This document shows, piece after piece, positions 1-64,000 of a stretch of 64,000 nt of DNA (position 1 is the first letter of the stretch; each line of letters begins with the position of its first letter). This stretch comes from an uncultured Pseudomonadales bacterium. GTDB lineage: Bacteria > Patescibacteriota > Microgenomatia > UBA1400 > PJMF01. The notes below the pieces were generated by a model. That model was given only the letters and a program-made list of their open reading frames with translations. It ran no database searches and was not told where the DNA came from. Position numbers and translations under genes: made by a program. Location: positions 3,806 through 67,805 of the forward strand of contig CAZCXA010000001.1 of assembly GCA_964502565.1 (NCBI GenBank), in the 5' to 3' direction.

Positions 1-1885
1 GTTGATGTAAATCAATAAGATTAACCGCATAAGCATGAAAAGCCTCATCTTCATTAGCAAAAACACTCTTATGCTCGGTTAAACTTTCATCAATAAGAGT
101 ATGATAATACACACCCATAGCCATCTCTTTGTTAGGCACGGTAATTGGCTGACTGTTGGCTGGTTTAAGCAGGTTTTTACTAACCATCATATAGTCAATC
201 GATTCTTGCTGGGCAGCCTTGGTTAAAGGTAGATGAACAGCCATTTGATCACCGTCAAAATCAGCATTGTAGCCTGAACAAACACAGGGATGAATCTTGA
301 TCGCTTTGCCATCGATCAACTTGGGATAAAAAGCAAGAATACCCAGCTTGTGCAAGGTTGGGGCACGGTTGAGCAACACAGGGTGGTTTTTGGTCACCTT
401 TTCTAGTGCATCATAAACCTCAGGTTCACGACGGTCAATCAAGTTACGAGCACTTTTAACATTTGGCGCAGAACCTTGTAAGATTAACTCATGAAAAACA
501 AATGGCTTAAACATTTCTAGAGCCATATCTTTTGGAATACCACACTCATTTAACCGCAGTTCCGGACCAACAATAATGACACTTCTACCAGAATAATCTA
601 CTCGCTTGCCCAACAAGTTTCTGCGGAAGCGACCTTTTTTGCCTTTCAGCATATCTGACAAAGATTTTAATGGTAGTCTTTGAGTTTGGCGTCGAGTGGC
701 AACCTTGGTATCAATCAATGAGTCAACCGCTTCCTGAAGCATTCTTTTCTCATTTCTTAAAATAATATCTGGAGCCCCTAAGCCGATGAGATGTTTTAAC
801 CGGTTGTTACGGTTGATCACTCTTCGATATAAATCATTGAGATCAGAAGAGGCAAACCTACCTCCAGACAACTGTACCATTGGTCTTAAATCAGGAGGAA
901 TAACCGGTAGAATCTTGATAAACATCCAGGAGGGATCAACTCCAGCTTTTTTAAAACTTTCAACTATTCTTAATCTTTTAATATAGCCAGCTGATTTGGT
1001 TTTACTTTTAGTCTCTTCAATCTTTTGGCGGAGGCTGTCTTCTAAAGCCTCAAGATCAATTTCTTTAACTAACTTTAAGATACTTTCCGCTCCCATTCCA
1101 ACTTCAATGAAACTTTCTGCGTTATAATCAATTAATTTAATGTACTCATCCTCGGTTAAAACCGACTTTTTCTTGATATTTTTAACCATGCTTTTGATGG
1201 TTTCGTAGATCTCGGTATTTTGCTCAACCTGTTTAGTTAAGTTTTCTTTAATTTGAACAATGGCTTTTTTTGACTTAAGTGTCAGTTCTTCAAGTTTAAT
1301 TTCTAGTGTTTCTTTTTTTGAGATTTTTTCCTTTAATTTTTTCTGATCAGCTTGTAAAATCTTTTTGATTTCTTGGATAGTTTCTTTGGCTTGTTGACGA
1401 AGATTTTCTTCAGCCTCGATTTGAGCAATGTCTAGATTGTCTAAAATACTTGCTTTCGCGTTTTTATCTACTGACAAGACAATGTATTGCGAGAAGTAGA
1501 TAACATTACTCACATCCCTTGGAGAAACATCGATCAAGCGAGACAATCTTGACGGAGCGCCTTTAAAATACCAAACATGTGCCACCTCAGATGCAAGTTC
1601 GATATGACCCATTCTCTCCCGTCTTACTCTGGAATGAGTAACCTCAACTCCGCATTTATCACAGATAATATCTTTGTAACGACGTCGCTTATACTTTCCA
1701 CAGTGACATTCGTAGTCTTTAACTGGACCAAAGATCTTTTCATCAAACAAACCATCTTTTTCTGGCTTAAGAGATCGATAGTTTATGGTTTCAGGATCTT
1801 TGACCTCACCATAAGACCAACTTAAGATATCCTCTGGAGATGCAATCTTAATTTGTAAAGCTGAGAAGTCGACAATATTTTTCAT
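1..1885 (-). CDS. rpoC: DNA-directed RNA polymerase subunit beta' (N-terminal ~628 aa; continues past window start)
   Basis: Hand translation of minus strand from ATG at 1885 gives [20 protein letters not shown]...[23 protein letters not shown] (Zn-finger), [12 protein letters not shown] catalytic motif; immediately downstream of rpoB. Not in ORF track because it runs off the window edge. Confidence 0.9.
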
Positions 1886-1950
1886 AAAGTTTTATAGGTG
1901 CGTTATAAATGTTTTTATTCTCTAGTGTCGTTGTTAGTTGAGGTTGTATC

Positions 1951-2010
1951 AGCTTCTTCTTGCTCATCTTCCTCTTGTTAAGCTTCTTCTTGCTCATCTT
2001 CATCTTGTTC
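1951..2010. repeat. 30-bp perfect-ish tandem duplication (2 copies) spanning the rpoB stop codon
   Basis: agcttcttcttgctcatcttcCtcttgttA / agcttcttcttgctcatcttcAtcttgttC at 1951-1980 and 1981-2010; copy 2 encodes the last 10 codons of the rpoB acidic tail, copy 1 lies just after the stop. Confidence 0.8.
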
Positions 2011-5000
2011 ATCCTTTTCTGACTCATCATCTGACTCATCGTTGTCATCAATCTTCAGATCCTCATCAGCTATTTCTTCTTCATCGATCTCATCATCTAG
2101 ATCATCACCAAGATCCTCGATATCCTTATCATTAAAACCAGGCTCATCCTCATCTTGAGTAAGCTCGGTCTCTCTGACTGTGTTTTCTGACTCAGTTTCT
2201 ATATCTTCTTTTTCTTCGGTTTCTTTATCATCAAGTGATAACTCGTCATCCTCAAGGATGTCTTTGTCGTCAAATGATAAATCCTCATCATCAATAATGA
2301 CCTCCTCAACTTCTTCAGGGTCATCAGCCACTTTCAAGTCCAAAGGAATAATATCTAAAGCCAAAGCCTTGAGCTCACTGATTAAAACCTTGAATGATTC
2401 AGGCACGGTTGGAGCTGGAATATCAATCCCTTTAACCATAGCTTTAAAGGCTTTGGAGCGACCACCGACATCATCAGATTTGATGGTGAGCATTTCTTGA
2501 AGAGTATAAGCAGCCTTATGAGACTCTAAAGCCCAAACCTCCATCTCTCCCACTCTTTGACCACCCATTTGCGCTTTTCCACCCAAAGGCTGTTGAGTCA
2601 CTAAAGAATAAGGTCCGGTAGATCTGGCATGCACTTTATCATCAACCATATGCACCAACTTCAACATGTAGGTAACACCCACCGCTGTTTGCTCGCGATA
2701 AGGCTCACCAGTACGACCATCATAGAGTTGTACTTTACCGCTAGTTGGCAAACCAGCTTTTTCCAACTCTTGCCAAATCTTTGCTTCATCAAAAGTCTCA
2801 AAAACCGGCAAGGCCACCTTGTAACCTAGTTTGTGCGCAGCCCAACCTAAATGGGCTTCCAACAACTGACCTAAGTTCATTCTTGCCAAAACTGATAAAG
2901 GTGAAATGATGACATCAATCGGTGTGCCGTCTTCTAAATAAGGCATATCCGCGACCGGCACAATCTTTGAGATAACACCTTTGTTCCCATGACGTCCGGC
3001 CAACTTATCACCAACCTTGATCTTTCTTTTTTCAGCCACTCTCACTGTCACTTGTTTTAAAACACCGGGATTGAGCTCGTCGTCTTGGTCGCGGTCTAAA
3101 ACTTGCACATCAATCACTGTCCCTTTTTCTCCGTGTGGCATTCTTAAAGAAGTATCACGAACCTCTTTGGATTTTTCACCAAAAATGGCTCTTAACAATC
3201 TTTCTTCAGAACTCAGCTCGGTTTCACCTTTAGGTGCTACCTTGCCTACCAAGATGTCACCAGATTCAATCTCACTACCAATCCTAACAATACCATCTTC
3301 AGTTAAGTTAGCTAAATAGTTTTCTGAAACATTGGGAATATCATTGGTTAACTCTTCTGGACCCAAACGAGTGTCCATCACTTGGGCTTCATGCTCGCTG
3401 ATATAAACCGAGGTTAATAAATCTTCTTTTACTAAACGATCAGAGATCACAATGGCATCTTCATGGCCCAAACCATCAAAAGAAGCATAGGCAATTGTTA
3501 AGTTTGTGCCTAAAGCCAACTCACCACTATCAGAGGCTGGACCGTCAACAATGAGATCACCTTTTTTAACACGGTCGCCGGTATTAACCACCGGCTTTTG
3601 AGAATAACAGGTGCTTTGAGAGGTTCTAACAAACTTTTTAATTTGATAGATTTCTTTACCATCCTCGAACTTTACCCCATTATTATTAGCCAAACCAGCT
3701 TGATAATACTTTTTCGCTGAGTTTAGCTCTGATTTATTAACTGCAACAATGACCTGATTGCCATCAGCATACTCCACCACTCCGCCGTGAACCGCGTCAA
3801 GGGTGCGGTTCATGGAACGAGACACAATACTTTCCATACCGGTTCCGATGATAGGAGCTTCAGCTTTTATCAACGGCACAGCCTGACATTGCATATGACT
3901 ACCCATCAAGGCGCGGTTGGCCTCATCATTGGCAATAAAAGGAATAAGTGAAGCAGAGGTGCCCACCACCTGGCGTGGAGCAATATCAATAAACTGAATC
4001 TCGGTCACAGGACCTTCTTGGAACTGATTATTGTGTCGATAAGCTACCCAATCATTATTTATATAATTATTTTTATCAAGATCTAACTCAGCATGACTAA
4101 TCTTATAATCTTCTTCCTCATCAGCAGACATATATACAATCTCATCAGTTACCTTCATCTTGCCATCTTCCTTCACTACTTTACGATACGGTGCTTCTAA
4201 AAATCCAAAGTCATTAACCCTGACATATAGGGCTAAATAAGTGACTAAACCAATATTGGGACCCTCGGGTGAACGAACCGGACAAATTCTGGAGTACTGA
4301 GAAACATTAATATCTCTCATAGAGAAAGCAGCCCTTTCTCTAGTAACGCCACCGCTCCCCAAAACTGACAAACGACGTAAGTTATCAATTTCTGAGAGAG
4401 GATTGGTTTGATCTAAAATCGCGGATAAACGGTTGCGTCTAAAGAATTGAGAGATTGTAGCAATTAATGGCCGAGCATTAACCAAAGCCGAAGGAGTTAA
4501 GTTAGAATCGGTCTTGGTTAAAGACATTTTTTCTCGAATAGACTTTTCAAGTCTAATTAAACCAATTCTAAAGGCGGTATCTCTCACTAGTTCACCAATG
4601 CGACGCACGCGACGGTTGCTTAAGTGATCAATATCATCAACTTTACCCTGTCCATTTTGCAAACCAATTAAGTACCTAATAGTCTCGATAATATCTTGCT
4701 TATCTAAAACTGTTAACTCTTCATCAACATTAATCTTTAATCTCCGGTTAAGTTTGTAACGACCAACTTTCCCAAGGTTATAACGTCTTTCGTCAAAAAA
4801 ATGTGTTTTAAAATAATCGCGCGCGGTCTCCACAGTGGCTGGTTCACCAGGTCTCAACTTTTCATAAATCTCAATTAAGGCTTGATCTTTTGTATAGGTA
4901 TCATCTTTAGCCAAGGTGTTTTCAATCAAGTTAAAACTGTCTTCTTTTGAGATGTCTTTATAAAGTTCTAAGATCTGCTCATCGGTTTCTAAACCAAAAG

Positions 5001-5583
5001 CTCTGAGTAACACTGTGGCTGGAATCTTGCGTCGGCGGTCGATCTTGACTGTAATCACGTGACGTCGACTAACCGCGATCTCGATCCAAGAACCTCTCAT
5101 CGGTCTTAGTTCTGCCATATAATAAACCTCGCCTGTATTGCGATACTCTTCACCCGAAAAAAAGACTCCTGGAGAACGAACTAGCTGAGTCACGATGCCT
5201 CGCTCAATACCGTTAATAACAAAGGTCCCGACTGGCGTCATCTTAGGAATATCACCTAAAAATACTTCTTGGATGCGACGCTCGCCAGTTCTTTTGTTAA
5301 CTAAAGTAGCCTCAACATAAAGTGAGGTTTCATAGGTTAAGTTTTTAGCCTTTGCTTCTTCAACCAAGTATTTAGGCTCATTAAATCGATAATCGCCGAA
5401 TTTTAATAGCCAATTTTTGCCTGTATAATCCTCGATTCCTTTATCTGCATTCACTTGTTCTAAAGCAGATTTAATGCCATTCTTCAAAAAATCTTCATAA
5501 CTATCAATCTGCAAACCGATTAAATCAAGTTCGGGCAAAACAGTGTGTTGTTTGCCCCAATGTTGTCTTTGACTATTTATCAT
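1978..5583 (-). CDS. rpoB: DNA-directed RNA polymerase subunit beta with ~120-aa poly-acidic C-terminal extension
   Basis: 1201-aa ORF; canonical RpoB motifs throughout (e.g. GDKLAGRHGNKGVISKI, NLGQLLE); AAGGAG SD upstream; C-terminus DDEDLSFDDKDILEDDELSLDD...DEQDEDEQEEA is D/E-rich. Confidence 0.97.
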   Translation of the reverse strand: MINSQRQHWGKQHTVLPELDLIGLQIDSYEDFLKNGIKSALEQVNADKGIEDYTGKNWLLKFGDYRFNEPKYLVEEAKAKNLTYETSLYVEATLVNKRTGERRIQEVFLGDIPKMTPVGTFVINGIERGIVTQLVRSPGVFFSGEEYRNTGEVYYMAELRPMRGSWIEIAVSRRHVITVKIDRRRKIPATVLLRAFGLETDEQILELYKDISKEDSFNLIENTLAKDDTYTKDQALIEIYEKLRPGEPATVETARDYFKTHFFDERRYNLGKVGRYKLNRRLKINVDEELTVLDKQDIIETIRYLIGLQNGQGKVDDIDHLSNRRVRRIGELVRDTAFRIGLIRLEKSIREKMSLTKTDSNLTPSALVNARPLIATISQFFRRNRLSAILDQTNPLSEIDNLRRLSVLGSGGVTRERAAFSMRDINVSQYSRICPVRSPEGPNIGLVTYLALYVRVNDFGFLEAPYRKVVKEDGKMKVTDEIVYMSADEEEDYKISHAELDLDKNNYINNDWVAYRHNNQFQEGPVTEIQFIDIAPRQVVGTSASLIPFIANDEANRALMGSHMQCQAVPLIKAEAPIIGTGMESIVSRSMNRTLDAVHGGVVEYADGNQVIVAVNKSELNSAKKYYQAGLANNNGVKFEDGKEIYQIKKFVRTSQSTCYSQKPVVNTGDRVKKGDLIVDGPASDSGELALGTNLTIAYASFDGLGHEDAIVISDRLVKEDLLTSVYISEHEAQVMDTRLGPEELTNDIPNVSENYLANLTEDGIVRIGSEIESGDILVGKVAPKGETELSSEERLLRAIFGEKSKEVRDTSLRMPHGEKGTVIDVQVLDRDQDDELNPGVLKQVTVRVAEKRKIKVGDKLAGRHGNKGVISKIVPVADMPYLEDGTPIDVIISPLSVLARMNLGQLLEAHLGWAAHKLGYKVALPVFETFDEAKIWQELEKAGLPTSGKVQLYDGRTGEPYREQTAVGVTYMLKLVHMVDDKVHARSTGPYSLVTQQPLGGKAQMGGQRVGEMEVWALESHKAAYTLQEMLTIKSDDVGGRSKAFKAMVKGIDIPAPTVPESFKVLISELKALALDIIPLDLKVADDPEEVEEVIIDDEDLSFDDKDILEDDELSLDDKETEEKEDIETESENTVRETELTQDEDEPGFNDKDIEDLGDDLDDEIDEEEIADEDLKIDDNDESDDESEKDEQDEDEQEEA

Positions 5584-5903
5584 GAAGGAGGCTCCTTTTT
5601 AATTATGTTTTTTTAAAATAGACTCTGGCGAAATAAAAAAGTGACATTAAGTCACAAAGGCATCAAAAAAACTAGATCGAAGAGCTTAGATTTGCTCTCT
5701 TATGAAAACTGGCTTGGAAAATAAAATAAAAATTCAAGGTAAAAAGTAAAAAAGTAAAAACTCAAAAGTTAAAAGTAAAGTTTAAAAACAATAAAAAACT
5801 GCCTAAAAATTTTTTCTACTTGGCTAAACTTTTAACTTTTGAATTTTAATTTAAAATTTACCCACCAGCTAACATAAGAGCGTATTTTATCAGTATCATT
5901 TTC

Positions 5904-6893
5904 TCAACGCAAGTACCTATTTATATTATTGTTATGTTCTTCAAGAGTTCTGGCAAAATGAACATTGCCTTGTTTATCATGAATATAAAAAAGATACTCT
6001 GTGGAGCGAGGATTTAGTGAAGCCGTAATCGCCTCTAAGCCAGGATTGCAGATAGGACGAGGGGGCAATCCTGGATTTAGATAGGTGTTAAACCTTGAGT
6101 TAAGCTGTTTGTCTTCAGCCAAAGGAGTTGCCCACCAACTTCCAATCGTTTCATCATAACCCTTAGCATACTGTAAGGTAGCATCTACTTGTAAAGGCAT
6201 ACCTATCTCTAGCCTTTTCCATAAAATATTAGAGACCTGCTGTAACTGCTCTGATCCTCTTGCCTCTCTTTCTAAGATAGAAGCCATTGTTAACAGCTCA
6301 TTAAACGAGTAGTTAGATTGCTCAATCTGAGTTTGCAAAGAAGCAATCTTTTTTTCAAAAGTATTCTGCATTAAATTAATCAGGGCTTGAGTCGTAACTT
6401 CTTTTGGAACCAAGTATGTGTCAGGGAAAAGCTGGCCTTCAAGGGCAACTGTCTGAGCTAAAAACTCTTCCTGATTATAATTAATCAACGAGTATTTTTC
6501 TAAACTTTGAGCAATCTCTTCTCTTCTCATCCCTTCGGGAAAAGTAATCCAGATATCATCTGTGCCATCACTTAATATCTCTAAAATTGTGGCTACATCC
6601 ATCGCAGGGGAAAGCTCAAAACTGCCAGCTTGAATCTTAAAATTATCTTGATTTAACTGATAGTAAATCTTAAAAACATAGCTATTTTTAATTAAATTTT
6701 TCTTTTTTAATTTATCGCCGATTAAAGCAACCGGCTCACCTTTAGCAATAACAAATCTTTCTAACTGGTTGTTGGTTGAATCAGGAGCCTGAAGCAAAGA
6801 GAAGCCAAAAACTATTACTGAAGTTAAAACAAAGGCTAAGATTGCGCCGACAATTAATACCAAACGCAAAATTTTATTTTTTTTTAATTTCAT
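5904..6893 (-). CDS. mltG: Endolytic murein transglycosylase MltG (YceG family)
   Basis: N-terminal TM helix then YceG-like domain; conserved position directly after ruvX as in Firmicutes (alaS-ruvX-mltG synteny). Confidence 0.8.
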   Translation of the reverse strand: MKLKKNKILRLVLIVGAILAFVLTSVIVFGFSLLQAPDSTNNQLERFVIAKGEPVALIGDKLKKKNLIKNSYVFKIYYQLNQDNFKIQAGSFELSPAMDVATILEILSDGTDDIWITFPEGMRREEIAQSLEKYSLINYNQEEFLAQTVALEGQLFPDTYLVPKEVTTQALINLMQNTFEKKIASLQTQIEQSNYSFNELLTMASILEREARGSEQLQQVSNILWKRLEIGMPLQVDATLQYAKGYDETIGSWWATPLAEDKQLNSRFNTYLNPGLPPRPICNPGLEAITASLNPRSTEYLFYIHDKQGNVHFARTLEEHNNNINRYLR

Positions 6894-7110
6894 AATTGAA
6901 TGATTTTTATAATGGAATAAAAATTTTTGGGGTTTTGAGTGCGAAAGTTAAGTTTTTGCAGTTAACAGTTAAAGACCTTGAAAAAATTGTGTTGAAAAAA
7001 ATACTATCTTTTCAAGATACAAGGTAATCCTTTAGTATAACATATTTAAATAAATTAAGGTTAAAAAGGAAGAGATTGAAGAAAAAATCTCCAGATAAAT
7101 AGCCTTAGTT

Positions 7111-7509
7111 TTATTTTTGCTCCTCAAGCCACTGTTCTAAAATATAAGCAGCTGCATAATGATCAAGTTTTTTTGGTAAAGGTTTTTTTCTTAGTTTAAA
7201 CCTGTTCTCGACTTCTTTAGAGGACAAGGTCTCGTCAACATAAATAATTGGCTGAGATATCTTCAGTTGTAACTGTTGACCAAATTGACGCGTCTTTTCA
7301 GCAGTTTCTTTTTCAGAAATACCCAAGATTACTTGAGTAACTTGGTGTTGAGTACAAACTTGAGCAATCTGACGGACTGCTTCAGCCTCTTCTTGGTAAT
7401 CAATGACTACCAAAGGCACTGCCAGCGGACCCTGAGAAACTGCCAAACCAATTCTTTTGGTACCAAAATCAATCGCAAGTAGTTTCTGGTTCTGGTTATC
7501 AAAAAACAT
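7111..7509 (-). CDS. ruvX: Putative pre-16S rRNA nuclease / Holliday-junction resolvase-like YqgF
   Basis: 132 aa, N-terminal LAIDFGTKRIGLAVS RNase H-like motif typical of YqgF/RuvX. Confidence 0.8.
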   Translation of the reverse strand: MFFDNQNQKLLAIDFGTKRIGLAVSQGPLAVPLVVIDYQEEAEAVRQIAQVCTQHQVTQVILGISEKETAEKTRQFGQQLQLKISQPIIYVDETLSSKEVENRFKLRKKPLPKKLDHYAAAYILEQWLEEQK

Positions 7510-7533
7510 AATTATATTTTATTCTCTTACTAA

Positions 7534-8499
7534 TTATTCTCTTACTAACTGGGCTGTGACCACTCCCCTTCTTAAATAGGTTCCTTCTGGCACGCAGGTA
7601 ACCAGTTTTAACTGCTGACTGCTGTAATCTTGAGACAAGATATATGTATCGCTCGGCTTAACCTCTGTTTTATCAATCACTGCATAAGTATATTTAACAT
7701 CGCCGTAAGTTAAAAAAACTCGATCACCTGGCTCAAGTGTCATAATTGTACTAAAAATTGTGTTATAACGTCTGGGGTTAGTCTCTTTAGGATTGTAAAA
7801 CTGTCGTAACAAAGAATGACCAAAAACAACTGGTGCGCCTGGTTTTCCAGGTAATGATGTGCCTGGATATTGGATTAGGCTTTCATCAAGATTAGTGCCA
7901 CCAATTTTAACCGTGGCGTTATAAACCTCAAGTTTGGGGATCTCCAAAACATACTCTCCGACTTGCTTAGACAACAAGCTCGTGCGGTTAACTAGGTCGA
8001 TCACCACTTGATCTTCAAACCAGTTTGATAAATTGGTGTAATCCAACTCAGCATCAACAATAACTGGACCTCGTCTAACTTGACCCATTTCCTGCGTAAT
8101 ATCTCCCACCATAGTAGTTTGCGCCACCACCAACGGAGTCATGCTTAAAATTTTATCTTGTGGGATGGGCGCAATTAGGGTGGGTGTTGTTGATAAATTT
8201 TTTAAATAGAAGCTAGCGATCGGCATCACTGCGCTTCCCAATAAAAACAAACCGACCACAATAAAAAAGATCGGTACAAAACTTGCCCCAAATCTAACAA
8301 CCCTGGGTATTGAAAGTTTTGCCTGACGGCAGTGTTGATCGTCAATATTCTGTTCCACCTGCTCGGTTACCATAAGTCTGGTTAGTTTTGCTGAAACCTC
8401 AGCCTCAACCTCCTCATAGGTACCAAACTTTAGCAAAGCTTCTCGATACAGTTTGATTAACTCTTGACGATCAATGCCCAAGTTATCGTGTTTTGACAT
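7534..8499 (-). CDS. Sortase-family transpeptidase with N-terminal cytoplasmic segment and TM anchor
   Basis: TM helix (FVPIFFIVVGLFLLGSAVMPIA) followed by sortase fold signatures: VVFGHSLL (His), TLEPGDRVFL, LVTCVP (TLxTC Cys), RRGVV (Arg). Confidence 0.7.
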   Translation of the reverse strand: MSKHDNLGIDRQELIKLYREALLKFGTYEEVEAEVSAKLTRLMVTEQVEQNIDDQHCRQAKLSIPRVVRFGASFVPIFFIVVGLFLLGSAVMPIASFYLKNLSTTPTLIAPIPQDKILSMTPLVVAQTTMVGDITQEMGQVRRGPVIVDAELDYTNLSNWFEDQVVIDLVNRTSLLSKQVGEYVLEIPKLEVYNATVKIGGTNLDESLIQYPGTSLPGKPGAPVVFGHSLLRQFYNPKETNPRRYNTIFSTIMTLEPGDRVFLTYGDVKYTYAVIDKTEVKPSDTYILSQDYSSQQLKLVTCVPEGTYLRRGVVTAQLVRE

Positions 8500-8604
8500 A
8501 GTTGGAACTAAAAGTTTAACTTAAAAAGCGCGAGGCGGAAAAAAATTGGTAACGAGCTTACCTCGCTTTTTAATTTTTAGCTTTTTACCTCTAACTTTTT
8601 TTTG

Positions 8605-10887
8605 CTATTCTTTAATTTTAATCGAGATGCGATTAGAGTCATTGGGTAAAAACTTAAAAAATCGTCCAGAAAAAGAAGGTGAGTGGGAAAATGTGACTTG
8701 ATCAATGGTTTCTTCTTCTCTTAAGAGTGAGCTAGCTTGATCAAAGGAAACGCCGATCAACCTTGCTTGAAAATCTTGCTCAGCTAGCTCGGCTCGACAT
8801 TTTCCTGAAATCTCAACCTCTAGCCGAGTTTGAGAGGCGTCTTCTTCATCATCTATAATCCTTGAAATAACATTTAGGCTGTCATCGATAAAAAGATAGT
8901 TTTCTGGGATATCATTTTCTAAAACCTTTTTAGCTAAAGTTAGTAAATCTCTTGTGGTGTAACTTAAACCCTCTACAGCCAAAGTTAAGGATAAAGAAAC
9001 ATTTTCAAGTTCCTCACCAACCTCGTCGCTATATTTTTGCTCAACAATTTTATAATTTTCAGTGGGCACAATATAAATATCCTGACTGAAATTATCTTCT
9101 AACTTTTCTCGAGCTTGTTTTAGTAATCTTTGTTTTAAGTTAGCTAATAGCTCTTTGTGGTCAGCATCGGCCACAACCCTTATTTCTCGACTTGAGCCTC
9201 CAGTAAAATCACTTTCTGTTCGAGCAGAGTAGGTGTTATCACTAAAATCAGCAATTTTTAAATCTGTTTTTTGGCTTATGTTGCCTTCCACCCCAATTTC
9301 TCGAGCAGTCACCTTGGCACTCTTTTTGCCAAACTCCTTCATCTCTGCCTCACCACCTTTGGCTTCTTCGATAGAAGCAGCAGGTACTGTAATCTCCTCG
9401 TCTAACTCAAACTCGAGATCCTCGGTTTTTAAGATCGTGTTTTTAGCAAATGTTTTTTCTTCACTCGTCTTGTTAAAAATAACCACCAAACCTTTAGCTT
9501 TTTCTCCGACTGGCTTTACTCCGGTTGTTTGAATAGTATCTTTATCTGAAACCTCCTCTGTGATAACTTCTGCTTTAAGCAGACTGTTAACTGGGTCTGA
9601 TTGCGCAACTGAAGAACTCAAACTAATCACAGAGTTTTTACTTAAATTTTTTGTTTGAGGAGCAATCTGGACCTCAACCTGATAGTTCATTTTAAGCAAA
9701 AAGTAAAATACTAACACTGAGATGACTAAGCCTAAAACAACACTGAGAATTATAACTGGCTTGAGAGCTAATTTTTTCTTCTTATTTTTTTTACCAGCAG
9801 TGTCAATCTCAACAAAACTCGAACCTTGTTTTTCATCAGGTTTTTCAAGTTCAACAGGCCTGAAGTTGTTAACCTCTTCGTCTTGAGCTGTTTTCAATAA
9901 CGATTGAGTCGTTGCTTCGGTTTTACGCGCAAAGTCTGGTTGCTCAAGCTCAGGTTGTTCAGTTGGCACTCTTGGGCTAGTTTGTGCGCTGTTGATCGAG
10001 TCTGAGCTTAAAGCATCTGCCAGTTCTTGTGAATCAACTGGTTGACTCATCTGGGAAAACTGCACTGCTGACACTAAACCAGCCGATCCAGCTTGAACCG
10101 AATCAATCTCTGCATCATGAGGAATTAAACCTTTTTGTTTAGCAACTACCTCCCCATAATATTTAGTCACGATGTCCAAAAGCTGGTCTGAAGTGATAAT
10201 CTCAATAATAGGTTTCTGCACAAAGTTAAAATCTTGTGTCCAGTTTAATGAAAACAGCTGTTGCTGATAAAGTATTAACTTTTCAGGATCAATCACGGCT
10301 GAAAGCAAGATAATGTTAGGTGGAAGCTTGATGCCATTGGTTGCAAAGTTCTGCTCCAAGCGAGCTAAAGCTTCCTGAAGATCAGATACGATATCCTCAG
10401 ATCGCCCCACTGATAAAGAACCAGCCACTTTGCCTTGGCGTACAATCATTAAATCTAAGGATTGAGCGCCAATATATAAAACAATTGAAGAGAGAAAGCT
10501 GTTATTCTTAAGCAAGTGCTGAAGTGCGGCCTCGGTGGTTGACACAAACCCAAGTGGTTTTAAAGATAGCGACTCGGTAAGATTCTTAAGGTCTTTTTCA
10601 TGCTCTGCTGAAATCTTGTTGTTCTTGATCCAACTCGGCTCAAAGGCAAACAATATTTCGTCAGTTTCTTCTGATCTATCACCTAAATCCTGCAAACTTT
10701 CATCCATTTGTACGAGCTGTTCTTCAGTACTATTGTAATATCTTACTTTTGATTTACTTAAGAGAATAATTTTTTGTTCAAAAACTTGCCACAGACTAGA
10801 ATGAATCGATTGATCGGTTATTAAAGAAAGAATAAACAGGTTCTTTTTATCTGGTTTTTTTTTGGAGAAAAGATTTGGCAGGCCCAT
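8605..10887 (-). CDS. Hypothetical 760-aa bitopic membrane protein: N-terminal FtsA/PilM-like actin-fold domain, low-complexity linker, single TM, ~370-aa extracytoplasmic domain
   Basis: N-terminal LFILSLITDQSIHSSLWQV... and IGAQSLDLMIVRQGKVAGSLSVGRSEDIVSDL resemble phosphate-1/phosphate-2-like regions of FtsA/PilM actin-fold proteins; TM at ILSVVLGLVISVLVFYFLL; domain call is by eye only. Confidence 0.4.
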   Translation of the reverse strand: MGLPNLFSKKKPDKKNLFILSLITDQSIHSSLWQVFEQKIILLSKSKVRYYNSTEEQLVQMDESLQDLGDRSEETDEILFAFEPSWIKNNKISAEHEKDLKNLTESLSLKPLGFVSTTEAALQHLLKNNSFLSSIVLYIGAQSLDLMIVRQGKVAGSLSVGRSEDIVSDLQEALARLEQNFATNGIKLPPNIILLSAVIDPEKLILYQQQLFSLNWTQDFNFVQKPIIEIITSDQLLDIVTKYYGEVVAKQKGLIPHDAEIDSVQAGSAGLVSAVQFSQMSQPVDSQELADALSSDSINSAQTSPRVPTEQPELEQPDFARKTEATTQSLLKTAQDEEVNNFRPVELEKPDEKQGSSFVEIDTAGKKNKKKKLALKPVIILSVVLGLVISVLVFYFLLKMNYQVEVQIAPQTKNLSKNSVISLSSSVAQSDPVNSLLKAEVITEEVSDKDTIQTTGVKPVGEKAKGLVVIFNKTSEEKTFAKNTILKTEDLEFELDEEITVPAASIEEAKGGEAEMKEFGKKSAKVTAREIGVEGNISQKTDLKIADFSDNTYSARTESDFTGGSSREIRVVADADHKELLANLKQRLLKQAREKLEDNFSQDIYIVPTENYKIVEQKYSDEVGEELENVSLSLTLAVEGLSYTTRDLLTLAKKVLENDIPENYLFIDDSLNVISRIIDDEEDASQTRLEVEISGKCRAELAEQDFQARLIGVSFDQASSLLREEETIDQVTFSHSPSFSGRFFKFLPNDSNRISIKIKE

Positions 10888-10967
10888 ATTGATAATTATA
10901 CAATAGATTTATTACTTAGTGAAAAATTGAGTAGAGTTTTACCACACTAGGCTTAAAACCACTGGTG

Positions 10968-11039
10968 CCTTAAAAATATTGTTGTCTTAAAAATATTGGT
11001 GCCTTAAAAATATTGACAGTGAGTTCTTAAAAAATTATT
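10968..11039. repeat. Four copies of CTTAAAAATATTG at ~17-18 bp periodicity in the promoter region of the 760-aa gene
   Basis: ccttaaaaatattg(10968) / tcttaaaaatattg(10986) / ccttaaaaatattg(11002) / tcttaaaaaattatt(11025, degenerate). Confidence 0.7.
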
Positions 11040-11107
11040 CCAAGTTACTCCTGGAACACCTGTTTTCTGGTGCTGGAGCGCGCTCTTGCGAGTTTTGAGG
11101 TCTGAGT

Positions 11108-12979
11108 TTAACTGCTAAATCTTGCGTAAACCCTTCTCACTCCAGAACCAATTGATTTTTCTTTAAAAATCTCGATCTTATGGATCTTGCCGGTTGAGCT
11201 AACATGAGGACCCCCGCATAACTCTTTTGAGATAGGCTTATCTTGACCAATCTCATACACATCTACTTGGTCAGGATAGCGTTCAACAAAAAACGCCAAA
11301 GCTCCGGATTGTAATGCGTCTTGTTTTAGCATCTGTTTTTTTTGAACAGGCAAATCTAGCGCGATCCATTGATTAACTAAGTCTTGAACCTGCTGAACCT
11401 CTTGTTTGGTTAAGGCAGAGCTGTGAGAAAAATCAAATCTCAAACAATCCTGAGTAATTTGCGATCCTTTTTGCTGGACATGGTCACCCAACACCTGCCT
11501 TAAAGCAGTGTGTAATAAGTGAGTGGCAGTGTGATAAGCCGTGGTAGTATCAGAGTTGTCAGCTAAGCCACCCTGAAACTTTTGCGAGGCGCCAGTTTTT
11601 GACAACTTGCTATGCTTGGCTTGAGCTGTAACAAACTCCTGTCGCAAATTTTCCTCAAGAGTAATATTGTTTTGCTGAGCTTCTTCAATGGTTAGCTCAA
11701 ACGGAAAGCCATAGGTTTGGTACAAATCATACGCCATCTCGCCGGTTAAAACTTTATTATCAGCAAAAATCTTGTTAAGTCTTTTTAATCCTTTGCCAAG
11801 TGTTTTTTTAAATTTTTCAACTTCTTGATGAATTAAGGTTTCAATAGCCAACTGATCTTGCTTTAATAAAACATTGGCTTGGGTATAAATCTCGGCCACC
11901 ACAGGCACTAAAGATAATAAGAACTCAGAATCTTCAAAAAGATGCTGACTGTATCTAACGGCTCGTCTAATTAAACGCCTCACTAAGTAGCCCTGATCCT
12001 TGTTACTAGGTTTAACCCCATCATTAATTAACCAAACAGCTGCCTTGATGTGATCAGCAATGATGCGAAAGTTTGCTGGGCTATTGGCATATTCTTGATT
12101 TGTTTCTTGTTCAATTTTTCGAATAATTGGTAGAAATAAATCGGTTTGAAACACATCAGGCTGATGATGACTGGCAGCTAAAATCCTTTCCAAACCTCCT
12201 CCAAAATCAATATTTTTCTGAGGCAGGTCCTTAAACCCGGTTGCTGTTTTTTGATACTGCATAAAAACGCTGTTACCGATCTCTAAAAATCTGCCACAGT
12301 CACAGTTAACATGGCAAGGTTGATCAGCAAACTTGGAGTTTTCATGAAACTTAAACTCGGCTCCAAAATCATAAAACACCTCGCTGTCAGGACCACCGGG
12401 TTCACCAACCGGCATCTCATCAGGATCGCCACTGCGAGACCACCAGTTTTTATCAGCCGAGTAGTAAAAAATGCGATTGTCATTTAAACCTTCTTGGTAG
12501 GGATTTTTTCCAACCCCGGCGGTGACACCTTTACTAGCAAACAACTCCTGCCAAATCTTTACCGACTCCTCATCTGCATCAACTTGATATTTATCACTAC
12601 CAGCAAAAACAGTCACACACAACCTTTCAACAGGCAAACCAACTTCCTCAACTAGAAACTTGAAAAACCAAGTTAACTGCTCTGTTTTAAAATAATCACC
12701 AAATGACCAGTTGCCCAACATCTCAAAAAAAGTAGTGTGGCGATTGTCACCCACTTCTTCAATATCAAGCGCTCGAAAACAACGCTGAGAGTTAACAACT
12801 CTTTTTCCCTGAGGATGATCTGCTCCTAGCAGATATGGCATCATCGGTTGCATGCCTGCGGTGGTAAAAAGGGTACTGGGATCATTTTCAGGCACCAACA
12901 AAGATGAAGGCACAACAACATGGTCAAGGTTTTTAAAATAAGTTAGGTATTTTTGTCGAAGCTGATTTGAGCTGAGCAC
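11108..12979 (-). CDS. alaS: Alanine--tRNA ligase, short form (catalytic + tRNA-binding + editing domains; C-Ala domain absent)
   Basis: FTTAGMQP, HTTFFEMLGNWSFGDYFK class-II AlaRS signatures; editing-domain HxxxH...CGGPHV present; only 623 aa. Confidence 0.93.
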   Translation of the reverse strand: MLSSNQLRQKYLTYFKNLDHVVVPSSLLVPENDPSTLFTTAGMQPMMPYLLGADHPQGKRVVNSQRCFRALDIEEVGDNRHTTFFEMLGNWSFGDYFKTEQLTWFFKFLVEEVGLPVERLCVTVFAGSDKYQVDADEESVKIWQELFASKGVTAGVGKNPYQEGLNDNRIFYYSADKNWWSRSGDPDEMPVGEPGGPDSEVFYDFGAEFKFHENSKFADQPCHVNCDCGRFLEIGNSVFMQYQKTATGFKDLPQKNIDFGGGLERILAASHHQPDVFQTDLFLPIIRKIEQETNQEYANSPANFRIIADHIKAAVWLINDGVKPSNKDQGYLVRRLIRRAVRYSQHLFEDSEFLLSLVPVVAEIYTQANVLLKQDQLAIETLIHQEVEKFKKTLGKGLKRLNKIFADNKVLTGEMAYDLYQTYGFPFELTIEEAQQNNITLEENLRQEFVTAQAKHSKLSKTGASQKFQGGLADNSDTTTAYHTATHLLHTALRQVLGDHVQQKGSQITQDCLRFDFSHSSALTKQEVQQVQDLVNQWIALDLPVQKKQMLKQDALQSGALAFFVERYPDQVDVYEIGQDKPISKELCGGPHVSSTGKIHKIEIFKEKSIGSGVRRVYARFSS

Positions 12980-12988
12980 GATAAAAAA

Positions 12989-13522
12989 TTATTTAATTAT
13001 AGAACTTACTGCTAGGTAAGATGACCGAGTTTTTTTATAAAAAAAATTTTTCATTAAAACTTGCGCGCCTATAGCCAATCCACCAAAAAAAACATCTCCA
13101 AGTAAGGTGTTGCGATAAAAAGGCAAGGCTACGAAATAACAACTCAATAATCCAGCTAAAGTTCGTGGATACCAAAAAAACCAAACTCCAAGATTAGAAA
13201 GCATAAAAAAACAAAAACTGGCCAGCGGTAAAAATAACACCTGTTTTTTAACCTGACCTTTTGCCAAACGACCCCAAAAATAATAACTGGCAAAACCTAG
13301 ATAAGTAAAGATAAAGCCTGGGTAAAAACCAGAGAAAAACTTGTCAAAAACGATAATTTGACCAAAAAAAAGTAAAATGTTTGATTGAAAAAACCCAAAA
13401 CTGCCTACCGGACTAAAGTTTGGTAAAACCTTTAAAAAACGAGTCAAAAAAACAATAACAGTTAAACCGAGTTTTTTTAAATAAGGATGCCGATTATTGT
13501 GAGGGGATGAAAAGTTATGCAT
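12989..13522 (-). CDS. Polytopic membrane protein (5-6 TM, ~177 aa); possibly ECF-transporter S-component-like
   Basis: Hydrophobic helices throughout; size and topology fit S-components; adjacent to DUF4430-like gene. Weak. Confidence 0.3.
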   Translation of the reverse strand: MHNFSSPHNNRHPYLKKLGLTVIVFLTRFLKVLPNFSPVGSFGFFQSNILLFFGQIIVFDKFFSGFYPGFIFTYLGFASYYFWGRLAKGQVKKQVLFLPLASFCFFMLSNLGVWFFWYPRTLAGLLSCYFVALPFYRNTLLGDVFFGGLAIGAQVLMKNFFYKKTRSSYLAVSSIIK

Positions 13523-13539
13523 AATCTACAGATAAATCT

Positions 13540-14010
13540 TTATTCGTTAAAACTAGCCTGAACTTGTTCCCAGCGCCACTCAACCTTATCGCCAATTTTT
13601 AACTCGATTTTATCTGATGCAACTTGAGCATATTCGTCATTTACATACAAAGCCCAGTAGTAATCAGCGCTCGATTGTTGTTGATTGATAGCCGTTACAA
13701 ACACTCCAAAATCATGCTGGTCATACTCAACCTCAGCATTGCTTGTTAGCAGTGAAAACGGAGTTTGACCAGCCTTATCAGCTGTAAACTCATAATGTTC
13801 AATGACACTATTATTTGAAGTAGATAATTGAAAAGGATTTGTTTGACGGATCTCTCCGATCGTACCAAATAAACTTGCAAAGTCTTTTTTAAGATCACTG
13901 TGTTGGTTATAGCTGTAAAACAAAAAACCGAACGCAACTATACCAATGACAATGATTATTGGAAATAACTTCTGAGATCTTGATGGTTCTTCTTGGATTG
14001 TTTCTGGCAT
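13540..14010 (-). CDS. Membrane-anchored DUF4430-like (transcobalamin-C-terminal-like) protein
   Basis: N-terminal TM then GVFVTAINQ...YYWALYVNDEYAQV...IGDKVEWRWE, resembling the W-x-Y-x-VNG / GD-x-I-x-W-x-Y pattern of DUF4430. Confidence 0.35.
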   Translation of the reverse strand: MPETIQEEPSRSQKLFPIIIVIGIVAFGFLFYSYNQHSDLKKDFASLFGTIGEIRQTNPFQLSTSNNSVIEHYEFTADKAGQTPFSLLTSNAEVEYDQHDFGVFVTAINQQQSSADYYWALYVNDEYAQVASDKIELKIGDKVEWRWEQVQASFNE

Positions 14011-14112
14011 TTAAAAGAAAAAAAATAAAAAAATAAAAGTGAATGTTAAAGTAAAAATAACTGACCGCTGGTTTGCTGTTAGTTGGTTTGCTGTAAAATA
14101 TCTTTTTTACAG

Positions 14113-14448
14113 CTATATCCCTTTAAATTTCTTTAGATCTTGATTCTTAACTCCTTTTTGACGTCGACCGCCCTCCTGAATAAGACTGGTTTTTTTATGA
14201 CCGATTTTTTTAACCGAGTCAAAGCCCAACAAAACATTAATCAAATCTTTTAAAGCAAGATCGCCTATCTTAAACTCAGCAAGAGATGGTATCTCGGTTT
14301 CCACATCTTGCCATTTTTCTTTAAAGTTTTCTTTTAACTGCTGACCTTTATCAGTATTAAATAAAAAATAACTGGTTGAGCCTAATAAAAAGCCTACGAC
14401 TAAACCGATAGCAAATTGATTTTTCTTCTCTTGATCCGTGTTTGTCAT
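14113..14448 (-). CDS. YtxH-like small membrane protein (start moved to internal Met to remove overlap)
   Basis: AIGLVVGFLLGSTSYFLFNTDKGQQLKENF resembles YtxH motif; long ORF form (to 14505) would overlap upstream gene by 50 nt. Confidence 0.4.
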   Translation of the reverse strand: MTNTDQEKKNQFAIGLVVGFLLGSTSYFLFNTDKGQQLKENFKEKWQDVETEIPSLAEFKIGDLALKDLINVLLGFDSVKKIGHKKTSLIQEGGRRQKGVKNQDLKKFKGI

Positions 14449-14452
14449 AAGA

Positions 14453-14731
14453 TTATTGAGGGTCGTCATCTTTCTTCTTATTAAGAAAACCAATAAAACC
14501 TTCAAAGACTTTAACTCCTGTTTTTACTCCAGTAGCGATGCCTGCTAAATTTTTTAAAGGCTCGGTTAAAGCTTTAATCTTTTCTTCTGTTTCATCAAAA
14601 ACAGAGTTAATCTTTTCTAAAGCTTGACGAAAAGATCTCAACACCAAGATTAGGTGTACTCCCACAGCAACCAAGGTAGCGGTTAAAATAACCAGGACAA
14701 TAGCAAATAAAACTGGTAAAAATTCTGTCAT
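14453..14731 (-). CDS. Small membrane protein (DUF948-like)
   Basis: 92 aa, one N-terminal TM helix then coiled-coil; commonly paired with YtxH-like genes. Confidence 0.4.
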   Translation of the reverse strand: MTEFLPVLFAIVLVILTATLVAVGVHLILVLRSFRQALEKINSVFDETEEKIKALTEPLKNLAGIATGVKTGVKVFEGFIGFLNKKKDDDPQ

Positions 14732-14981
14732 AAAAGATTAATAATTAATATATCGAGATTTGTCTCAAGATAACTCTATTACAGCAACTTTAATAATAGC
14801 ATCAGAAACAAAAAACTCAAAAGTTAAAAATAAAACAGCACTCCTTAATACAGGGTTATAAATAGTTTTCTTTAATAACTAAAATCAACAGCCTAGCCTG
14901 AAAAAAAATAACTCAAATGTGCAAGGTTGCTGTCTATTTTAACCCTCTAAAGCATGCTTTTTAACCTTTAAATCTTAACCT

Positions 14982-15626
14982 TTAAAACCTGACATAAACC
15001 GTAATCTGCTTCAAGTTAGTTTTACCTCTTTGATCAATCGCTTCAACCGTTAAGGTTGTAACTCCTTCCTTGGGCAAGTAAACCTCGGTACGAAAGGTGC
15101 CATCTGGGTTAAGTGCGACCGGTTGTGCGTTCACGCTGACCATTGACTCAACATCTGTTTGTCCGGTCACCACAATTTGCGATGAAACAAACTCGTTGTC
15201 ACTGGGGGAATAGATCTCCAACCTTGGGGGTTTATTTAAGTTATGCCATTGCCAAGCTACATAACCCAATAAAGAAAAAAAGATCGTGGCGACCACCACC
15301 CCAACCAAGGTCACGGAATGCCATAAACGCTGTTTTCTAACCACTGGGCTGATAAAATCTCGTGACTGAAGTTGACCCTGGTTATCCTCCTGAAAATCTC
15401 GTCTTAGCAAGGAAAGTAAAGACTTGTTATCTAACTCTAGAACACGAGCATAAGCCTTAATATATCCTTTGACAAAAGTACTTGGAGGTAGTTGGTCAAA
15501 CTGATTGTTTTCTAAATATTGCAAAAACTCCTTCTTAATCTTGGTTAATTGAGACATGCGTGCTAAAGTGATGCTTTGCCTCTGCCGTTCCTCAGCTAGA
15601 ATTTGACCAACTTTTTTAGTTTGCAT
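14982..15626 (-). CDS. RodZ-like HTH (XRE) membrane protein with C-terminal beta-rich domain
   Basis: N-terminal HTH (VGQILAEERQRQSITLARMSQLTKIKKEFLQYLE), central TM (VTLVGVVVATIFFSLLGYVAW), C-terminal domain; architecture of RodZ. Confidence 0.55.
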   Translation of the reverse strand: MQTKKVGQILAEERQRQSITLARMSQLTKIKKEFLQYLENNQFDQLPPSTFVKGYIKAYARVLELDNKSLLSLLRRDFQEDNQGQLQSRDFISPVVRKQRLWHSVTLVGVVVATIFFSLLGYVAWQWHNLNKPPRLEIYSPSDNEFVSSQIVVTGQTDVESMVSVNAQPVALNPDGTFRTEVYLPKEGVTTLTVEAIDQRGKTNLKQITVYVRF

Positions 15627-15653
15627 GAAATATTTTAAATGTTTATCAAACCG

Positions 15654-16091
15654 TTAATGACTGCCCAACATTTCCTGAACTAAACTCGCGATCTTGGATC
15701 CCTCAGCTTGATTGCCAACCTTTTGTTTGACCTTACCGATTAATGGTCCAGCTTGATCAAGCTCGGTTTCTTGTTTAACCTGAGCAATAATACTTTTTAG
15801 TTCATCATCAGATAACTGAGTAGGTAAAAATTCCTGAAGCACCTTAATCTTCTGTTGAGCTTCTGCAACCAAATCCTGACGCTGACCTTTTTCATAATCA
15901 ACCAAGGCGTCTTTCCATTGTTTAATCTGCTGTTGCACCACCTGCTGAACCTGCGTGTCATTAATCTCACCTTGATCAATCTCGATATTTGTAATTCTGG
16001 CTCTTAGCAAACGAACAACATCAAGGCGCAGTTGATCCTTAGCCTTCATGGCTTGTTTCATTTCTACAACAAGACGGTCTTTGAGTGTCAT
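15654..16091 (-). CDS. GatB/YqeY domain protein
   Basis: MTLKDRLVVEMKQAMKAKDQLRLDVVRLLRARI... canonical YqeY; ORF-track N-terminal extension (to 16226) overlaps the tRNA and is discarded. Confidence 0.75.
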   Translation of the reverse strand: MTLKDRLVVEMKQAMKAKDQLRLDVVRLLRARITNIEIDQGEINDTQVQQVVQQQIKQWKDALVDYEKGQRQDLVAEAQQKIKVLQEFLPTQLSDDELKSIIAQVKQETELDQAGPLIGKVKQKVGNQAEGSKIASLVQEMLGSH

Positions 16092-16167
16092 AGGTTTGTC
16101 AAATAATCTGTAAATAATGATTAAGTTGTAATATAAACAGTTTTTATTCTTAAACTGGAACTTAATG

Positions 16168-16241
16168 TGGACCCGAGCTGACTTGAACAGCTGACCTCTC
16201 CGATGTGAACGGAGCGCTCTAACCAACTGAGCTACGGATCC
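16168..16241 (-). tRNA. tRNA-Val (anticodon CAC); CCA not encoded
   Basis: Minus-strand GGATCCGTAGCTCAGTTGGTTAGAGCGCTCCGTTCACATCGGAGAGGTCAGCTGTTCAAGTCAGCTCGGGTCCA folds as cloverleaf: 7-bp acceptor, D-arm GCTC/GAGC, anticodon stem CTCCG/CGGAG, loop TTCACAT, T-arm AGCTG/CAGCT. Confidence 0.85.
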
Positions 16242-16336
16242 TATGATTATAAACCTGTTCTCTTAGAGGTAAGCCATATTATACAACACAATCAAGTTCA
16301 GCTTGATTTCAGAGTTGACAACTAGTTTAGCAACTA

Positions 16337-16984
16337 ATGGGTAACTCTAACTTGACTGAGAAATTCTTAAACTTGATTGTTCCGCCATATTGCGTGTGTT
16401 GTTCTAAAAATGGTCGGTTGTTATGCCATCGGTGTTATCAACTTATTCATTTTAATGCTCAACCTGCCAACAACAATCTTTTTAGCCAAGAATTTCTAGA
16501 TCAGGCCTTAAGCTTGGCTGTTTATCAACCGCCAATCTCTGATTTAATTAAAAGTTTAAAATATCAACACGTTAAAAAGATTGGAGTAGTGCTCGCAGAG
16601 CTACTTTATAACCACTTACAGTTGCCAAAGTGTGATCTAATCACTTGGGCACCGATCTCCAAAAAAAGATTAAATGAGAGAGGTTTTAACCAAGCACAGA
16701 TGATCGGGGAAGGCTTGGGTAGGATTATGAAAACTCCAACCAAAACTGTGCTTAAAAAAGTAAAACATACCTCAAAACAAGCAAAAAGTAGTTTTGCTCA
16801 AAGACTGGCAAATTTACAAGATACTTTTGAGGTTGAGGCAAGCTTTCAGCATTGTCTTAAAAATAAAACCGTGATGATTGTTGATGATGTCCTGAGCACA
16901 GGCAGTACCTTAAACGAGTGTGCCCGGATGCTAAAAATGGCTGGAGTAAAAGTAGTGGTTGGCGTGGCAGTGGCAAGAAGCTAA
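16337..16984 (+). CDS. comFC: ComF-family phosphoribosyltransferase (competence protein ComFC-like)
   Basis: N-terminal C-x2-C...C-x2-C zinc ribbon (CVCC...CHRC) and C-terminal PRTase motif VMIVDDVLSTGSTL. Confidence 0.8.
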   Translation: MGNSNLTEKFLNLIVPPYCVCCSKNGRLLCHRCYQLIHFNAQPANNNLFSQEFLDQALSLAVYQPPISDLIKSLKYQHVKKIGVVLAELLYNHLQLPKCDLITWAPISKKRLNERGFNQAQMIGEGLGRIMKTPTKTVLKKVKHTSKQAKSSFAQRLANLQDTFEVEASFQHCLKNKTVMIVDDVLSTGSTLNECARMLKMAGVKVVVGVAVARS

Positions 16985-17057
16985 ACCTGATTACAGTGGC
17001 AGTGGCAAGAAGCTAAACCTGATTACAGTGGCAGTGGCAAGAAGCTAAAGCTGATTG
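16964..17057. repeat. 32-bp tandem repeat, ~3 copies, overlapping the comF stop codon
   Basis: gtggcagtggcaagaagctaaacctgattaca x2 (16964-16995, 16996-17027) plus degenerate third copy 17028-17057 (ctaaaGctgattGca). Confidence 0.85.
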
Positions 17058-17083
17058 CAGATGAAATTTACAAAGAAAAGACG

Positions 17084-17089
17084 TATAAT
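17084..17089 (+). promoter_or_regulatory. Candidate -10 box (TATAAT) for ssrA
   Basis: Perfect TATAAT 12 nt upstream of tmRNA 5' end; no good -35 at 17-bp spacing seen. Confidence 0.3.
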
Positions 17090-17100
17090 ACATAAGTTGC

Positions 17101-17496
17101 GGGGATGTATTGCTTTGACGTAACAGCTCTTTAACAACTGCAGACCATCTTTGATCAAAAGATGTTAAACAGGATCAAAAAAACATCTGTCAACAAAATC
17201 GTTAACAGAATAGCACAAGGTGTCCAAAGTTTCTTTGGCACCACTGCTCCTGCTTACGCCTACGCGTAATTAGGCATCTATTAGTTTCTTCTCACTGATG
17301 AGAGCTGATAGGTGAAAACCCAGTCAGTGTGACAACTTACTTGCCTCATATTGCAAGTAAGTCTAAGACAAAAAAATATGGCTGTGAAAAAAAAGTTTGT
17401 TTGTTCACTTTTTTCACTTGCGCAAAAACAAACTATGTCTGTAGTGGTTGTTGACTAGTTAGTTAGCGGACAGGGGTTCATTACCCCTCATCTCCA
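17101..17496 (+). ncRNA. ssrA: tmRNA (SsrA), ~396 nt, tag ORF ending ...APAYAYA-UAA
   Basis: 5' GGGGAUGUAUUGCUUUGACG (compare E. coli GGGGCUGAUUCUGGAUUCGACGGG); 3' GGACAGGGGUUCAUUACCCCUCAUCUCCA (compare GGACGCGGGUUCAACUCCCGCCAGCUCCACCA); acceptor stem GGGGAUG/CAUCUCC contains the G3-U70 alanine identity pair; T-arm AGGGG-UUCAUUA-CCCCU; in-frame GCU CCU GCU UAC GCC UAC GCG UAA at 17246-17269. Confidence 0.85.
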
Positions 17497-17556
17497 CAAA
17501 TTATTACTCAGTTTAAGCCTGTTCTTCTTCTGTGTCCTCCGTGTTAAAATTGCATC

Positions 17557-18315
17557 ATGTCAATAGCTCTCCCTTTAAACACCCTCTTGCTGTCTGCTGG
17601 TTATGGCACTCGTCTTAAAAAAATAGGTGAGCGCACGCCTAAAGGCTTGTTTAAGAACAGCAAAAATATATCAATCACTGACATGATTATTGGCTCTTTG
17701 CAAAAAGTTCCACAAGTTGAAGATTGGGCTTTGGTCTCAAACAACCGTTTTTTTCATAACTATCAAGATTATTTTGCTCAAAACTACCCAGGATTAAAGA
17801 TCAAGATGCTCAATGATGGCACTGATGATCCTAAGGAGAGACTGGGCTCACTTGGGGATCTAGTTTTTGTCCTAAATAAATTAAGTTGGTGGGATAAATC
17901 AATCTTGGTTTTAGCCAGTGACCGTACTCCCGAGAACATCATTCCTCATCTAGTGAAGTTATATAATCAACATCCTGATTGTTTTATTACCTGTGTTACT
18001 CGCCAGAGCAAAAAAATGATCGCCAATCGTTATGGTTGCGCTCAACTTGGTCAAGATCAAAAAATCTTAAGTTTTGAAGAAAAGCCAGCTCAGCCAAAAA
18101 GCAATTATCAAGCTATTCCATTTTATATTTTTCCACAAAAATCCTTAAGTTTGCTTAAAAAATATTATCAAGCCGGTAAAAATATGGACTCGCCAGGTAA
18201 TATCATCCCCTGGCTTTTGCAACACAACTTTCCGGTTTATGCTCACATCACTCAAAAAACCTCGATCGATATTGGGAACTTAGAGGATTTAAAAAAATTT
18301 AAAAGCGCAAGATAG
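17557..18315 (+). CDS. Sugar-phosphate nucleotidyltransferase (NTP_transferase family)
   Basis: N-terminal LSAGYGTRL (G-x-G-T-R-L) signature of sugar-1-phosphate nucleotidyltransferases. Confidence 0.7.
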   Translation: MSIALPLNTLLLSAGYGTRLKKIGERTPKGLFKNSKNISITDMIIGSLQKVPQVEDWALVSNNRFFHNYQDYFAQNYPGLKIKMLNDGTDDPKERLGSLGDLVFVLNKLSWWDKSILVLASDRTPENIIPHLVKLYNQHPDCFITCVTRQSKKMIANRYGCAQLGQDQKILSFEEKPAQPKSNYQAIPFYIFPQKSLSLLKKYYQAGKNMDSPGNIIPWLLQHNFPVYAHITQKTSIDIGNLEDLKKFKSAR

Positions 18316-18329
18316 CTGGAAAAAAATCC

Positions 18330-20501
18330 TTATTCCTCGTCAGCCTTTGCTTGAGCTAAATAGGCTTGAACCTTCTCCTTGATCACCTCTCTTGGCTTAC
18401 TGCCTTCTGGCGGACCAATTAACCCAGCCTCATGCATATTATCCAAGATCCTGGCGGCGCGATTATAACCAATACTCAAACGTCTTTGTAGTAATGATGC
18501 TGAAGCCTTGCCCCGATTGTTAAAAACCTGAACCGCTTGATCAAACAGTTCATCTTTTGCCTCGTTTTGATCTGCGCCTTCAAAATCAATCACTTGATTA
18601 GTTTTATATTTACTGGTGACATCATCCTCATACTGAGGTAGTTGACCATGAGATTTTAAATAATCTATCAAGGCTTTGGTTTCTTTAGGAGAGACAAAAG
18701 TGCCCTGAATACGAATCGGTTTAGCGCGATCAGGAGCCTGATATAACATATCACCTCGACCTAGTAATTTTTCCGCCCCTGCCGAGTCTAGGATCACACG
18801 CGAGTCAATTAATGAGTTAACTTGAAAAGCGATTCGAGCAGGAATGTTAGCCTTGATTAATCCAGTAATCACATCTACAGAAGGTCGCTGAGTAGACAAT
18901 ATCAAATGAATGCCCACTGCTCGAGCCATCTGTGCGATACGGGTCACTGAAGCCTCGACATCTCCAGGAGCAAACATCATGATATCAGCCATCTCATCAA
19001 TCACGATCATTAAGTTTGGCATGGCAGACAAACCAGCGAGCTCGTTGTAGGCCTCAATATCTTTCACCCCTACCTCCTGTAGCAGTTTGTAACGCTTTTC
19101 CATTAAGCTCTCGGTCCATTTTAAAGCAGAGATCACTTTTTTCGGTTCCACAATCACTGGCGTAATTAAATGTGGAATATCTTGATATTGAGTTAGCTCC
19201 ACTCGCTTTGGATCCACCAAGATTAGGTTTAACTCAGATGGGCTGGCCCTGAACAATAATGAGCTTAAGAAATTATTAATACAGATAGACTTACCAGATC
19301 CGGTTGAGCCAGCAATCAGCAGATGAGGCATCTTGGAGATATCAGCGATTACTGAGTTGCCTGCAACATCAATCCCCAACCCGACCGCTAACTTTGAAGG
19401 ATGCTTTTTTAAAACACTGGAACCTAAAATTTCACGCAAGGTCACAAACTCGAACGAGCGGTTTGGCACTTCAATACCCACCAAAGAACGGCCAGCAATC
19501 GGCGCCTCGATACGAATTTGCCCAGTAGGTGCTGCTAAAGCCATTGCTAAATCAGTAGATAAGCTGGTAATTCTTGATAGTTTAGTGCCACGAGCGACCT
19601 CTAAAGCATATTGGGTGACCGAAGGTCCGAAGTTTACTTCTTTAACAAAAGCTTGAATACCAAATGACTCTAAGGTGCCCTCAATAATATCCGCATTCTG
19701 ATTAACATCGCCCCGATCAGCCTCTCCACCCTTTGTTTCAGATAGTAAAGACAGGGGTGGATAATCCCACACCAATGGTAAGTTGCTCGGAGTCAATAAA
19801 TCTTGACCATCTTTTAACTCATCTTTAGAACTGGATTTTTGTTCAGATGATTGAGCCAATGCTTGCCCAGATACTACCGCGGTGCCGGTCTGGTCATCAC
19901 CTACTCCCTGCTCTTTTAAGTTAACCTGTTTAACCGTAAGTTGTTTCTCTTTCTTGCCTAGTGATAATCTTTTAAACAAGCTTAATTTTTCTTTTTGCTT
20001 CTCAACCTTTTTATTAAGCTTTTTATCTTTGAGCTGATCAAGCCATTTATTGATTGCGTTCGCTAGCTCTACTAAGGAAGACTGCAAAGCAATTAAGATA
20101 GAGGCAATCATCAGTCCCACAGCAGTCACATAAGTGCCAACCGGACTTAACAAACGGGCAATATTAAAAAAAGTTTGCTGACCGATCTCGCCTGTTTGCA
20201 AGGCAATATTAAAGGCCATGGAAAAAATCAGCACACCAAGCAACACGTTTGGCTCAGCCCACTTCCATTTGGTTTGGAGCATTACCAAACCTGAAGAAAT
20301 AAAGATTAAAGGCAAGAATAGCAAACTTAAGCCAAGTTTAAGAGTTAAAAAAGAGTAGATACTTTGTAGGACAACGCCCTGACCAGTGAAAGAGATTGCG
20401 ATCAACACCCCAACCAAGATTAAAAAAATTGACACGATTGAATGGAGTGTGTTGGCCTCAATCTTAAGTTTAATTGGTTTAGACTTTTTGCGTCTACCCA
20501 T
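18330..20501 (-). CDS. ftsK: DNA translocase FtsK/SpoIIIE
   Basis: N-terminal 4 TM helices, linker, then FtsK motor with Walker A GSTGSGKS and gamma winged-helix C-terminus. Confidence 0.9.
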   Translation of the reverse strand: MGRRKKSKPIKLKIEANTLHSIVSIFLILVGVLIAISFTGQGVVLQSIYSFLTLKLGLSLLFLPLIFISSGLVMLQTKWKWAEPNVLLGVLIFSMAFNIALQTGEIGQQTFFNIARLLSPVGTYVTAVGLMIASILIALQSSLVELANAINKWLDQLKDKKLNKKVEKQKEKLSLFKRLSLGKKEKQLTVKQVNLKEQGVGDDQTGTAVVSGQALAQSSEQKSSSKDELKDGQDLLTPSNLPLVWDYPPLSLLSETKGGEADRGDVNQNADIIEGTLESFGIQAFVKEVNFGPSVTQYALEVARGTKLSRITSLSTDLAMALAAPTGQIRIEAPIAGRSLVGIEVPNRSFEFVTLREILGSSVLKKHPSKLAVGLGIDVAGNSVIADISKMPHLLIAGSTGSGKSICINNFLSSLLFRASPSELNLILVDPKRVELTQYQDIPHLITPVIVEPKKVISALKWTESLMEKRYKLLQEVGVKDIEAYNELAGLSAMPNLMIVIDEMADIMMFAPGDVEASVTRIAQMARAVGIHLILSTQRPSVDVITGLIKANIPARIAFQVNSLIDSRVILDSAGAEKLLGRGDMLYQAPDRAKPIRIQGTFVSPKETKALIDYLKSHGQLPQYEDDVTSKYKTNQVIDFEGADQNEAKDELFDQAVQVFNNRGKASASLLQRRLSIGYNRAARILDNMHEAGLIGPPEGSKPREVIKEKVQAYLAQAKADEE

Positions 20502-20586
20502 AAGAATGTAATAAATGTATCCTATAATAATTATAGGGTAAATACTTATTTTCGCAAGACTACTTCACCAACCATCAACAATACAT

Positions 20587-22242
20587 TTAATCTAAAAATA
20601 CTGGAATAACAATTGGCTCTCTTTGAATAGTCCTGTATAGTTTCTTTTTTAGTTCTTTTTCTACTTTTTTTCTTAAATCATGATCTTTTAATTCTGGGTT
20701 TTCTTTAATCGCGTCAACAGTAATCTCTTTAATAAACTTGATCACTTCATCAGCCTGTTTCATAAAAACAAAACCTCGGGAAATAACCTCTATTTTACCC
20801 AATTGAAAACAGCCCTGGTCTCTTGGTATTACTACCACCACCATACCAGCCTCACTTAAGGCCAAACGGTCTGAAAGCACAACCGGACCTACATCACCAA
20901 TGCCCAAGCCGTCAATTATCTTTGGATTTAACTTAATCTGTTGCTCGATTTTCCAGTTCTTGTTAAAAAAAGATACAATCTCTCCAGTCTGAGGAATTAT
21001 GATCTGTTCATCACTATACCCAAGTTTGTGAGCCACTCTGGTACGGAACAGTTCTCGATGTCGATCAGCGCCTCCGATAGGCATCACAAATCTTGGTTTA
21101 GCCAAAGACAACATCTCTTGCTGTTCCGCAGCGCTGGCATGACCGGTTTGATGAATGTTGGGAGATAGCGTTGGGTAAACCACTTGAATTCGATTTTTAC
21201 TCAGTTCATCAATGGCTCGATAATAAGGAACCTCATTGCCGGGAATAGCATCTGCTGAAAAAACAACCTTGTCTGTGCCGTTTATCTGAATTAAGCTGTG
21301 TTCTCCAAAAACAGCTCTTACTAATGACGAACCTTCTTGACCCTGACTACCGGCGATGACCACGGTTAACTCATGATCTTGGTAGTTACTTAGGTTTTTC
21401 TTGTTAACTAAAACTTTTAAAGGCACCCGAAGCTTGCCTAGCTGTTGAGCTGTTTTAACACTTTGCTCCACACTGCGACCGATAAAACAGACTTTACGAT
21501 TATTTTTTACAGATATGTCTATCACTTGTTGAATCCTGTGCAAGTGCGAGCTCATTAAAGTCACTACAAACTTACCTTTGACTCCATGAATTTCTTTTTC
21601 AATAGCTGGCCCGGTGGTAGATTCTGACTTACTCCATTCCTCCCTTTCCACTCTTAAACAGTCTAGCAACATCAACAAAATACCTTTTTTGCCCGCCTGC
21701 TCAACTGCATCTAAGTCGGTTAAGACTCCATCGATTGGATGCTGATCAAGTTTAAAATCAGAGCCATAATAGATCACTCCCTCAGGTGTATCAATCAAGA
21801 TATGCTTGGCATCAGGTACTGAATGAGTCACCGCCAGCGGAGTGATAGCAAAGTGCTGTCCAAGTTTAATCTGTTGATGATCCTGAATCACCTCAACCTT
21901 GTTGCTCAACCCTCCATCTTTAATTCTATTCTGCGCAAAGCCAGCTGTTAAACTCGAGCCATAAATAGGAAAATCTGGTAACTCTGGCAAAAAATAAGGT
22001 AATGCTGCGATGTGGTCATCGTGACCATGACTAAAGACTAACCCCACAATCTTCTTACCTTGTTTTAACTCAGAGAGTAAATAACTAATATCAGGAATAA
22101 TAACATCAGCTCCCGGCATATATAAATCAGGAAAACCGATCCCGCAATCAGCGATTAAAATTTCTTGATCATACTGAAAAAGAAACATGTTTTGGGTAAC
22201 TTCACCCATTCCACCCAAAGGTACAATTTTTAGTTTGTTCAT
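20587..22242 (-). CDS. rnj: Ribonuclease J (metallo-beta-lactamase / beta-CASP)
   Basis: HGHDDH motif (VFSHGHDDHIAALP), beta-CASP region and C-terminal domain; 551 aa. Confidence 0.9.
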   Translation of the reverse strand: MNKLKIVPLGGMGEVTQNMFLFQYDQEILIADCGIGFPDLYMPGADVIIPDISYLLSELKQGKKIVGLVFSHGHDDHIAALPYFLPELPDFPIYGSSLTAGFAQNRIKDGGLSNKVEVIQDHQQIKLGQHFAITPLAVTHSVPDAKHILIDTPEGVIYYGSDFKLDQHPIDGVLTDLDAVEQAGKKGILLMLLDCLRVEREEWSKSESTTGPAIEKEIHGVKGKFVVTLMSSHLHRIQQVIDISVKNNRKVCFIGRSVEQSVKTAQQLGKLRVPLKVLVNKKNLSNYQDHELTVVIAGSQGQEGSSLVRAVFGEHSLIQINGTDKVVFSADAIPGNEVPYYRAIDELSKNRIQVVYPTLSPNIHQTGHASAAEQQEMLSLAKPRFVMPIGGADRHRELFRTRVAHKLGYSDEQIIIPQTGEIVSFFNKNWKIEQQIKLNPKIIDGLGIGDVGPVVLSDRLALSEAGMVVVVIPRDQGCFQLGKIEVISRGFVFMKQADEVIKFIKEITVDAIKENPELKDHDLRKKVEKELKKKLYRTIQREPIVIPVFLD

Positions 22243-22364
22243 AATATTACTTGTTTGATACTTAATCCTATACCTTGAAAGATAAAATCCTTACTTTGAT
22301 AGATAAAAACCTTATATATTGATTGATAGGAACTTTATATATTGATAGATAAAAACCTTTATCT

Positions 22365-24200
22365 CTAATGTATTTCTGATCTTCTATCTCTTAAAAAAGA
22401 CCGCCAGTCTTCAACTAAACCCACGATTACGGAAAACGGGGCGTCAACCAAGGCTGTGAAAAAAACGCTGACAATATTATATTCTTTCCATTTAGCTGAG
22501 AGCCACTGCCCAACCTGAGCCAAAGGCAGATAAAAGAAATCAACCATCATGGTTAAAATACCCCCACTCTCTTGAATAGTCAGCTCTTGTGCTTTATGTC
22601 TAATAACCATGGCAGCAGAAACCACCATGGCCACGTTTACAACATCAACATAAATTGATGTCCAGGGCACTCCAGCTACTTTAAATACTAAGTAAACTGC
22701 ATAAGCTCCGACCAAGCCTCCAAACAAACTTATAAGACTAAAGATAAAGTCTAAAAACCAGTTTCTTTTTTTAACCAGGTTAATCTCAAACTCATCTTTT
22801 TCATCACTCTTTAAGATAACCTTCAGAATCTCCTCTTTAACTCTGCCAAGATTTTCTTTTTTTGGAGGCTGAATCGTGATAACTAAGACAAACATTAATG
22901 AGGACGGGATCGCGAGGTCAATAAATAAAGCAAACAGGCTAAAACCTTCTCCAACAAACTCTGCCACCGGACCCTCAAAAATAATAAAACTCACTACGCC
23001 CGCAACAAAGATTGATAAAGTTGAATAAACTGCTGACCGATAAAGCCTGCTTTTTAAAGTTGATAAACGACGGTTGTAAGCCAGAGTAATAGTCTCAAAC
23101 AACTGTTTTTTATCCTTAAGTTTTGGCTCGATTGATTCTGGATCTTCTTCTAACTCCTTAACAACATCGCCAAATATTAAAAAAGCTGCATCTTGTCTTT
23201 CGCAAATCTTAAAAAACTCTTTACCATACTTATGTTCTAGATCTGAACTGATCTGCTTTTGAACTTGATCGATATTTTCCGCAAAATTTTTTACAAACTC
23301 CTGATCATCCTCAAACCACTGAGGATAATGATATTTAATAAGATTGTAACTGATGATTGGGGAGTCAAGTGAAAATAATGCACGATGTGCCGCGACATAT
23401 GTTTGAACTAAAACCTCCTCATCAGACATAAAATTTTTCGGCGTAACCTTTAAACTGTTGTAAATTGAAAAAGTCATAAAATTAATCAGGGCGTTTTCCT
23501 TAAAAGCCGGTTCTAAAATCTCCTCGATTTCACAGGCTGCAATTTCGAGAATCCAGTTATAAAAATTAACCTTTTCTTTTAGATTAGCCTTGCGTTTTTT
23601 TCGCTCGCTCTTGTTTAAATCAGATGTAATCTCAGACAGATAACGCTTGCCTGAAAATGGTGAGTTGTTAATTATGTAAATATATTTTGCCAAGCTTTGT
23701 TTTGCGAGCGGAATCTTGTTTTTTGAGATCTGTTTGTTGGAAAAATAACCACTTCTAACCATTTCCTGCACTAAGGGCCCGGTGATTATTTCTGCATCTA
23801 AAGAACTCTGACCAATGCCTGATATTTCTGAAAGCAAGGTTCTTTTTAAGATCCTCTCAATAGCAGAGCGACGAATTAAGTTTTCTTCTTTCCAATCAAT
23901 AACTCTTCGAACCTTTTCATATACTTTTGCTAACTTCGCAGCAAACTCATCACTTTCTATTGGAGAAACCACCGGCTTTTGTTGATACAAAATACCTTGA
24001 ACATAATCTAATAAAAATTGATTGGTTAAATCGTTAAGTTCATATTGAGAAGACAGCTCAACTTGATTAAGGATTGATTTCGACATAATAGGAGACGAAC
24101 TAGACTTAGCCTGGTTTTCTTGGCTTGATTGTTCTACTGACTGATCTGTCTCATTATTAAGTTGGTCTGAACTTGAAACATTAGTCTGAGTTTGAGTCAT
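22365..24200 (-). CDS. Hypothetical 611-aa protein: ~380-aa cytoplasmic N-domain + C-terminal multi-TM region
   Basis: No family recognised by eye; Ser/Gln/Glu-rich N-terminus; at least four hydrophobic helices in last 230 aa. Confidence 0.5.
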   Translation of the reverse strand: MTQTQTNVSSSDQLNNETDQSVEQSSQENQAKSSSSPIMSKSILNQVELSSQYELNDLTNQFLLDYVQGILYQQKPVVSPIESDEFAAKLAKVYEKVRRVIDWKEENLIRRSAIERILKRTLLSEISGIGQSSLDAEIITGPLVQEMVRSGYFSNKQISKNKIPLAKQSLAKYIYIINNSPFSGKRYLSEITSDLNKSERKKRKANLKEKVNFYNWILEIAACEIEEILEPAFKENALINFMTFSIYNSLKVTPKNFMSDEEVLVQTYVAAHRALFSLDSPIISYNLIKYHYPQWFEDDQEFVKNFAENIDQVQKQISSDLEHKYGKEFFKICERQDAAFLIFGDVVKELEEDPESIEPKLKDKKQLFETITLAYNRRLSTLKSRLYRSAVYSTLSIFVAGVVSFIIFEGPVAEFVGEGFSLFALFIDLAIPSSLMFVLVITIQPPKKENLGRVKEEILKVILKSDEKDEFEINLVKKRNWFLDFIFSLISLFGGLVGAYAVYLVFKVAGVPWTSIYVDVVNVAMVVSAAMVIRHKAQELTIQESGGILTMMVDFFYLPLAQVGQWLSAKWKEYNIVSVFFTALVDAPFSVIVGLVEDWRSFLRDRRSEIH

Positions 24201-24301
24201 AAAATCATATTATATAGGAATCAGAGGAAAAAGTTATCTACTTCATAAATAATGAAGCCGAGGTAAAGATGAACTACTTTAACTACTAACTGTTAATAAC
24301 T

Positions 24302-25369
24302 CTAATATTTGGGTAAAAATATTTCCCTATTTTCTCGAGTAATAATCACTTTATTAAAACCTCTTTCCACGATAATTCTAGCTGCTTTGCGTACTGCTCC
24401 TTGCAAGGTTCTTTGCAAGGTTCTAATGCCAGCATCAAAACCCAAAGGTCTAATGACATTTGGCCAGACATCTGCCTTAATAATAAGCTGCCCAGGTTTT
24501 AGCCCGGCTTGTTTTAATAAATCTGGTAAAACATATTTTTGAGCTATCACTAACTTTTCATGATCTGTGTACGAAGGCATATCAATCCTTTCCACACGAT
24601 CTAACACGGCTGTTGGCAATCTGACCGTGTTGTTAGCAGTGGCCAGAAAAATTGCCTTACTTAAGTTAACTGGATAGTCAATATATGAATCGGTAAACGC
24701 ATGATTTTGGGCTGGATCTAACAACTCAATCAGTACACCCATTATCTCCTGGTTAGCCTCATCACTAGCACGATCAACCTCATCCAATAAAACAACAGGA
24801 TTTTCAACATGTGACTCGCATAATCCTTTTATAACCCTACCTGGTTCACTACCTAAAACTAGCCTGGAACTACCACGTATTTCTTTAGCTGAACCCATGC
24901 CTCCAAACGGAATACGCACCAACGGTCTGTTTAGAGCCTCAGCTAGAGCATAACCAAAAGTAGTCTTACCAGTACCAACTAAACCGACCAGCAACAAGAT
25001 TGGTGCACTAAAATCTTCTTGCTGAAAATTTTGTTGTCTTAACTTTAAAACAGAGATATATTCCAAGAACCGATTTTTAATCTCCTCCATCCCATAATGG
25101 TGTTTGTCAAAAATACTCTTTGCTTCTTTAATATCAAGTCTGTCAATTGCTTTTTCTCCCCATGGCAAGCGCAAAACCCAATCAATATACTTGCTAACCG
25201 TTTCATATTTCACATCATAACTGCCCAGTTCTACACTACGTTTTAAAGCAATAATATCTTTTTTTACCTTACGCCTTAACTCGTCAGGCATCTTGGCGTT
25301 CTCTGCTTTTTTTTGCAGTTCCTCGATCTCATCCTGAAGAACTTGTTGATAATTGTTGGCTTGAGTCAT
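24302..25369 (-). CDS. LonA-type AAA+ ATPase module without N-terminal LON domain and without protease domain
   Basis: Aligns by eye to E. coli Lon ~res 230-590: coiled-coil LRLPWGEK...LDIKEAKSIFDKHHYGMEEIKNRFLEYISV, Walker A LVGLVGTGKTT, Walker B VVLLDEVDR, sensor-1 FLATANN, LDRVERI; ORF ends where the Lon protease domain (S-K dyad) would start. Confidence 0.75.
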   Translation of the reverse strand: MTQANNYQQVLQDEIEELQKKAENAKMPDELRRKVKKDIIALKRSVELGSYDVKYETVSKYIDWVLRLPWGEKAIDRLDIKEAKSIFDKHHYGMEEIKNRFLEYISVLKLRQQNFQQEDFSAPILLLVGLVGTGKTTFGYALAEALNRPLVRIPFGGMGSAKEIRGSSRLVLGSEPGRVIKGLCESHVENPVVLLDEVDRASDEANQEIMGVLIELLDPAQNHAFTDSYIDYPVNLSKAIFLATANNTVRLPTAVLDRVERIDMPSYTDHEKLVIAQKYVLPDLLKQAGLKPGQLIIKADVWPNVIRPLGFDAGIRTLQRTLQGAVRKAARIIVERGFNKVIITRENREIFLPKY

Positions 25370-26298
25370 AAGTTTGGTTGGGCCAAATCTTCCTTGGTAA
25401 GTAAACCTGTTTTAGCTCCATAATACTTGATAACCGAGGCTGCATTTTTTGCACCAATTTCAGCTGATTCTTTTATTGATTTTTCCCACAAGATACCAGC
25501 TACAAAACCGGTAGCAAAAGCGTCTCCAGCTCCAGTCGCATCAATTGGCAGACCACCTAAAGCCGGAAAGTGCAAAACATGTTCATTATTATAATAAACA
25601 TCACCCCCTCTTTTACCAGCAGTAACCACCACATATCTAAAACTTTGCAAAACCTCTCCCTGGACATTAGCTATCATTGACCATTCCTCGGTATTAACAA
25701 AAAATACTTCACACGAAATTGTTTTGACTGATAATTGACGATTAGACAACAAAGCTAGCTCTTTTTTCCCTGGGTTCCAGGACAAATTAGCATAATTATT
25801 TCTGCCAACGTATTGAAAAATTTTTTCTAGAGTATCCTGATTACCGCCGATGCTGGTTAAATGAACCCATTGAGCTTGAGAAAGCCAATAAGCCGAGATG
25901 TCAAAAGGGTCAAGCATACCAGCTGCGCCACGATGAACAAGGACCGAGCGTTCACCTTCAGGACAGATCAAGATAACTGATCCACCAGTTTGCTCTTTTT
26001 TTTCTTCGATAATTAGGTTGGTGGCCACGCCATTCTTTTTTAAATCAGATTTAACCAGCTCTGAAAAACTGTCTCTGCCGGTTTCACAAACCACGCTGGT
26101 TTGGAAACCTAACCTAGAAAAACCAACTGCTGTATTGCCACCCCCGCCTCCAGTAAAAACATTAAAACTATCGATCTCAAGTTTGCCACCATAGGTATGG
26201 CAAAGCATTACATCAGAATCAACTTCTTTCACTCGAAACTTATGAGTATGAAGAAAGATGTCAATTAAAGCCGAGCCGATAGATATTATTTGGTGCAT
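25366..26298 (-). CDS. PfkB-family carbohydrate/nucleoside kinase (ribokinase-like)
   Basis: GG di-Gly N-terminal motif (FTGGGGGNTAVGFSRLG) and C-terminal DATGAGDAF anion hole motif; ATGA overlap with downstream Lon-like gene. Confidence 0.8.
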   Translation of the reverse strand: MHQIISIGSALIDIFLHTHKFRVKEVDSDVMLCHTYGGKLEIDSFNVFTGGGGGNTAVGFSRLGFQTSVVCETGRDSFSELVKSDLKKNGVATNLIIEEKKEQTGGSVILICPEGERSVLVHRGAAGMLDPFDISAYWLSQAQWVHLTSIGGNQDTLEKIFQYVGRNNYANLSWNPGKKELALLSNRQLSVKTISCEVFFVNTEEWSMIANVQGEVLQSFRYVVVTAGKRGGDVYYNNEHVLHFPALGGLPIDATGAGDAFATGFVAGILWEKSIKESAEIGAKNAASVIKYYGAKTGLLTKEDLAQPNL

Positions 26299-26528
26299 TT
26301 GATTTGGAGTGTTTGGTATGAAGTGTTTGATACTTGATATGGGTATTAGGTATGATGGGGAGATTCTGCATCTTTGTCATACCTAGAACACTGCCTTGGT
26401 TAATATAAGACTAAGCATCTTAATTAAATCATGAAATGCTTGTCGACTAAACCATAACTTAAAGATAATAAGTATATCAAACACCTTATTTCAAAGGGGG
26501 AAGGATTGTTAAAAATATGGAAAGTTGT

Positions 26529-27134
26529 TTAAGCTCGAGCAAGTATCTCCTTTTCAAAATCGGAAATAGCCTGCATCAAACCGGTTTGGTTACTTACAAT
26601 TTTATATATCTGTTTTTCTTTCTCATCAATAAAAAAATGCTTATTAATCGTTGCCATTACCTCATGCCAAAACTCTCCATATAAAATCATGGGTTTATGA
26701 TTACCAAAGTACAAGTGAGACATCAGCCAAGCAGTTGACCACTCACTCAGAGTGCCGGTACCACCTTTAAAACAAATAAATAAATCTGAGTAATAGATGA
26801 GACCTAACAGGCGTTCAATATAATTAGCAGTTTGAATCTCTTCCTCTACTTTATTTTCAGCATCTCGACCTTCAAACTCGGTCATGTCTTTGGGATAAAA
26901 AGTTACTGCAACACTTTTACCAACCACTGACTGCGCTCCGCGAGTTGCAGCCTGCATCACCCCTGGCCCTCCACCGTTAATAATCACCTTACCCATTTGT
27001 GCGACTTGTTGTGCAATAGTGAATACTTCCTGATATAACGGATGATCAGGCGAGACGTCAGCACTCCCAAAAAAAGCAACCTTCTCGATCTTGTTTGTTG
27101 TGTATTTTTCCGGAATCTTGATGTTGGTTTTCAT
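26529..27134 (-). CDS. LOG-family nucleotide 5'-monophosphate N-glycosidase (TIGR00730 Rossmann protein)
   Basis: INGGGPGVMQAATRGA and KGGTGTLSEW (PGGxGTxxE) signatures. Confidence 0.8.
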   Translation of the reverse strand: MKTNIKIPEKYTTNKIEKVAFFGSADVSPDHPLYQEVFTIAQQVAQMGKVIINGGGPGVMQAATRGAQSVVGKSVAVTFYPKDMTEFEGRDAENKVEEEIQTANYIERLLGLIYYSDLFICFKGGTGTLSEWSTAWLMSHLYFGNHKPMILYGEFWHEVMATINKHFFIDEKEKQIYKIVSNQTGLMQAISDFEKEILARA

Positions 27135-27252
27135 GTTGTTGTTTAATAGAGACTATTGAAAATTAACTCTTAAGTATTTAATAAGTGAGATTTAGTTTCT
27201 GGTGTAGTAAATTATCAAAAAAAATTATTTGCAGTTACTGACATTACTAGAT

Positions 27253-27912
27253 TTAAATGTTGGCAATCTTTTCTGCAACTTCTCTTGGATCTTCAGCTGT
27301 CCACAGCATGCTTCCAACAGCCACTGCATCAGCCCCAGCTTGTTTTAGTTTTTTTAAATTATCTAACTTGACCCCACCGTCAACAATAATCTCACATTGC
27401 AACCGTCTGTCTGTTAAAGATTGTTTTAAGTCTGTAACTTTTTGATAAATCAGCTCATTCAGTTTTTGCGCTTGGAATCCAGCCTCAACAGCCATTAATT
27501 GAATCTGGTCTAAATCTGGAAAAATCTGTTCCTCGATCTCGGTTAAAGGCGTAAAAAGGTCTAGTGATATGCCCACTTTAACTTGATGATCCTTTAATTC
27601 CTTAACATATTGATCCTGGAAGCTCATTCGCTCAACTTGAGCAATAACTGATCGAGTCGGAACTGAAAAACTACCATCTAATAACTCATAAACATAGTCA
27701 ACCGGTTCTTCAACCATTAAATGTAAATCAAGCTTGAGATCGCCAAAATCAAGTGTTGTTAAGTCTCCTAAAGAAACTGTTAAGTTATCAGCAAACAGGC
27801 CGTCTAGAATATCAACTTGCACAAGTTTAACTTGGGGTAATGATCTTGCTACTTCAAGTTGATGAGCAATAGTCTCTAAAGAATCTGATAATAAGGCTGG
27901 GTAAAATTTCAT
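27253..27912 (-). CDS. rpe: Ribulose-phosphate 3-epimerase-like TIM-barrel protein (divergent)
   Basis: VDILDG...HLMV...VDGGV...GADAVAVGSMLW pattern matches Rpe metal/phosphate-binding positions; divergent. Confidence 0.65.
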   Translation of the reverse strand: MKFYPALLSDSLETIAHQLEVARSLPQVKLVQVDILDGLFADNLTVSLGDLTTLDFGDLKLDLHLMVEEPVDYVYELLDGSFSVPTRSVIAQVERMSFQDQYVKELKDHQVKVGISLDLFTPLTEIEEQIFPDLDQIQLMAVEAGFQAQKLNELIYQKVTDLKQSLTDRRLQCEIIVDGGVKLDNLKKLKQAGADAVAVGSMLWTAEDPREVAEKIANI

Positions 27913-28007
27913 TAGTTTTTTGGTCTTGAGTCTGGGATACTGAATCTTTAAGTATGGTGGTTTGGCCTGGTGTTTTTGTTTAATAGTCTGGTATGGCGAT
28001 CACTAAC

Positions 28008-28457
28008 TCAGGATTGGTTCTCGATATCTGTTATTTGATCGATCCGTCTTTGATGCCGTTCTTCTGCAGTAAACCTTGTCACTAAAAATTTTTCAACAAT
28101 CTTTTTAATCTCATCTAAATCTAGCCAATCTGCTGATAAGGTAATTATATTGGCATTGTTGTGTTCCCTGGCATGCTCAGCACTTAAGGGATTAAAAACC
28201 TCAACTGCCCTGATTTTTCTGAGTTTGTTTGCGACAATGGCCATGCCAGCTCCAGATCTACAAAATAAAATTCCCATAGCATCTTTGTCAGCAGAAACTT
28301 TTTTTGCCACCTCAAAAGCAAATAAAGGATAGTCGTCTTGAGGATCTAACTGATAAGCGCCAGCGTCAACAACCTTGTAACCTTGCTCCTTAAGCCACTT
28401 GTGAATCTGTTGTTTAACTTGAAAACCGCCGTGGTCAGCACCAAGAATGATTTTCAT
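28008..28457 (-). CDS. rpiB: Ribose-5-phosphate isomerase B
   Basis: MKIILGADHGGFQVKQQI... and CRSGAGMAIVANK (RpiB/LacAB catalytic Cys motif); start taken at MKII. Confidence 0.85.
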   Translation of the reverse strand: MKIILGADHGGFQVKQQIHKWLKEQGYKVVDAGAYQLDPQDDYPLFAFEVAKKVSADKDAMGILFCRSGAGMAIVANKLRKIRAVEVFNPLSAEHAREHNNANIITLSADWLDLDEIKKIVEKFLVTRFTAEERHQRRIDQITDIENQS

Positions 28458-28571
28458 AAAAAAAACCAATAATTAATATAGGCAATCTGTAATTAAACTT
28501 GATTATCCCATTCTAACAAAAACCCGCATCAGAAAAAGATGCGGGTTTAGTACCTTTAATCAAGAAACTAG

Positions 28572-28778
28572 TTATTTCTTAACTTTTCTTAGTACTGGCA
28601 TACCTGTTCTCTTGGTTTCAACAACTTCATAACCAGCTGGTACAGCTCCAATTGCTTCATTTCGAACATCGCGGGCAAAGAAATAAATAGTTTGAACACG
28701 ACCGTTTTTGAGGGTTACATCCTTCTTGTGAAGAAAGTAGGTCTGACCCTTTGAGTTTGAATAACTATAAGCACTCAT
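28572..28778 (-). CDS. Hypothetical small basic protein (68 aa)
   Basis: ORF only; Lys/Arg-rich; no family recognised. Confidence 0.35.
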   Translation of the reverse strand: MSAYSYSNSKGQTYFLHKKDVTLKNGRVQTIYFFARDVRNEAIGAVPAGYEVVETKRTGMPVLRKVKK

Positions 28779-28972
28779 AAATGCTCCTTTTCTTCCCTGT
28801 TTAGGGATAGTTAATAATTTGTTAAGACCAACTAAGATTTACTTAGTCTGGTTACATTAGATTTTTAACAAAACAAAGATTGGTTTTAATTAAATTATTG
28901 TTTTGCTATTAATCTAATATTGAGCTTACCAGAACCAGATAGATACCTCAAGTGCCAATTTCTATAACAAGA

Positions 28973-29509
28973 TTACTCGAGTCCCAGACCATCTTCTTGA
29001 TTGGTCTCGTCATCAACGATCAGACCTCTTAACAGTTCTTGCTCGATTTCTTGATCATTAGGATCTGCTTCTTTAGACACAACCACCTCTAAAGGAAGTT
29101 GATCTCGTGAAACCGAGGCGCTACCGGTGTAACCACCCTTGCTATAAGTTAAAACAAATGCTTTTTGATAAAAGCCCTCATCCTTTGGACTGATCCAAAC
29201 CTGGTAAGTGGCAGCTTCTTCTTGAGGTAAGTCTGCAGAAACGCTAAACAGTAATCTATCGTCAACAAAGCGATATCTAACCTGACCTGAAGCCAAACTT
29301 TCATCTTCTGGTTTGAGCTGGACAGTGCTTGTATCTGGCGCGCCAATCACGATTTGATCTTTTTCCGAGAGATTCTCAATCTCAACCTCTTGAAAAAGAT
29401 TGTTCTGGTCACGCTGGGTTCTAAGGTTATACCAGCGGAAAGCTAAAAATAATACCAATAAAAGAGAGATTATTGGAATGATGAATGGGGAATATTTTTT
29501 AAAGTTCAT
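28973..29509 (-). CDS. Hypothetical N-terminally membrane-anchored extracytoplasmic protein
   Basis: N-terminal TM (FIIPIISLLLVLFLAF), acidic C-terminus; no family recognised. Confidence 0.45.
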   Translation of the reverse strand: MNFKKYSPFIIPIISLLLVLFLAFRWYNLRTQRDQNNLFQEVEIENLSEKDQIVIGAPDTSTVQLKPEDESLASGQVRYRFVDDRLLFSVSADLPQEEAATYQVWISPKDEGFYQKAFVLTYSKGGYTGSASVSRDQLPLEVVVSKEADPNDQEIEQELLRGLIVDDETNQEDGLGLE

Positions 29510-29752
29510 AAAAGCCTTTCTTAAAAATAATTATGAAAGAGATGAAAAATAATTGTTAAAGAAAAAAAATCTTGATTGCAGTAAAGCTAGTTGTAAATTG
29601 TTATATTTTGATATTATTTTCTCTAATTTATAAGAGATGTCAATTAGTAGTTATTAGTTAATCATATTTATAACTGAAACTATTAGAATTTACAAGTTGC
29701 AACATGGCTAGGTAAACTTGTTGCACTAAATAATACTAAACAACTGTGAAGA

Positions 29753-30478
29753 TTAAAAAAATTTTTCGTGAAAGATGTTGGCAATTGGCACTTCTCGCTG
29801 TTGCAAAATCTGTTTTGCTTCATTAACCATCTCTTTGCAACCACATAAATAATAATCCGCTTTTGGTGGCAGGTCATGCATCTGTAAGCAGTCGGTCACC
29901 CTACCTCTGCACAACGGCCACTGCGTCTCTGGGCGAGATAAAGTGGGATGAAACTTAAAGTTAGGAAAGCTTTTTGACCAGCGCGTAAACTCATCTTGCC
30001 ATATCAAATGGCTAGCATGTCGCAGTCCCCAATATAAAATAATGGGCTTGCTAAAAGAGTTATTTTTTAACTGATCTACTACCATACTATGCAAAGGCGC
30101 GATGCCTGACCCTGTGCCCACTAATACTATTGCCTCTCTGTCAGGATTTTCCTTAATAACAAACCTTCCCATCGGTGCTAGAAACTTAATCTCATCTCCA
30201 TATTTTAGATTTTGAAAATAAGAAACACCGGCTCCCTGAGGCATAACATCCAACAATATCTCGATCCCATGATCAATATCTGGATCACTACAAATTGAGT
30301 AAGCCCGATGCAAACCTGCTTCATTAACCACAAGGGAAACATAATGTCCAGCTTGAAAATTAAGGATGTAAGGGGACTTTAGTTCAAAGTGGTAATGTTC
30401 AAACTTTTCATTATAAACTTCTTTATTCTCAAAGATGGCAGTGTATTCTTGTGGTTTTTGCATATTAGTATTGGGCAT
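29753..30478 (-). CDS. FNR-type FAD/NAD(P)-binding oxidoreductase
   Basis: RAYS FAD-binding motif (HRAYSICS), GTGSGIAP NAD(P)-binding motif; ~240 aa like PyrK/FNR-like reductase subunits. Confidence 0.7.
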   Translation of the reverse strand: MPNTNMQKPQEYTAIFENKEVYNEKFEHYHFELKSPYILNFQAGHYVSLVVNEAGLHRAYSICSDPDIDHGIEILLDVMPQGAGVSYFQNLKYGDEIKFLAPMGRFVIKENPDREAIVLVGTGSGIAPLHSMVVDQLKNNSFSKPIILYWGLRHASHLIWQDEFTRWSKSFPNFKFHPTLSRPETQWPLCRGRVTDCLQMHDLPPKADYYLCGCKEMVNEAKQILQQREVPIANIFHEKFF

Positions 30479-30566
30479 AAAGTATTAGATATAAAGTACT
30501 AAATATTTATATAGTAAGTTGCTAGTGCTAGAGCTATTATAGCAATCCTCTGTAAAAATAACCTGC

Positions 30567-31136
30567 TTATTTTAAAGTTTTCTGCCAATCTTGACCATAC
30601 CATAAACCTAAAACCAGTTTAGCAATCGTGGCATATTCTTCAGTGCGATCAACAAAGTTTTTAGTAACAACACCAATTAAACCTTCTCTTGTTTTTAAGG
30701 AAGGAACCTGACAATAATCAGCCATAAACGGTCCCATCTCACCGCCAGCTAAAATTTCCTGAGCAACCAAGCTTGGCACCTTAAACCGAGCTCCATTTCC
30801 TAAAAAGACCTGCTCCTCTTGATCAACCACAGCTCCCCAGACAGTTGTCCACATCTGATCTTCATCATCAATAAAAACTCCACCTTCCAAACCCATGCCT
30901 AAAGTTTCCTGCCCGTTGTGAGATTTTTTTGTCGGGGTTGCCCCCAATCCTTTAATCAAGGCTTGTTGTGCTCGATTTATAGCTCCTTGTTTAGTTTCCT
31001 GATCAGTAATGGGTTGTTCACTAACACCGCTTGTCACATCAAATCCCTGCACAACTACCTCAGGCCATGTTTCAGAAGCCGCGATAATGGTAGCATTGAG
31101 TTTTACTGGATTGGTTGAGCCAACAAAAATCTGCAT
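30567..31136 (-). CDS. Inosine/xanthosine triphosphatase (YjjX family, Maf/Ham1 superfamily)
   Basis: MQIFVGSTNPVKLNA N-terminus typical of YjjX NTPases; start set at MQIF. Confidence 0.55.
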   Translation of the reverse strand: MQIFVGSTNPVKLNATIIAASETWPEVVVQGFDVTSGVSEQPITDQETKQGAINRAQQALIKGLGATPTKKSHNGQETLGMGLEGGVFIDDEDQMWTTVWGAVVDQEEQVFLGNGARFKVPSLVAQEILAGGEMGPFMADYCQVPSLKTREGLIGVVTKNFVDRTEEYATIAKLVLGLWYGQDWQKTLK

Positions 31137-31151
31137 GAAGTTTAATAACAA

Positions 31152-31646
31152 TTATTGCAAAACTCGACGAATAATTTTAGTTTCAAGATCACGCGCCTCA
31201 CCTCCAAAATCATATTGATCAAGCTGAGATAAACCGATCCATGCTAGCTCGGTATGCTCGTGAGATAATCTCACGGTTGAAGCTAAGTTTTCCTCAATTA
31301 CCGCCTTCCAACCACAATTAATTGAGTAGATTTGACGGTCTGGTTCAAAATAAGTGGCAAAATAAACCAAACTCTCTTCAGTAAAAAGTTGAGGGTCAAG
31401 CTGGAGATTAACCTCCTCTTGTATCTCGCGCGCGATATCTTGCTGATGTAGGTTAATCTTTGGTTGCAAAACATTGGTTGGCCAGTCGCTGTTACCACCA
31501 GGCAAGTCCCAGTTACCAGGTCTTGAAAAACTTGAAGCTGAGCGTTTTAAGATTAAAACTTTATCTTGAGAAATAATGGCAACCTTATGTAAAAGTTTGA
31601 CATTAGCAGTGAGTTGGTGTGGAGAAAAAGTCACAGAATCAGACAT
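31152..31646 (-). CDS. NUDIX hydrolase
   Basis: Nudix-box-like G(x5)E(x7)REIQEEVNL segment (PGGNSDW...DIAREIQEEVNL). Confidence 0.65.
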   Translation of the reverse strand: MSDSVTFSPHQLTANVKLLHKVAIISQDKVLILKRSASSFSRPGNWDLPGGNSDWPTNVLQPKINLHQQDIAREIQEEVNLQLDPQLFTEESLVYFATYFEPDRQIYSINCGWKAVIEENLASTVRLSHEHTELAWIGLSQLDQYDFGGEARDLETKIIRRVLQ

Positions 31647-31690
31647 GAACCAATTTTAACATATTTTTTAATGGTTAATTTTTTAAAAAA

Positions 31691-31721
31691 ACCCGCTTAA
31701 ACAATAACTGCTACAGCGGGT
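31691..31721 (-). terminator. Rho-independent terminator after cspA (hairpin ACCCGCU/AGCGGGU flanked by A- and T-runs; potentially bidirectional)
   Basis: aaaaaaACCCGCUuaaacaauaacugcuacAGCGGGUauuuuuu; 7-bp GC-rich stem, long loop, U-tract on both strands. Confidence 0.5.
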
Positions 31722-31767
31722 ATTTTTTAAATTTTTGAGTTTATATTACTTGATCAAACTCACATCA

Positions 31768-32001
31768 TTAGGCTTCAGCTGATGCTAAAGTTACATTGAC
31801 TGCCTGTAAGCCTTTATCACCTTGCTCAACAGTGAACTCAACCTTTGTGTTTTCTTGCAATTGGTTGGGATCCACTCCATTGAGGTTGGTAATATGTACA
31901 AACACGTCACCCTGGCCTTCATCTGGAGCAATAAAACCATAACCTTTGGTGATATTGAACCACTTGACGCTACCGGTCTGTCTTTGAGTGTTGTCTTCCA
32001 T
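31768..32001 (-). CDS. cspA: Cold-shock protein (CspA family)
   Basis: GSVKWFNITKGYGFI (RNP1) and VFVHI (RNP2) motifs; 77 aa. Confidence 0.92.
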   Translation of the reverse strand: MEDNTQRQTGSVKWFNITKGYGFIAPDEGQGDVFVHITNLNGVDPNQLQENTKVEFTVEQGDKGLQAVNVTLASAEA

Positions 32002-32133
32002 ATGTTCTCCTCTCCTAAGAGACTAATTAATAACGCAAAATAATCAATTAATGTTTAAAAATGAGTAAGCAAAAAAGGGAGGTGTTCAAGTTATTTTAGA
32101 AGAATGGTTGTTTAAGTTGTTGTTCAATAGATA

Positions 32134-32142
32134 TATTATAGC
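32134..32142 (-). promoter_or_regulatory. Extended -10 promoter (TGcTATAAT) for cspA with ~125-nt 5' UTR
   Basis: Minus-strand TGCTATAAT; long 5' UTR is typical for csp genes. Confidence 0.35.
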
Positions 32143-32210
32143 AGGTCTTGACAAGAAAATCTAGTACTCAATACTCATTATTAAGTTATGCGCCTTGAAA
32201 AATTAAGTTT

Positions 32211-32795
32211 TTATATCAGGGCCATCTGCACTCCATCGTTTTTTTTAGGTGTAAAACTAAAGTCAACATCGCATTCAATAAACCGATTCCATTTATTACG
32301 AAACTTAACTTTGCCTGTTTTCAAACCATAATCATAAATATCTCGAGTTACTTTTACATCTTGTAAGCAGTACTCTTTTAACTTATCCATCTGATTGTTC
32401 TTATAATATTTTATGGCATCCAGCCCGTCACCGATCTTGCCCCTGCCTAATGTTTCTTTAGCAACATTATCAAGTCTGATGCGATGACCAAAACTGTCTT
32501 TTATCCTGTTCATAAGATCTAGGGTTGGAAAAGCCTCAATCTCTCCTGTGTAATAAGGTGCTAGGGTGGGTAGATCAAAACTGTCAATATTATAGCCCAC
32601 CAAAACATCAGCCTTCTCAAGCAATGGAAAAAGATCAGGTAAATCATCTTCAAAAAAAGCCTTCATCTCGCCAGGCTCACCAAACTGCTGACGGATGTTT
32701 ACTCCAACAAAAGAAACCCCTAAGCGGTCGGGAAAATAACCGCCAACCTCGTTAAAAGTTTTTTTTGTTTCAACATCTAAAATTATTTGGAGCAT
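32211..32795 (-). CDS. DEDD-family 3'-5' exonuclease (RNase H-like fold)
   Basis: Exo I ILDVETKK (D-x-E), Exo II VGYNIDSFDLP, Exo III YCLQDV (Y-x3-D). Confidence 0.6.
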   Translation of the reverse strand: MLQIILDVETKKTFNEVGGYFPDRLGVSFVGVNIRQQFGEPGEMKAFFEDDLPDLFPLLEKADVLVGYNIDSFDLPTLAPYYTGEIEAFPTLDLMNRIKDSFGHRIRLDNVAKETLGRGKIGDGLDAIKYYKNNQMDKLKEYCLQDVKVTRDIYDYGLKTGKVKFRNKWNRFIECDVDFSFTPKKNDGVQMALI

Positions 32796-32882
32796 GATTA
32801 ACTGAGTTGGGTACTTGATTTTTAATATCGAGTTTTTTTATTAAGTATGGAATCTTTGGCTGGAGATCAAGGTATCTCGTTT

Positions 32883-33725
32883 TCAACCTTCTTCTACAAT
32901 CCTCATTAACTCTATCACTCTATCTTGAAAAATGGTGTCAATAAATTGAGTTATCTTCTCAATGTCTGGACTTTTATCCTCGAGCTTGAACCGGTTAAGC
33001 TCACGCCACAAGCTTTCACCCACTATAAATCCCGAGGCGCCATTTTCTAAACAAATCCTTAGCTCTTGCTTAAACTCTTCATAATTATGATTGTAGTTTG
33101 CAAAGATCCAGGGTATATCTAGCTCAGCCGTAATGGTAGCAATGGCCAAAGCATCAACTGGACACTGTAGGGCAATCGCGTCTGTACTGTTTTTTAACTC
33201 TTGAATCGCAACCAGTTGATCTTCTTGAAAAGCCTCGGGCGTGAACTCTTCATCAGCCGGTGTGTACACAATCAAGTTTAAGAGTAAATCTATATCTAGA
33301 TAATCACAGTAGTCATGAACCTCGGCTAATAACTGCTTTTTTTTTAAAGCTTGTTCTTCTTCTGGATGATAATAAAACTCCAAACAAGCCATGTTGTAAT
33401 TATTTCTCAACTCTTCCAAACCATAATTAGGAATTAAAGAAGGAATCGCAAGCGGATCAAGATCTTCACGCACGGTAGTTAATCGCATCAGGATTCCAGC
33501 CTTACCTTGGTTTTTGGCCAGTTCAAAACTGTAAATCGGATCAAGTACCAAGCCGGTTAGATGTTCTGCCCCGATTTTACCCATCTGTTCAAGGAGGTTA
33601 ACAACTATCTCAACATTCTGTGAAATCTGAAGGTCAAGTCCTAAACACGAAGCCAGCTTGGGTGCTAAATCTAGTTCAAGCAAACCTATGGTTTTGTTGT
33701 CTGATTGAATTGAAGGCAGGGTCAT
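32883..33725 (-). CDS. TIM-barrel aldolase-like protein (class I aldolase / LacD-DeoC-like), start at internal Met
   Basis: GASGFIVGESLW near C-terminus resembles phosphate-binding end of class I aldolases; ORF-track N-terminal 38 aa would overlap the pnp terminator hairpin so start moved to MTLPSIQ. Confidence 0.35.
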   Translation of the reverse strand: MTLPSIQSDNKTIGLLELDLAPKLASCLGLDLQISQNVEIVVNLLEQMGKIGAEHLTGLVLDPIYSFELAKNQGKAGILMRLTTVREDLDPLAIPSLIPNYGLEELRNNYNMACLEFYYHPEEEQALKKKQLLAEVHDYCDYLDIDLLLNLIVYTPADEEFTPEAFQEDQLVAIQELKNSTDAIALQCPVDALAIATITAELDIPWIFANYNHNYEEFKQELRICLENGASGFIVGESLWRELNRFKLEDKSPDIEKITQFIDTIFQDRVIELMRIVEEG

Positions 33726-33886
33726 ATGAATAATAGTATAAAGTATTTGAAAAAAAGAATTAAGGGTTTGGTATGAATTATAAGGTGTGAATAGCGAGAT
33801 ACGGGGTGTGGAAAATTTAATTTTTACTCTATTCATCAATTAAATCTTGCTAAATCCCGTAGTTAATCATGGTTGAGTCACAAAAT

Positions 33887-33922
33887 GGACCTTGCTGTAG
33901 TTTCTGTTCTACAGCAAGGTCC
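33887..33922 (-). terminator. Terminator hairpin downstream of pnp (14-bp perfect stem)
   Basis: GGACCUUGCUGUAG-uuucuguu-CUACAGCAAGGUCC, followed on minus strand by AUUUUGU. Confidence 0.55.
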
Positions 33923-33938
33923 AGATAAGTTTTTCTGA

Positions 33939-36194
33939 TTATCTTCTTGAATAACTGCTAGACCGATTGGTGCCCCTTCTGCCTTGGTCAGGACGATAAC
34001 TTGGTCTTTTATTCTGGCGCTGTTGCTTTACCTGCTCAGCCTCGTCTTTGCTAAGCATTGACAAACCAATCTTACCATCGTCCTTGATCTCGGCCACTCT
34101 AATTTTAACCTCGTCGCCAACTTTAGCAATGTCATGAGCATCTTTTACATAATTGGTTGCCATCTGTGAAATATGCACTAAACCTTCACGACCAGGCAAA
34201 AACTCGACAAAAGCTCCGTAGGCTTCAACACGGGTTACTGTACCTTCATACTCCTCATCAACCTCAACAGTTTTAAGGATGTTCTCGATCATCTTCTTAG
34301 CTTTGCTAATGGCCATGATATCATCTGAGGCGATATTAACGATTCCCAGATCGCGATCTTCATCTTCCTCAATATCTACCTGCGCATCAGTTAAAGCAAT
34401 AATTTCTTTAATGATCTTACCTCCAGGTCCGATCACCTCACCAATACGATCCGCGGGAATTTCTAGTTGATGCACTTTTGGCGCAAACCGACTTAACTCG
34501 GCTCGTGGCTCTTTGATTGTTTTAAGCATTTCTGCCAAAATATGCAAACGACCTTTTTTAGCTTGAGTTAAAGCCTCACGTAAAATTTGAACCGTAATAC
34601 CGGTTAGTTTTATATCCATCTGAATTGCTGTAACACCATCCTTGGTGCCAGCAACCTTAAAGTCCATATCACCGACATGATCTTCCAAACCCTGAATATC
34701 TGATAACACTACATAGTTGCTAAAATCTTCATTACTCATCAAACCCATAGCAATTCCTGCCACCGGGGCTTTAATTGGCACACCAGCTACCATCAAGGAC
34801 ATGGTGGAACCACAGACTGATGCCTGACTTGTTGAGCCGTTGGAAGACAGGATCTCACTGACCACACGAATGGTGTAAGGAAACTCAGATTGAGGCGGAA
34901 GCATAGGCAAAAGTGCTCGTTCAGCCAAGGCTCCATGCCCAACCTCACGTCGCTTTGGATATCCAAAACGGCCCACCTCGCCTGACGCATAAGGTGGCAT
35001 ATTGTAATGGTGAATGTAATGACGCACTGCTTCTCCCTCAATATCTTCAATATATTGACCTAAAGAAGGACTGCCTAAGGTTGTAACCGAGACCACCTGA
35101 GTAGCTCCGCGCTTAAACATGGCACTGCCATGGGTGCGAGGGAAAACATCTATCTCAGACCAAATCGGTCTAATTTCATCAGGCTTGCGGTCATCTGGGC
35201 GAGTCTTTTCCTCTAAAATCATACGACGAGCTTCTTGCTTCATTAAATCAAATAAAATATTTTTAACTTCTTTGGCCTCAGCTTCTACCGCGTCTTCATC
35301 AATAAAAACCTTTTCATTCAAGTACTCAACCATCTCTTCAACCAAAGCATCTAATCCAAAATCTTCGAGATGACCTTGTTTAACCACTGCCTCATGAACT
35401 TGCGATGAAAACTTCTGAGAAATTTCTTGAGTAATTTTTTCTTGACGAGCCTTAACTTCCTCTGCAAGAGGTTCTACTAACTCTAGTTTTTCTTTGCCAA
35501 CCTTTGCCACAATTTGATCAATATCAGCACAAACTTGCTTGAGTTGGGTTTGTGCCTGTTTCATTGCTTCGATAACAATCTCTTCATCAACTTCATTAGC
35601 ACCTGCCTCGACCATAACAATTGAGTCACCAGTGCCGGAAACAATCAGATCTAGATCCAGCTCCTCCTGTTCTTTTTCAGAAGGATTGAGCAGATACTTT
35701 TGCTCAGCTTTCTTATAACCAATGCGTAGTCCTGCCACTGGACCGTTAAAGGGAATATTGGAAATACTTAAAGCTAGACCGGTTGCAACTAAAGCTAGCA
35801 TGTCATGACTGTTTTCTCCATCATAAGAAAAAACAGTGCTAACAACTTGTACTTGATTCGTAATACCTTCTGGAAAAAGCGGGCGAATAGAGCGATCGAT
35901 CACTCGCGCCTTTAACACAGCATCGTCAGTGGGTCGACCTTCACGTTTGACCCAACGCGAACCTTTAATAATACCGCTAGCATAAAGCTTTTCTTCATAT
36001 TCTACAGTTAAAGGGAAATATCCCCAATCCACCTTACTGCCTAATGCTACAGTGGTGTGAACAACAGTTTCTCCACATCTGGCTAAAACAGCAGAAGCGG
36101 TTTGCTCACTAAACTTACCAATGGTAAACTCGATTGTCTTGTCTCCGAGTTTAATCTTGTGATCAAGCTGATCAGTATATGTTGGATGTAACAT
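33939..36194 (-). CDS. pnp: Polyribonucleotide nucleotidyltransferase (PNPase)
   Basis: Two RNase PH domains, KH and S1 domains recognisable; start chosen at MLHPTY with AAGGA SD 10 nt upstream rather than ORF-track ATG at 36221. Confidence 0.93.
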   Translation of the reverse strand: MLHPTYTDQLDHKIKLGDKTIEFTIGKFSEQTASAVLARCGETVVHTTVALGSKVDWGYFPLTVEYEEKLYASGIIKGSRWVKREGRPTDDAVLKARVIDRSIRPLFPEGITNQVQVVSTVFSYDGENSHDMLALVATGLALSISNIPFNGPVAGLRIGYKKAEQKYLLNPSEKEQEELDLDLIVSGTGDSIVMVEAGANEVDEEIVIEAMKQAQTQLKQVCADIDQIVAKVGKEKLELVEPLAEEVKARQEKITQEISQKFSSQVHEAVVKQGHLEDFGLDALVEEMVEYLNEKVFIDEDAVEAEAKEVKNILFDLMKQEARRMILEEKTRPDDRKPDEIRPIWSEIDVFPRTHGSAMFKRGATQVVSVTTLGSPSLGQYIEDIEGEAVRHYIHHYNMPPYASGEVGRFGYPKRREVGHGALAERALLPMLPPQSEFPYTIRVVSEILSSNGSTSQASVCGSTMSLMVAGVPIKAPVAGIAMGLMSNEDFSNYVVLSDIQGLEDHVGDMDFKVAGTKDGVTAIQMDIKLTGITVQILREALTQAKKGRLHILAEMLKTIKEPRAELSRFAPKVHQLEIPADRIGEVIGPGGKIIKEIIALTDAQVDIEEDEDRDLGIVNIASDDIMAISKAKKMIENILKTVEVDEEYEGTVTRVEAYGAFVEFLPGREGLVHISQMATNYVKDAHDIAKVGDEVKIRVAEIKDDGKIGLSMLSKDEAEQVKQQRQNKRPSYRPDQGRRGTNRSSSYSRR

Positions 36195-36488
36195 AATTTT
36201 TTTCCTTTTGCAGATGGTCATGGTTAACAGTCACCGGTTTGTAGCGGTTATCTGCGCCAAACTTCTGCTAAATAATTCATTGTTTGTTCTAAGCTGAGGG
36301 AAACTGATTTCAATAAGCAGGAAGTAGTTATTTTTTGGGAGCCAAGACTCTTTTAAAAAAATAATCACTGCTTGCCAATCGAAACTCAGTTACTCTAGCT
36401 TAGTAATTAATAATTAATATTTTGTTTAAAAATCTATCGTACACAGTTTATAAATTTTTAACTAGTTTGAGATAAATCCTTAAACTTT

Positions 36489-36758
36489 TTACTTTTTTAA
36501 ACCAATTTTTTTGATTAACGCCTGATATCTTTCGTCACTGTGTCTTTGTAAAAATCTTAATAAACGTCTTCTTTTGGAAACTTGACGCAATAACCCTTTG
36601 CGCGAATGGTCATCACCTGGGTGTTTTTTAAGATGGTCAGTAATTTCTTGAATACTGGCTGTTAACAATGCCACCTGTACTTCAGGGGAACCTGTGTCGC
36701 CTTCAAACTGTTGATAGCCTTCAATAATTTTTTGTTTCTGCTTTTTTAATAAAGCCAT
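36489..36758 (-). CDS. rpsO: 30S ribosomal protein S15
   Basis: 89 aa; ...HLKKHPGDDHSRKGLLRQVSKRRRLLRFL... classic S15. Confidence 0.93.
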   Translation of the reverse strand: MALLKKQKQKIIEGYQQFEGDTGSPEVQVALLTASIQEITDHLKKHPGDDHSRKGLLRQVSKRRRLLRFLQRHSDERYQALIKKIGLKK

Positions 36759-36833
36759 GGTATGTCTCCTTTTTCCCTTATTTTGCTAGAGTTTTCCAGC
36801 AAATAAAGTAACCAATACTAATATTTAATATCT

Positions 36834-38324
36834 TTAACTTTTTTTATAGGCTACTATTATATCACCTTTTTTAAAATCAAGGTTTTTATTTTTAAAAGCT
36901 AATCCTGCTTCATTCTTGGATTTCACGGTTTCAATACTATCCTTACCATGCTTCATGCTGGTGATAACCGGACGTCCAACAATCTCATCATCGCGCTTTA
37001 AGTAAAGCTTGTCATGACGACCAATCTCGCCTGAAATAACCCTGATACCAGCAATTTTTTGATTGTTGTAATCAAATATTTGTAAAATTTCTGCCTGTCC
37101 TAACTCAACTTCTCCATAATGCGGATCCATAAGCTTAAGCATCTGTTCTTCTAAATCTTCTAATAGATGATAAATAATGTCGTATTGTTTAATAATCACC
37201 CCCATCTCTTTAGCCATTTTTTGCAATCTAGCTGGAACTTGCTGACCAAAAACCACAATAACACTGCTGGTTGTTTGCGCTAACTCTAAGTCACTCTCGC
37301 TTAACAAACTAGCACTAGCTGAGATCAGCTGGATAGTATCTTGGTCTAATGACTGGGTAATAGCCTCTAAAGTACCCTTAACATCAGCCTTAATAATCAA
37401 GTTTAGTTTTTGTTTATCGCCCAGCAGTATCTCAATATCCAGATCATTTAAAAAAGATTGAGGATGATCTTCTGTTGAGGCGTGCCCAGCTTGAGCCTGA
37501 GACTCCTGGGTTGTTTTTGTCTCTGGCGCAACTGTGCTCAGCGCAACTGCATCCTGCACAACTTGGCCAACTTCAGGCACATCGCTTAAACCTAATATTT
37601 CAGCCGGCTCACCAGGCTTAACTTCTTTTAACTGTTGCCCTGTTTCGTTAATTAAAGAACGAACTCTGCCACGGATATCATCAACTAGCAGTTCTTGTTT
37701 TAGCTGAAGAGTGCCTTCTTGAACAATCACTCTGGCAAGAGGCCCCTTATACTGATCTTTAGTCGCCTCGATCACGACTGCCTTCAAAGGGGCTTCATCA
37801 TCAGCTTTAAGCTCCAGCAACTCAGCCATGGTTAACACTGTTTCTAGTAACTCATCAACACCGTCGCCTTTAATGGCTGAGATCTCTATCACATCAATAT
37901 CTCCTCCGTATTCCTGCACCACCATATCGTTTTCTGCGAGTTGAGTTTTGACTTGCTCTGGATTGGCTCCTTCCAAATCCATCTTATTTAGAGCCACAAT
38001 GCAGGGAACCTTAGCCTCTTTAATATATTTAATTGACTCTATAGTTTGAGGCTGAACACCATCCTTGGCTGAAATAACCAAGATCACGATGTCGGTAACT
38101 TGGACTCCTCGCTGACGCATCTCATTAAAAGCAGCATGACCTGGGGTGTCAATAAAGGTAATCTTCTGATTATTGTGCTTGATTTGATATGCTCCAATGT
38201 GTTGAGTAATACCACCAGCTTCCCCGACCTGAACTTTAGTGTGACGAAGATAGTCCAGCAGAGTGGTCTTGCCATGATCAACATGGCCCATAACAGTGAT
38301 GATTGGTGATCTAACTTTTAACAT
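36834..38324 (-). CDS. infB: Translation initiation factor IF-2 (short form lacking N-terminal domains)
   Basis: Starts directly at G-domain VMGHVDHGKTTLLD; 496 aa. Confidence 0.92.
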   Translation of the reverse strand: MLKVRSPIITVMGHVDHGKTTLLDYLRHTKVQVGEAGGITQHIGAYQIKHNNQKITFIDTPGHAAFNEMRQRGVQVTDIVILVISAKDGVQPQTIESIKYIKEAKVPCIVALNKMDLEGANPEQVKTQLAENDMVVQEYGGDIDVIEISAIKGDGVDELLETVLTMAELLELKADDEAPLKAVVIEATKDQYKGPLARVIVQEGTLQLKQELLVDDIRGRVRSLINETGQQLKEVKPGEPAEILGLSDVPEVGQVVQDAVALSTVAPETKTTQESQAQAGHASTEDHPQSFLNDLDIEILLGDKQKLNLIIKADVKGTLEAITQSLDQDTIQLISASASLLSESDLELAQTTSSVIVVFGQQVPARLQKMAKEMGVIIKQYDIIYHLLEDLEEQMLKLMDPHYGEVELGQAEILQIFDYNNQKIAGIRVISGEIGRHDKLYLKRDDEIVGRPVITSMKHGKDSIETVKSKNEAGLAFKNKNLDFKKGDIIVAYKKS

Positions 38325-38391
38325 TGGTTGATAGCATTAAATATTTAATATGTGTAACAAGATCTCGAGAGTGACATTAGTCAGGAACTGC

Positions 38392-39639
38392 CTACAACTC
38401 CTTGGCTTGTTGTTCCTCTTGATACTCTTTGAGTCTTTTTTCAATAGCTTCCTTTTCCGCTTGAGTGATAGTCTCTTCTTCAGCCCATTTATCCTGAAAT
38501 CTTTCAAGATCATAGATCGTGGTTAGTTTATGCTGAACTAAAAACTCGCGAGTTTCTGAAGAAAGCTCGCTCCAGGTGTCAATCTCATACTCTTCTTCAC
38601 CAGTTGCTTCAGATTCAACATCTCCTTGAGCAGATTTAATAGTAATCAGATAACCAGTAAGTTTAGCTGCTAAACGCACATTTTGACCACCTCTACCAAT
38701 GGCTAAAGACAGCTGGTCGTCAGGAGCAGTGACCACCACCTTGCTGTTTTCTTCATCAACCTCAACCAATAAATTTTCAGCTGGGGCTAAAGCTGTTTTA
38801 AGATAGACGTTCAAATCTTCATGAAAAGGTACAATATCTATCTTTTCGTTATTTAGTTCTTCAATAACTTTTTGGACACGCACTCCTCTCTGACCAACAC
38901 ATGAACCAACTGGGTCAACTCCCTCTTGAGTGGAGCGAACTGCAATCTTGGTTCTGACTCCTGCCTCACGAGCAACAGCCACCACTTCAACTGCACCAGA
39001 ACTTACCTCTGGAACCTCTCGTTCAAATAACTTTGAGACCAACTCTGGAGCTGAACGAGACACAATAATGGCTGAACCACGAAACTCATCAGAAATTTCC
39101 TTAATAAGAACAGAGATGCGCTGATTTTTACGGTAAAACTCACCTCGCATCTGTTCAGTTGGAGGCATATATGCCTGACCTCGACCAATCTCGATCACCA
39201 CCGAGCCTCGATCCATTCGTAGCACCTGACCAGTAATAACCTCACCGATTTTATCTTGAAACTCGTTGATAATCTGATCTTTCTCACTACGCCTAATCTC
39301 CTGAAAAATAACCTGTTTAGCAGTTTGTGTGGCAATTCTGCCAAAACCTGGCAAGGTCATTTCTTCTGCTTTGGTTTTATCCCATTGGAGAATCTCTCCA
39401 GTTTTCTCATCTCTTTCTAGCACAGGAGCTTTATATATTTTTGATTCTCCTGTTTCTTTGTTTAGCTCAACATAATAATAAAACTCTTCATCTAGACCAC
39501 CCACTTCTTTACGGTAAGCCGAAACTAAAGAATGTTCAATAGCATCATAAATTGCCTGTGGGTCAATCTTTCTTTCCCTGGCTATTTGAGCAATAGCAGC
39601 TGCGAATTCTGTTCTAACAAGCGGACTGATGTTTGCCAT
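38392..39639 (-). CDS. nusA: Transcription termination/antitermination factor NusA
   Basis: N-terminal domain, S1, two KH domains (GxxG motifs IGRGGQNVRLA). Confidence 0.92.
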   Translation of the reverse strand: MANISPLVRTEFAAAIAQIARERKIDPQAIYDAIEHSLVSAYRKEVGGLDEEFYYYVELNKETGESKIYKAPVLERDEKTGEILQWDKTKAEEMTLPGFGRIATQTAKQVIFQEIRRSEKDQIINEFQDKIGEVITGQVLRMDRGSVVIEIGRGQAYMPPTEQMRGEFYRKNQRISVLIKEISDEFRGSAIIVSRSAPELVSKLFEREVPEVSSGAVEVVAVAREAGVRTKIAVRSTQEGVDPVGSCVGQRGVRVQKVIEELNNEKIDIVPFHEDLNVYLKTALAPAENLLVEVDEENSKVVVTAPDDQLSLAIGRGGQNVRLAAKLTGYLITIKSAQGDVESEATGEEEYEIDTWSELSSETREFLVQHKLTTIYDLERFQDKWAEEETITQAEKEAIEKRLKEYQEEQQAKEL

Positions 39640-39846
39640 AGTGTGTAAATGTTTGATAAATAATTAAAATTAAAAAATAAAAATTAAAAAAGTTTCCTGG
39701 TTTAACTCTCGCCCAAACCTTAAATAAAAAAGCGCACTTGTTCAGTCCGCTCTTAAAAAAATCTAAATTATCAAGTTACTAACTTAAGCCTATAAATATA
39801 TTATACCTTGAAACGTGATAAGTTGCTAGGGGGAGTTAAGGTTAGG

Positions 39847-39956
39847 TATTTAATCTCTGTCGCCTGGTGTCTGGTTCCTCTGTGCTATTATTTAATCCCT
39901 GTTGCCTTTTGTCTAGCCCCTACCTGATATCTAGTCTCTGCACCTGGTGTCTGGTT
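39847..39956. repeat. Three copies of a ~19-nt module (tatttaatcYctgtYgcct), two extended by ggtgtctggtt, between dnaJ stop and nusA
   Basis: 39847-39876, 39889-39908 (short form), 39928-39956; pyrimidine-rich on plus strand. Confidence 0.6.
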
Positions 39957-39978
39957 TAACAAATTTTTCTAACTTAAC

Positions 39979-40836
39979 TTACATCCCAGTATCTTTTAAC
40001 TGCTGAATCAACTCCTTTTGTTCTTTGTTTAGCTTCTCCGGCACCTCTACAATCAGTCGCACATAAAAATCACCCCTTCCACCACCGCGGATGTGGCGAA
40101 TGCCCTCCCCTCGTAATCTAACCAAGGTATGAGATTGTGTGCCAGGTCTAATTCGTAAATTTAAGCCATTGTCTAATGTTTTTACCTGCTTAACACCGCC
40201 CAAAGCTGCCAAAGTAAAAGCAATTTTTTCGTCAACATAAACATCATATCCCTCCCTCTTGAAACGCGGATGAGCTTTGACATCAATCGAGATATCAAAA
40301 TCCTTAAATCGAATCCTGGTACCGTCGTCAGCACCGGCAGGTACCTTGATTTTACGTTTTTTGCCATCGATCTCAACTTCTTTGGTAGTCCCATTAACCG
40401 CCTCCATAAACTCAATTCTTAAACTATACCTAGGACGCTGAGCTTGACGAGTAAAACCACCTCCAAAAAATTGATCAAAAATCTCAAACGGATCTCCAAA
40501 ATCAAAACCCTGAAAAGGGTTTGGGCCACCACTGCCTTGGGTATAAGTATAAGTAAAGGGACCAGAACGAGTGCCTCCAGCAAAAGGATTGGCTCCCATA
40601 CCTCCGGCTTGGCTAAAGGCAGCATGACCAAACTGATCATAAGTTTGACGTTTTTTTTCGTCTGATAAAACCTGATACGCTTCATTAATTTCTTTGAACT
40701 TTTCCTCAGCATCATTAGATTTGTTTTTATCAGGATGGTACTTCAAGGCTAGCACTCGATAAGCCTTCTTAATATCAGCTTGAGAAGAATTTTTATCAAC
40801 GCCTAGAATCTCGTAGTAGTCTCGCTTGGTTGGCAT
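39979..40836 (-). CDS. dnaJ: DnaJ/CbpA-type co-chaperone (J domain + G/F region + C-terminal domains, no zinc-finger)
   Basis: J-domain DYYEILGV...[16 protein letters not shown] with HPD; 285 aa. Confidence 0.8.
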
Positions 40837-40860
40837 GGTATTAAAACTAAATATTTTGTA

Positions 40861-43188
40861 TTAATTATGAGTTGTTTCCAACTTGTTTTTCTTCAATCTC
40901 GAAACTATTAGTATAACAGCTGAAGCAAATCCAGTTGAGATCGAGGTCATTCCGCCCAAATAAAAAAACCGAGGGTGATACCACAACTTGATGCTGTTTT
41001 TGCCAGGTTTTATGGAAATCTGCCTCATCTGGTTAACTGCTAAAACCTCGATTTCTTCTCCATTTACTTCAGCTTGCCAATTTTTATCATAGCGATCAGC
41101 AATAATCAACTGGTTGGCATCGCTCTCATTAATAAACTGAAGCTCGATTTTATTAGGATCTTCATTAATTATTAGGTTTTTAGGTGCCTGATTTGCCAGT
41201 GCACCATCAGCCAATCTAAACCTTGGTAAAGCTGGTAGTTCATACAAGGCCCAGTGGTCTTGTGTTGCGATTAAGTTTAAATCAGCAAAAGCCTGCTGTC
41301 CTCTAAACCATTGGTCAACTAAATAATATTTTACAGACCAATCTGGCAATAACTCATTGTCCAACTTAATCTCTGACAAGTTATTAATGGCAGGAACATC
41401 TGAGTTATGCCAAACATCATTCACTGTCAAAGGCATCAGGGTGGTGTAGCCATTTAAGACTTTTGTGTTCGCCACCATGTTCCAATCAGGAGTCATGCCA
41501 GAGGACATCCTTGTTAAGTGATTAAACTCGGTTAGTTCTTTTTGATCAACATAAGAATCAGAAAATGGCTGTCTAACAGCAATGGCCTCCCAGTAGGCTC
41601 CAAAACCAGTATAAGGAGCATTATAGTTACGGATCAGTGTTCTTGCCTGAGGATCGCTATTAACTCTTTCTTGAAAAACAAGTTCTGAACTCAGTTGAGG
41701 ATAAACTTTAGCTGGTGCAAAAAACAAGATGCCTTGGGTATTAAAAATCAGGTCTAGACTCAATAACAAAACACAGAAAAAATACAGTTTTTTCTTTAAA
41801 AAATAAGTAATAACTAAGAAAAAAGAACCATTAATCAGTAAATTACAAATAATATTTTGGGCAATCACCCGATTTTTTTCAATAGTATGGAAAGGACTTA
41901 ACAAAAGACGACTGTTCAGCAAATCATTAACTAGTTGCCAGATAAAATAAAAATTAGTTTGGATGATTAAATAACTCACAGAAGCAATGAACAAGATAAC
42001 AGAACCAACAAGAAAATAAGTTTTACTAACCTTAAAACTTGTAAAATACTTGCCAATAATAATCGCGACAAAAAAACAAGAAATAATCAGGGCGGTGCTG
42101 GGACCTCTGCTGGGACCGGTTAAAAACGAGAGGTTAAGAGGCAGATAACCACCAAAAGAAAAAAGAAAAAACAGTAAGAATAAAAATAACCAAATCATCT
42201 CTTTTTTGTTTTTTTTCTTGTTAAGAATAAATCTAAACAAGATCAACAGCCCAAGCCAGCTAAAATACATGGCTACATTGGGCATGCTGTTCCAACTGGG
42301 ACCCCATTTAATGCCAGCAACTGGATGATCAAAAAAATAAGGCAGGAATAATTTAATAGTTTCAAGCGGATGCAAAGAGCCAGATATTGCTTGGTCGCTG
42401 GTCTGAATAATTCTAGTTGAGTTTTGTAAAACCTCGATAAAAGGCAACCAAATAACAGCTGATAAAGCCACAGTTAAAACTCCTGTTTGTAACCAGTGCC
42501 AAAACCAAACTTTTAATGATCTCTTAGAAAATAACGGTTTTTCTTTCTCCAAAAAAGAAATAATTACTGCCAGTAAGATGCTGTAAAAAACATGTGATGG
42601 ATAACCACCAGCAAACTGAAAAAAAACTGTTACGGCAAATAAAAAGCGATGTTTAAAAGATTTATTTATAGACAATCCTGTATAAACAACTAAAGGTAAC
42701 CAAGAAAGAGACTGAAGGGTTGAGATATTATTCATCACTGCCGTGATTTGGGTTGAGGCTGTCCAGATGACAGAAGCAAACAAGGCAGAGTAGTGATTTT
42801 TTATCACCTTTTTTGTGACTAGATACATGCCTATAAAGGTTAGGGCCAGATGAAGCATCAGGGTCAGATTAAGCGCCTGAGCACTGTTCAACCACATGAA
42901 AAATAATGTTGAGGGATAAAAGATTGACTGGTTAACATCACCTATCCAAGAAATGCCGGTGAAGATGGTTGGATTCCAGAGTGGTAAGACGCCCTGCTTA
43001 AGCCAATGAGCAGTAAACAGTTTGCCTGGTATCATCAAGGAATAATTATCACCAAAGAAGAGGGTTTTGCCTTGTAAAAATGGCCAAAAACGGGCGACAA
43101 GAAGAAACAAAAAAACAGTTATTACTTGGGAAAGTGGTAAACTTAGCCATGACTTAATTTTTTTATAATAAGGTAAAAAAAAGCTCAT
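40861..43188 (-). CDS. YfhO-family polytopic membrane protein (putative lipid-linked glycosyltransferase)
   Basis: ~14 TM helices in first 500 aa followed by ~250-aa extracytoplasmic C-terminal domain, as in YfhO/YkcB-like proteins; sits next to a GT2 DPM1-like gene (functional pairing). Confidence 0.5.
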   Translation of the reverse strand: MSFFLPYYKKIKSWLSLPLSQVITVFLFLLVARFWPFLQGKTLFFGDNYSLMIPGKLFTAHWLKQGVLPLWNPTIFTGISWIGDVNQSIFYPSTLFFMWLNSAQALNLTLMLHLALTFIGMYLVTKKVIKNHYSALFASVIWTASTQITAVMNNISTLQSLSWLPLVVYTGLSINKSFKHRFLFAVTVFFQFAGGYPSHVFYSILLAVIISFLEKEKPLFSKRSLKVWFWHWLQTGVLTVALSAVIWLPFIEVLQNSTRIIQTSDQAISGSLHPLETIKLFLPYFFDHPVAGIKWGPSWNSMPNVAMYFSWLGLLILFRFILNKKKNKKEMIWLFLFLLFFLFSFGGYLPLNLSFLTGPSRGPSTALIISCFFVAIIIGKYFTSFKVSKTYFLVGSVILFIASVSYLIIQTNFYFIWQLVNDLLNSRLLLSPFHTIEKNRVIAQNIICNLLINGSFFLVITYFLKKKLYFFCVLLLSLDLIFNTQGILFFAPAKVYPQLSSELVFQERVNSDPQARTLIRNYNAPYTGFGAYWEAIAVRQPFSDSYVDQKELTEFNHLTRMSSGMTPDWNMVANTKVLNGYTTLMPLTVNDVWHNSDVPAINNLSEIKLDNELLPDWSVKYYLVDQWFRGQQAFADLNLIATQDHWALYELPALPRFRLADGALANQAPKNLIINEDPNKIELQFINESDANQLIIADRYDKNWQAEVNGEEIEVLAVNQMRQISIKPGKNSIKLWYHPRFFYLGGMTSISTGFASAVILIVSRLKKNKLETTHN

Positions 43189-43244
43189 TTTTGAGAAGAT
43201 CTGTTGAATAAGTTTGAAAGATTAACCTCAACAAGTTAATCTTG

Positions 43245-43916
43245 TTAAAAAAACCTTAACTTGCCGATCGTCCAAAAAGCTGAAAATCCATCTCTCCAAG
43301 TTATCTTTTTTCCCTCCTCAAAATTACGACCGATATAACTAATTGGCACCTCAAAAATATTAATATTTTTTTTCAAAATTTTACAAGTAATTTCAGGCTC
43401 AAGATCAAATTTATTAGCACGGAGATCTAAACTTCTCATTAACTCGGTTGGCACTAACTTATAACAGGTCTCCATATCAGATAAAGTGGTATTATATAAA
43501 AGATTAACAGTAAAATTCAGCATCGTATTGCCAACTCTGTGCCAGAATAATAAGTTTGAATGAGGGCCAATAAATCGAGAACCATAAACAACATCAACTC
43601 GATCTTTTTTTGCAGCGTCAACCAAAATTTTGATGTCAGCAGGATCATACTCTAAATCTGCATCTTGAATTAATACATAATCACCCATAACTTTTTTTAA
43701 ACCTAACCGTACCGCGCTACCTTTACCTTCATTTTTTTTTGAAAAGCTTTTAATTTTTTTTGAGCGAATCTTTTTTATTTCTTGCCACGTATTATCGGTT
43801 GAACCATCATTGACAACCACAACTTCTTTTACTTCTTTTGTCTTTATCAATTTTTTTAAAACTTGCGCGATAGTGTTTTCTTCATTGTAAACTGGAACAA
43901 TAACCGAGAGGTGCAT
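43245..43916 (-). CDS. Family-2 glycosyltransferase (polyprenol-phosphate sugar synthase, DPM1-like)
   Basis: LSVIVPVYNEE, VVVVNDGSTDNT (DxD region), IQDADLEYDP. Confidence 0.8.
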   Translation of the reverse strand: MHLSVIVPVYNEENTIAQVLKKLIKTKEVKEVVVVNDGSTDNTWQEIKKIRSKKIKSFSKKNEGKGSAVRLGLKKVMGDYVLIQDADLEYDPADIKILVDAAKKDRVDVVYGSRFIGPHSNLLFWHRVGNTMLNFTVNLLYNTTLSDMETCYKLVPTELMRSLDLRANKFDLEPEITCKILKKNINIFEVPISYIGRNFEEGKKITWRDGFSAFWTIGKLRFF

Positions 43917-43974
43917 ATTAGTGTTTGGTGATTGATGATTAATTTTTGGTGTTTAGTGCTTGGTGTTGGATTAG

Positions 43975-44072
43975 TGTTTGGGTGTTGGACAAAGTGTTTG
44001 GTATTGAACTAGCGTTAGGGTGTTGGACAAAGTGTTTGGTATTGAACAAGTGTTAGGGTGCTGGATGAAATG
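43975..44072. repeat. ~37-bp tandem repeat (2.6 copies) in the GT2 upstream region, rich in GTGTTTGGT motifs
   Basis: ttagggtgttggacaaagtgtttggtattgaac repeated at 43975-44010 and 44013-44048 with partial third copy; additional gtgtttggtg/ggtgtttag motifs 43921-43974. Confidence 0.7.
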
Positions 44073-44107
44073 CAAACTCCTCAATATTTAAGATATTTAA
44101 AAATCAC

Positions 44108-44152
44108 CCCTAGCTCTGTCCAGTGTGACTGAACTTTTTTTAAGCTAGGGGC
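44108..44152 (-). terminator. Possible dnaK terminator (9-bp stem CCCCUAGCU/AGCUAGGGG, long loop, followed by U-rich tract on minus strand)
   Basis: Inverted repeat 30 nt below the dnaK stop codon; minus strand continues ...GUGAUUUUUAAAUAUC. Confidence 0.4.
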
Positions 44153-44177
44153 TCATCTTGTTACTAATTTTTATCTT

Positions 44178-46127
44178 TTAATTTACAACCTCTCCCTCTT
44201 CTACATCTTCATTGCTTTTTTTAGTTTCATCTTTCTTGCCCTCAGAGGAATCCTTTTCTGTATCAGTTTTATCAGCTTCAGCCTTGCTCGCATCAGCTTC
44301 CTGAGCTTGTCGCATAGCCTCACCTAGTTTTTGACCAGCGGTCAAGGTTTGTTCTACAGCTTGTTCAAGCTCTTCTTTAGTGACATCTTCCTTTTCTGCC
44401 AGCTCTTTTAATTTTTCAACTGACTCCTCTAAAGATTTTTTATCAGCTTCCTCCAGTTTGTCTCCATAATCCTTTAACTGCTTTTCAAGCTCAAAAGCGA
44501 CACTGCTGGCTTGGTTGCGAGCCTCTACCAACTCTCTCTTTTTCTTGTCCTCATCAGCGTGCTCTTCAGCATCTTGTTTCATTTTTTCAACTTCCTCATC
44601 TGTTAAGTTTGTGGTGTTTTTAATGGTAATCGACTGTTCCTTACCCGTAGTTTTATCCTTTGCCGAAACATTTAAGATACCGTTAGAATCAATATCAAAC
44701 GTGACCTCAACTTGCGGGACTCCTCGAGGAGCAGGCGGAATACCATCTAGAATAAAACGACCAAGCGATTTATTATCAGCTGCCATCTCTCGCTCACCTT
44801 GTAAAACAACAATTTCTACTTGAGTCTGATTATCACCAGCAGTGGAAAATATTTTAGAAGCGCTGGTTGGAATGGTCGTGTTGCGATCAATTAAAGAAGT
44901 GCGAACACCACCTAAAGTTTCAATACCTAAAGTCAGTGGGGTAACATCTAACAAAACCATGTCTTGCACGTCTCCACCAATCACACCGGCTTGCACTGCT
45001 GCGCCAACTGCCACCACCTCATCTGGATTAACTCCTTTATGAGGCTTTTTACCAAAAAACTTTTCCACCTTTTCTTGAATTTTTGGCATGCGAGTTTGAC
45101 CACCAACCAAGATTACCTCGTTGATATCACTGGCTTTTTTGCCAGCATCTTTTAAGGCTTTTTCTACCGGAGTAAATGATTTCTCGATTAAATCGTCAAC
45201 CAACTCCTCTAACTTTGCTCTAGTTAAACTCATGGTTAAATGTAAGGGGTTGCCCTCTTTACTCTGAGTAATGAACGGTTGGTTAATATCAGTTTTTTGA
45301 GCAGTAGATAACTCAATCTTGGCTTTTTCAGCCACATCTTTAATTCTTTGCAAAGCTTGTTTGTCAGCTGACAAGTCCACGCCGTTTTCTTTTTTAAACT
45401 CGGCCACTATCCACTCCATAATCTGTTGGTCAAAATCATTACCTCCTAAAAAGGTGTCACCATTAGTTGATTTCACCTCAAACACACCGTCACCTATCTC
45501 TAAAATCGAGATGTCAAAAGTGCCTCCGCCAAGATCATAAACAGCAATGGTTTCATTCTTTTTCTTATCAAGACCATAAGCTAAGGAAGCAGCTGTGGGC
45601 TCGTTCACGATTCTTTCCACAGTAAAACCTGCAATCTCGCCTGCCTGTTTAGTGGCTTGACGTTGAGAGTCGTCAAAATAAGCAGGCACGGTAATGACTG
45701 CTCTTTCTACCTTTTCCCCCAAGTAACTTTCTGCGTCCTGCTTAGCTTTAATCAAAACCTGGGCAGAGATTTCTTGAGGTGTGTAAGATTTGCCATCAAT
45801 CTCGATTACAGCTACACCATCTTTACCCTGTTTAATATCATAAGTCACATGCTTAATCGCTTTGGATACAGCTTGATCACTAAAACGACGCCCAATAAAT
45901 CTTTTCACCGACTCAATAGTGGTTTTGGGGTTAAGCACCATCTGTCTTTTAGCTGGATCACCCACGATAATCTCATCACCTTTAAAGGCTACTATCGAGG
46001 GAAAGGTGTTGCGACCCTCAGCTGAAGGGATTATTTTAGGTGAACCACCTTCCATCACCGCTATCGCTGAGTTGGTGGTGCCTAGATCAATGCCGATAAT
46101 TTTTCCTTGTGGTTGTGTTTTTGCCAT
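44178..46127 (-). CDS. dnaK: Chaperone DnaK (Hsp70)
   Basis: [18 protein letters not shown], canonical Hsp70 throughout; AAGGA SD. Confidence 0.97.
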
Positions 46128-46274
46128 AGTTATTCCTTTTTTAAGATTGGTATTTAGTATTTAGTATAAAGTTATAAATATAGAGTACTCGACGCCAGGT
46201 ATCTGGCATGTGGTATAAAAACCCAATGGTTAAAAAATCTTTGTGTGGTTAAAAACCTGGTTTTTGCCTTTATC

Positions 46275-46766
46275 CTAGTTCTGCCCTAAAACTACCTTTG
46301 CGTGCTGAATCACTTTATCTTTTAAAAGATAGCCTTTTTTAACCACCTCTACCACCAGATTTCCCTCACCGTTGTGGTCAACCGCCTCCATTGTTTCTAG
46401 ATCAAACTCCTTACCTAAAACATTGATTTCTTTTAGTCCAGCTTGTTCCAGCGTTTTTACAAACTCGGCTAAAATCATGGCTAAACCTTGATCATTTATT
46501 TGAGTGGTTGCTTTTTCTAAACTTTCTAAAACAGGCAACAAAGATAAGATTAACTCTTTGTTTGCAAACTTAATTACTTGACCTCGTTCCAGCTGGGTTC
46601 TGCGTTGTAAGTTTTGATAATCAGCTAATGATCTTTTCTCTCTTTCTTGAGCTATAGTAAGCTTAATTTTTAATTCTTTAATCTCATTTTGTTGATTATC
46701 ATTTAATGGTTGCGTTTTTTTTGGTGATTGTTTTTTCATGCTCACTACTCTCTGTTTTTTAAACAA
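46275..46766 (-). CDS. grpE: Nucleotide exchange factor GrpE
   Basis: Coiled-coil N-terminus and C-terminal beta-domain; operon position between hrcA and dnaK. Confidence 0.9.
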   Translation of the reverse strand: MFKKQRVVSMKKQSPKKTQPLNDNQQNEIKELKIKLTIAQEREKRSLADYQNLQRRTQLERGQVIKFANKELILSLLPVLESLEKATTQINDQGLAMILAEFVKTLEQAGLKEINVLGKEFDLETMEAVDHNGEGNLVVEVVKKGYLLKDKVIQHAKVVLGQN

Positions 46767-47478
46767 TCTGCTCGATCAAGCTTTTGAAATATTTCATGGT
46801 TGGCACTAAATAGGAATAGTTAAACCTAGTAGAACCAAACACCCCTAGTTGGCATTGATGACCCAAAGCATTCACTGAAATAAACATTATACCAACCTGT
46901 TCAAGCTCTTTTTCTCCTAGCTCTCTGCCATAAACAATCTGAATTTTATCATAGCTTTGACCTCGAGCAAAAATCTCATTAAGTAGCTTAGCTTGTTCAA
47001 TAATTGACAAAGCCCTTTTCATTACCTGGATATCAAAAAACTCAGGCATTTCGAGCAGATTAGCATACCCAGAATGATACAAGTGAGAGTCGTCGGACAT
47101 GGCTAAACCAACAGCCTTAGCCCGAGTAGCCAAGGCTTGACAAGTTTGCTGAAGCAACCGCTCCAGCTGATCTTTACTGTTCCAAATTTTCTCTTTTGCG
47201 CTGACCTCATCTGCAACCGATAACTCTTCTTCCCTCATCAACTCATTAACATAAAGCCTAAAAGCTTGAGAGGTAGGCACACGTCCACCACTGGCGTGAG
47301 GTTTATACAGATAACCTTGCTTACTTAAATGCACCATCTCATTACGGATGGTGGCAGGAGATACCCCGATATTGTATTTTTTGTCGATCGTATCAGAACC
47401 CACAGGTTGAGCGGTTTCGATAAACTCCTCAATAATAGCCCTCAAGATTTGAATTTGTCGAGGCTGAAGATTAATCAT
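46759..47478 (-). CDS. hrcA: Heat-inducible transcription repressor HrcA
   Basis: N-terminal winged HTH LTPRQIQILRAIIEEFIETAQPVGS; HrcA C-terminal domain. Confidence 0.9.
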   Translation of the reverse strand: MINLQPRQIQILRAIIEEFIETAQPVGSDTIDKKYNIGVSPATIRNEMVHLSKQGYLYKPHASGGRVPTSQAFRLYVNELMREEELSVADEVSAKEKIWNSKDQLERLLQQTCQALATRAKAVGLAMSDDSHLYHSGYANLLEMPEFFDIQVMKRALSIIEQAKLLNEIFARGQSYDKIQIVYGRELGEKELEQVGIMFISVNALGHQCQLGVFGSTRFNYSYLVPTMKYFKSLIEQIV

Positions 47479-47547
47479 AACAAGTTTTAAATAATTACTA
47501 AAAAAATATAGTTAAAGTTGGACATATCATATTTTGCAACAACTCTA

Positions 47548-47574
47548 TTAGCAATGATAATAAGAGTCTGCTAA
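47548..47574 (-). promoter_or_regulatory. Degenerate CIRCE operator (9-N9-9) ~70 nt upstream of hrcA
   Basis: Minus strand TTAGCAGAC-N9-CATTGCTAA vs consensus TTAGCACTC-N9-GAGTGCTAA (14/18). Confidence 0.5.
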
Positions 47575-47742
47575 TTTGTCAATGAGAAAACCGGTTTATT
47601 AATAAATTTATCAATAAAACAGAGAGATTATCTGCAAGAAAAAAGTTATGTCAATCAAAAATGAATAAAAACTAGCAAAAAAATAACGTCAAACTTAAAA
47701 ATATCATTCAAACAAAAAAACTGGGTTTTATAAAGGGGATTT

Positions 47743-48423
47743 TTATAAAAGCAACAACCCAATTCCTATCAAGGCTAGGCCTGAAGTTAGCCATTTAAGC
47801 CAGCTTAGTGGCCCTGATTGAGGCAACTCTTCAGGAAGTACAGGTTGTCCGCCCTTAGTGGTTGTGCTTTGAGTAGCTGTGGGGATTGGGGTGATAGTTG
47901 AACTTACAGTATATGTTCCCGCAATATTGCGAGCACATTGCTCATCGGTCGCTAATAAATTATCGCCTTCTCCAGTGGGTAAGATGTTGGAGTCCTGATG
48001 ATCAGCGCTACTACAGCGGAATGCAAGCGTAATATTGCCCGAGCTTATCTTGGGACTAACGGTAATTGTTGCCATCTTGCCACTGCCGGTCACTCCGCTG
48101 GTTTTGTCTAAGCCTAAAGTACCAGTAATTGCCAGCTCACCGGCAACGGTAGTATCTGTGCTAATGTTGTCAAAAAAATCATTAGCAGTAATGCCAACAA
48201 TATTAACATGATCGGTATTATAGGTGACTATGGCTACTGCAGAGTCTACTTCTGCGCCTTCTGTGTCAATTCTTACCTCAATCTCGGTTGTTCCAGCGAT
48301 GGTGCCGGTACTGGGAGAGAACAACAGTCTAGCAGCTAAAGCTGGTTTAACAAAACCGTGTGCAACAACCGCAAATGATAAAAAACTTATTATTAAAATG
48401 GGCAGTTTTAATCTTGTTTTCAT
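47743..48423 (-). CDS. Secreted cohesin-like beta-sandwich protein with C-terminal hydrophobic anchor
   Basis: Signal peptide MKTRLKLPILIISFLSFAVVAHG; IEVRIDTEGAEVDSAVAIVTYNTDHVNIVGI resembles the cohesin core (…FTLSYDPSVLEVV…); T/S-rich linker; C-terminal LPEELPQSG + hydrophobic tail. Confidence 0.45.
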   Translation of the reverse strand: MKTRLKLPILIISFLSFAVVAHGFVKPALAARLLFSPSTGTIAGTTEIEVRIDTEGAEVDSAVAIVTYNTDHVNIVGITANDFFDNISTDTTVAGELAITGTLGLDKTSGVTGSGKMATITVSPKISSGNITLAFRCSSADHQDSNILPTGEGDNLLATDEQCARNIAGTYTVSSTITPIPTATQSTTTKGGQPVLPEELPQSGPLSWLKWLTSGLALIGIGLLLL

Positions 48424-48843
48424 GGATGTTAAAAGATTGTTTTATGAATACTAAATTAATGAGATGTAACTACTATAACATTTTTTTAAAAAGTTGACGA
48501 GAGAGGCTTTAAGCTCAAAAAAACAAACAAAATGTTTTTTAATATTATTTACTTAAAAAACACAACTCCTTTAATTTTAAATTTCTATTCTTAATCTTAA
48601 CTTATAACTTTTGAATTTCTATTAAATCATATATACTAAAATAAGTATTTTCATAAAAACAATGGAGCTATCTTCAAGTTCAGTCTGTCTTATCATCAGC
48701 TGGATAATTTTAGCCAATTTTTCTATTTTTTATAACAATATCTTCTCAGTATGTCTCCGCTTATCAGTATAAACCAAAATACGACTGCATTACCCAACAT
48801 ATCTTTTCAAAAAAATATTTTTTATTAAATCTTTTTAGAATTC

Positions 48844-50259
48844 ATGCCTAAACCTTATCCAAATCGAAAAAAAGAAACCTTAATCGGCAGTTTTCTTTTC
48901 ATTATCTTCAGTATCGTGATTATGGTTAGCGTCTCTCGTTTTGATACCATTCGTGATTTTTTTTCACAAGCCATGAGTAATCCCGCCAATATCGTTATTG
49001 ATGGTCAAGCAGTTGTGGGACCGCTGAATCGTTCTTGGCTCAACCTGGCTCAAGGGGGCGAAAGTCATGACTGGCGTATGACCGATATCAACAATAAGGT
49101 TAGTGCGCTTAATCCTGAATATATTCGTCTTGACCACATCTTTAGCTTTTATGATATTGTGCAAGGTTCTCCGCAAAATCTAAGTTTTAATTTTTCCAAA
49201 CTTGATTTAATCTTGAATGATATTTTAGCAGTTGGTGCCAAGCCCTACATAGCGCTAAGCTATATGCCTGCAACTATTTCTCAAGGTGATATCGTGGATT
49301 TGCCTCATCATTGGACAGACTGGCAAATAACGATCCAACGAACAGTTGAACACATTTCTGGTACGCGTGGGATTGAGGATGTTTATTACGAAGTTTGGAA
49401 TGAACCTGATTTATTTGGTAACTGGAAAACTTATGGCAACAAAAACTACTTAACTATGTATTCTTATGCAGCCTTAGGGGCGCAGGCAGCTCAGCGTCAA
49501 CCTCATGTTAAAAACTTTTATTTAGGAGGTCCTGGTACCACGGTGTTATTCAAAAACTGGTTCCATGCTCTCGCTAGACACGCCATCAACAATAATTTAA
49601 AACTCGATTTTTTTTCTTGGCATCGCTACAACCATAACCTAGATATTTTTGAAAACGATCTAGAGCAAGCTAAGACATGGTTGGCGCGCTATCCACAACT
49701 CAGAGGATTAAAACTACATGTTACAGAATGGGGTCCTGATAGTGAAAACCACCCTGCCTATGACAATACTTATGGCGCTGCACACGCGGTTGCGGGTGCC
49801 ATTGTCTTAAATCAACTTGTTGATCGTGCATTTGTGTTTGAAATTCAAGATGGTAAGGACCCGAATAATCAGTCTCACTGGGGCAGATGGGGATTATTAA
49901 CACATCAGGATTTTGGTTCTCAACCTAAACCCAGATATTATGCCTTACGTCTATTAAACAAGATTGGAGATCAAAAATTATATATCACAGGTCTGGGTAG
50001 TTGGGTAAAAGCCATTGCCACGCGAAATGATCGAGATAATATTGATTTTGTAATGGCTAATGCGGATCGGAGCTATCATCGTTATGAAGTCGTGCCGATC
50101 ACCTTTACCAATATTCCTGCTGGAGAGTATAATTTAAACCTAGAATATCTAGACGGAAAACAGGAAAGCATTCCATTGACAACAAATGAACCAAGGCTCA
50201 GAACCGAGGTTCACATGATGCCAAATACAGTGGTATATGGAGAACTTGTTAAAAAATAA
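48844..50259 (+). CDS. Membrane-anchored clan GH-A glycoside hydrolase (GH39/GH5-like)
   Basis: N-terminal TM; catalytic acid/base VYYEVWNEPDL and nucleophile LHVTEWGP typical of (beta/alpha)8 clan GH-A. Confidence 0.6.
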   Translation: MPKPYPNRKKETLIGSFLFIIFSIVIMVSVSRFDTIRDFFSQAMSNPANIVIDGQAVVGPLNRSWLNLAQGGESHDWRMTDINNKVSALNPEYIRLDHIFSFYDIVQGSPQNLSFNFSKLDLILNDILAVGAKPYIALSYMPATISQGDIVDLPHHWTDWQITIQRTVEHISGTRGIEDVYYEVWNEPDLFGNWKTYGNKNYLTMYSYAALGAQAAQRQPHVKNFYLGGPGTTVLFKNWFHALARHAINNNLKLDFFSWHRYNHNLDIFENDLEQAKTWLARYPQLRGLKLHVTEWGPDSENHPAYDNTYGAAHAVAGAIVLNQLVDRAFVFEIQDGKDPNNQSHWGRWGLLTHQDFGSQPKPRYYALRLLNKIGDQKLYITGLGSWVKAIATRNDRDNIDFVMANADRSYHRYEVVPITFTNIPAGEYNLNLEYLDGKQESIPLTTNEPRLRTEVHMMPNTVVYGELVKK

Positions 50260-50317
50260 AAATATTTAGTATTAAGAGTAGCCAACTAAAAGAACTCAAA
50301 CTCCAGTGGAAAAAAAG

Positions 50318-51487
50318 TTAACTTTTGCTTGAGTTTGCCACAATCATTTTTTTACATAACAAACTTATCTGTTCTATAAAGTTTTCCTGAGAATATTTCT
50401 GAGCATTAAGCTGAATTTTTTTCGGAATAAAACTTTTATACAACTTGTTAAACCGTTTGATCGCCTCTACCAACCCAGCAACCGTTAAATCCTTAAACAG
50501 TATGCCATTAACTTTATCTTGAACTGTGTATCGCGGACCACCAGAACAATGCGCGATTACTGGAGTACCTGCCAGCATCGCCTCGATTGGCACAATACCA
50601 AAATCTTCATCCTCTACTGGAAATAGCAAAGCCTTGGCACTTGCGCAAAGCCTAGCCAGCTCCTCATCATCAACCGCACCTAAAAACTCAATCCTCTCAC
50701 TCGCAATGGCTTTCAGATCATCTAACATTTGGCCAGTACCCACTACCTTGAGCTTAACAGCTAACTTATCACAAGCTTTAACAGCCAGTTCTGGATGTTT
50801 TTGCAAACCCAAGCGCCCCACATATAAATAAAAATCTTGTGCAGAATCTTGTTTTATCTTTAATAAGCTTGAGGCTGATACTGGCAAGCTCACCGGTGGA
50901 TAAATGACCTGAGAATCACGCTTGTAAAATTTCTTGATTCTTTGCTGAGTTTCTGGCGAGTTGGCAACAAACCGATCAACCTGTTGAGCATGTTTAAAGT
51001 CAATAACCCTCATGTAATGATTAATAATGTTGCCACAAAGTTTAATAACCGGATTTTTTTTCCAGTTTGACATGGTGGAATACCCATATAAAGCCCGCGG
51101 TGGTGTGTGGCAGTAGCAAAGATGATTCTTGTTTTTTGTTTTAATCGCCTTAGCCTCAAAGGCATTGGAAGAAGAAATGATAATATCAAATTCTGACAGA
51201 TCAAGGGACTGAAAAGCGCGAGGCGCTAAAAAACGCAAAGGAGAGTATAACTTATTATGCAAAGGAATCTTGGCAAACCAAGTTTGGCGAATATCCCAGT
51301 TTTGAAATCGAGACCAATGGGCGCCGAGCGCGTGCTTGTCCAAAAAGGCAACATAAACTGGCGCTGAGGGAAACATTTTATGCAAAGTTTCTAAAACCCG
51401 CTCGGCGCCACCATACTCGCGCAAAAAATCATGTATTAAAACCTCTCTTGGAGAGTTTAAAGGTTTTTTAACCGAGTTTTGTGACAT
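50318..51487 (-). CDS. Family-4 glycosyltransferase
   Basis: E-x7-E motif region FPVEDEDFGIVPIEAMLAGTPVIA; GT-B fold. Confidence 0.8.
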   Translation of the reverse strand: MSQNSVKKPLNSPREVLIHDFLREYGGAERVLETLHKMFPSAPVYVAFLDKHALGAHWSRFQNWDIRQTWFAKIPLHNKLYSPLRFLAPRAFQSLDLSEFDIIISSSNAFEAKAIKTKNKNHLCYCHTPPRALYGYSTMSNWKKNPVIKLCGNIINHYMRVIDFKHAQQVDRFVANSPETQQRIKKFYKRDSQVIYPPVSLPVSASSLLKIKQDSAQDFYLYVGRLGLQKHPELAVKACDKLAVKLKVVGTGQMLDDLKAIASERIEFLGAVDDEELARLCASAKALLFPVEDEDFGIVPIEAMLAGTPVIAHCSGGPRYTVQDKVNGILFKDLTVAGLVEAIKRFNKLYKSFIPKKIQLNAQKYSQENFIEQISLLCKKMIVANSSKS

Positions 51488-51514
51488 TAAAACATTAAGC
51501 TATTATTTAGAAAA

Positions 51515-52471
51515 CTAAAACAAACTTTCTTGGACATCTACCTCAAACTGATCGCCTGGCAACAGCTCTATCAAAGAGTTGAAATCCAGCTCTTTAAACA
51601 GTTTAATTGCTTGTTCTTTATCATAACTGTTCACATGACAACAACTTAAATCAATCTCTAAATCAACAGTATGATCAATCTCGGCTAACTTTCTACTCAA
51701 GTAGGCAGACTCTTTTCCGGTTATTAACTTTTCTAACACACCTCCTTTTAGCAAACCAGCCGACTGTTTTTTACCAGATTCAATCTGTTCAACAGCCTGA
51801 TAAATAGCATCTAAATCACCAAACTCATTTAACAGGGCAACAGCAGTTTTTTGACCAACCCCTTTAACACCAGGAATATTGTCAGAAGCATCGCCCATTA
51901 AAGCTTTCATATCAACTACCTGGCTGGGTTTGATACCCAAATCAGCCTCAACCGCCTGCGCATCATACTCTTTGTCCTGCTTTTTACCTCGACCTGGTAA
52001 CCAAACATGAGTGTTGTCATCAACAATTTGCAACAGATCTTTGTCTCCTGTAACCACGATTGATAAGAGATCCTTGTCTGCTTTTAATTTTTTTGGATCA
52101 TGATCTAGTAAATAACTCAGGGTGCCGATTAAATCATCTGCCTCATAACCTTCTTGTTCAAATTGAGGAATATTAAGCGCGGTCACAACTTCTTTTACCA
52201 GCGGAATTTGTGGCTGAAGCTCATCAGGCATTTCTGGACGCTGGAGTTTGTAATCTTTAAACTCTTTATGACGAAAAGTTGGTTTGCGATGATCAAAACT
52301 CACTGCTAAGTATTTTGGTTGAAACTCGTTTATCGCTGTCAATAAAATCCTGGTAAAACCATATACTGCATTAACCACTCTACCCTGAGGGTCGGTTAGT
52401 TTGGGCAAAGCATAAAAGGCGCGGTAGATGACGGCGTGACCGTCAAAAAGAAGAAAGATGGGGCGCTTCAT
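51515..52471 (-). CDS. Stand-alone 5'-3' exonuclease / flap endonuclease (Pol I N-terminal domain homolog)
   Basis: LLFDGHAVIYRAFYA, GYEADDLIGTL, TGDKDLLQ, H3TH motif GIPGVKGVGQKTA. Confidence 0.85.
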   Translation of the reverse strand: MKRPIFLLFDGHAVIYRAFYALPKLTDPQGRVVNAVYGFTRILLTAINEFQPKYLAVSFDHRKPTFRHKEFKDYKLQRPEMPDELQPQIPLVKEVVTALNIPQFEQEGYEADDLIGTLSYLLDHDPKKLKADKDLLSIVVTGDKDLLQIVDDNTHVWLPGRGKKQDKEYDAQAVEADLGIKPSQVVDMKALMGDASDNIPGVKGVGQKTAVALLNEFGDLDAIYQAVEQIESGKKQSAGLLKGGVLEKLITGKESAYLSRKLAEIDHTVDLEIDLSCCHVNSYDKEQAIKLFKELDFNSLIELLPGDQFEVDVQESLF

Positions 52472-52606
52472 GGTGTCAAGTTAAAGATTGAAAATATAGT
52501 TGCAATAAAATTGAAAATATAGTTGCAATAAAAAGGTGGTTAAAAAGTAAAAAGCTACACAATAAAACTTATGTCCGATGGTTAAGCTCGTTCGAGATTT
52601 TCACTT

Positions 52607-54619
52607 TTACTTTATCTTGGCAAAACCTATGATCTTCTCAAACTGCTCACCATCCAAGGTTTCAAGTTCTAGTAACTTTTCTGCGACCTTGTCTAGTTCT
52701 GCCTCATATTTTCTCAAAAAATCCTCACTCTTTTTTAAAGCCTGACTAATGATCTTTTGGATCTCGATATCAACCTTTTCTTGAAGTTGATCTGAGATCT
52801 TAAACGGCTCACCCCACATCTTGTCATAATCTGAGTTCTCATATTGAGGTCCAAAGTTCATCGGCCCTAAACTACTCATGCCATACTCAACTACCATTGC
52901 TCTCGCAATGCGAGTCGCTCGTTCAATATCACTACTGGCACCAATCGTTTGCTCATTAAACTTGATTAACTCTGCAGCTCTACCGCCTAACATCTCAACA
53001 ATCTTGCCCTCTAATTCTGATTTAGTGGTTTGTAGTTTATCTCTTTCTGGTGGAGTAAAGGTGTATCCTAAAGCTCGGCCTCGTGACACGATCGAGATTC
53101 GGTGCACTGGATCTGAAAACGGCTGGACATGGGCTAAAACCGCGTGACCAGCTTCATGATAAGCAGTCATCTTGCGCTCAAGTTCATTTTGTAAACGCTT
53201 TTTGCTTGGACCCAGTTTAACCTTTAAAGAAGCTTCCTCAATATCTTCCATCACAATCTCACTGCGACCTTCGCGCGCAATCCTGATAGCAGCCTCGTTA
53301 AGCATATTTTCCAGATCAGCTCCAGAAAAACCAACCGTGCTTTTGGCAATATTGGCTAAGCTTAAATCAGAAGCCATTGGCTTGCCTTTGACATGAATTT
53401 TTATGATAAACTTTCTTTCTTCTAAATCTGGTAGATCAACCTGTACTCGACGATCAAACCTACCGGGGCGAATCAAGGCTGAATCTAGTAGTTCTCCTCG
53501 GTTTGTGGCAGCCATGACAATCACGTTGTCATTGGTTTCAAAGCCATCCATCTCAACCAAGATTTGATTCAAGGTTTGCTCTCGTTCATTATGGCCGCCG
53601 GCATAACCCATACCGCGCGTGCGCCCAATCGCATCAATCTCGTCAATAAAAATAATAGAAGGAGCCAATTTTTTGGCTGTATCAAAAAGATCGCGCACGC
53701 GCGAGGCACCTACTCCAACCAACATCTCCATAAACTCAGAACCAGCAATCGATAAAAACTGGACATTCGCCTCTCCTGCCACAGCTCTGGCAAGAAGAGT
53801 CTTACCTGTTCCCGAAGGACCAACCAAGAGCACGCCTTTGGGAGTTCTTGCCCCAACCTTTAAATATTTATCAGGATGTTTTAAGAAGTCAACAATCTCT
53901 TGCAGTTCATTTTTAGCTTCATCCATGCCTCCAACATCATCAAACTTGATATCCTGTTTGCCCTTAATAAAAACTTTTGCTTTAGACTGACTAAAACCTA
54001 ACAAACCATCCTGTGCGCCTTTAGCCTGACGCATAATTAGCGCAAAAACTACGATAATGGCTAACAATGGTAAGAGGTTTAATACTAGTTCCCAAAACAT
54101 TTGTCCCAGGCTTACATCCTCAACTAACAAATCAACCTCTGTAATATCTAATCCTGATGTGCTTAATACGGTTAACACCTCTTGATCGGTTTCCTTGAGG
54201 GCAATCTTACGCTCTTCATCTTTATACAAAATCCTGAGCTCGTTGCCAGCCACCATGATCTTGTCCACCTTTTCCTCTCTCACGTCTCTCACCAACTGGC
54301 TGAGGCTGATGGTTTCAACGCCTCCAGTAAATAAAGAGATTAAAAACGGTAAAAATAAAAATATCAAGATGATATAAACAAGACCTTTCTTAAAAAATTT
54401 ATTCAGATCAACCTTAAACTCAAACTGTTTAATATATTTTTGATCTTTTCTTTCCTTAAGATATTTTTTATCTTTATTAGGAGTATTATTTTTCGTTTTT
54501 ACATCTTTTTCAGGCAATTTTTTACCTTTTAGAAACTTAAACTGTTGCTTGTTTAACTGATCTTTTGGTGAGTTGGAGTTGTTCTTTGTCATATGATTCT
54601 TGAGCTTCTGTTTTAGCAA
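52607..54619 (-). CDS. ftsH: ATP-dependent zinc metalloprotease FtsH with Lys-rich N-terminal extension
   Basis: Walker [19 protein letters not shown] zinc motif; ~75-aa K-rich segment before first TM. Confidence 0.95.
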
Positions 54620-54653
54620 TTATTTCGAGTTGTAAAGTTTTATTTATTTAGTT

Positions 54654-55754
54654 TTATGAGTTTTGAATTCTATCCTTTATCCCCAGTCCCATCAAGCCCA
54701 TAACTTCTTGCTGGGTCTGCTGGGCTATAGCTTTAGCTTTGTTTGCGCCATCAAGGATTACTTCTTCGATATAATCAGGTTGAGCTACTAACTGTTGGCG
54801 TTTTTCTTGAATAGGCTCTAGTTCTTGAAAAATTACTTGAGCTAATTCTTGTTTTAATTCTTGGTATCGAATACCAGAACCTTGGTACTGTTCTTCAAGA
54901 TAATCAAACTTTTCCTCACCTTGGAATAATCTAACCATCTGTAATAAGCTAGCTACTCCTTCTGAGACCTGCTGGGTTTGCTGGTCTAGATATTTTTTAT
55001 GATGAACACTTGTTTTGGCCTCGTTTGTTTGAACAAGTTTTTCAATCTTTCCCTGTCCGCTATCAGTAGGCACCCCAGCCAACTTTTGTTGAATAGTTGC
55101 TAAATCATCAGTTAAGTTGATATAACTTCCCTCAACCGACTTACTCATCTTGCCACTACCTTTAAGCGAAGGCACATATTCTCCTGAAGTAGCAAACCTT
55201 TGTGGTTCAGGAAAGCTTGTTCCATACTCCTGATTCATCTTGCGAGCTACTTCACGAGCAACCTCTAGATGAGGTTCTTGATCAATGCCGACCGGCACTA
55301 ACTCTGCTTTATAAACCAAGATGTCAGCAGCCATTAAAATCGGATAGTTAAGTAAAGCCATGGTAATATCTTGTGGATACTGAGTTGCTTTTTCTTTAAA
55401 GGTTGGCAAGTGTTGCATGCGCGCCACAGTCATGACAGAAGAAAAAAGAAACATCAAATAGGTGTGCTGAGGCACTAATGACTGAGCAGAAATAATGGCT
55501 TTGTTAGGATCTAACCCAACTGACAAGTAATCTAAAATAATGTCTTTAGTTGCCTGAGGTAATGTTTTCGGATTAAACGGAGTGGTAATGGTGTGCAGAT
55601 CAACCGCCATGAAAATACATTTATATTTTGGGTTGTTTTGCAACTCAAGAAAACCTTTTACTGCTCCCAAGTAGTTACCTAGATGAAGGTGTCCTGTTGC
55701 TCTAATGCCAGAAAATACTTGTTGCGGTGATGAGTTTTTAGTTAAAGACGACAT
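54654..55754 (-). CDS. trpS: Tryptophan--tRNA ligase
   Basis: GHLHLGNYLGA (HIGH-type) and KMSKS; TrpRS-length 366 aa. Confidence 0.9.
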   Translation of the reverse strand: MSSLTKNSSPQQVFSGIRATGHLHLGNYLGAVKGFLELQNNPKYKCIFMAVDLHTITTPFNPKTLPQATKDIILDYLSVGLDPNKAIISAQSLVPQHTYLMFLFSSVMTVARMQHLPTFKEKATQYPQDITMALLNYPILMAADILVYKAELVPVGIDQEPHLEVAREVARKMNQEYGTSFPEPQRFATSGEYVPSLKGSGKMSKSVEGSYINLTDDLATIQQKLAGVPTDSGQGKIEKLVQTNEAKTSVHHKKYLDQQTQQVSEGVASLLQMVRLFQGEEKFDYLEEQYQGSGIRYQELKQELAQVIFQELEPIQEKRQQLVAQPDYIEEVILDGANKAKAIAQQTQQEVMGLMGLGIKDRIQNS

Positions 55755-55898
55755 TCTTTAAAAATAACTTGAATATATGAGATATATTGTAGCCAGTTAG
55801 GAAAAAAAGAAAAGGTAAATTTAAAATCAACAGTTGCCAAGTTGTACAGTTACCAAGTTGCAAGAACACAACAACTGGTAAAAACTGCATAACTTTTC

Positions 55899-56768
55899 TT
55901 ACAGTTCTTCAATCTCAATTTCAGGAGAAATTTCTTGATGATCGTCGATTAGCTGTAAATATTTTTCAGTAGTAGTGATACGTTTGTGACCTACTAACTG
56001 TGATACATATACCAAAGGCGTGCCAGCTCTCAACTGCTCAACAATGAAGGTGTTGCGCAGATCATTAACAATAGCATCCTGAATACCAGCAAGCTTAAAA
56101 TGACGATTAATGGCTGCTCTGATATTTCTTACTAAAAAGGGACGGCAAGTCTTGGTTAAAAAGATGCATTTTTCCTTAGCTCTAGGACGTACTTTTAAAT
56201 AATCCATCAATGCTTGTTTAGCTGCTTTATTCAATGGTACTTTTCGACCACCTCGGCTCTTATAGGGTTGAACTTGAATAATACCTCTTTCCAGATCTAC
56301 ATCATCGGTTTTTAGGTTTGCTAACTCACTAATGCGCATTCCTGTTTGCAAAAGTAACTCTACCACAGCAAAAATTCTAACATCTGACCGACAAGCATCT
56401 CGCAGAGCTCGGTACTCCATTTTTGATAAAAAACGAGATGGTTTTTGCTCGAATTTAGGATGTGAAATTTCAGAGGCAGGATTGTTCTCAACTAAACCTT
56501 CGTTCTCTAAAAATCTAAAAAAAGATTTTATCGAGTTGATTTTTCTAGAGATCGATTTATTAGCATAGCGCCGACTCTTTAGTAGCTCCTTAAATTGATT
56601 GATATCTTCATGAGTAACTTCCGAAGCCAGTTCCTTCCCTTGATCTAGAGCATACTCAGCCAACTGTTCTAAGTCTTTAACATAAGCAATCACTGTAGCC
56701 GTGGCCTTGCCGTTTGACTCTAAATATTGACGATATTTTTGTTGTGCAACTGTTAGAGAAATAGCCAT
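55899..56768 (-). CDS. Tyrosine site-specific recombinase (XerC/XerD-like)
   Basis: Core-binding + catalytic domains; R...HxxR (LVGHKRIT)...Y (EKYLQL) catalytic residues; 289 aa without phage-type arm-binding domain. Confidence 0.85.
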   Translation of the reverse strand: MAISLTVAQQKYRQYLESNGKATATVIAYVKDLEQLAEYALDQGKELASEVTHEDINQFKELLKSRRYANKSISRKINSIKSFFRFLENEGLVENNPASEISHPKFEQKPSRFLSKMEYRALRDACRSDVRIFAVVELLLQTGMRISELANLKTDDVDLERGIIQVQPYKSRGGRKVPLNKAAKQALMDYLKVRPRAKEKCIFLTKTCRPFLVRNIRAAINRHFKLAGIQDAIVNDLRNTFIVEQLRAGTPLVYVSQLVGHKRITTTEKYLQLIDDHQEISPEIEIEEL

Positions 56769-56921
56769 ACTAGAATCTTCCTAATGTGTAAATATAATAT
56801 AATGAGTAGATAGAAAAGTATTAAATTGTGAAATTATTCCAATAATATTTATCTATAAGATATAAGCAACGTAGCTTATAATAACATAATATAGAAAATT
56901 TTCTAGAGTAAGATTTAATAG

Positions 56922-57284
56922 ATGAAGAACATAGTGTATCACCCCCTAGCTATTCTTATGACCACTGTTTTGGTAATTATTGCAATTTTTAGTCTACGCA
57001 ATAATCTAAAAAGGCTTTCCCTATCTCAAGAAAACTTAAAAAGTGCCCAACTGGCGTATGAAAAAGTAAAACAGGATACAGCAAAGGACAAGGCGTTATT
57101 AAACCAGTTTCAGCATCCTTTTGTTCAAGAAAAAATTACAAGAAATGAGTTGCTAAGACAGAAAAACAATGAAATATTGATCAAACTCCCTGATATTGTT
57201 CTTGAACAAAAAAAACAAGATCCGATCCCGCAAAAAACAGTTTTTGAACAGTGGAAAAAAGTGCTCGAGATAGGCAAGCAGTAA
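56922..57284 (+). CDS. FtsB/DivIC-like septum-formation initiator (TM + coiled coil)
   Basis: N-terminal TM then coiled-coil; size and architecture only. Confidence 0.35.
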   Translation: MKNIVYHPLAILMTTVLVIIAIFSLRNNLKRLSLSQENLKSAQLAYEKVKQDTAKDKALLNQFQHPFVQEKITRNELLRQKNNEILIKLPDIVLEQKKQDPIPQKTVFEQWKKVLEIGKQ

Positions 57285-57434
57285 AAAACTCCTTTATCAC
57301 ACAAAAACAGCCACAACCACCACAAGAAGAAAAGGTGGTGAAAAAATTAATATTTTTCACACTCCTTGTGAAAAATTGAAGAATCTTGAAAAACCTAAGA
57401 AGTATTTAACAAAGCTTCACTCTCTTAAAACTTG

Positions 57435-57508
57435 TAGCAGGGGTGAGACTTGAACTCACGACCTTCGGTTTATGAATCCGATGCTCTAACCAACTGAGCT
57501 ACCCTGCC
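57435..57508 (-). tRNA. tRNA with anticodon CAT (elongator Met or lysidine-Ile2 type)
   Basis: Minus strand GGCAGGGTAGCTCAGTTGGTTAGAGCATCGGATTCATAAACCGAAGGTCGTGAGTTCAAGTCTCACCCCTGCTA; cloverleaf with G1-U72, anticodon loop TTCATAA. Confidence 0.8.
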
Positions 57509-57682
57509 ATAAAAAATCACCTAAATCAATCTTGAAAAAAATATTGATAATTGATTTTAAAGAAAAAATGTATTTTATTTAAACAGACAGTTCAACTGAT
57601 GATTAACCAAAAAAATACCGTTGGTTGATTATACCAAATATTATCTTGTATAATAAACCTTTGAAACAACCCAATTCAACAA

Positions 57683-57751
57683 CGCGGGATAGTGTACGGT
57701 GCACGCAAGGCTCATAATCTTGCAGGCTAGGTTCGACTCCTAGTCCCGCAA
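57683..57751 (+). tRNA. Initiator-type tRNA-fMet (CAT) with compact D/anticodon region (69 nt)
   Basis: CGCGGGA...GGCTCATAATC...GGTTCGACTCC...TCCCGCAA closely parallels E. coli tRNA-fMet (CGCGGGG...GGCTCATAACC...GGTTCAAATCC...CCCCGCAA) including C1xA72 mismatch; D-stem GTGT/ACGC, 7-nt D-loop. Confidence 0.75.
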
Positions 57752-57822
57752 CAAATTTTTTTTGAAAAAAAATACTGACTGGTCAGTGATTAAATATTCC
57801 TCATTATTGAGCCTAAACTTAC

Positions 57823-60156
57823 ATGTTCAGCGTGCAACAAAAAAAAACCAAACTTCTGTTGATATTTTCTCTTGTTGTTTTAACTGCCTTGGTCTTGATC
57901 TTCTCTTATCAAGTTAAAAAGGAAACCAGTTTTGAGTTCGAGGCTCAACAAACTCATCAGGGAAGAATTGTGCATAACCCACACCAGGGCATCTTTCAGT
58001 GCCATTCAATTACTGAAGCTGGGGATGAGGTGTATATTAAGGGCGGAGGAATAATAATTAAGTGGGGCGATTTTCAACCTCTTAATAACAATCAGTTAGA
58101 CCGAGAAAAAACCAACCACTTAATCAACCAGTTAAAAGCTCTTAAACAAAAAAGTAAAAAAGCCTATATACATGTCATGATTTATGAAGAGCCTGGCAGA
58201 GATGACATGATTAACTCTATTCCTCAATGGATTAATGCTCATGATGATGATCCCAGCACTGACCAAATAGAAATCATAAGAGCCTTTGTCCGCTGGAAAG
58301 GCAACACGCCCCAATACAGACTCTATCCTGCTCCCTGGGGTAAAAAATATCAGGATAAACTTAAAAAGTTTTTATCTCTACTGAATCAAGAGTTTAAGGA
58401 TGCTGGTGTTCTGGACACCGTTGAGTATTTTGAGCCCTCTGCAGGGGGTATTTGGGGAAGCACTCATTTATGGGTGCCTGATGATCAGCTTACTAGTTTT
58501 GCTAGAGCTGCTGGTTGTAGCGACACAGACTGGACCTGTTTAGGTGTGGCATTTAACAGGGGTGTGAATGAAGTAATTCAAACATATTTATCAGCATTTC
58601 CTACAAAATCAGTCATGATGATTGGTGGCACTGGTGCTCACCGGGAGGCAAATTATACCTCTCTTAATCAATTAATTGATCGCTATGGAATGAGAGTGAT
58701 GTATAAATCTGCTGGGTTAGGTGCAAGTTATGAGAATTCCTGTGGACTTAGGTCAGAGATAACTGATCCCATATGTAAAGGGTCTTTGGCTAAGACCAAA
58801 TGTGGTCAAGAACCGTGGCTAAGTACAGCTAGTGGAGCTTTTAATCCAGGAGATGTTTGTGGAAAAAACTATTTTCAAACTTATGAGGCTTCATTAGCGC
58901 AAGAATCAATCAGTTATTACTGCCTTTATTCTTATGACATCCCCAATCAAACTGAAACAAATGAGTACCTGGCGAGAAAATTTGCTTCCCAAATTAGGTT
59001 AGCCGAACATGAAATAATAAGCCTAGAAAATAAAAACCTGCGTTTAAAATTAACATGGAACAATGAGGGTAGTATTCCCTTAACTGCACCGTTAAAAATT
59101 GGAGAGAAGTGGCAAACTTCATCTTATAAACTTTTTCTCGAACTAGAAAAAAACAATACAGTTGCTCACTATCAGGAAATTGAGATTCAACCTCCAACCA
59201 ACACCTGGGTTCCTATAAATCATTTTTTTACTACGACTCAAGATGCAGTTTTCAATCTTAATGCAAACTTAACTGGAGCCTATGATATCTATGTTGGTTT
59301 AACTGATCCTAATGGTGAAAAAGAGAGGTTTGCTCTTATTAACCCTGAAAGCGACAATGATATTGTCCAGAGAAGATACTTAATTGAAAAAAATGTTGAT
59401 GTTAACAGCACCTATACCCCTAAAGCTACTCCTACTCCTACTTCTACTTCAGGTGCGTCGCCCAGGCCCACTTCTGGAGCTACACCTTCAAGTAGTGGAG
59501 AGATTAAATTAAATCTCATTATTTCTTTAGATGGAGTGCCTTATGTTGAGGGTTTAAACCGTTTCCATCCGCTTGATGTTAATAAAGAGGTTGAGATTGC
59601 AGTTTTTTTGATCAATGTCAAAAATTTACCGGTTCATAGACAAGCAACCTTTGTTTACCAACCAGATTCTGAAGTTTATCAAACCAAACAAGACCTTGTT
59701 TATCAGGATCTTCCCTCTGGTCCCTATATGATCATGCTGAAAGGTCCCAAACATTTAGACATGCGGTTCTGCTTTACCGATGATAAGGCTGATGGCAACT
59801 GTACTGTTAAGGAGTTAATCAGGGCCTCGGTTGGTGCAAGTGGTTATAAGTCTTATGCTCAAGCGAAACAAGATAAATTTATCTGGCTCGCAACAGGTCG
59901 TAGTCATAACTTAAACCTGTCAAAGGTCCCCTTATTAGCTGGTGACCTACCTATTTCAGGACAGGATAAAAATACACAAGATGGTGCGGTTAACATTTAT
60001 GATTACTCATTTATTCTGTCTTGTCTTAATAACCGTCGTGATTATGCCTGTATTCAAAGAGCTGATATTAATTTCACAGGACAGGTTGACAATATAGACT
60101 TAAGACTAATGAGGAGAGGCTTTACCGAGTCTTTGATGACAAAAGCATATCAATAG
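57823..60156 (+). CDS. Large Cys-rich secreted protein: N-terminal TM/signal anchor, putative (beta/alpha)8 hydrolase-like domain, beta-rich middle domains, Pro/Thr linker, C-terminal dockerin-like double Ca-loop module
   Basis: C-terminus has two ~22-aa segments DKNTQDGAVNIYDYSFILSCL and ADINFTGQVDNIDLRLMRRGF fitting D-x-N-x-D-G-x-V-N-x-x-D + hydrophobic helix of dockerins; linker TPKATPTPTSTSGASPRPTSGATPSSSG. Confidence 0.5.
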   Translation: MFSVQQKKTKLLLIFSLVVLTALVLIFSYQVKKETSFEFEAQQTHQGRIVHNPHQGIFQCHSITEAGDEVYIKGGGIIIKWGDFQPLNNNQLDREKTNHLINQLKALKQKSKKAYIHVMIYEEPGRDDMINSIPQWINAHDDDPSTDQIEIIRAFVRWKGNTPQYRLYPAPWGKKYQDKLKKFLSLLNQEFKDAGVLDTVEYFEPSAGGIWGSTHLWVPDDQLTSFARAAGCSDTDWTCLGVAFNRGVNEVIQTYLSAFPTKSVMMIGGTGAHREANYTSLNQLIDRYGMRVMYKSAGLGASYENSCGLRSEITDPICKGSLAKTKCGQEPWLSTASGAFNPGDVCGKNYFQTYEASLAQESISYYCLYSYDIPNQTETNEYLARKFASQIRLAEHEIISLENKNLRLKLTWNNEGSIPLTAPLKIGEKWQTSSYKLFLELEKNNTVAHYQEIEIQPPTNTWVPINHFFTTTQDAVFNLNANLTGAYDIYVGLTDPNGEKERFALINPESDNDIVQRRYLIEKNVDVNSTYTPKATPTPTSTSGASPRPTSGATPSSSGEIKLNLIISLDGVPYVEGLNRFHPLDVNKEVEIAVFLINVKNLPVHRQATFVYQPDSEVYQTKQDLVYQDLPSGPYMIMLKGPKHLDMRFCFTDDKADGNCTVKELIRASVGASGYKSYAQAKQDKFIWLATGRSHNLNLSKVPLLAGDLPISGQDKNTQDGAVNIYDYSFILSCLNNRRDYACIQRADINFTGQVDNIDLRLMRRGFTESLMTKAYQ

Positions 60157-60245
60157 TCTGTTATAGGGTCACACAAAACTTTTTTCTTGTGCAAAAAAAT
60201 TTTTGTTTTTAAATAAACAATTATAAATCTAATATTAAAAACACT

Positions 60246-61052
60246 GTGCATAAACAAAACATTACTCAATCTAATCAAGTTTCCAATGAGAGGTATGTGA
60301 AACAAAAAAAAAGTTTATTTAAGAAAATTTTTTGTCAAAAGGAAAACAATGACAATAAATTAACAGGAAGTGTTTTTAATAAACAAAAATATTTCTTTAT
60401 TTTAACCGGTTTACTTGTAGTGTTGGTGTGTCTAAGTTTTTTTCTAATTATCAAGTATAAAGTTGTTGATCTTAACCAGCTAACAAATCGTTCCTTGGTT
60501 ATGGATCAGGCAACTGATGAAGAACTTCTATCTGAAGAGGAGTTGATATCTCGTTTAAAGATTGAGGAAAGTATGCGCAACATCACTTCAGTTCACACAG
60601 ATTTAAATGAAATTAGTGAATCAATTCAGCCAAATATTGAACAAACCGCAAAGTTAAGTATTACTAGCACAAAAAAAAGTTATCTTAAGGGAGAGTTAAT
60701 TCAAGCTGAGGTCTGGCTTGAAACCGATGTTGTTCCTGATGGAGTGGAGTTTGCGATAAAGTTTGATCCGCTAGTTTTAAGCCAAGTTGGGTTAATCCAC
60801 GATAGTAGTTTTGGTTCTTTTTTAGTCAATCAAGTTTCAACCGAGACTGGCACGATTAACACTGTTCTATTAAGAAACCCTGAAGAAAAGGTGGTTTTGA
60901 CTCAACCGTTGTTAATCTTGAAAATATCTGCAACAGCTAATCAGGTTGGTCAAACTTCATTAATTTTTGATCGAGAAAAAACCGGTGTCGCAGCAGCTGG
61001 CGGACAAAAAATGCTCTCAAACATAGAAGATTTAACTTTAAAAATTTTATAA
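60246..61052 (+). CDS. Membrane-anchored cohesin-domain protein
   Basis: N-terminal TM (FFILTGLLVVLVCLSFFLII); C-terminal 140 aa AEVWLETDVVPDGVEFAIKFDPLVLSQVGLI...TANQVGQTSLIFD matches cohesin beta-sandwich pattern (…VGAFDFTLSYDPSVLEVV…). Confidence 0.5.
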   Translation: MHKQNITQSNQVSNERYVKQKKSLFKKIFCQKENNDNKLTGSVFNKQKYFFILTGLLVVLVCLSFFLIIKYKVVDLNQLTNRSLVMDQATDEELLSEEELISRLKIEESMRNITSVHTDLNEISESIQPNIEQTAKLSITSTKKSYLKGELIQAEVWLETDVVPDGVEFAIKFDPLVLSQVGLIHDSSFGSFLVNQVSTETGTINTVLLRNPEEKVVLTQPLLILKISATANQVGQTSLIFDREKTGVAAAGGQKMLSNIEDLTLKIL

Positions 61053-61122
61053 CCCTTAACTTCAGATTAATATTCTTTAATAAAGATTTCGCAAACTTAT
61101 TCAGGTTTGTTTGATAAAAAAA

Positions 61123-61149
61123 CAGGAGAGTGTAGGCTCTCCTGTTTTT
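61123..61149. terminator. Bidirectional rho-independent terminator between cohesin gene (+) and groEL (-)
   Basis: aaaaaaaCAGGAGAG-uguaggc-UCUCCUGuuuuu: 8-bp stem, A-run upstream and T-run downstream. Confidence 0.75.
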
Positions 61150-61170
61150 ATATTACTTAAAAATTTCTTT

Positions 61171-62811
<1,641 letters not shown>

Positions 62812-62843
62812 TTATATTAATAAGTGATTAGTGATTTAAATGT

Positions 62844-63152
62844 TTATTGTGCAACAACCGCTAAAATATCATCAAACTTTAAAAACTGATATTCTAGATC
62901 ATCAATCTTAAAGTCATTACCACCCCATTTTTTATAAATAACCACATCACCCTTTTTAACTGGACATTTCAGCTCTTTTGCTCCATTTTCCCAAATAGAA
63001 CCACCACAGGCTAAAACCTTACCTTGCTGAGGTTTTTCATCTTCGGATTCAGGGAGATAAATTCCGGATCTTGTTTTTGTTTCGAGTTGTTCCGGTTCTA
63101 CAAGTACATAACCATTATTTGGTTTGAGTTGAGAAGGTTTAATAGCTTTCAT
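62844..63152 (-). CDS. groES: Co-chaperonin GroES
   Basis: 102 aa, mobile loop and GroES fold; AAAGGUG SD. Confidence 0.93.
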   Translation of the reverse strand: MKAIKPSQLKPNNGYVLVEPEQLETKTRSGIYLPESEDEKPQQGKVLACGGSIWENGAKELKCPVKKGDVVIYKKWGGNDFKIDDLEYQFLKFDDILAVVAQ

Positions 63153-63225
63153 TCAAGCACCTTTCTTGTATAGATAATAATTTTTAAAGACGATGTAAAA
63201 ATTGGTTCTAAGAAAATTGAAGTTA

Positions 63226-63252
63226 CTAGCAGTTATATTATAAGACTGCTAA
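63226..63252 (-). promoter_or_regulatory. Degenerate CIRCE operator ~74 nt upstream of groES
   Basis: Minus strand TTAGCAGTC-N9-AACTGCTAG vs TTAGCACTC-N9-GAGTGCTAA; same TAGCA-N15-TGCTA core and same distance to start codon as the hrcA site. Confidence 0.5.
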
Positions 63253-63288
63253 AAAAATGTCAAGACTGCAAAAAATGAAAAATTTTAT

Positions 63289-63654
63289 TTAATTAAGCTG
63301 ATCCTCTCGGTCATCCACTGCTTGCTGAATAACACCGATTGTCCTCTTAATATCACTTAATAATTTCATTGACATATCCATTGTTTCTCCATCGAGTCGT
63401 ACACCGTCCAACACTAATAAAGAGTCGTCTAACAGCTCATCCAACAGATCATTCACAAACTCCTGATTCTGCATCATTTTCAAAGATTCCTTATTTTGAG
63501 CACGAACCATGATCTTGTCTAAAGCAGAACTAATCTGTTTAACGCGTCGCGATTGAACAAATAAATCAAACTTGGTTTCGAGATTTTCCTCAGTATCACT
63601 TAACTCATCAGTGTTAAAACAAAGGGTGAGCTTTTGATTGTGTCTTATTTTCAT
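63289..63654 (-). CDS. Hypothetical acidic 121-aa protein
   Basis: ORF only; no recognised motifs. Confidence 0.35.
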   Translation of the reverse strand: MKIRHNQKLTLCFNTDELSDTEENLETKFDLFVQSRRVKQISSALDKIMVRAQNKESLKMMQNQEFVNDLLDELLDDSLLVLDGVRLDGETMDMSMKLLSDIKRTIGVIQQAVDDREDQLN

Positions 63655-63728
63655 AAGTATCTAGATTATAAAGCAAAAAGTTAAAAATCAAAGTAAAAAT
63701 CAAGGATGTTGACCAAAAGTCAAAAATG

Positions 63729-64000
63729 TTAAATGCGCCAACTTGGCTTTCGATCAAGATCTTTGAGTTGTGCTTGTAGATAATTTTTCCGGGTATAACT
63801 CATTTTATAGCCTGCGGTTAAGGCAATCATGGCAGCGTTATCGCCACATAATCTTTTTTCAAAGGGTGTTTGCAACTCAATATTATAAGGCCTCAAGATA
63901 CGGCGTATAGTTTGGCGTAAATTAATGTTAGACGCGACTCCACCGCCTAACCAAACTTGAGAAAAAAACTGTTTATCTTTTTGTTGCTCGTTTTTTCGTA
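63729..64000 (-). CDS. tsaD: tRNA N6-adenosine threonylcarbamoyltransferase TsaD (C-terminal fragment; gene continues past window end)
   Basis: Hand translation: ...LGGGVASNINLRQ...FEKRLCGDNAAMIALTAGYK...* matching TsaD/Kae1 C-terminus (GGVAAN, LCTDNAAMIA). Confidence 0.85.
   Translation of the reverse strand, partial: RKNEQQKDKQFFSQVWLGGGVASNINLRQTIRRILRPYNIELQTPFEKRLCGDNAAMIALTAGYKMSYTRKNYLQAQLKDLDRKPSWRI

Follow-up and report, generated by a model that had tools for sequence, protein, structure and literature searches.

Protein X, a fused FtsA-like and baseplate-J-like membrane protein encoded beside a sortase in a Microgenomatia bacterium

Gene X, which encodes a 760-residue protein in a 64,000-nucleotide stretch of DNA (the window) from an ultra-small CPR/Microgenomatia bacterium, is a fusion of two genes that form a module in many CPR lineages. 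One of them encodes a cytoplasmic FtsA-like actin-fold protein, the other a bitopic membrane protein with a baseplate-J/GlxA-type beta-barrel in its ectodomain. The Microgenomatia version of the actin-fold partner is reduced to a 245-residue core, with loss of subdomains 1C and 2B and of the nucleotide-binding motifs, and a disordered tether of ~115 residues joins this core to the membrane protein. Features of the locus are collected in Table 1.

A search of the literature on sortases, baseplate J, FtsA/MltG and FtsZ in CPR, Patescibacteria and Saccharibacteria found no published description of the X family or of the unfused pair. The one named fused relative is a 'hypothetical protein' in public records, while short unfused relatives are entered as 'baseplate J/gp47 family protein' or 'hypothetical protein'. 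The 'Pam' pilus operon of CPR bacteria (bioRxiv 10.64898/2026.03.03.709456) is a different system.

Table 1. Features of the gene X locus, with positions counted from the first nucleotide of the window
Feature	Residues	Coordinates	Strand	Remarks
rpoB		1978..5583	-	ORF call
mltG (YceG endolytic transglycosylase)		5904..6893	-	Pfam YceG E 2e-74, TIGR00247
ruvX (YqgF)		7111..7509	-	Pfam RuvX E 5e-27; 24 nt downstream of sortase; position conserved
Sortase		7534..8499	-	321 aa; Pfam Sortase E 4e-18
Sortase catalytic domain	185-319	7543-7947	-	Pfam
Sortase TM	~70-95		-	after N-extension
Sortase N-extension	1-66	8302-8499	-	hydrophilic, cytoplasmic, ~65 aa before TM
Gene X		8605..10887	-	760 aa; FtsA/PilM-like actin fold, disordered linker, TM helix, baseplate-J-like ectodomain
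X extracytoplasmic domain	402-760	8608..9684	-	359 aa; beta-rich N-terminal part, then alpha/beta modules; confident AlphaFold2 model
X baseplate-J/gp47 + GlxA-type beta-barrel region	~440-572	9172..9570	-	boundaries approximate
X single TM helix	375-401	9685..9765	-	AlphaFold2 helix; hydrophobic stretch LKPVIILSVVLGLVISVLVFYFLL
X disordered cytoplasmic linker	259-373	9769..10113	-	pLDDT ~30-40; polybasic juxtamembrane end
X linker-motif position	303-309	9961..9981	-	consensus [ST]-F-G-[VF]-P-I; here T-S-P-R-V-P-T
X minimal ASKHA/actin-fold domain	13-258	10114..10851	-	two beta-beta-beta-alpha-beta-alpha-beta-alpha halves; no subdomains 1C, 2B
alaS-X intergenic region		10895..11058	-	hairpin, repeats and promoter-like site
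Promoter-like TTCACT-17-TATAAT		10895-10923	-	ends 8 nt before X ATG
Three tandem 17-nt repeats CAATATTTTTAAGRCAM		10965-11015	-	3 matches vs 0.16 expected
Terminator-like hairpin, alaS-X gap		11036-11058	-	terminator scan
alaS, short 623-aa form		11108..12979	-	NF002436, 640 bits; conserved upstream neighbour of X
RodZ-like protein (HTH_25, TM, Ig-like domain)		14982..15626	-	Pfam HTH_25 E 1e-19, Glucodextran_B E 2e-11
Candidate sortase substrate		47743..48423	-	226 aa, secreted; signal peptide, Thr/Ser/Pro-rich linker, C-terminus QPVLPEELPQSGPLSWLKWLTSGLALIGIGLLLL

Architecture of protein X

An AlphaFold2 model of X, built with a 32-sequence alignment, contains two confidently folded regions, residues 13-258 and 374-760. 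The model agrees with the actin fold, single TM helix and large ectodomain proposed in the initial annotation, which had estimated the ectodomain at ~370 residues. The N-terminal region of ~245 residues, modelled alone with a pLDDT of 89, has the ASKHA/actin fold of the FtsA and PilM types, and its secondary-structure string is free of inserts. This domain was identified only through fold comparison and profile-profile comparison. By sequence, searches with Pfam, NCBIfam, phmmer against the PDB and a 21-sequence profile against the PDB returned nothing meaningful; the domain profile found no FtsA sequence in the PDB, and the window protein matched neither the FtsA models TIGR01174 and PF14450 nor the PilM models TIGR01175 and PF11104. 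Comparison of the fused N-domain with the standalone FtsA-like proteins of other lineages by hhalign gave a probability of 96.7% (E 4.3e-10, 223 columns), with two large deletions at the positions of 1C and 2B; fused and standalone proteins share a W...F...P motif close to the C-terminal end of the domain. Column counts showed that the DxGxxxxK, DxGGGT and GG motifs (phosphate 1, phosphate 2 and adenosine) are unconserved in 31 fused homologues, while the nucleotide-binding motifs are intact in the standalone proteins of loci L006 and L046. The N-domain profile found 1531 representatives, of which 982 reached E <= 1e-30.

The linker that follows varies in length and sequence across the alignment. 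At its motif position, glycine is present in 29/31 homologues and phenylalanine in 22/31, and the window protein is an outlier; this copy of X is without the F-G of the motif. The sequence KKNKKKK ahead of the TM helix places the N-terminus of X in the cytoplasm. A Pfam Wzz match to residues 378-448 (22.7 bits, below the cutoff of 25.5; E 1.3e-4) was rejected; it lies on the TM helix and first strand and probably reflects the TM-plus-strand topology only.

The ectodomain carries three nearly invariant motifs, TTGxKxVGEKAKG, NKT and GGSSRE. Its similarity to baseplate J spans only ~130-155 residues, and the window protein scores 13.7 bits against PF04865, below the Pfam threshold of 21.1, with weak matches to this model in 10/32 relatives (best E 2.3e-4). 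It is baseplate-J/GlxA-barrel-like rather than PilN/PilO-like, and on this point the fused PilM-PilN/O architecture suggested in the initial annotation was set aside, as type IV pilus genes are also not linked to the locus. X itself was considered as a sortase substrate and rejected: it carries no LPXTG-like motif with a TM segment after it. Its conserved C-terminal 'hP....RI' motif lies in a folded strand and, like the C-terminal 'LP', recurs in the two short forms that were read, those of L038 and L046, where no sortase is adjacent.

Gene order and the unfused two-gene module

ORF positions, Pfam and NCBIfam confirmed the arrangement reported by the initial annotation, in which a 760-aa gene and a sortase lie between alaS and ruvX in the minus-strand series alaS, X, sortase, ruvX and mltG; rpoB comes next on this strand. 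The conserved co-directional cluster also includes a RodZ-like gene, giving the order rodZ-like, alaS, X, sortase, ruvX, mltG, rpoB; the RodZ-like gene lies upstream of alaS in nearly all related loci, and in the window ftsK belongs to the same cluster. The order alaS-X-sortase-ruvX was found in 37/37 testable Microgenomatia loci. Adjacency of X and the sortase holds across X identities from ~25% to 54%, and the ORFs often abut or overlap, while order elsewhere varies, mltG being displaced by 2-5 kb in L002, L012, L014 and L018. The position of mltG downstream of ruvX is conserved in fused loci and in several unfused ones.

The GC content of X and the sortase is that of neighbouring genes, and repeats flanking the pair are AT-rich chance repeats, with none of the mobile-element type. 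On these observations and the stable synteny, insertion of the pair by a mobile element was rejected. Two findings had been named in advance as damaging to the original reading, namely an N-terminal domain of another fold, or an unconserved gene pair flanked by mobile-element remnants. Because the actin fold is present, the pair is conserved and the flanks hold no such remnants, neither was encountered.

The description of X and the sortase as 'inserted' into an alaS-ruvX-mltG cluster does not hold, since in many other CPR lineages the same slot is filled by two genes, one for an FtsA-like protein of ~365-417 aa and one for a TM/baseplate-J-like protein, of which X is the fusion. The unfused TM/baseplate-J-like relatives are 514-708 aa long and have no actin domain. 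A separate gene for a 365-417-aa protein lies upstream in 11/11 unfused loci, directly adjacent in 10, with two small ORFs in between in L050. Of the 11 upstream products, nine match Pfam FtsA; that of L038 has a PilM_2 match only, below threshold, and that of L039 has no Pfam match, its assignment resting on alignment with the others. TIGR01174 (ftsA) was the best NCBIfam model for 5/5 standalone proteins scanned, at 60-103 bits, and the FtsA model gives the standalone proteins a higher score than the PilM model does. The module was found in Microgenomatia, Saccharibacteria-labelled, Berkel-, Peregrini-, Gracili- and Doudnabacteria loci. Directly after the unfused pair stands ruvX in 6/11 loci, followed by mltG in the 4 loci checked, and alaS is also upstream of the pair in L047. 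A Peregrinibacteria locus has alr, ddl and a peptidase M15 gene next to the pair, and in a Gracilibacteria locus it is followed by a gene with a faint Pfam Bactofilin match. An adjacent sortase accompanies the fused form at all fused loci, and none of the 11 unfused loci has a sortase after the unfused protein.

The single transcription unit that had been suggested for these genes was not confirmed. Within the 220-nt alaS-X gap are a hairpin of terminator type, three tandem repeats of 17 nt and a promoter-like site; none of the 53 related loci has the repeat CAATATTTTTAAGRCAM. In the window, 105 nt separate X from the sortase, with a hairpin and then a T-run between them, which leaves their co-transcription there unproven. 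Site counts from the promoter and terminator scan did not exceed the chance level of shuffled sequence and, thus, cannot decide operon structure.

The sortase and a candidate substrate

The sortase assignment is secure at the family level (Pfam Sortase, 65.8 bits vs a cutoff of 26.6), and the His-Cys-Arg triad H228, C302 and R311 is invariant in six orthologues and paralogues. Class (A-F) was not reached with NCBIfam, in which the best class models gave 20-36 bits vs cutoffs of 160-166, and the generic model TIGR01076 gave 38.0 bits vs a cutoff of 39.35. The nearest solved sortase sequences are labelled class C or fimbria-associated (e.g., 5k9a, 8t28). The catalytic domain, the His-Cys-Arg triad, the (L)xTC motif and the N-terminal anchor are shared with Gram-positive sortases (PF04203, classes A-F), and an LPxSG-plus-TM substrate is plausible in this genome as well. 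Unlike those enzymes, the window sortase belongs to a group that is invariably encoded after the actin-fold fusion gene, and it has a linker of ~90 residues, with a conserved LDYTNLSNWF motif, in addition to its N-extension. The unusual N-terminal segment of ~70 aa noted earlier is indeed present, at ~65 hydrophilic residues before the TM; it is, however, a subclade feature that is absent from more distant Microgenomatia loci. Locus L005 contains a second sortase gene just after mltG. According to a published survey, a sortase family occurs almost throughout the Microgenomates and patchy across other CPR groups (Meheust et al. 2019, PMC6744442).

A sorting-signal scan of the window identified an ORF at 47743-48423 that, judged by its sequence, probably encodes a sortase substrate, although the initial annotation had seen no LPXTG substrate there. 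The ORF ends in LPQSG plus a TM segment, an ending that is conserved in its family: the 28 homologues carry LP[QEV][SA]G or LAVAG, and after this motif come WLKW and a TM segment. In this LPQSG...WLKW...SGLALIGIGLLLL family the motif and TM segment are present and a basic tail is absent, the candidate sorting signal ending in LLLL. One homologue is named 'cohesin domain-containing protein [Ca. Woesebacteria]' by NCBI, and a YPKN-type pilin motif was not found in the candidate substrate sequence. Because an LPQSG-type family is represented in the same window, ordinary anchoring is the simplest role for the sortase, contrary to the earlier suggestion of a function other than classical LPXTG anchoring.

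Proposed role and alternatives

It was proposed, with an even chance of being right, that X acts in the machinery of cell-wall growth or division as a transenvelope scaffold that does not depend on nucleotide and is coupled to a housekeeping sortase. A cytoskeletal or divisome partner would be bound by the pseudo-actin domain on the cytoplasmic side, jointly with the conserved [ST]FGVP linker motif. Membrane attachment, which the unfused actin-like protein gains non-covalently from its bitopic partner as PilM does from PilN, would be supplied by the TM helix, and the ectodomain would act on the wall side, near MltG and the sortase. Anchoring of LPQSG-type surface proteins might thereby be sited where new peptidoglycan forms. 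An envelope or division role, as the initial annotation also favoured, fits the conserved neighbours, which in the window are mltG, ftsK and the RodZ-like gene and elsewhere include ddl/alr or a bactofilin-like gene. Since alaS, ruvX and rpoB do not belong to the envelope genes, some of the conserved order may have been inherited and carry no functional meaning. MreB-RodZ and MreB-MreC embody the same concept, an actin-fold protein tied through the membrane to a beta-rich, wall-facing bitopic protein in the setting of wall synthesis, and the likeness to MreB-RodZ extends to the RodZ-like gene in the X cluster.

Whether X is instead the real FtsA of this lineage, an FtsZ-ring tether made membrane-integral by fusion, with the unfused gene serving as the only FtsA of other CPR bacteria, was judged rather unlikely. 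The FtsA-model scores of the standalone proteins fall far under the equivalog cutoff of 175.85, and ftsZ was not found within the 64-kb window or any related locus examined. Subdomain 2B of FtsA is reported to bind the C-terminal peptide of FtsZ. The fused domain has neither this subdomain nor 1C, both of which FtsA possesses, and its ATP motifs are degenerate, whereas FtsA has nucleotide-binding motifs. Furthermore, FtsA uses an amphipathic membrane helix, and in X a true TM helix and an ectodomain of 359 aa take its place; the FtsA gene stands beside ftsZ in the dcw cluster, while X is not adjacent to ftsZ; and the FtsA models (TIGR01174; PF14450 plus the SHS2 1C domain) do not match X at the sequence level. 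A platform for pilus or fibre assembly, with X as a PilM-PilN-like fusion and the sortase polymerizing pilins, would agree with the pilus-type nearest solved relatives of the sortase. It is nonetheless very unlikely, as pilB, pilC, pilT, pilO and pilin genes are not found next to X in ~50 loci, and the standalone proteins favour the FtsA over the PilM model. The ectodomain of X differs from PilN/PilO, and genes of the PilM-PilN type (TIGR01175, PF11104) share an operon with pilus ATPase, platform and pilin genes, while the neighbours of X are alaS, ruvX and mltG. The sortase also scores under the class C threshold (36 bits vs 160), and the sole candidate substrate seen has no YPKN-type motif and a relative annotated as cohesin-like. 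The NCBI name 'baseplate J/gp47 family protein' for relatives suggests a component domesticated from a phage tail or contractile injection system, a reading of X that is hardly credible. Although X resembles baseplate J/gp47 wedge proteins (PF04865, PHROG_6) and the GlxA beta-barrel (PF21110) in only one domain, it differs from contractile-tail proteins in being cellular, membrane-anchored and encoded in a housekeeping cluster with no tail gene set; tail, sheath, tube or spike genes were not found near X, and the neighbours are housekeeping genes at all loci.

X and the sortase could be functionally unlinked, the sortase being a generic housekeeping enzyme in an inherited gene block and X acting independently of it. 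The unfused module is without an adjacent sortase in 11/11 loci. The hairpin and T-run between the genes, the encoding of the candidate substrate 39 kb away and the second sortase of L005 point the same way. This explanation is considered unlikely, because the adjacency persists in 37/37 loci at ~25%-54% X identity with ORFs that often abut or overlap, gene order elsewhere in fused loci varies (as with mltG), and the fused form and an adjacent sortase co-occur throughout the fused loci and in no unfused locus.

A broader form of the scaffold proposal is offered tentatively, and is rather unlikely. The FtsA-like and bitopic baseplate-J-like pair might be an unrecognized core component of CPR division or wall growth that replaces the canonical FtsA tether, and in Microgenomatia might have become a single ATP-independent, membrane-spanning pseudo-actin that couples cytoplasmic division cues to wall remodelling by MltG and to sortase anchoring.

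The CPR/Patescibacteria account for much of bacterial diversity, and their division and envelope building are almost unknown. Few uncharacterized gene sets combine, as this module does, presence in many CPR lineages, a stable position by mltG/ruvX and a recognizable cytoskeletal fold. That the FtsA-like and baseplate-J-like proteins work as a pair is indicated by their natural fusion, which makes them a concrete, testable target in culturable Saccharibacteria. The name 'baseplate J/gp47 family protein' wrongly hints at prophage content in CPR genomes. Finally, an actin-fold domain that is without 1C, 2B and ATP motifs yet shows strong conservation (982 representatives at E <= 1e-30) is relevant to how proteins of the FtsA/PilM type can serve as pure scaffolds.

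Domain architecture of X

No Pfam or NCBIfam model matched X, the 760-aa gene product between alaS and the sortase gene, above threshold, and the sub-threshold matches (Wzz on the TM region, Baseplate_J at residues 478-568) were both weak. Searching a database gave 38 homologues, most of them 700-775 aa long; all are unnamed or 'hypothetical', one being from Candidatus Shapirobacteria, and four distant ones, which match in the C-terminal part, are 542-637 aa. An AlphaFold2 model built on a 32-sequence alignment was confidently folded at residues 13-258 and 374-760, with disorder at 259-373 and a single TM helix at 375-401. Because a polybasic stretch lies ahead of this helix, the N-terminal domain is predicted to be cytoplasmic.

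The N-terminal domain, of ~245 residues, runs beta-beta-beta-alpha-beta-alpha-beta-alpha twice, which is the signature of the actin-type ASKHA fold. Foldseek recovered PPX/GppA, PilM, EutJ and ParM from the PDB at E 5e-9 to 1e-6, and the ranking was unchanged with the full-length model. Modelled alone, the domain reached pLDDT 89 and pTM 0.84. A sequence profile of the domain matched zero PDB sequences. Given this secondary structure and the Foldseek matches, the FtsA/PilM-like actin fold proposed in the initial annotation is borne out at the level of predicted fold. The ATP motifs have been lost, as 31 homologues show no conservation of the phosphate-1, phosphate-2 or adenosine motif; together with the small size of the domain, this suggests a nucleotide-independent scaffold. 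In a library of 1.84 billion, a profile of the domain matched 1531 representatives, and 982 of these had E <= 1e-30; among the 150 matches listed it was always N-terminal, mostly in proteins of 700-820 aa. The disordered linker of the family holds a conserved [ST]FG[VF]P motif (G in 29/31 sequences) that is likely a docking site. This position reads SPRVP in the window protein (residues 303-309, window 9961-9981) and SFGVP in P0002, a homologue 69% identical to it.

The ectodomain gave weak Baseplate_J matches in 10/32 family members and weak GlxA-barrel matches in 5/32, and short relatives matched PHROG_6 'baseplate wedge' across ~80-90 residues; the window protein itself had no match in PHROG. 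These weak matches point to one barrel domain that the ectodomain shares with baseplate J wedge proteins and with GlxA. The likeness extends to that domain only, the remainder of the ectodomain being without a family match.

Gene neighbourhood and the unfused pair

The X and sortase genes are real: the ORFs are as initially described, and the neighbouring genes were confirmed by Pfam and NCBIfam. The pair has no look of recent insertion, since its GC content (0.37-0.40 across 7.5-11 kb) is no different from that of the flanks, and the only repeats around it are short, AT-rich chance ones. Farther upstream lie DUF6580, DUF4430, YtxH-like, RodZ-like, yqeY, ftsK and RNase J genes. The cluster genes are certainly co-directional; that they form a single operon is not certain.

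Features of the window, with the source of each assignment
Feature	Position	Strand	Basis
rpoB	1978-5583	-	ORF list
mltG (YceG/MltG)	5904-6893	-	ORF list; Pfam + NCBIfam
ruvX	7111-7509	-	ORF list; Pfam/NCBIfam RuvX
Sortase, 321 aa	7534-8499	-	ORF list; Pfam/NCBIfam Sortase
X, 760 aa	8605-10887	-	ORF list
17-nt repeats, three copies	10965-11015	-	
alaS	11108-12979	-	ORF list; NCBIfam short-type AlaRS
RodZ-like protein (HTH_25, TM, Ig-like/Glucodextran_B)	14982-15626	-	domain matches
tmRNA	17101-17499		
Candidate sortase substrate, 226-aa secreted protein	47743-48423	-	signal peptide, sorting-signal-like C-terminus
Tyrosine recombinase	55899-56768		Phage_integrase + SAM-like domain
tRNA-Met	57434-57508	-	near tyrosine recombinase
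tRNA-Met	57683-57752	+	near tyrosine recombinase
777-aa ORF	57823-60156	+	weak, below-threshold Dockerin_1 match at residues 719-765

Window proteins were compared by BLASTP with the ORFs of 40 related loci from species-representative genomes; those credibly labelled belong to Woesebacteria, Pacebacteria or 'Patescibacteria group'. The order (ftsK or yqeY), rodZ-like, small ORFs, alaS, X, sortase, ruvX, mltG, rpoB is near-invariant, and in related loci the RodZ-like gene nearly always precedes alaS, in most cases right behind ftsK or yqeY. Linkage to ruvX and mltG is frequent, and that to the sortase is strict: it lies directly 3' of X in 37/37 loci with downstream sequence (35 distinct loci), with the two ORFs abutting or overlapping in many, and the adjacency persists down to ~25% X identity. 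A Shapirobacteria locus (L005) has a second, shorter sortase (215 aa, 12525-13172) immediately 3' of mltG.

The alaS of the window is of the short, 623-aa type with a GTG start (NF002436, 640 bits), and because the product aligns to positions 2-434 only of the 847-position TIGR00344 model, the canonical AlaRS C-terminal part is missing. The rpoB product, at 1201 aa, is longer than its counterparts in related loci (1093-1152 aa) and ends in a ~130-residue tail extremely rich in Asp/Glu. The tyrosine recombinase adjoining two tRNA-Met genes could be XerC/D-like, or the region could be an integration hotspot.

Distant relatives of the ectodomain (514-708 aa) are without the actin domain and carry a small cytoplasmic N-terminal domain ahead of the TM helix in its place. 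An ectodomain profile search found such short forms in Berkelbacteria, Woykebacteria, Peregrinibacteria, Gracilibacteria and Dojkabacteria, one of them named 'baseplate J/gp47 family protein' by NCBI. Eleven unfused loci were examined (L006, L038, L039, L046-L053), and all had a separate 365-417-aa gene 5' of the bitopic gene, adjacent in 10 and separated by two small ORFs in L050. Nine of the 11 upstream products matched Pfam FtsA, most with PilM_2 too; that of L038 matched PilM_2 only, below threshold, and that of L039 had no Pfam match, its assignment resting on alignment with the other standalone proteins. The best NCBIfam model of the standalone proteins was TIGR01174 ftsA in 5/5 scanned, with scores of 60-103 bits that stay below its cutoff of 175.85, and DIGT..K, DxGGGTTD and GGG motifs are retained in those of L006 and L046. 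The fused domain is homologous to these proteins: hhalign against four of them gave 96.7% probability (E 4.3e-10, 223 columns), with a W...F...P motif near the domain C-terminus in common and two long gaps at the positions of the FtsA subdomains 1C and 2B, which the fused domain has lost.

Directly 3' of the unfused pair lies ruvX in 6/11 loci, followed by mltG in all four loci checked for it; in L047 alaS is just upstream, and a sortase adjoined the pair in 0/11. The unfused loci, the hhalign result and this ruvX/mltG context overturn the initial view that X and the sortase were inserted into an alaS-ruvX-mltG cluster, as the slot holds an FtsA-like plus bitopic module in many lineages of Patescibacteria (CPR). 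These comparisons of sequence make X a fusion in an ancestral slot: in Microgenomatia the module became one gene and gained a sortase partner as well.

Some unfused loci have further neighbours. Two of these are L051 and L052: in a Peregrinibacteria locus the pair is immediately preceded by alr, a peptidase M15 gene and ddl, and in a Gracilibacteria locus the gene behind it encodes 432 aa and matches Pfam Bactofilin faintly. In the Saccharibacteria-labelled L038, an 804-aa VirD4/TraG-like coupling-protein homologue (DUF87, TraG-D_C, TrwB; 1958-4372) is encoded just upstream of the FtsA-like gene. T4SS_pilin genes occur a few kb downstream in L006.

Sortase, candidate substrate and spacer signals

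The sortase active site is intact, with H228, C302 and R311 invariant. None of the NCBIfam class models was reached, and among the closest solved sequences are chains that carry class C and fimbria-associated sortase labels. The cytoplasmic N-terminal segment initially put at ~70 aa is present, at ~65 aa, but is limited to a subclade with X identity of at least ~31%, being absent in more distant loci (L003, L005, L032, L037, L040-L043).

The initial annotation saw no clear LPXTG substrate in the window; the 226-aa secreted protein is a probable one. It carries a signal peptide and a Thr/Ser/Pro-rich linker and ends in ...QPVLPEELPQSGPLSWLKWLTSGLALIGIGLLLL, in which the signal reads LPEELPQSG-P..WLKW-TSGLALIGIGLLLL, without a basic tail. 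Twenty-eight homologues conserve this ending, as LP[QEV][SA]G or LAVAG, and it seems to be a distinct LPQSG-type sorting signal belonging to Woesebacteria-like CPR. These homologues are unnamed or 'hypothetical', except for one 'cohesin domain-containing' protein (Ca. Woesebacteria). Taken with the cohesin-like LPQSG protein of the window, the 777-aa ORF with its weak Dockerin_1 match is a hint that a small surface display system of cohesin-dockerin type may exist. The distribution of the sortase matches the published pattern, in which a sortase family is almost universal among Microgenomates and patchily distributed across the other CPR groups (Meheust et al., 2019; PMC6744442).

In the 220-nt alaS-X spacer, a terminator-like hairpin with a T-run lies behind alaS and a promoter-like TTCACT-17-TATAAT ends 8 nt before the X ATG. 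Between them are three head-to-tail, perfect-register 17-nt repeats (CAATATTTTTAAGGCAC / ...GACAA / ...GGCAC) and a degenerate fourth copy. The repeat, with 3 matches where chance predicts 0.16, does not occur in any of the 53 related loci and might serve as an operator array specific to this lineage. The 105-nt X-sortase spacer holds a GC-rich hairpin and then a T-run. Overall counts of promoter and terminator sites were not above chance.

Alternative explanations and proposed role

That the actin-like protein is a true FtsA orthologue is plausible for the standalone proteins, but less so for the fused form, which has lost 2B and 1C and scores low on the models; the annotated ftsA of TM7x does not adjoin ftsZ. 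A domesticated phage baseplate is unlikely, as just one domain is in common and X sits among housekeeping genes. Were the synteny of X and sortase coincidental, their adjacency in every one of 37 loci would be hard to explain. A pilus platform formed by X and the sortase is a further rival, against which stands the lack of linkage between pilus genes and X. Wall-related neighbours, namely mltG, the RodZ-like gene and ftsK, with alr, ddl and M15 in Peregrinibacteria and the gene with the faint Bactofilin match in Gracilibacteria, favour a part in peptidoglycan growth or division over one in pilus assembly.

We infer a transenvelope scaffold function for X. In lineages with the unfused pair, the cytoplasmic domain of the bitopic partner probably holds the soluble actin-like protein at the membrane, by analogy with the logic of PilM-PilN; in Microgenomatia, the covalent tether would do this job. 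The sortase would anchor LPQSG proteins at sites of new wall synthesis.

Actin-fold proteins paired with a bitopic protein are already familiar from PilM-PilN, FtsA-FtsN and MreB-RodZ. New are a baseplate-J-like ectodomain as the partner, its occurrence in nature as a fusion with a minimal pseudo-actin, and an obligate link to a sortase; no published description of the X family or of the unfused pair was found in the literature.

Follow-up and report, generated by a model that had tools for sequence, protein, structure and literature searches.

A full-length one-piece tmRNA in an ORF-free interval

Does the gap in the window (the whole 64-kb stretch of DNA analysed here) that separates one protein-coding gene, ending at 16984, from the next, starting at 17557, encode a tmRNA, and if it does, which tag is read from it? 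A first-pass annotation had placed such an RNA at 17101–17496, in an interval of about 570 bp without open reading frames; the gap around the tmRNA measures 572 bp. When the whole window was searched against Rfam with cmscan, a complete, one-piece tmRNA was found at 17101–17496 on the forward strand, with the boundaries that had been proposed. The RF00023 match extends from 17101 to 17499 (+), reaches 91.2 bits (gathering score, 47; E = 3.9e-34), and spans model positions 1–374 of 374, so that it is both full length and above the gathering score. It brings the 5′ and 3′ ends of the RNA together in an acceptor/T-arm structure, and the two motifs on which the original identification had relied, GGGGAUGUAUUGCUUUGACG and GGACAGGGGUUCAUUACCCCUCAUCUCCA, lie at 17101–17120 and 17468–17496, respectively. 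Folding of the 399-nt RNA gives a z-score of −6.7 relative to shuffled sequences. In a search of 16900–17700 at a permissive E-value only tmRNA models matched, and the permuted-tmRNA model produced a partial, sub-threshold match (22.7 bits versus 47) over the 3′ end and the downstream flank.

To place this sequence among its relatives, a DNA pattern derived from two invariant 5′ segments was used to collect 23 loci from GTDB representative genomes, and the comparison set consists of 23 distinct tmRNA sequences from the clade. We are highly confident that 17101–17496 is a chromosomal ssrA gene, encoding a four-pseudoknot, one-piece tmRNA of an uncultured member of the Patescibacteria (Microgenomates / Pacebacteria-Woesebacteria type). 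It is an ordinary housekeeping gene and a new sequence within an already known family, RF00023. A phage-borne or island-associated origin was considered and rejected, since a pattern search of viral contigs with two invariant 5′ segments returned no tmRNA copy and no second copy of the tmRNA 3′ end is found in the 64-kb window.

Secondary structure and covariation

We wrote out the full structure, comprising P1, helix 2, PK1, helix 5, PK2–4 (both stems of each) and the T arm, and scored it on the 23-sequence alignment. Controls were obtained by sliding the 3′ partners by 1–3 columns and by 500 shuffles. The gene and its structural elements are located as follows.

17101–17496 (+): mature tmRNA (SsrA), matched by the full RF00023 model, with covariation across 23 tmRNAs; ends at discriminator A17496
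17101–17107 (+): 5′ strand of the acceptor stem, GGGGAUG, paired with 17489–17495 (CAUCUCC); seven pairs invariant in 23/23
17108–17120 (+): D-loop analogue UAUUGCUUU, then the conserved GACG; U8, A9, G12, U15, G17, A18 and C19 invariant
17146–17177 (+): pseudoknot 1; S1 17146–51/17159–64, S2 17152–56/17173–77
17254–17269 (+): helix 5; UUACGC, loop CUAC, GCGUAA; 83–87% of cells paired
17275–17329 (+): pseudoknot 2; S1 17275–84/17305–14, S2 17293–98/17324–29; contains CUGAUGAG
17335–17381 (+): pseudoknot 3; S1 17335–44/17353–62, S2 17346–51/17376–81
17384–17433 (+): pseudoknot 4; S1 17384–92/17409–17, S2 17395–402/17426–33
17472–17488 (+): T arm; 6-bp stem AGGGGU/ACCCCU, 5-nt loop UCAUU (17478–82)

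Across the 23 sequences, 86.4% of cells in the alignment are standard pairs, compared with 38–47% when the 3′ partners are slid. Compensatory changes, affecting both sides of a pair, occur in 46 of 107 pairs, and none of the 500 shuffles reached the observed values. Support is distributed along the molecule. PK1 is an H-type pseudoknot in which S2 is 100% paired and carries compensatory changes in 3/5 pairs; in PK2 these affect 7 of the 10 pairs of S1, and S2 is 99% paired; in PK3 they are found in all 10 pairs of S1 and in 4/6 of S2; and in PK4 they occur in 8/9 pairs of S1. The T stem is 99% paired, with compensatory changes in 4/6 pairs. At the junction that closes helix 2a, formed by GAC and GGAC, residues G17, A18, C19, G368, G369, A370 and C371 are invariant. 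By comparison with these helices, a pairing of D-loop residues 11–14 with 365–368 that is predicted by minimum free energy showed no convincing covariation in the 23 sequences.

All of the architectural elements of a tmRNA are therefore present: acceptor stem, GAC/GGAC junction, helix 2, PK1, tag frame, helix 5, PK2–4 and T arm. The CUGAUGAG motif, which had been noted earlier and set aside as incidental, sits in PK2, within its 5′ strand and loop. A hammerhead or other ribozyme at this position was rejected, as only tmRNA models match in 16900–17700 and no ribozyme model in Rfam matches there even at E = 1.

The resume codon and the tag reading frame

At its 3′ end the tag frame reads ...GCU CCU GCU UAC GCC UAC GCG UAA, specifying ...APAYAYA followed by a stop codon that ends at 17269. 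In the upstream direction this frame stays open to 17135, which leaves 18 open codons before 17189, and the resume codon must therefore be placed by comparison. The relevant features are listed below.

17178–17188 (+): A-rich linker and frame-setting sequence ...ACAUCU (A−6, A−4, U−1)
17186–17209 (+): hairpin around the resume codon, UCUGU.AAC paired with GUU.ACAGA; analogue of ‘helix m’
17189–17266 (+): putative tag reading frame; resume codon GUC (Val) at 17189–17191; encodes VNKIVNRIAQGVQSFFGTTAPAYAYA (26 aa)
17267–17269 (+): tag stop UAA, within the 3′ strand of helix 5; UAA in 23/23

Four residues, A83, A85, U88 and G89, which correspond to positions −6, −4, −1 and +1, are invariant in all 23 members. 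The column of G17189 is accordingly G throughout, and the codon that begins there is GUC in 12 sequences and GCA, GCC or GCU in 11. Frame 0 from this column is open in 23/23 for 26–37 codons, whereas the +1 frame is open in 3/23 and the +2 frame in 2/23; in locus L014, an in-frame stop lies just three codons upstream of the resume column. The predicted resume codon begins 11 nt after S2 of PK1. In E. coli the distance from PK1 is 12 nt, and the near-universal A86 at −4 acts as a frame-setting ruler (PMC2481249). The encoded residues are also conserved, at positions 2 (N in 14/23), 4 (hydrophobic in 21/23), 6 (S, T or N) and 8 (V or I in 19/23), and several third-position changes disrupt the local hairpin yet preserve the amino acid.

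On the strength of the invariant −6/−4/−1/+1 residues, the open frame and the amino-acid conservation, we assign the tag from GUC 17189. Judged from these comparisons, the tag is likely to be VNKIVNRIAQGVQSFFGTTAPAYAYA, encoded by 17189–17266 and terminated at 17267–17269. The C-terminal ...APAYAYA reported by the first-pass annotation stands; the tag as a whole is longer (26 aa) than that annotation had implied, and the resume codon had been left unplaced. Val is unusual in this position: the resume codons in a 2005 survey specify Ala, Gly, Asp, Arg, Ser and Glu, and Val is not listed (PMC1168896).

Could translation resume further downstream on the same RNA, at GCA 17213 just past the hairpin? 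The product would be an 18-aa tag, AQGVQSFFGTTAPAYAYA, in the same frame and starting with Ala, and the most frequent resume codon is GCA (Ala) (PMC1168896). An A is present at −4 in the window (AGAAUA before GCA), but this residue is G in L011 and U in L016; several relatives have UAGUU followed by GCN here, resembling UAGUC before GCA in E. coli, although the motif is missing in more divergent members. There is no invariant column nearby, as opposed to four at the 17189 site in 23/23. The distance from PK1 would be 35 nt versus 12 nt in E. coli, a discrepancy that is softened by the report that the spacing between PK1 and U85 is not critical (PMC2481249). Finally, the eight intervening codons are conserved as amino acids, with third-position changes that break hairpin pairs. 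Resumption at GCA 17213 is improbable, and we rejected it on conservation in favor of GUC 17189.

A conserved hairpin around the resume codon

In most of the 23 members, nucleotides −3 to +2 pair with residues at approximately +14 to +18 (+17 to +21 in the window). The two strands covary, and the combinations CUGU/ACAG, CUGC/GCAG, GUUG/CAAC and UUGC/GCAA are all represented. All five pairs can form in 12/23 sequences and at least four of five in every sequence; among other 5-mers of the tag region, which serve as background, the corresponding values are 14% and 56%. The second position of the resume codon, U or C depending on whether it specifies Val or Ala, is always matched on the opposite strand by A/G or G, respectively.

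Deviations in the tRNA-like domain

The G3-U70 pair, which had been reported in the acceptor stem from the window sequence, occupies pair 3 in 23/23 related tmRNAs, and the stem is followed by discriminator A17496. G3-U70 is the identity pair for alanyl-tRNA synthetase (AlaRS). The remainder of the domain is less conventional. The D-loop is 2 nt shorter than that of E. coli and has a single conserved G (G12) rather than GG. In the T arm, the window tmRNA lacks the canonical 7-nt loop (U54-U55-C56-R57-A58); the clade consensus is a 5-nt loop, UCAYN, in which U55 and C56 are invariant and position 58 is U or C, so that the 54-58 reverse-Hoogsteen pair cannot form. Positions 54 and 60 instead pair with each other, which extends the stem to 6 bp; they are GC in 14 sequences, UA in 6, UG in 2 and another combination or mismatched in 1. 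A58 is otherwise highly conserved in the tmRNA T loop (PMC1168896).

The T loops of the three tRNAs encoded in the window are normal (UUCAAGU and UUCGACU), and the change is therefore specific to the tmRNA: a tmRNA T loop can lose A58 while the tRNAs of the organism retain theirs. The T-arm deviation lies within a full-length family match and is no ground for excluding the RNA from the tmRNAs. At the 3′ end the CCA is not encoded, the gene running on into CAA (ACAA), and most relatives are alike in this respect; CCA addition after transcription is thus required.

ARAGORN does not detect the clade tmRNAs

ARAGORN, which the first-pass annotation had named along with Rfam as a means of checking the gene, reported no tmRNA in the window or in four relatives tested, whereas Rfam/Infernal finds one in all of them. 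We read this outcome as a false negative of the tool. When single features were repaired in silico (a canonical T loop, GG in the D-loop, or a CCA end), detection was not restored, and the T loop alone was rejected as the cause on the basis of these edits. Detection requires a canonical resume context (AAUAGUC GCA) together with one of three further features, a canonical T loop, D-loop or LAA end. As no single repair suffices, the miss represents the sum of several small deviations: the T arm, the single-G D-loop, the Val resume codon and the non-LAA end jointly push the RNA below threshold. In the rescued call the tag starts at RNA position 89 (17189 in the window); since the edit had been introduced at that very site, the call lends the resume position no independent support. 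Annotation pipelines that rely on ARAGORN would report ‘no tmRNA’ for this lineage, and in reduced genomes such a blank could be mistaken for loss of trans-translation.

The same deviations might be taken as marks of a decaying, nonfunctional relic, in which the altered T and D loops no longer allow trans-translation. A58 is missing, one G stands in place of GG, the CCA is not encoded and ARAGORN is blind to the gene; nonetheless, the altered T arm is maintained with compensatory changes in 23 species and covariation extends to all helices. The tag frame is open in 23/23 with a conserved C-terminal motif, and the −10 box is conserved, features that are not retained by pseudogenes, and we consider decay very improbable. 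Of negligible probability, and rejected as incidental, is a conventional small-protein gene corresponding to the 35-codon ORF at 17162–17269 (MLNRIKKTSVNK...APAYAYA): it has an ATG start and 35 open codons, but the ATG lies within the invariant PK1 stem (AGAUGU), has no ribosome-binding context and, in 16/23 relatives, either is out of frame or runs into a stop, and the tmRNA model accounts for the whole region. A functional tmRNA with its tag frame starting at 17189 remains our reading of the locus.

Gene order, relatives and variation within the clade

The window forms part of a 90-kb metagenomic contig (ENA ERZ4240871 NODE_230). The gene order around ssrA is alaS ... YqeY, tRNA-Val, a ComF-like PRTase, the gap, an NTP-transferase, FtsK and RNase J, and it is retained in relatives at 54–81% protein identity. 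The position of ssrA between the ComF-like PRTase and NTP-transferase genes is conserved; RF00023 scores 62–99 bits in the same syntenic gap of eight relatives, and every relative that keeps the gap has a match. Homologues of the NTP-transferase encoded downstream carry the labels Microgenomates, Pacebacteria or Patescibacteria. The pattern-matched loci are labelled Pacebacteria, Woesebacteria and Patescibacteria, together with many metagenome-assembled genomes titled ‘uncultured Pseudomonadales’. Specifically, L018, L020–L022, L026, L028, L030–L032, L034, L036 and L038 bear the title ‘uncultured Pseudomonadales bacterium’ or ‘Methylococcaceae bacterium’. On loci with a Patescibacteria-type tmRNA and gene order, these record titles appear to be taxonomically wrong.

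Several relatives carry additional sequence in or next to the tmRNA. L011 (4137–4281), and also L012 and L028, has a 145-nt insertion that separates PK4 from the 3′ strand of helix 2; in L011 it forms one long stem on folding (−57 kcal/mol), matches no Rfam family and is smaller than a group I intron. In L013, a 25-nt insertion (GCCCTTAGGCCTACCCTTGTGGTAG) at about 1029–1053 occupies loop 3 of PK1. In the Pacebacteria relative L016, an 82-aa ORF with a GIY-YIG domain (2710–2958) lies between the tmRNA and the NTP-transferase gene and may be a homing-endonuclease remnant. Elsewhere in the window, a tyrosine recombinase of XerC/D or integrase type (55899–56768) adjoins two divergent tRNA-Met genes (region 55899–57752) at 57434–57508 (−) and 57683–57752 (+), the second of which scores only 45.7 bits.

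Expression signals and a proposed mechanism

A candidate promoter precedes the gene.

17061–17089 (+): promoter-like site, ATGAAA-17 nt-TATAAT; 10/12 matches; 11 nt from the end of the −10 box to the mature 5′ end

Seven relatives likewise have a (C)TTATAATA(T) box ahead of the tmRNA, and its distance from the gene varies among them. The position of the −10 box, 11 nt before the mature 5′ end, suggests a short leader that would be removed by RNase P. Directly upstream of the promoter, at 16964–17060, a 32-bp unit (GTGGCAGTGGCAAGAAGCTAAACCTGATTACA) is present three times in tandem with 96% identity. The unit is a copy of the end of the ComF-like PRTase gene (16337–16984), comprising its final 21 nt and stop codon, and the tandem repeat is missing in the closest relatives L006, L007 and L009.

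Established knowledge of trans-translation provides the steps of the mechanism that we propose. The tmRNA transcript would begin a few nucleotides upstream of the mature end, and RNase P would trim the 5′ leader. CCA would be added after transcription, and AlaRS, encoded at 11108–12979, would charge the tmRNA with alanine. The charged molecule would then enter stalled ribosomes with EF-Tu and SmpB, its assumed partner, and translation would resume at GUC 17189, four nucleotides past the invariant A. The appended sequence would consist of Ala plus VNKIVNRIAQGVQSFFGTTAPAYAYA, with release of the ribosome at UAA 17267, and the long, aromatic-Ala tag would mark the product for an AAA+ protease. 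The AlaRS gene, on the reverse strand a few kb from ssrA and in conserved synteny with it, has a GTG start and encodes a protein of only 623 aa; in relatives AlaRS keeps its catalytic and tRNA_SAD domains. By tblastn and Pfam searches, no SmpB was found in the window or the fetched loci.

The tag terminus and candidate proteases

The tag end had been described by the first-pass annotation as non-canonical. It does end in Y-A-Y-A, but that description is overstated, as the hydrophobic-X-Ala pattern is kept and the ends of related tags range from PAYAYA to YALAA. Ends seen in the clade include PAYAYA, PAYAFA, PSYAFA, PAYA, PAFA, PAYALA, PAQLYA, PAYLA and similar sequences, and the L037 tag ends in PSYALAA, with a canonical YALAA. 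The last residue is Ala in 22/23, and the penultimate residue is usually Y, F, L or V. As predicted from these frames, the hydrophobic-Ala terminus varies within the clade, and YAYA is one of its states, as is the canonical YALAA.

Which protease might read such a tag? The ORF at 52607–54619 (−) encodes a full FtsH (TIGR01241, 705 bits versus a cutoff of 600). The earlier remark that the Lon homologue of the window is atypical proved apt: the 355-aa product of ORF 24302–25369 (−) corresponds only to Lon residues ~251–570, the AAA+ and lid module, and has neither the N domain nor the S16 peptidase domain. Proteins of this type form a family of more than 120 clusters (351–368 aa, 68–100% identity) that is widespread in Patescibacteria, and the ORF product is predicted to be a conserved stand-alone Lon-like ATPase. 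Immediately downstream of its gene, at 22365–24200 (−), is a 611-aa predicted membrane protein with no Pfam or NCBIfam match; in relatives this protein (~600–620 aa) is conserved next to RNase J. Neither ClpP (tblastn) nor ClpX was found in the window or the fetched loci. E. coli FtsH and Lon are able to degrade SsrA-tagged proteins (cited in PMC8403727, PMC9382460). FtsH is the sole candidate tag protease seen complete in the window, and we infer that it could serve in this role. In the literature we found nothing specific on tmRNA in the Candidate Phyla Radiation or on the protease complement of Patescibacteria.

A bolder proposal, which we consider doubtful, is that the clade has remodelled both ends of trans-translation, the tRNA-like elbow as well as the reading of the tag, with the latter assigned to a protease other than ClpXP. 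The elbow may have been altered by the 6-bp T stem with its pentaloop, the absence of a 54-58 pair and the single D-loop G; if so, it would need a co-adapted SmpB, EF-Tu or ribosome. For the long tag, in which the Val or Ala resume codon lies within the conserved hairpin and the end is aromatic-Ala, the reader may be FtsH, or the protease-less Lon-like AAA+ protein acting with a separate peptidase, and not ClpXP; this, if true, would be an independent parallel to the switch in Mollicutes.

Comparison with known tmRNAs

These findings leave the general picture of the nature and role of tmRNA unchanged. What the comparative set adds is a fixed tag frame for the clade and an example of a Val resume codon. 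The RNA resembles E. coli SsrA in the G3-U70 pair of a 7-bp acceptor stem, the discriminator A, the GAC/GGAC junction and a long helix 2, and further in the location of PK1 before the resume codon, the A at −4, the stop codon in helix 5, the three downstream pseudoknots and a putative 5′ leader behind a TATAAT promoter-like site. It differs from E. coli SsrA in resuming at GUC (Val) rather than GCA, in a tag of 26 rather than 10 aa, and in an AYAYA rather than ALAA end. The T stem has 6 bp and its 5-nt loop lacks A58, a single G is present in a D-loop that is shorter by 2 nt, the CCA is not encoded, and smpB is not adjacent.

The hairpin around the resume codon has a counterpart in the ‘helix m’ of E. 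coli, also a small hairpin, in which nucleotides before and at the resume codon pair with tag codons 5–7 (PMC1168896; PMC2481249). The E. coli helix is an energy-based prediction and is harmful if stabilised (A86C), whereas the clade hairpin persists with changed sequences. An over-stabilised ‘helix m’ has been suggested to block access (PMC2481249); in the clade hairpin, the A at −4 remains outside the stem. A parallel for the T arm is found in Dehalococcoides ethenogenes, where Burks et al. (2005) noted a possible sixth pair in the T stem (helix 12) (PMC1168896). The stem described here likewise has six pairs; unlike the D. ethenogenes stem as described in PMC1168896, the sixth pair of the clade covaries (GC, UA, UG) and A58 is lost.

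For the tag, the closest comparison in our analysis is with the Mollicutes. Their NYAFA tags provide a precedent for an aromatic-Ala end (PMC9382460), and in organisms that lack ClpXP the long NYAFA tag has Lon as its main reader (PMC8403727, PMC9382460). In Mollicutes Lon degrades the tag, whereas the only Lon homologue seen in the clade is without a peptidase domain, and Lon-type degradation is thus not simply transferable from one group to the other. The lineages are unrelated, the portions of the tags that precede the terminus are dissimilar, and the ends are alike without being identical. The combination of a Mollicutes-like tag end with a peptidase-less Lon homologue raises the question of which protease clears tagged proteins in Patescibacteria. 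In M. pneumoniae and Mesoplasma florum, as in the clade, tags are long (27 aa in M. pneumoniae and 26–37 aa here), and in both groups reduced genomes are accompanied by an aromatic-Ala-aromatic-Ala terminus, represented by NYAFA in the Mollicutes and by PAYAYA, PAYAFA and PSYAFA in the clade.

Follow-up and report, generated by a model that had tools for sequence, protein, structure and literature searches.

Genes at the locus

The locus lies within a stretch of 64 kb of DNA that was analysed as a whole (the window), and comprises the following genes together with the spacer between two of them.

26298–25366, minus strand: sugar kinase of the PfkB family (Pfam), conserved upstream of the ATPase only within this subfamily
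25369–24302, minus strand: complete gene of a stand-alone Lon-type AAA+ ATPase of 355 aa, from the ORF list, with an ATG start and the stop codon at 24302–24304
24301–24201, minus strand: spacer of 101 nt after the stop codon, read directly, with all three frames closed and no protease remnant
24200–22365, minus strand: membrane protein of 611 aa, assigned to no family; its insertion between the ATPase and RNase J genes is lineage-specific
22242–20587, minus strand: RNase J (Pfam)
20501–18330, minus strand: FtsK (Pfam)

In the ORF of the ATPase the Pfam models AAA (PF00004, residues 125–262, 58.5 bits) and Lon_lid (PF22667, residues 286–337, 31 bits) are matched above their cutoffs, while neither Lon_C (PF05362) nor LON_substr_bdg (PF02190) has a match. 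The NCBIfam model TIGR00763 (lon) is covered only at positions 251–570 of 795, with a score of 308.4 bits, about half of the cutoff of 608.05. When compared by phmmer to PDB sequences, residues 13–354 correspond to residues 8–340 of B. subtilis Lon (3m6a) and to residues 249–583 of 7p6u, with E about 1e-71, and residues 12–349 to chain residues 8–336 of the E. coli Lon(235–584) fragment (6n2i). The similarity to LonA is confined to the long helix with the three-helix bundle and to the AAA+ module, that is to E. coli residues ~242–580. An initial annotation made from the letters alone had taken the ORF, over its whole length, for the middle third of LonA encoded on its own, and Pfam, TIGR00763 and phmmer agree with this. 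The profile search that it proposed returned AAA and Lon_lid only, with no S16 domain in the ORF, and the N-terminal substrate-binding domain is missing as it had said, since PF02190 gave no match, the LonA alignment begins at ~242–245 and a custom HMM (below) was negative.

Residues 1–114 contain the LPW motif (residues 68–70) and the segment HYGM..IK.RFLEY, and align to residues 8–104 of B. subtilis Lon, while in E. coli Lon the alignment begins near residue 242. In the AF2 model, helices are predicted in this part at residues 2–24, 29–47, 53–67, 80–90 and 95–114. The model of the ORF alone, also proposed at the outset, is confident (pLDDT 93.1, pTM 0.86) and has the predicted LonA fold of a helical bundle followed by the alpha/beta and lid subdomains; the top 50 Foldseek matches in the PDB are all LonA or LONP1 chains, with E from 1e-26 to 4e-32 and TMq 0.79–0.85.

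ATPase motifs and pore loops

The features recognized within the 355-aa protein are given below in the order of its residues.

25369–25028, minus strand: residues 1–114, C-terminal part of the LonA long helix and three-helix bundle (LonA alignment)
24985–24962, minus strand: Walker A, GLVGTGKT, residues 129–136 (alignments, codons checked)
24877–24839, minus strand: equivalent of pore-loop 1, RGSSRLVLGSEPG, residues 165–177 (pairwise alignment with 3m6a and family alignments)
24796–24779, minus strand: Walker B, VVLLDE, residues 192–197, with D196 and E197 invariant
24640–24596, minus strand: sensor-1 (TANN, residues 244–247) to the arginine finger (R258 in LDRVE), aligned with TAN...DRME of LonA
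24514–24359, minus strand: Lon-type lid (alpha) subdomain, residues 286–337 (Pfam Lon_lid)
24322–24305, minus strand: C-terminal tail IFLPKY, residues 350–355, conserved in the subfamily (alignments)

Among 81 short forms with 41–90% identity, residues K135, T136, D196, E197, N246, N247, R258 and R316 are invariant, and so are P69, H91, G93, K98, T244, D257 and G314. As judged from these alignments, all residues for ATP binding and hydrolysis, including the trans-acting arginine finger, are invariant in the family, and the motifs are intact as first described. The Walker A of the clade has the signature GL.G.GKT where LonA has GPPG.GKT, and the sensor-2 residue R316 is located within a clade-specific RPLGFDAGIR motif of the lid.

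The pore loops are different. GHRRTY[VI]G, which 69 of the 74 canonical LonA representatives carry, is replaced by GSSRLVLG, which places Val171 at the position of the LonA pore-loop-1 tyrosine in the alignments, and directly after Walker B there is, by comparison with LonA, a replaced pore-loop-2 segment, RASDEANQEIMG. Position 171 is occupied in the 81 short forms by E (16), F (15), L (12), Y (12), I (8), V (6), R (3) and M (2), thus F/Y in 27, aliphatic residues in 28 and E/R in 19, Glu alone making up about 20%. The valine and the replaced second loop had gone unremarked in the first reading. The unfoldase role considered there is less secure than was assumed, because the pore-loop tyrosine with which LonA grips and threads its substrate is not conserved.

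Absence of the protease domain

The reading frame finishes with TAT TAG at the AAA/protease linker of LonA, the tail IFLPKY being, in the alignment, the counterpart of the linker leading to the protease domain, and stops close all three frames within about 35 nt of the spacer. HMMs for Lon_C and for the N-domain were built from the C- and N-termini of 74 LonA sequences, and in six-frame searches neither gave a match in the window or across 23 related loci, whereas the controls scored 141–276 bits; a hidden or frameshifted protease domain is thereby ruled out. A six-frame search with an E. coli Lon_C sequence gave no match either, and its positive controls worked. The S16 protease and the Lon N-domain are altogether absent from the ORF, from the 64-kb window and from about 0.6 Mb of related loci.

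A full-length lon gene that had been cut by a frameshift or by misassembly would leave a short ORF, but the length is the one point in favour of a pseudogene or an artefact. The same 355-aa ORF is found, 99.7–100% identical, in four independent assemblies (one from JGI, two from Logan and one from ENA), hundreds of homologues stop at the same position, the catalytic residues are invariant, and no remnant of Lon_C follows in any frame of the closed spacer. This explanation is refuted, with a probability close to nil, and the early statements that the protease domain is missing rather than frameshifted, and that the gene is not a pseudogene, are borne out.

Family and distribution

Homologues of 350–510 aa with the same end point are found in hundreds in Patescibacteria (Woesebacteria, Pacebacteria/Paceibacterota and Dojkabacteria). 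The best 120 are all 351–438 aa long with 68–100% identity, a second large subfamily of 355–632 aa is present in Dojkabacteria, and divergent representatives of the family contain AAA and Lon_lid only. The C-terminal tail is conserved per subfamily, as IFLPxY here and as F.P...G..S in the Dojkabacteria type. Some members are extended, but the extra residues at the N-terminus of P0133, P0136, P0138 and P0181 have no relationship to the Lon N- and C-domains (hhalign probability at most 0.4%, controls 99.9–100%), and P0159 is prolonged at its C-terminus by a low-complexity tail rich in Ser and Asn.

Sampled without bias from metagenomes, 80 loci comprised 12 short forms and 68 canonical LonA. The short forms are 349–382 aa long with GL[VP]G[TS]GKT as Walker A, and Lon_C was not found in the ORF or the locus of any of the 12. 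The canonical proteins have GPPGxGKT in all but two cases and a G[HF]R[RK]TY-type loop in 68 of 68; Lon_C is present in the same ORF in 67, the exception (L093) being cut by a contig end, and the Lon N-domain in 64, the remaining four beginning at a contig end. In an NJ tree the short forms constitute a single clade apart from canonical LonA, and mean identities are 49% between short forms, 51% between LonA proteins and 38% between the two groups. In the same loci the ATPase shows 65–76% identity, against 42–67% for PfkB, 53–76% for RNase J and 56–80% for FtsK, indicating that at the sequence level it is more strongly constrained than these housekeeping neighbours.

Proteins of 900–1700 aa with 2–4 tandem Lon-type AAA modules and Lon_C were considered as "Rosetta stone" fusions that might point to a protease partner, and were rejected. 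They lead the representative search because the scores of their modules add up, and they fall outside the short-form clade because their Walker A is of the GPPG type. An anti-phage defence ATPase was likewise rejected, as PADLOC gave only generic matches to the AAA core over partial regions (PDC-M37B 32 bits, DolB 27, IetA 23).

No curated family for the short form was found, and no published description of it in the literature on Lon, on protease-less forms or on the Candidate Phyla Radiation (CPR). Members carry the database labels "ATP-dependent Lon protease", "Lon protease 1" and "AAA family ATPase", and the first two are functionally wrong because there is no protease domain. The annotated complete genome of Southlakia epibionticum, for which Tn-seq data exist, shows no sign of the short form and no Lon N-domain, and Lon_C is seen there only as a weak match in YifB/ComM; its fitness data are inapplicable because the short form was not found in it. 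From these sequence comparisons, the protease-less Lon ATPase is a strongly conserved and so far unstudied family across Patescibacteria (CPR), which are ultrasmall bacteria. The initial annotation had called it no standard bacterial component and asked for its conservation in relatives to be checked: this is right for bacteria at large, but within Patescibacteria the short form is a regular and highly conserved component, represented by hundreds of clusters.

Gene neighbourhood

The genomic context of the ATPase is core housekeeping, in a collinear block with RNase J and FtsK at its end. The window also encodes FtsH, DnaK/DnaJ and GroEL. The PfkB stop overlaps the ATPase start (ATGA), and the two genes are therefore probably co-transcribed. 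The best σ70-like site is located upstream of PfkB at 26494–26465, and since the counts of such sites are not above the shuffled expectation, the scan for promoters and terminators gives a weak hint for a PfkB–ATPase unit only.

Downstream, the spacer of 101 nt is followed by the 611-aa membrane protein, in accordance with the first description of a membrane protein gene about 100 bp away, and no match to it was found in Pfam, NCBIfam or PADLOC. The ATPase had been suggested to serve as an adaptor or motor for this protein, in a membrane-tethered machine like LonB. The two genes are on the same strand, and the pair is retained in the closest relatives at 65–68% identity (L008, L009, L023), but is lost in more distant ones, so the proposed check on its conservation came out positive at short range and negative beyond. 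The gene of the membrane protein is present only in L001-4, L008, L009 and L023 and is absent in L005-7, L010-22 and L028-39, where UDG and small ORFs, or RNase J directly, take its place or nothing does. The ATPase holds 65–70% identity in relatives that lack the membrane protein, of which no homologue is present within ±10 kb of their loci, and it has no LonB-type membrane insertion, its best matches all being LonA. The phyletic pattern thus largely refutes the partnership, which we regard as very improbable.

The order ATPase, (UDG), RNase J, FtsK is kept on one strand in all subfamily-1 loci. It is found also in the deeper P0132-like subfamily (L028, L029, L030, L032, L036 and L039), although RNase J is there just 34–46% identical and the upstream neighbours are not kept; in L028–L030 RNase J follows the ATPase directly, with gaps of 14–77 nt. 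In the synteny tables RNase J and FtsK are the sole neighbours still linked downstream of the ATPase in the deeper-diverged subfamilies. This linkage might indicate a role related to nucleic acids instead of protein remodelling, in which the ring works with RNase J and/or FtsK, for instance in remodelling an RNA-decay or chromosome-segregation complex, or itself binds DNA or RNA. The variable and sometimes acidic pore loop, which argues against polypeptide threading, and the predicted pI of 8.7 would fit such a role, and LonA binds DNA. However, the Dojkabacteria-type members have no linkage to RNase J, and in Gram-positive lineages RNase J and FtsK form a syntenic block of old date, so that the linkage of the ATPase may be inherited and not functional. 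The basic patch by which E. coli Lon reportedly binds DNA is located just after the PW motif (R306/K308/K310/K311), and the corresponding segment of the 355-aa protein reads GEKAIDRLD, which is not basic. We consider a nucleic-acid role unlikely on balance.

In about 35 short-form loci, none of the recurring neighbours is a peptidase. This bears on a split Lon, a two-component protease in which the ATPase would feed a separately encoded peptidase (an S16 protein with Lon_C only, ClpP or another self-compartmentalised enzyme) by docking as ClpX does on ClpP or HslU on HslV. The intact ATPase site and the arginine finger, which implies a ring, are compatible with this, as is the aromatic pore-loop residue kept in some members, and the subfamily-conserved tail sits where LonA enters its protease domain and could be a docking element. 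ClpP and FtsH are encoded by at least one cultivated patescibacterium (supplement of PMC10633639). Besides the missing neighbour, it counts against the split protease that Lon_C was found in no frame of the window, of the 23 related loci or of the 12 metagenomic short-form loci, and that no clade member fused to Lon_C was among the top 120 matches of a first search. In a second search the sole fusion to Lon_C, P0126, is a tandem-AAA protein with a GPPG-type Walker A, outside the clade. An IGF-type loop for docking to ClpP was not seen in the alignments, inspected by eye, and the non-conserved tyrosine position, with Glu in about 20%, is hard to reconcile with obligatory threading. Judged from the loci covered, a separate peptidase partner elsewhere in the genome is unlikely, though one may exist.

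Proposed function

Our preferred reading, to which we assign a probability of about 0.5, is that the 355-aa protein is a ring-forming and catalytically competent Lon-derived ATPase without proteolysis, which remodels proteins or serves as a chaperone and whose grip is weakened. The family would be ancient and Patescibacteria-wide, derived from a LonA that lost its domains at both ends, the N-terminal one for substrate binding and the C-terminal Ser-Lys protease, and that retained the C-terminal half of its long helix together with the three-helix bundle and the complete AAA+ module. The ATPase should assemble into a Lon-like hexameric ring or spiral, because an arginine finger is useful only at a subunit interface and because the equivalent E. 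coli Lon(235–584) fragment packs as a helical hexamer. Against this, isolated AAA+ fragments of Lon made in the laboratory frequently show little activity when they lack the protease domain, by which the hexamer is normally stabilised.

The cycle of ATP hydrolysis would drive a non-proteolytic housekeeping task, most likely ATP-dependent binding and remodelling of proteins as a chaperone-like continuation of the protease-independent activity of Lon, and the gene is probably expressed together with that of the PfkB kinase. With tyrosine replaced by valine in pore-loop 1, a variable residue there in the family and pore-loop 2 replaced, the protein probably holds a polypeptide weakly or in a non-canonical manner, and it is doubtful that it unfolds processively. 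Counting against a weak grip, about a third of the aligned members have F/Y at this position and the present subfamily has an aliphatic residue, and short forms may thread polypeptides. We infer the oligomeric state, the ATPase activity and the substrate of the family members alike. As the family is intact and strongly conserved, Patescibacteria seem to have kept the motor of Lon for a job other than proteolysis.

A bolder version, which we consider speculative and rather unlikely, is that several of the major Patescibacteria lineages lost Lon proteolysis early and that the motor became an indispensable, non-destructive machine, a dedicated ATP-driven remodeller tied to the nucleic-acid module of RNase J and FtsK, with its loops for substrate contact re-purposed from threading. 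If true, this would add a functional class to the AAA+ proteins of the HCLR clade, and amount to a natural experiment that parts the ATPase function of Lon from its proteolysis.

Lon is among the most conserved proteases of life, and to our knowledge its ATPase and protease have always been described as one polypeptide. The short form is a natural version of Lon from which both the protease and the substrate-binding domain are gone, and strong selection has preserved it in several of the major CPR lineages. The CPR accounts for a considerable part of bacterial diversity, and its members have hardly any dispensable genes. With such a protein one can ask directly what the motor of Lon achieves in the absence of proteolysis; it bears both on the long-standing question of Lon as a chaperone or in other roles apart from proteolysis and on proteostasis in reduced CPR cells.

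Comparison with known Lon and AAA+ systems

The closest known system is the LonA protease (endopeptidase La; TIGR00763; B. subtilis 3M6A, T. thermophilus 7P6U, E. coli 6U5Z), with 34–40% identity over all 355 aa and the same predicted fold (TMq 0.80–0.85, AF2 model, Foldseek). Both have the helical region before the ATPase with the LPW and HYG..VK.RILEY motifs, and share Walker A and B, sensor-1, the arginine finger, sensor-2 and the Lon-type lid. LonA (MEROPS S16, subfamily A) has in addition the N-terminal substrate-binding domain and the Ser-Lys protease domain, whereas the 355-aa protein has neither. Pore-loop 1 is GHRRTY[VI]G in LonA but SRLVLG here, pore-loop 2 is also replaced, and before sensor-2 YTREAGVR of LonA corresponds to RPLG.DAG.R in the short forms.

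The E. coli Lon(235–584) fragment (6N2I) has almost exactly the same boundaries (TMq 0.81, TMt 0.85). It was obtained by limited proteolysis, and in the crystal its ADP-bound subunits form an open helical hexamer (Rotanova et al. 2019, PMC6722904). It is, however, a laboratory fragment of a protease, while the 355-aa protein is a natural full-length product with altered pore loops and, by its conservation, under purifying selection. The helical region of LonA has been likened to the helical/M-domain region of ClpB AAA-1 (PMC6722904). ClpB, ClpX and HslU of the Hsp100/HCLR group are AAA+ rings without a covalently attached peptidase, as the short form would be. All three have retained an aromatic residue in the pore loop, and in ClpX and HslU there are defined elements for docking to their peptidases. 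In the short forms, by contrast, the pore-loop position is not consistently aromatic and there is no linked partner.

A useful protease-independent activity of the Lon ATPase has a precedent in a yeast PIM1 active-site mutant, reportedly described by Rep et al. in 1996, a proteolytically inactive Lon that is said to act as a chaperone. That protein, however, is an engineered point mutant with all domains and the pore-loop tyrosine.

LonB and LonC (e.g. that of Meiothermus taiwanensis) are, like the short form, natural departures from the LonA plan. LonB is without the N-domain but has the protease, and its membrane anchor is inserted in the AAA+ module; the analogy to it drawn in the initial annotation fails, as the continuous LonA alignment has no transmembrane insertion between Walker A and B and the best matches by sequence and structure are all LonA. 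LonC keeps the protease and has lost the ATPase motifs, and the 355-aa protein is its opposite, with the protease absent and the ATPase motifs intact.

Identity and domain architecture

The ORF at 24302–25369 on the minus strand is real and encodes 355 residues, on which Pfam places two domains:

AAA core, residues 125–262
Lon-specific lid (Lon_lid), residues 286–337

Neither the S16 protease domain nor the LON substrate-binding domain was found by Pfam in this ORF, and TIGR00763, the NCBIfam Lon equivalog, is matched only at model positions 251–570 of 795 and with half the trusted score. In a search against PDB sequences the protein aligns over its whole length to the middle of LonA, with matches to residues 8–340 of B. 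subtilis 3m6a and residues 249–583 of 7p6u (E about 1e-71) and a near end-to-end alignment to 6n2i, a fragment of E. coli Lon (residues 235–584) made in the laboratory. The AlphaFold2 model is confident (pLDDT 93.1, pTM 0.86); its best 50 PDB matches are all LonA or LONP1 chains with TMq 0.79–0.85, and against 6n2i it gives TMq 0.81 and TMt 0.85. The initial annotation, which described a Lon AAA+ module encoded on its own, was right in this and had placed the LPW motif, Walker A, Walker B, sensor-1, arginine finger and sensor-2 correctly. By Pfam, alignment and structure match the product has the AAA+/lid motifs and fold, and it departs from LonA in protease domain, N-domain, trusted cutoff and pore loop; it works with the LonA motor yet is no LonA protease. 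The nucleotide site is intact, and protease, N-domain and a linked peptidase are all absent. That it is a stand-alone, conserved LonA-derived AAA+ protein has in our estimate a probability of about 0.9. No curated family in NCBIfam or Pfam is specific for it.

ATPase residues and pore loops

Every ATPase residue is invariant among 81 family members with 41–90% identity:

Walker A, K135 and T136
Walker B, D196 and E197
sensor-1, N246 and N247
arginine finger, R258
sensor-2, R316

The motor chemistry is therefore absolutely constrained. The arginine finger is trans-acting and sensible only in an oligomer. Its conservation, and the packing of the equivalent E. coli Lon fragment, with ADP bound, as a helical hexamer (PMC6722904), suggest that the protein assembles as a Lon-like hexamer; it would also hydrolyse ATP. 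Signatures particular to the protease-less homologues (short forms) are GL.G.GKT, (A/S)EPG, M210, W302 and RPLG.D.G.R.

The substrate-translocating motif of pore-loop-1 is GHRRTY[VI]G for 69 of 74 LonA representatives and GSSRLVLG here, with Val171 at the position of the tyrosine. In the close subfamily, 95 of 120 sequences have L, I or V at this position; among the 81 diverse members the residue is E (16), F (15), L and Y (12 each), I (8), V (6), R (3) or M (2). Pore-loop 2 is EAN(Q/R)(D/E)I in short forms versus D[FW]RGDP in LonA. The residue with which Lon grips polypeptides is thus, by the alignments, free to vary in this family, which weakens the classical unfoldase role proposed initially; what still speaks for such a role is the F or Y found in about a third of the members and the hydrophobic residue in the subfamily of the query.

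Frame end, distribution and age of the short forms

The reading frame stops at a TAG, followed by a 101-nt spacer in which all three frames are closed within about 35 nt. No frame of the window, nor of 23 related loci, gave a match to HMMs derived from 74 canonical LonA proteins for the protease domain and the N-terminal domain; the same HMMs scored control proteins strongly. The best 120 database homologues are all 351–438 aa (mostly 352) and 68–100% identical, have AAA and Lon_lid as their sole Pfam domains and, where named, come from Patescibacteria, Woesebacteria or Pacebacteria/Paceibacterota. Four independent assemblies carry this same 355-aa ORF. Together with the invariant ATPase residues, these results bear out that the protease domain is missing, not frameshifted, and that this is no obvious pseudogene; an artefact of assembly or a decayed gene is hardly conceivable.

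Two kinds of loci are cleanly split in an unbiased metagenome sample of 80:

short forms, n = 12, Walker A GL[VP]G[TS]GKT, 349–382 aa, 456–576 bits on the short-form HMM
canonical LonA, n = 68, Walker A GPPGxGKT (two GAPGVGKT), G[HF]R[RK]TY-type loop, 327–383 bits on the same HMM

The protease domain (Lon_C) is absent from ORF and locus in 12/12 short forms, and lies within the same ORF in 67/68 canonical loci, the N-domain in 64/68. The single LonA ORF without Lon_C (L093) is cut by a contig end, and the four without N-domain all begin at one.

Divergent protease-less forms of 351–669 aa, with AAA and Lon_lid only, occur among 1.84 billion representatives at 50% identity, and their profile also retrieved a further large subfamily, from Dojkabacteria/WS6, in which one protein bears the misnomer 'Lon protease 1'. 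P0159 (548 aa, Candidatus Dojkabacteria) is extended at its C-terminus by about 200 aa, a Ser/Asn-rich low-complexity tail, and P0145 (428 aa) by about 80 aa; neither Pfam nor a custom HMM found Lon_C in these two family members. All protease-less forms constitute one clade separate from LonA in a neighbour-joining tree. Since this clade is as diverse internally (mean identity 49%) as the bacterial LonAs (51%), the loss of the Lon domains is, judged by sequence divergence, an old event. The nearest named canonical LonAs are from Clostridiales and Anaerolineales, none from CPR. The initial statement that such a module is not a standard bacterial component needs adjusting, since it is ordinary within Patescibacteria, and stands in that it is out of the ordinary for the biology described to date.

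Genomic neighbourhood

The window belongs to a CPR-type genome of low GC (about 38%) and is a stretch of core housekeeping genes, with rpoB, AlaRS, FtsK, RNase J, PNPase, IF-2, NusA, DnaJ, DnaK, FtsH and GroEL. A PfkB kinase gene ends in an ATGA overlap with the start of the ATPase gene, which makes co-transcription of the pair probable; the best promoter-like site is upstream of PfkB, with site counts no higher than chance. Downstream are:

22365–24200, minus strand, 611-aa protein, hydrophilic N-terminal half and hydrophobic C-terminal half
18330–22242, minus strand, RNase J then FtsK, same-strand pair kept across deeply diverged CPR loci (L028–L039)

All relatives in the subfamily are collinear (FNR, o178, o68, RpiB, Rpe, LOG, PfkB, variable, ATPase, variable, RNase J, FtsK). 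In more distant loci, conservation within the block is highest for the ATPase; in L005 its identity is 70%, compared with 45% for PfkB and 57–58% for both FtsK and RNase J. The 68-aa ORF at 28572–28778 (minus strand, MSAYSYSNSKGQTYFLHKKDV...), with no Pfam match on record, is 69–85% identical in subfamily relatives whose ATPase is at about 65–76%, a conservation equal to or above that of its enzyme neighbours.

The 611-aa protein has no match in Pfam, NCBIfam or PADLOC. Only L008, L009 and L023, the closest relatives, have it after the ATPase; elsewhere its place is taken by UDG and small ORFs, or directly by RNase J. It is a lineage-specific insertion and no conserved partner, and the early suggestion that the ATPase is an adaptor for this membrane protein is very improbable.

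Upstream genes are different in a deeper subfamily (45–51% identity to the query). There, ATPase, (UDG), RNase J and FtsK still follow one another on a single strand (L028, L029, L030, L032, L036, L039), with RNase J 34–46% identical. UDG is often inserted between ATPase and RNase J across diverged CPR loci, and in L028–L030 RNase J follows directly, with gaps of 14–77 nt. This deep synteny would fit a function connected with RNase J/FtsK or with nucleic acids, but the block may be mere inheritance, and the segment after the PW motif, reported to be a DNA-binding basic patch in E. coli Lon, is GEKAIDRLD here; such a role is unlikely. Dojkabacteria-type members have unrelated gene contexts.

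A split protease, with the peptidase encoded elsewhere in the genome, is equally doubtful, as no peptidase recurs beside the gene across the loci compared or is fused to short forms, and some members have Glu at the pore-loop position. Tentatively, and at slightly below even odds, we favour a remodeller: the ATPase cycle would serve a non-proteolytic housekeeping task, most probably to bind and remodel proteins in an ATP-dependent way, with a grip that is weakened or non-canonical.

Elsewhere in the window, two large ORFs have no Pfam family at E <= 1e-5 (8605–10887, minus strand, 760 aa; 57823–60156, plus strand, 777 aa), and an XerC/D-type tyrosine recombinase (55899–56768, minus strand) adjoins two divergently oriented tRNA-Met(CAT) genes (57434–57752). 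The MAG contigs of L008–L011, L013–L015 and L019 are titled 'uncultured Pseudomonadales bacterium' despite typical CPR genes and the CPR-specific ATPase, probably a taxonomic mislabel.

Comparison with known systems

The protease-less Lon ATPase is real and was correctly described at the outset; nothing yet shows a new mechanism. It opens a natural route to what Lon does independently of its protease, and bears on proteostasis in minimal CPR cells. The literature search found no link of Lon to CPR and no description of a protease-less LonA. A PADLOC comparison led us to reject identity with any PADLOC defence ATPase. Southlakia epibionticum, a cultivated patescibacterium with a fully annotated genome, encodes FtsH and ClpP and no Lon, Lon_C being a weak match in YifB/ComM only; therefore at least some CPR lack Lon proteolysis.

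An unusual multi-ring Lon architecture is seen in database proteins from outside the window (P0121–P0131, P0137, P0139 and others), which have 900–1700 aa, 2–4 tandem Lon-type AAA modules with GPPGxGKT, and degenerate pore loops in several modules beside a canonical one; those tested (P0121, P0122, P0126) end in Lon_C.

LonB has a membrane insertion and keeps its protease, unlike the query, which has neither. LonC keeps the protease with a degenerate ATPase, and the query is the opposite, its protease gone and its ATPase intact. 6N2I is a laboratory fragment, of which the query is the natural counterpart.

Follow-up and report, generated by a model that had tools for sequence, protein, structure and literature searches.

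The CPR/Patescibacteria account for much of the diversity of bacteria. Their genomes are tiny, a lifestyle of attachment to other cells is assumed for them, and little is known of how they build and arm their surfaces. A contig of an uncultured Microgenomates member of this radiation raises the question in concrete form, as it carries dockerin-like and cohesin-like modules on neighboring genes: do the two proteins belong together and, if so, in what kind of assembly? We analyzed a 64,000-nt stretch of this contig (the window), in which a first-pass annotation had pointed out a 777-aa exported protein with dockerin segments (P1, 57823-60156, forward strand; 24 homologs), an adjacent membrane-anchored protein with a cohesin-like C terminus (P2), a second cohesin-like protein (P3), a glycoside hydrolase and a sortase. 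All of these ORFs lie at the coordinates that it gave. Here, we describe the identity of the modules, their architecture, the kept gene order and the modular swapping of cargo, and propose that the product of the locus is probably a one-tier cohesin-dockerin tether for the display of an exported protein on the cell envelope.

From its N terminus, P1 consists of a hydrophobic signal or anchor, a Cys-rich catalytic-like domain, a Pro/Thr/Ser-rich linker, an X-like module and a dockerin. The protein would leave the cell by means of the hydrophobic segment (aa 7-32), in which no clear AxA cleavage site is seen; should the segment stay uncleaved, it would itself anchor P1 in the membrane and leave the dockerin to some other purpose. 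The richness in cysteine that had been remarked on holds, with 12 Cys (1.54%); a set of 20 housekeeping ORFs from the window has 0.42%. The cargo domain (aa ~40-530, 57940-59412, forward strand) has eight conserved Cys and five conserved Glu (E201, E204, E330, E440 and E452), all in invariant columns of the P1-family alignment (A2), and is probably disulfide-stabilized and possibly active on polysaccharides. Its C-terminal part is related to DUF4832, which weakly matches 12 of the 24 homologs and not P1 itself. Beyond this, Pfam returned nothing for aa 40-530, the A2 profile found no relative among PDB sequences, and similarity to any GH family was not detected in Pfam, in the PDB or in a comparison with the GH39 protein of the window. 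A 'GH-A-like' description of the cargo was dropped because hhalign gave a probability of only 0.4% for the P1 family against that GH39. The linker (aa ~530-560, 59410-59502, forward strand; read from the translation) leads to the X-like module (aa ~561-705, 59503-59937, forward strand), which was delimited by X-Doc alignments and an HMM, contains the C650/C660 pair and lies directly before the dockerin. Taken in isolation, the module matches no Pfam family. Module and dockerin are conserved as one unit: the X-Doc HMM matches at E values of 1e-34 to 1e-45, and P1 aa 562-771 share 43% identity with a 711-aa protein from a related locus (L013), the N terminus of which is unrelated. Judged by sequence, the ~140-aa module and the dockerin resemble an X-Doc dyad.

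Dockerins have two tandem segments of ~22 residues, each a 12-residue calcium loop (D1, N/D3, D/N5, backbone 7, D/N9, D12) followed by a helix, and both their folding and their binding to a cohesin depend on Ca2+. Both segments proposed for P1 are present (aa 708-735 and 748-767), within a dockerin at aa ~706-768 (59938-60126, forward strand). A leave-one-out dockerin HMM, from which the window sequence was excluded, matched P1 at E 1e-7 and, among the 268 ORFs of the window, P1 alone. Pfam Dockerin_1 (PF00404) matches whole P1 at E 5.8e-4 and 20.4 bits and the isolated X-Doc fragment at 22.8 bits, both below the gathering cut-off of 22.9, which is exceeded by the orthologous X-Docs of L014 (31.1 bits), L013 (23.2 bits) and the protein P0041 (25.4 bits). 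Dockerin_1 matches 12 of the 24 P1 homologs, several of which carry precomputed matches. Against the PDB, the A2 profile finds dockerins at E 2e-5, and the best phmmer match of P1 is the X-Doc of ScaA (4wi0_B). The second loop, D748-D759, fits a calcium loop (D748-I-N750-F-T752-G-Q-V-D756-N-I-D759, that is, D-x-N-x-T-G-x-x-D-x-x-D) with Thr at position 5, and helix 3 follows. The first requires a correction, given that the register proposed earlier (DKNTQDG read as D-x-N-x-D-G) is too long by one residue; in the alignment of relatives position 1 is D708 of 'AGDLP'. The loop then spans D708-D727 (D708-L-P-[ISGQDKNT]-Q-D720-G-A-V-N724-I-Y-D727), fits only if I711-T718 are taken as an 8-residue insertion, has no canonical ligand at position 3 and is followed by helix 1. 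The linker between the loops carries C734/C743.

Type I dockerins are enzyme-borne and internally symmetric, with near-identical duplicated helices that allow a dual binding mode, and have no X module, whereas X-Doc dyads of type II/III have an X module that is Ig-like and packs on the dockerin. Calling the P1 module a type I dockerin was therefore too simple, given the preceding ~140-aa module, the 8-residue insertion in loop 1 and two unlike helices (helix 1, YDYSFILSCL; helix 3, IDLRLMRRGF), which lack the near-identity of type I. By analogy, the arrangement resembles the anchoring X-Docs of types II and III. X-Doc dyads likewise serve cell-surface attachment in the type II pairs SdbA-CipA of Clostridium thermocellum and ScaB-ScaA of Acetivibrio cellulolyticus (PDB 2b59, 4u3s and 4wi0). 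The ScaA dockerin has a 4-residue Ile-Gly-Gly-Thr insertion in its first calcium loop and, in the solved structure, still binds calcium (PMC5141474). In the alignment the P1 insertion falls at the same site, and ScaA thus offers a precedent for calcium binding by loops of the P1 kind.

The gene directly downstream encodes P2 (60246-61052, forward strand), a 268-aa single-cohesin protein with a GTG start. It has a short N-terminal cytoplasmic tail, one transmembrane helix (aa 47-77, 60384-60476, forward strand; hydrophobicity peak 3.05, and helix 47-79 in the AF2 model), a helical linker and a C-terminal cohesin (aa 130-268, 60633-61049, forward strand). The earlier reading of the last 140 aa as a cohesin on a membrane-anchored protein is thus upheld: the domain is a nine-stranded flattened beta-sandwich (jelly-roll), as in the cohesin fold. 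A word-indexed homolog search with P2 returned only P2 itself; exhaustive HMMER searching with the C-terminal domain gave 70 relatives, nearly all of them 180-290 aa long with the domain at the C terminus. Pfam Cohesin (PF00963, cut-off 24.1 bits) does not match P2 or P3 at E <= 1. It matches 45 of 61 P2-family relatives (best 3.2e-11) and 9 of 28 P3-family relatives (best 1.1e-4), and the best PDB sequence matches of the P2-family profile are type II cohesins. A type II assignment was tried and rejected: cohesins of that type are ~170 aa long, with two beta-flaps and an alpha-helix that joins strand 6 to strand 7, a description that does not apply here.

The second cohesin-like protein, P3 (226 aa, 47743-48423, reverse strand), shows no similarity to P2 in BLASTP and is related to it only by profile-profile comparison (hhalign, P2 family against P3 family, probability 95.7%, E 9e-9). 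Since its family profile (A1) had no match among PDB sequences, a fold comparison was needed, and this bears out the first-pass annotation: the AF2 model (pLDDT 85.5) has a cohesin fold, and the best 50 Foldseek matches in the PDB are all cohesins (best E 1.4e-8). One homolog (P0021) is named 'cohesin domain-containing protein [Candidatus Woesebacteria bacterium]' in NCBI. P1, P2 and P3 each fall below the Pfam gathering thresholds when taken alone, as would be expected of a chance motif, or of calcium loops of the generic EF-hand-like kind, in P1 and of generic Ig-like beta-sandwiches in P2 and P3; with the HMM, profile and fold matches above, that reading is largely refuted and hardly tenable.

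Are P1 and P2 a functional pair? Their coupling is supported by gene order and by the dockerin subtype. A gene for a cargo-X-Doc protein followed on the same strand by one for an N-terminally membrane-anchored cohesin is found in seven of seven loci, namely the window, L013 and all five metagenome loci, which were retrieved with a cohesin-only pattern using a closer alignment set (A4); a profile search of genome contigs with A2 gave four loci. The seven loci come from related Microgenomates genomes, so common descent may account for some of the conservation. Dockerins adjoining P2-type cohesins are a subtype of their own (GDLPISG..QDGxVNIxDYSFxLSCL...C..RADxxY..QVxNIDLxLLR), whereas P1 homologs without an adjacent cohesin have other dockerins. 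The cargo varies while the X-Doc (43% identity) and the cohesin (44% identity) are conserved: it is the DUF4832-related domain in the window and a subtilase, CBM4_9, Big_2 or endostatin-like domain in relatives. In one syntenic locus (L006), which has no adjacent cohesin gene, the P1 homolog has no dockerin and ends in a P3-type anchor signal; the dockerin would thus stand in for a cell-anchoring signal. Within the window, P1 and P2 would be co-transcribed. No terminator-like site was found between them, and a strong hairpin lies downstream of P2, where a 14-bp stem-loop with a T tract (61118-61149, forward strand), in the gap that separates the P2 stop from the convergent groEL, is by its sequence the probable terminator of the unit. 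The best sigma-70-like match upstream of P1 (TTGATT-18-TATAAT, 57625-57654, forward strand) is no more than a candidate, as the number of matches in the region is not above chance.

From this synteny we infer that the dockerin and the cohesin pair. The single transmembrane helix would set P2 in the cytoplasmic membrane with one compact cohesin facing outwards, and the P1 dockerin would plug into it, presumably in a Ca2+-dependent way, so that P1 is held at the cell surface. No partner is known for some of the cohesin or dockerin modules outside cellulosomes, and the two modules here could likewise be independent adhesins or ligand-binding modules directed at a host cell or matrix. Targeting of host glycans has indeed been proposed for dockerin-bearing proteins of other CPR bacteria (PMC10633639). 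However, the strict conservation of the gene pair while cargo is shuffled, a dockerin subtype specific to loci with a P2-type cohesin and the anchor swap in L006 make non-pairing very unlikely. The locus also differs from the GH84/GH33 toxin complexes of Clostridium perfringens and the Archaeoglobus fulgidus cohesin 2xdh, in that those modules occur in large multidomain enzymes or have no known partner, whereas our locus has a small protein dedicated to anchoring, in a conserved gene cassette.

A different question is which cohesin the dockerin would bind. LPXTG-type sorting signals consist of a pentapeptide, a hydrophobic stretch and a tail of positive charge, and the same genome encodes a sortase. 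P3 has a signal peptide (ALA|A), the cohesin (aa 31-176, nt 47896-48333), a Thr-rich linker and, at its C terminus, an LPQSG motif with a hydrophobic tail (aa 197-226, nt 47746-47835), and it is the sole window protein with such a tail. Among 28 homologs L200 and G204 are invariant and P201 is kept in at least 90%; the 19-residue hydrophobic stretch at the end is sequence-invariant in the family and has no charged tail, and the NCBIfam sorting-signal models do not match P3. The sortase reported at 7534-8499 (reverse strand, 321 aa) is confirmed by Pfam Sortase at E 4.1e-18 and falls outside classes C, D, E, F and GN (NCBIfam models 17-36 bits against cut-offs of 140-166). It is the candidate processing enzyme for the LPQSG signal and probably processes P3, which would then offer the P1 dockerin or others a second socket, this one linked to the wall.

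In Ruminococcus flavefaciens, the single-cohesin protein ScaE is attached to the wall by sortase, and its partner is the type III X-Doc of ScaB. P3, too, is a single-cohesin anchoring protein with a signal peptide, a linker and, at the C terminus, a candidate sortase-type signal, and at our locus an X-like module likewise comes before the dockerin. Of the Foldseek matches of P3, the ScaE cohesin (2zf9) ranks with those of highest query TM-score (0.53), at a sequence identity of only 8-10% in the fold alignment. Differences from ScaE are the LPQSG motif, the missing charged tail and the sequence-invariant hydrophobic tail, and the cargo here is an enzyme-like protein attached directly rather than a scaffoldin, outside any cellulolytic context. 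The true partner of the P1 dockerin could thus be P3, or both cohesins, with P2 in another role such as that of a transient membrane-proximal receptor. The resemblance to ScaE speaks for this, as does the P3-type gene directly after the P2-type gene in L010 and in four of the seven loci (L013, L015, L016 and L017); given these four, synteny cannot discriminate between binding of the dockerin by P2, by P3 and by both. However, P3 lies 9 kb from P1-P2 in the window, L011 and L012 have P3 without an adjacent X-Doc gene, and the P3-type adjacency is variable whereas that of X-Doc and P2-type cohesin is not. Hence, we consider P3, alone or together with P2, an unlikely partner and P2 the probable one.

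The remaining question is whether the tether serves a minimal cellulosome, as the first-pass annotation had suggested, in which cohesin-dockerin pairing would assemble P1 and the glycoside hydrolase for polysaccharide processing. The hydrolase, correctly assigned to clan GH-A, is a 471-aa GH39 (48844-50259, forward strand; Pfam Glyco_hydro_39, PF01229, E 3e-28, 99.3 bits with the cut-off at 26, covering positions 33-415 of the 472 in the profile), and one member of its cluster bears the JGI name 'beta-xylosidase'. It is a conserved neighbor of P3, in the order GT4-GH39-P3-HrcA-GrpE-DnaK kept in L011, L012 and L013. The weak relation of the P1 family to DUF4832, a domain known from exopolysaccharide (Pel) loci (PMC7112168), and the CBM4_9 on one related X-Doc protein also favor glycan processing. 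However, the GH39 has its own N-terminal membrane anchor, is not matched by the dockerin HMM and is tied to the complex solely by its adjacency to P3. The window contains exactly two single-cohesin proteins and none of the scaffoldins with several cohesins and a cellulose-binding CBM, or the dockerin-bearing cellulases and hemicellulases, that characterize cellulosomes (no CBM, including CBM3, and no GH5/9/48). Its sole dockerin protein is P1, the cargo of which, unlike the GH39, matches no GH family, and related X-Docs also bear subtilase, Big_2 or endostatin-like domains. Hierarchical arrangements occur in relatives: L010 encodes, in order, an enzyme-dockerin protein, a signal peptide-Coh-Coh-X-Doc protein, a membrane-anchored cohesin and an LP..G-anchored cohesin, and L005 has two Coh-X-Doc adaptors; the two-cohesin adaptor is found only in L010. 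A glycan-degrading complex at this locus is thus improbable, and the pair with its varied cargo looks like a general plug-and-socket surface system, not a cellulose-degrading machine.

Cohesin and dockerin annotations already exist in CPR MAGs, and our literature search, of limited coverage, found no account of a cohesin-dockerin system in Microgenomates, nor any paper that describes the cassette, the anchor types or the pairing logic there. A broader reading, which we offer tentatively, is that these bacteria have a dedicated, lineage-wide modular display cassette, and that it is the main means by which such ultra-small and probably host-dependent cells equip themselves at the surface to scavenge or to interact with a host. 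Its parts would be any exported cargo ending in the specific X-Doc subtype, an N-terminally membrane-anchored single cohesin and a single cohesin with a sortase signal; module shuffling would exchange the cargo (proteases, lectin-like and glycan-active domains, a DUF4832-related enzyme), and a direct C-terminal anchor signal and the dockerin would be able to take each other's place. Cohesin and dockerin matches in MAGs should not be read as evidence of cellulolysis. The small, expressible pairs (a ~65-aa dockerin with its X module and a ~140-aa cohesin) lend themselves to biochemical testing and possibly to protein-engineering toolkits. If true, a plug-and-socket cassette that takes interchangeable cargo would account for the way in which many kinds of exoenzyme and binding module stay at the envelope and would mark which proteins are surface-exposed; in an uncultured radiation, it would also be a defined protein-protein handle open to testing.

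All the genes that the first-pass annotation assigned to a surface-display or glycan-processing complex, likened there to a minimal cellulosome, are present in the window at the positions it gave: a 777-aa cargo protein with a C-terminal dockerin (P1; 57823-60156, + strand), a 268-aa membrane-anchored cohesin protein with a GTG start codon (P2; 60246-61052, +), a 226-aa secreted cohesin protein (P3; 47743-48423, -), a 471-aa GH39 protein (48844-50259, +) and a 321-aa sortase-domain protein (7534-8499, -). Housekeeping genes surround them (rpoB, alaS, pnp, ftsH, hrcA-grpE-dnaK and groES-groEL), and the nearest homologs come from MAGs of Candidatus Shapirobacteria and Woesebacteria, in the Microgenomates group of Patescibacteria/CPR. 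The gap between P1 and P2 holds no terminator-like site. P2 and groEL converge on a perfect 14-bp stem-loop (61118-61149; AAAAACAGGAGAGT...GCTCTCCTGTTTTT) with A and T runs at its flanks, a probable bidirectional terminator by prediction. On its other side, P1 is separated from an integrase-like gene (55899-56768) by a 120-aa ORF (56922-57284, +) that has a TM segment near its N-terminus and for which no family match was found; a related locus, L006, has a 117-aa ORF in the equivalent position.

Pfam Dockerin_1 scores 20.4 bits against the whole of P1 and 22.8 bits against its isolated C-terminus, formally below the cut-off of 22.9. The same model matches 12 of 24 P1 homologs (best 8.8e-8), and the PDB matches of the P1-family profile are nearly all dockerins. 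An HMM of the homologs' dockerins, with the window sequence left out, recovers P1 aa ~719-768 (E 1e-7) as its sole match among 268 window ORFs. The register first given for segment 1 was one residue off. In alignment with relatives, loop 1 reads D708-L-P-[ISGQDKNT]-Q-D720-G-A-V-N724-I-Y-D727, including an 8-residue insertion, and loop 2 is canonical (D748-I-N-F-T-G-Q-V-D756-N-I-D759). The best PDB sequence match of P1 is the X-Doc of A. cellulolyticus ScaA (4wi0_B); in the ScaA dockerin, a 4-residue insertion at this site leaves Ca binding intact (PMC5141474). The linker of the P1 dockerin contains two Cys, C734 and C743, a pair that is kept within the subtype. Directly before the dockerin is a conserved module of ~140 aa (aa 561-705, ...KGPKHL..FC...), and this X-like module and the dockerin occur together on otherwise unrelated proteins. 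By sequence, the two are arranged as an X-Doc dyad.

P1 is the one dockerin, and P2 and P3 are the only two cohesins, that our own HMMs place in the window. The identification of P2 and P3 as cohesins is borne out by family profiles and by Foldseek searches with AF2 models, despite the lack of a direct Pfam Cohesin match for either protein. BLASTP detects no similarity between the two; hhalign of their families finds them related (probability 95.7%, E 9e-9). P3 has 28 homologs, one of them named by NCBI 'cohesin domain-containing protein [Candidatus Woesebacteria bacterium]', and its AF2 model, built from the homolog alignment (pLDDT 85.5), retrieves cohesins throughout the top 50 PDB matches (best E 1.4e-8, target TM-score up to 0.79). 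For P2, a word-indexed search returned P2 alone, and exhaustive HMMER queried with aa 120-268 returned 70 relatives; nearly all have 180-290 aa and carry the domain C-terminally. Pfam Cohesin matches 45 of 61 P2 relatives (best 3.2e-11), the P2-family profile matches solved cohesins at E 6.8e-10, and the AF2 model (pLDDT 93-98 over aa 130-268) again has only cohesins in its top 50. The P2 domain is compact; it superposes best on type I cohesins, and its best sequence-profile matches are type II. A single strongly hydrophobic helix at aa 47-77 fits a membrane anchor with the N-terminus inside and the C-terminus outside. Near the last strands, the motif T-x-VAAAGGQ-(D/E)-(V/I)-L (aa 247-259; 60984-61022, +) shows the highest conservation in the P2-type family, with G253 invariant, and does not occur in the P3 family; it is a candidate dockerin-contact surface.

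The X-Doc and P2-type cohesin genes are coupled in relatives. At L013, in a Woesebacteria genome, a 711-aa protein whose CBM4_9-bearing N-terminus is unrelated to P1 carries an X-Doc 43% identical to that of P1 over 219 aa; its gene lies immediately upstream of one for a 243-aa protein with a cohesin 44% identical to that of P2, and a P3 ortholog follows. A cohesin-only peptide pattern picked out five metagenome loci. In each of them the gene directly upstream, on the same strand, ends in an X-Doc (xdoc HMM E 1e-34 to 1e-45), and in three the next gene downstream encodes a P3-type cohesin. Together with the window and L013, the X-Doc gene therefore precedes a P2-type gene in 7/7 loci, which are phylogenetically related. 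The dockerins of P2-type loci have a signature of their own, of which the loop-1 insertion and the C734/C743 pair are part; P0041 and P0043, P1 homologs with no adjoining cohesin, have another dockerin type. Cargo on P1-type X-Docs includes subtilase, CBM4_9, Big_2 and an endostatin/DUF1554-like domain.

Other relatives have two-tier arrangements. L010 (L010:1173-4644, Ca. Shapirobacteria PEVD01000032) encodes a compact two-tier system in the order enzyme-Doc, SP-Coh-Coh-X-Doc, TM-cohesin and anchored cohesin. Its adaptor has 514 aa and scores above both Pfam cut-offs, and the TM-cohesin and anchored cohesin have 201 and 210 aa; a 216-aa TM protein with a single C-terminal dockerin-like half-segment (FDIDKNGVVNTFDWFEY) follows. 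L005 has two Coh-X-Doc adaptors and more dockerin proteins.

P3 may use a second mode of attachment. Its signal peptide ends ALA|A, and its C-terminal motif, L200-P-Q-S-G204, leads into a final hydrophobic stretch of 19 residues. The tail QPxxPEELPQSGPxxWLKWITSGLALIGIGLLLL (aa 197-226; 47746-47835, -) is more conserved than the cohesin, since it is nearly invariant in 28 homologs that are 35-70% identical overall. It has no charged end, and none of the NCBIfam sorting-signal models matches it. A tail of the same kind (...PVAGFGDWLNNFKIGLGAIGIGLMLLLFL) terminates P0034, the P1 homolog at L006 (L006:8001-10217), which has no dockerin; this locus shares its synteny with the window (groES-groEL ... 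integrase-tRNA synthetase) but has no cohesin gene. A dockerin with its cohesin gene and a direct anchor signal are thus alternatives at one locus. Compared with window 57823-61052, the L006 homolog, flanked likewise by groEL and by the integrase/tRNA-synthetase genes, is inverted, and its anchor signal stands where P1 has the X-Doc, which suggests a local rearrangement with a switched anchoring mode. The P3 tail may be a CPR-specific sorting domain read as a whole, rather than a plain LPXTG signal. The sortase domain at 7534-8499 was confirmed; the protein has an N-terminal extension of ~180 aa and a TM segment (aa 64-99), and falls outside NCBIfam classes C, D, E, F and GN (17-36 bits vs cut-offs of 140-166). 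Beside it, a 760-aa ORF (8605-10887, -) with a weak, sub-threshold Wzz (chain-length determinant) match and no NCBIfam match found may be an envelope protein.

The cellulosome reading fared less well. The GH39 is real; it lacks a dockerin and is anchored by a TM segment of its own. It is a conserved neighbour of P3: the gene order GT4-GH39-P3-hrcA-grpE-dnaK (window block 48844-51487) is kept in at least three relatives, L011, L012 and L013. At L013 the X-Doc/P2-type cassette separates GH39 from P3, and P3 is in turn followed by a subtilase. P1 is Cys-rich, as first described, with 12 Cys (1.54% vs 0.42% in 20 housekeeping ORFs), eight of them invariant or nearly so across the family. For its cargo, searches gave neither a GH family match nor a sequence relative in the PDB, and profile comparison with the window GH39 showed no similarity. 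DUF4832, an uncharacterised domain that occurs in Gram-positive Pel loci (PMC7112168), gives weak matches in P1 homologs only, not in P1. Two invariant motifs of the P1 family, E201-Y-x-E204-P (aa 200-210) and T-K-C-G-Q-E330-P-W (aa 325-332; both within 57823-59412, +), recall, as short motifs, those around the acid/base (N-E-P) and nucleophile Glu of TIM-barrel glycosidases. The window was found to contain neither a multi-cohesin scaffoldin nor a CBM3 or cellulase. With a GH39 lacking a dockerin, a cargo lacking a GH match and none of these components, 'minimal cellulosome' is therefore not a fitting label.

Among the closest known systems are the sortase-anchored ScaE/X-Doc pair of R. flavefaciens, the type II cohesin/X-Doc anchoring pairs of C. 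thermocellum and A. cellulolyticus, and the non-cellulosomal cohesin-dockerin modules of C. perfringens and A. fulgidus. The present system differs from these in its single cohesin with an N-terminal TM anchor, in the apparent pairing of this cohesin, compact and type-I-like in fold, with a dockerin of X-Doc-like type, in a dockerin subtype with a variable Ca loop 1 insertion and a disulfide-capable linker, in a conserved cassette of two or three genes whose cargo is shuffled and for the most part non-cellulolytic, and in its occurrence in CPR. Annotation pipelines already call some of these proteins cohesin or dockerin, and in a Saccharibacterium one dockerin protein is noted to be essential (PMC10633639); a description of the X-Doc/cohesin cassette was not found in the literature available for search.

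We propose that P1, which has a hydrophobic N-terminus, would be exported with signal cleavage, its Cys-rich cargo presumably stabilised by disulfides. Its X-Doc would bind Ca and dock on the extracellular cohesin of membrane-anchored P2, a pairing we infer because of module identity and the conserved gene-order and subtype pairing. P3 would be secreted, joined via LPQSG by the 7534-8499 sortase and serve as a second socket; synteny is compatible with either cohesin, P2 or P3, as the partner of P1. On this evidence, the P1-P2 system appears to be better described as a general surface tether.
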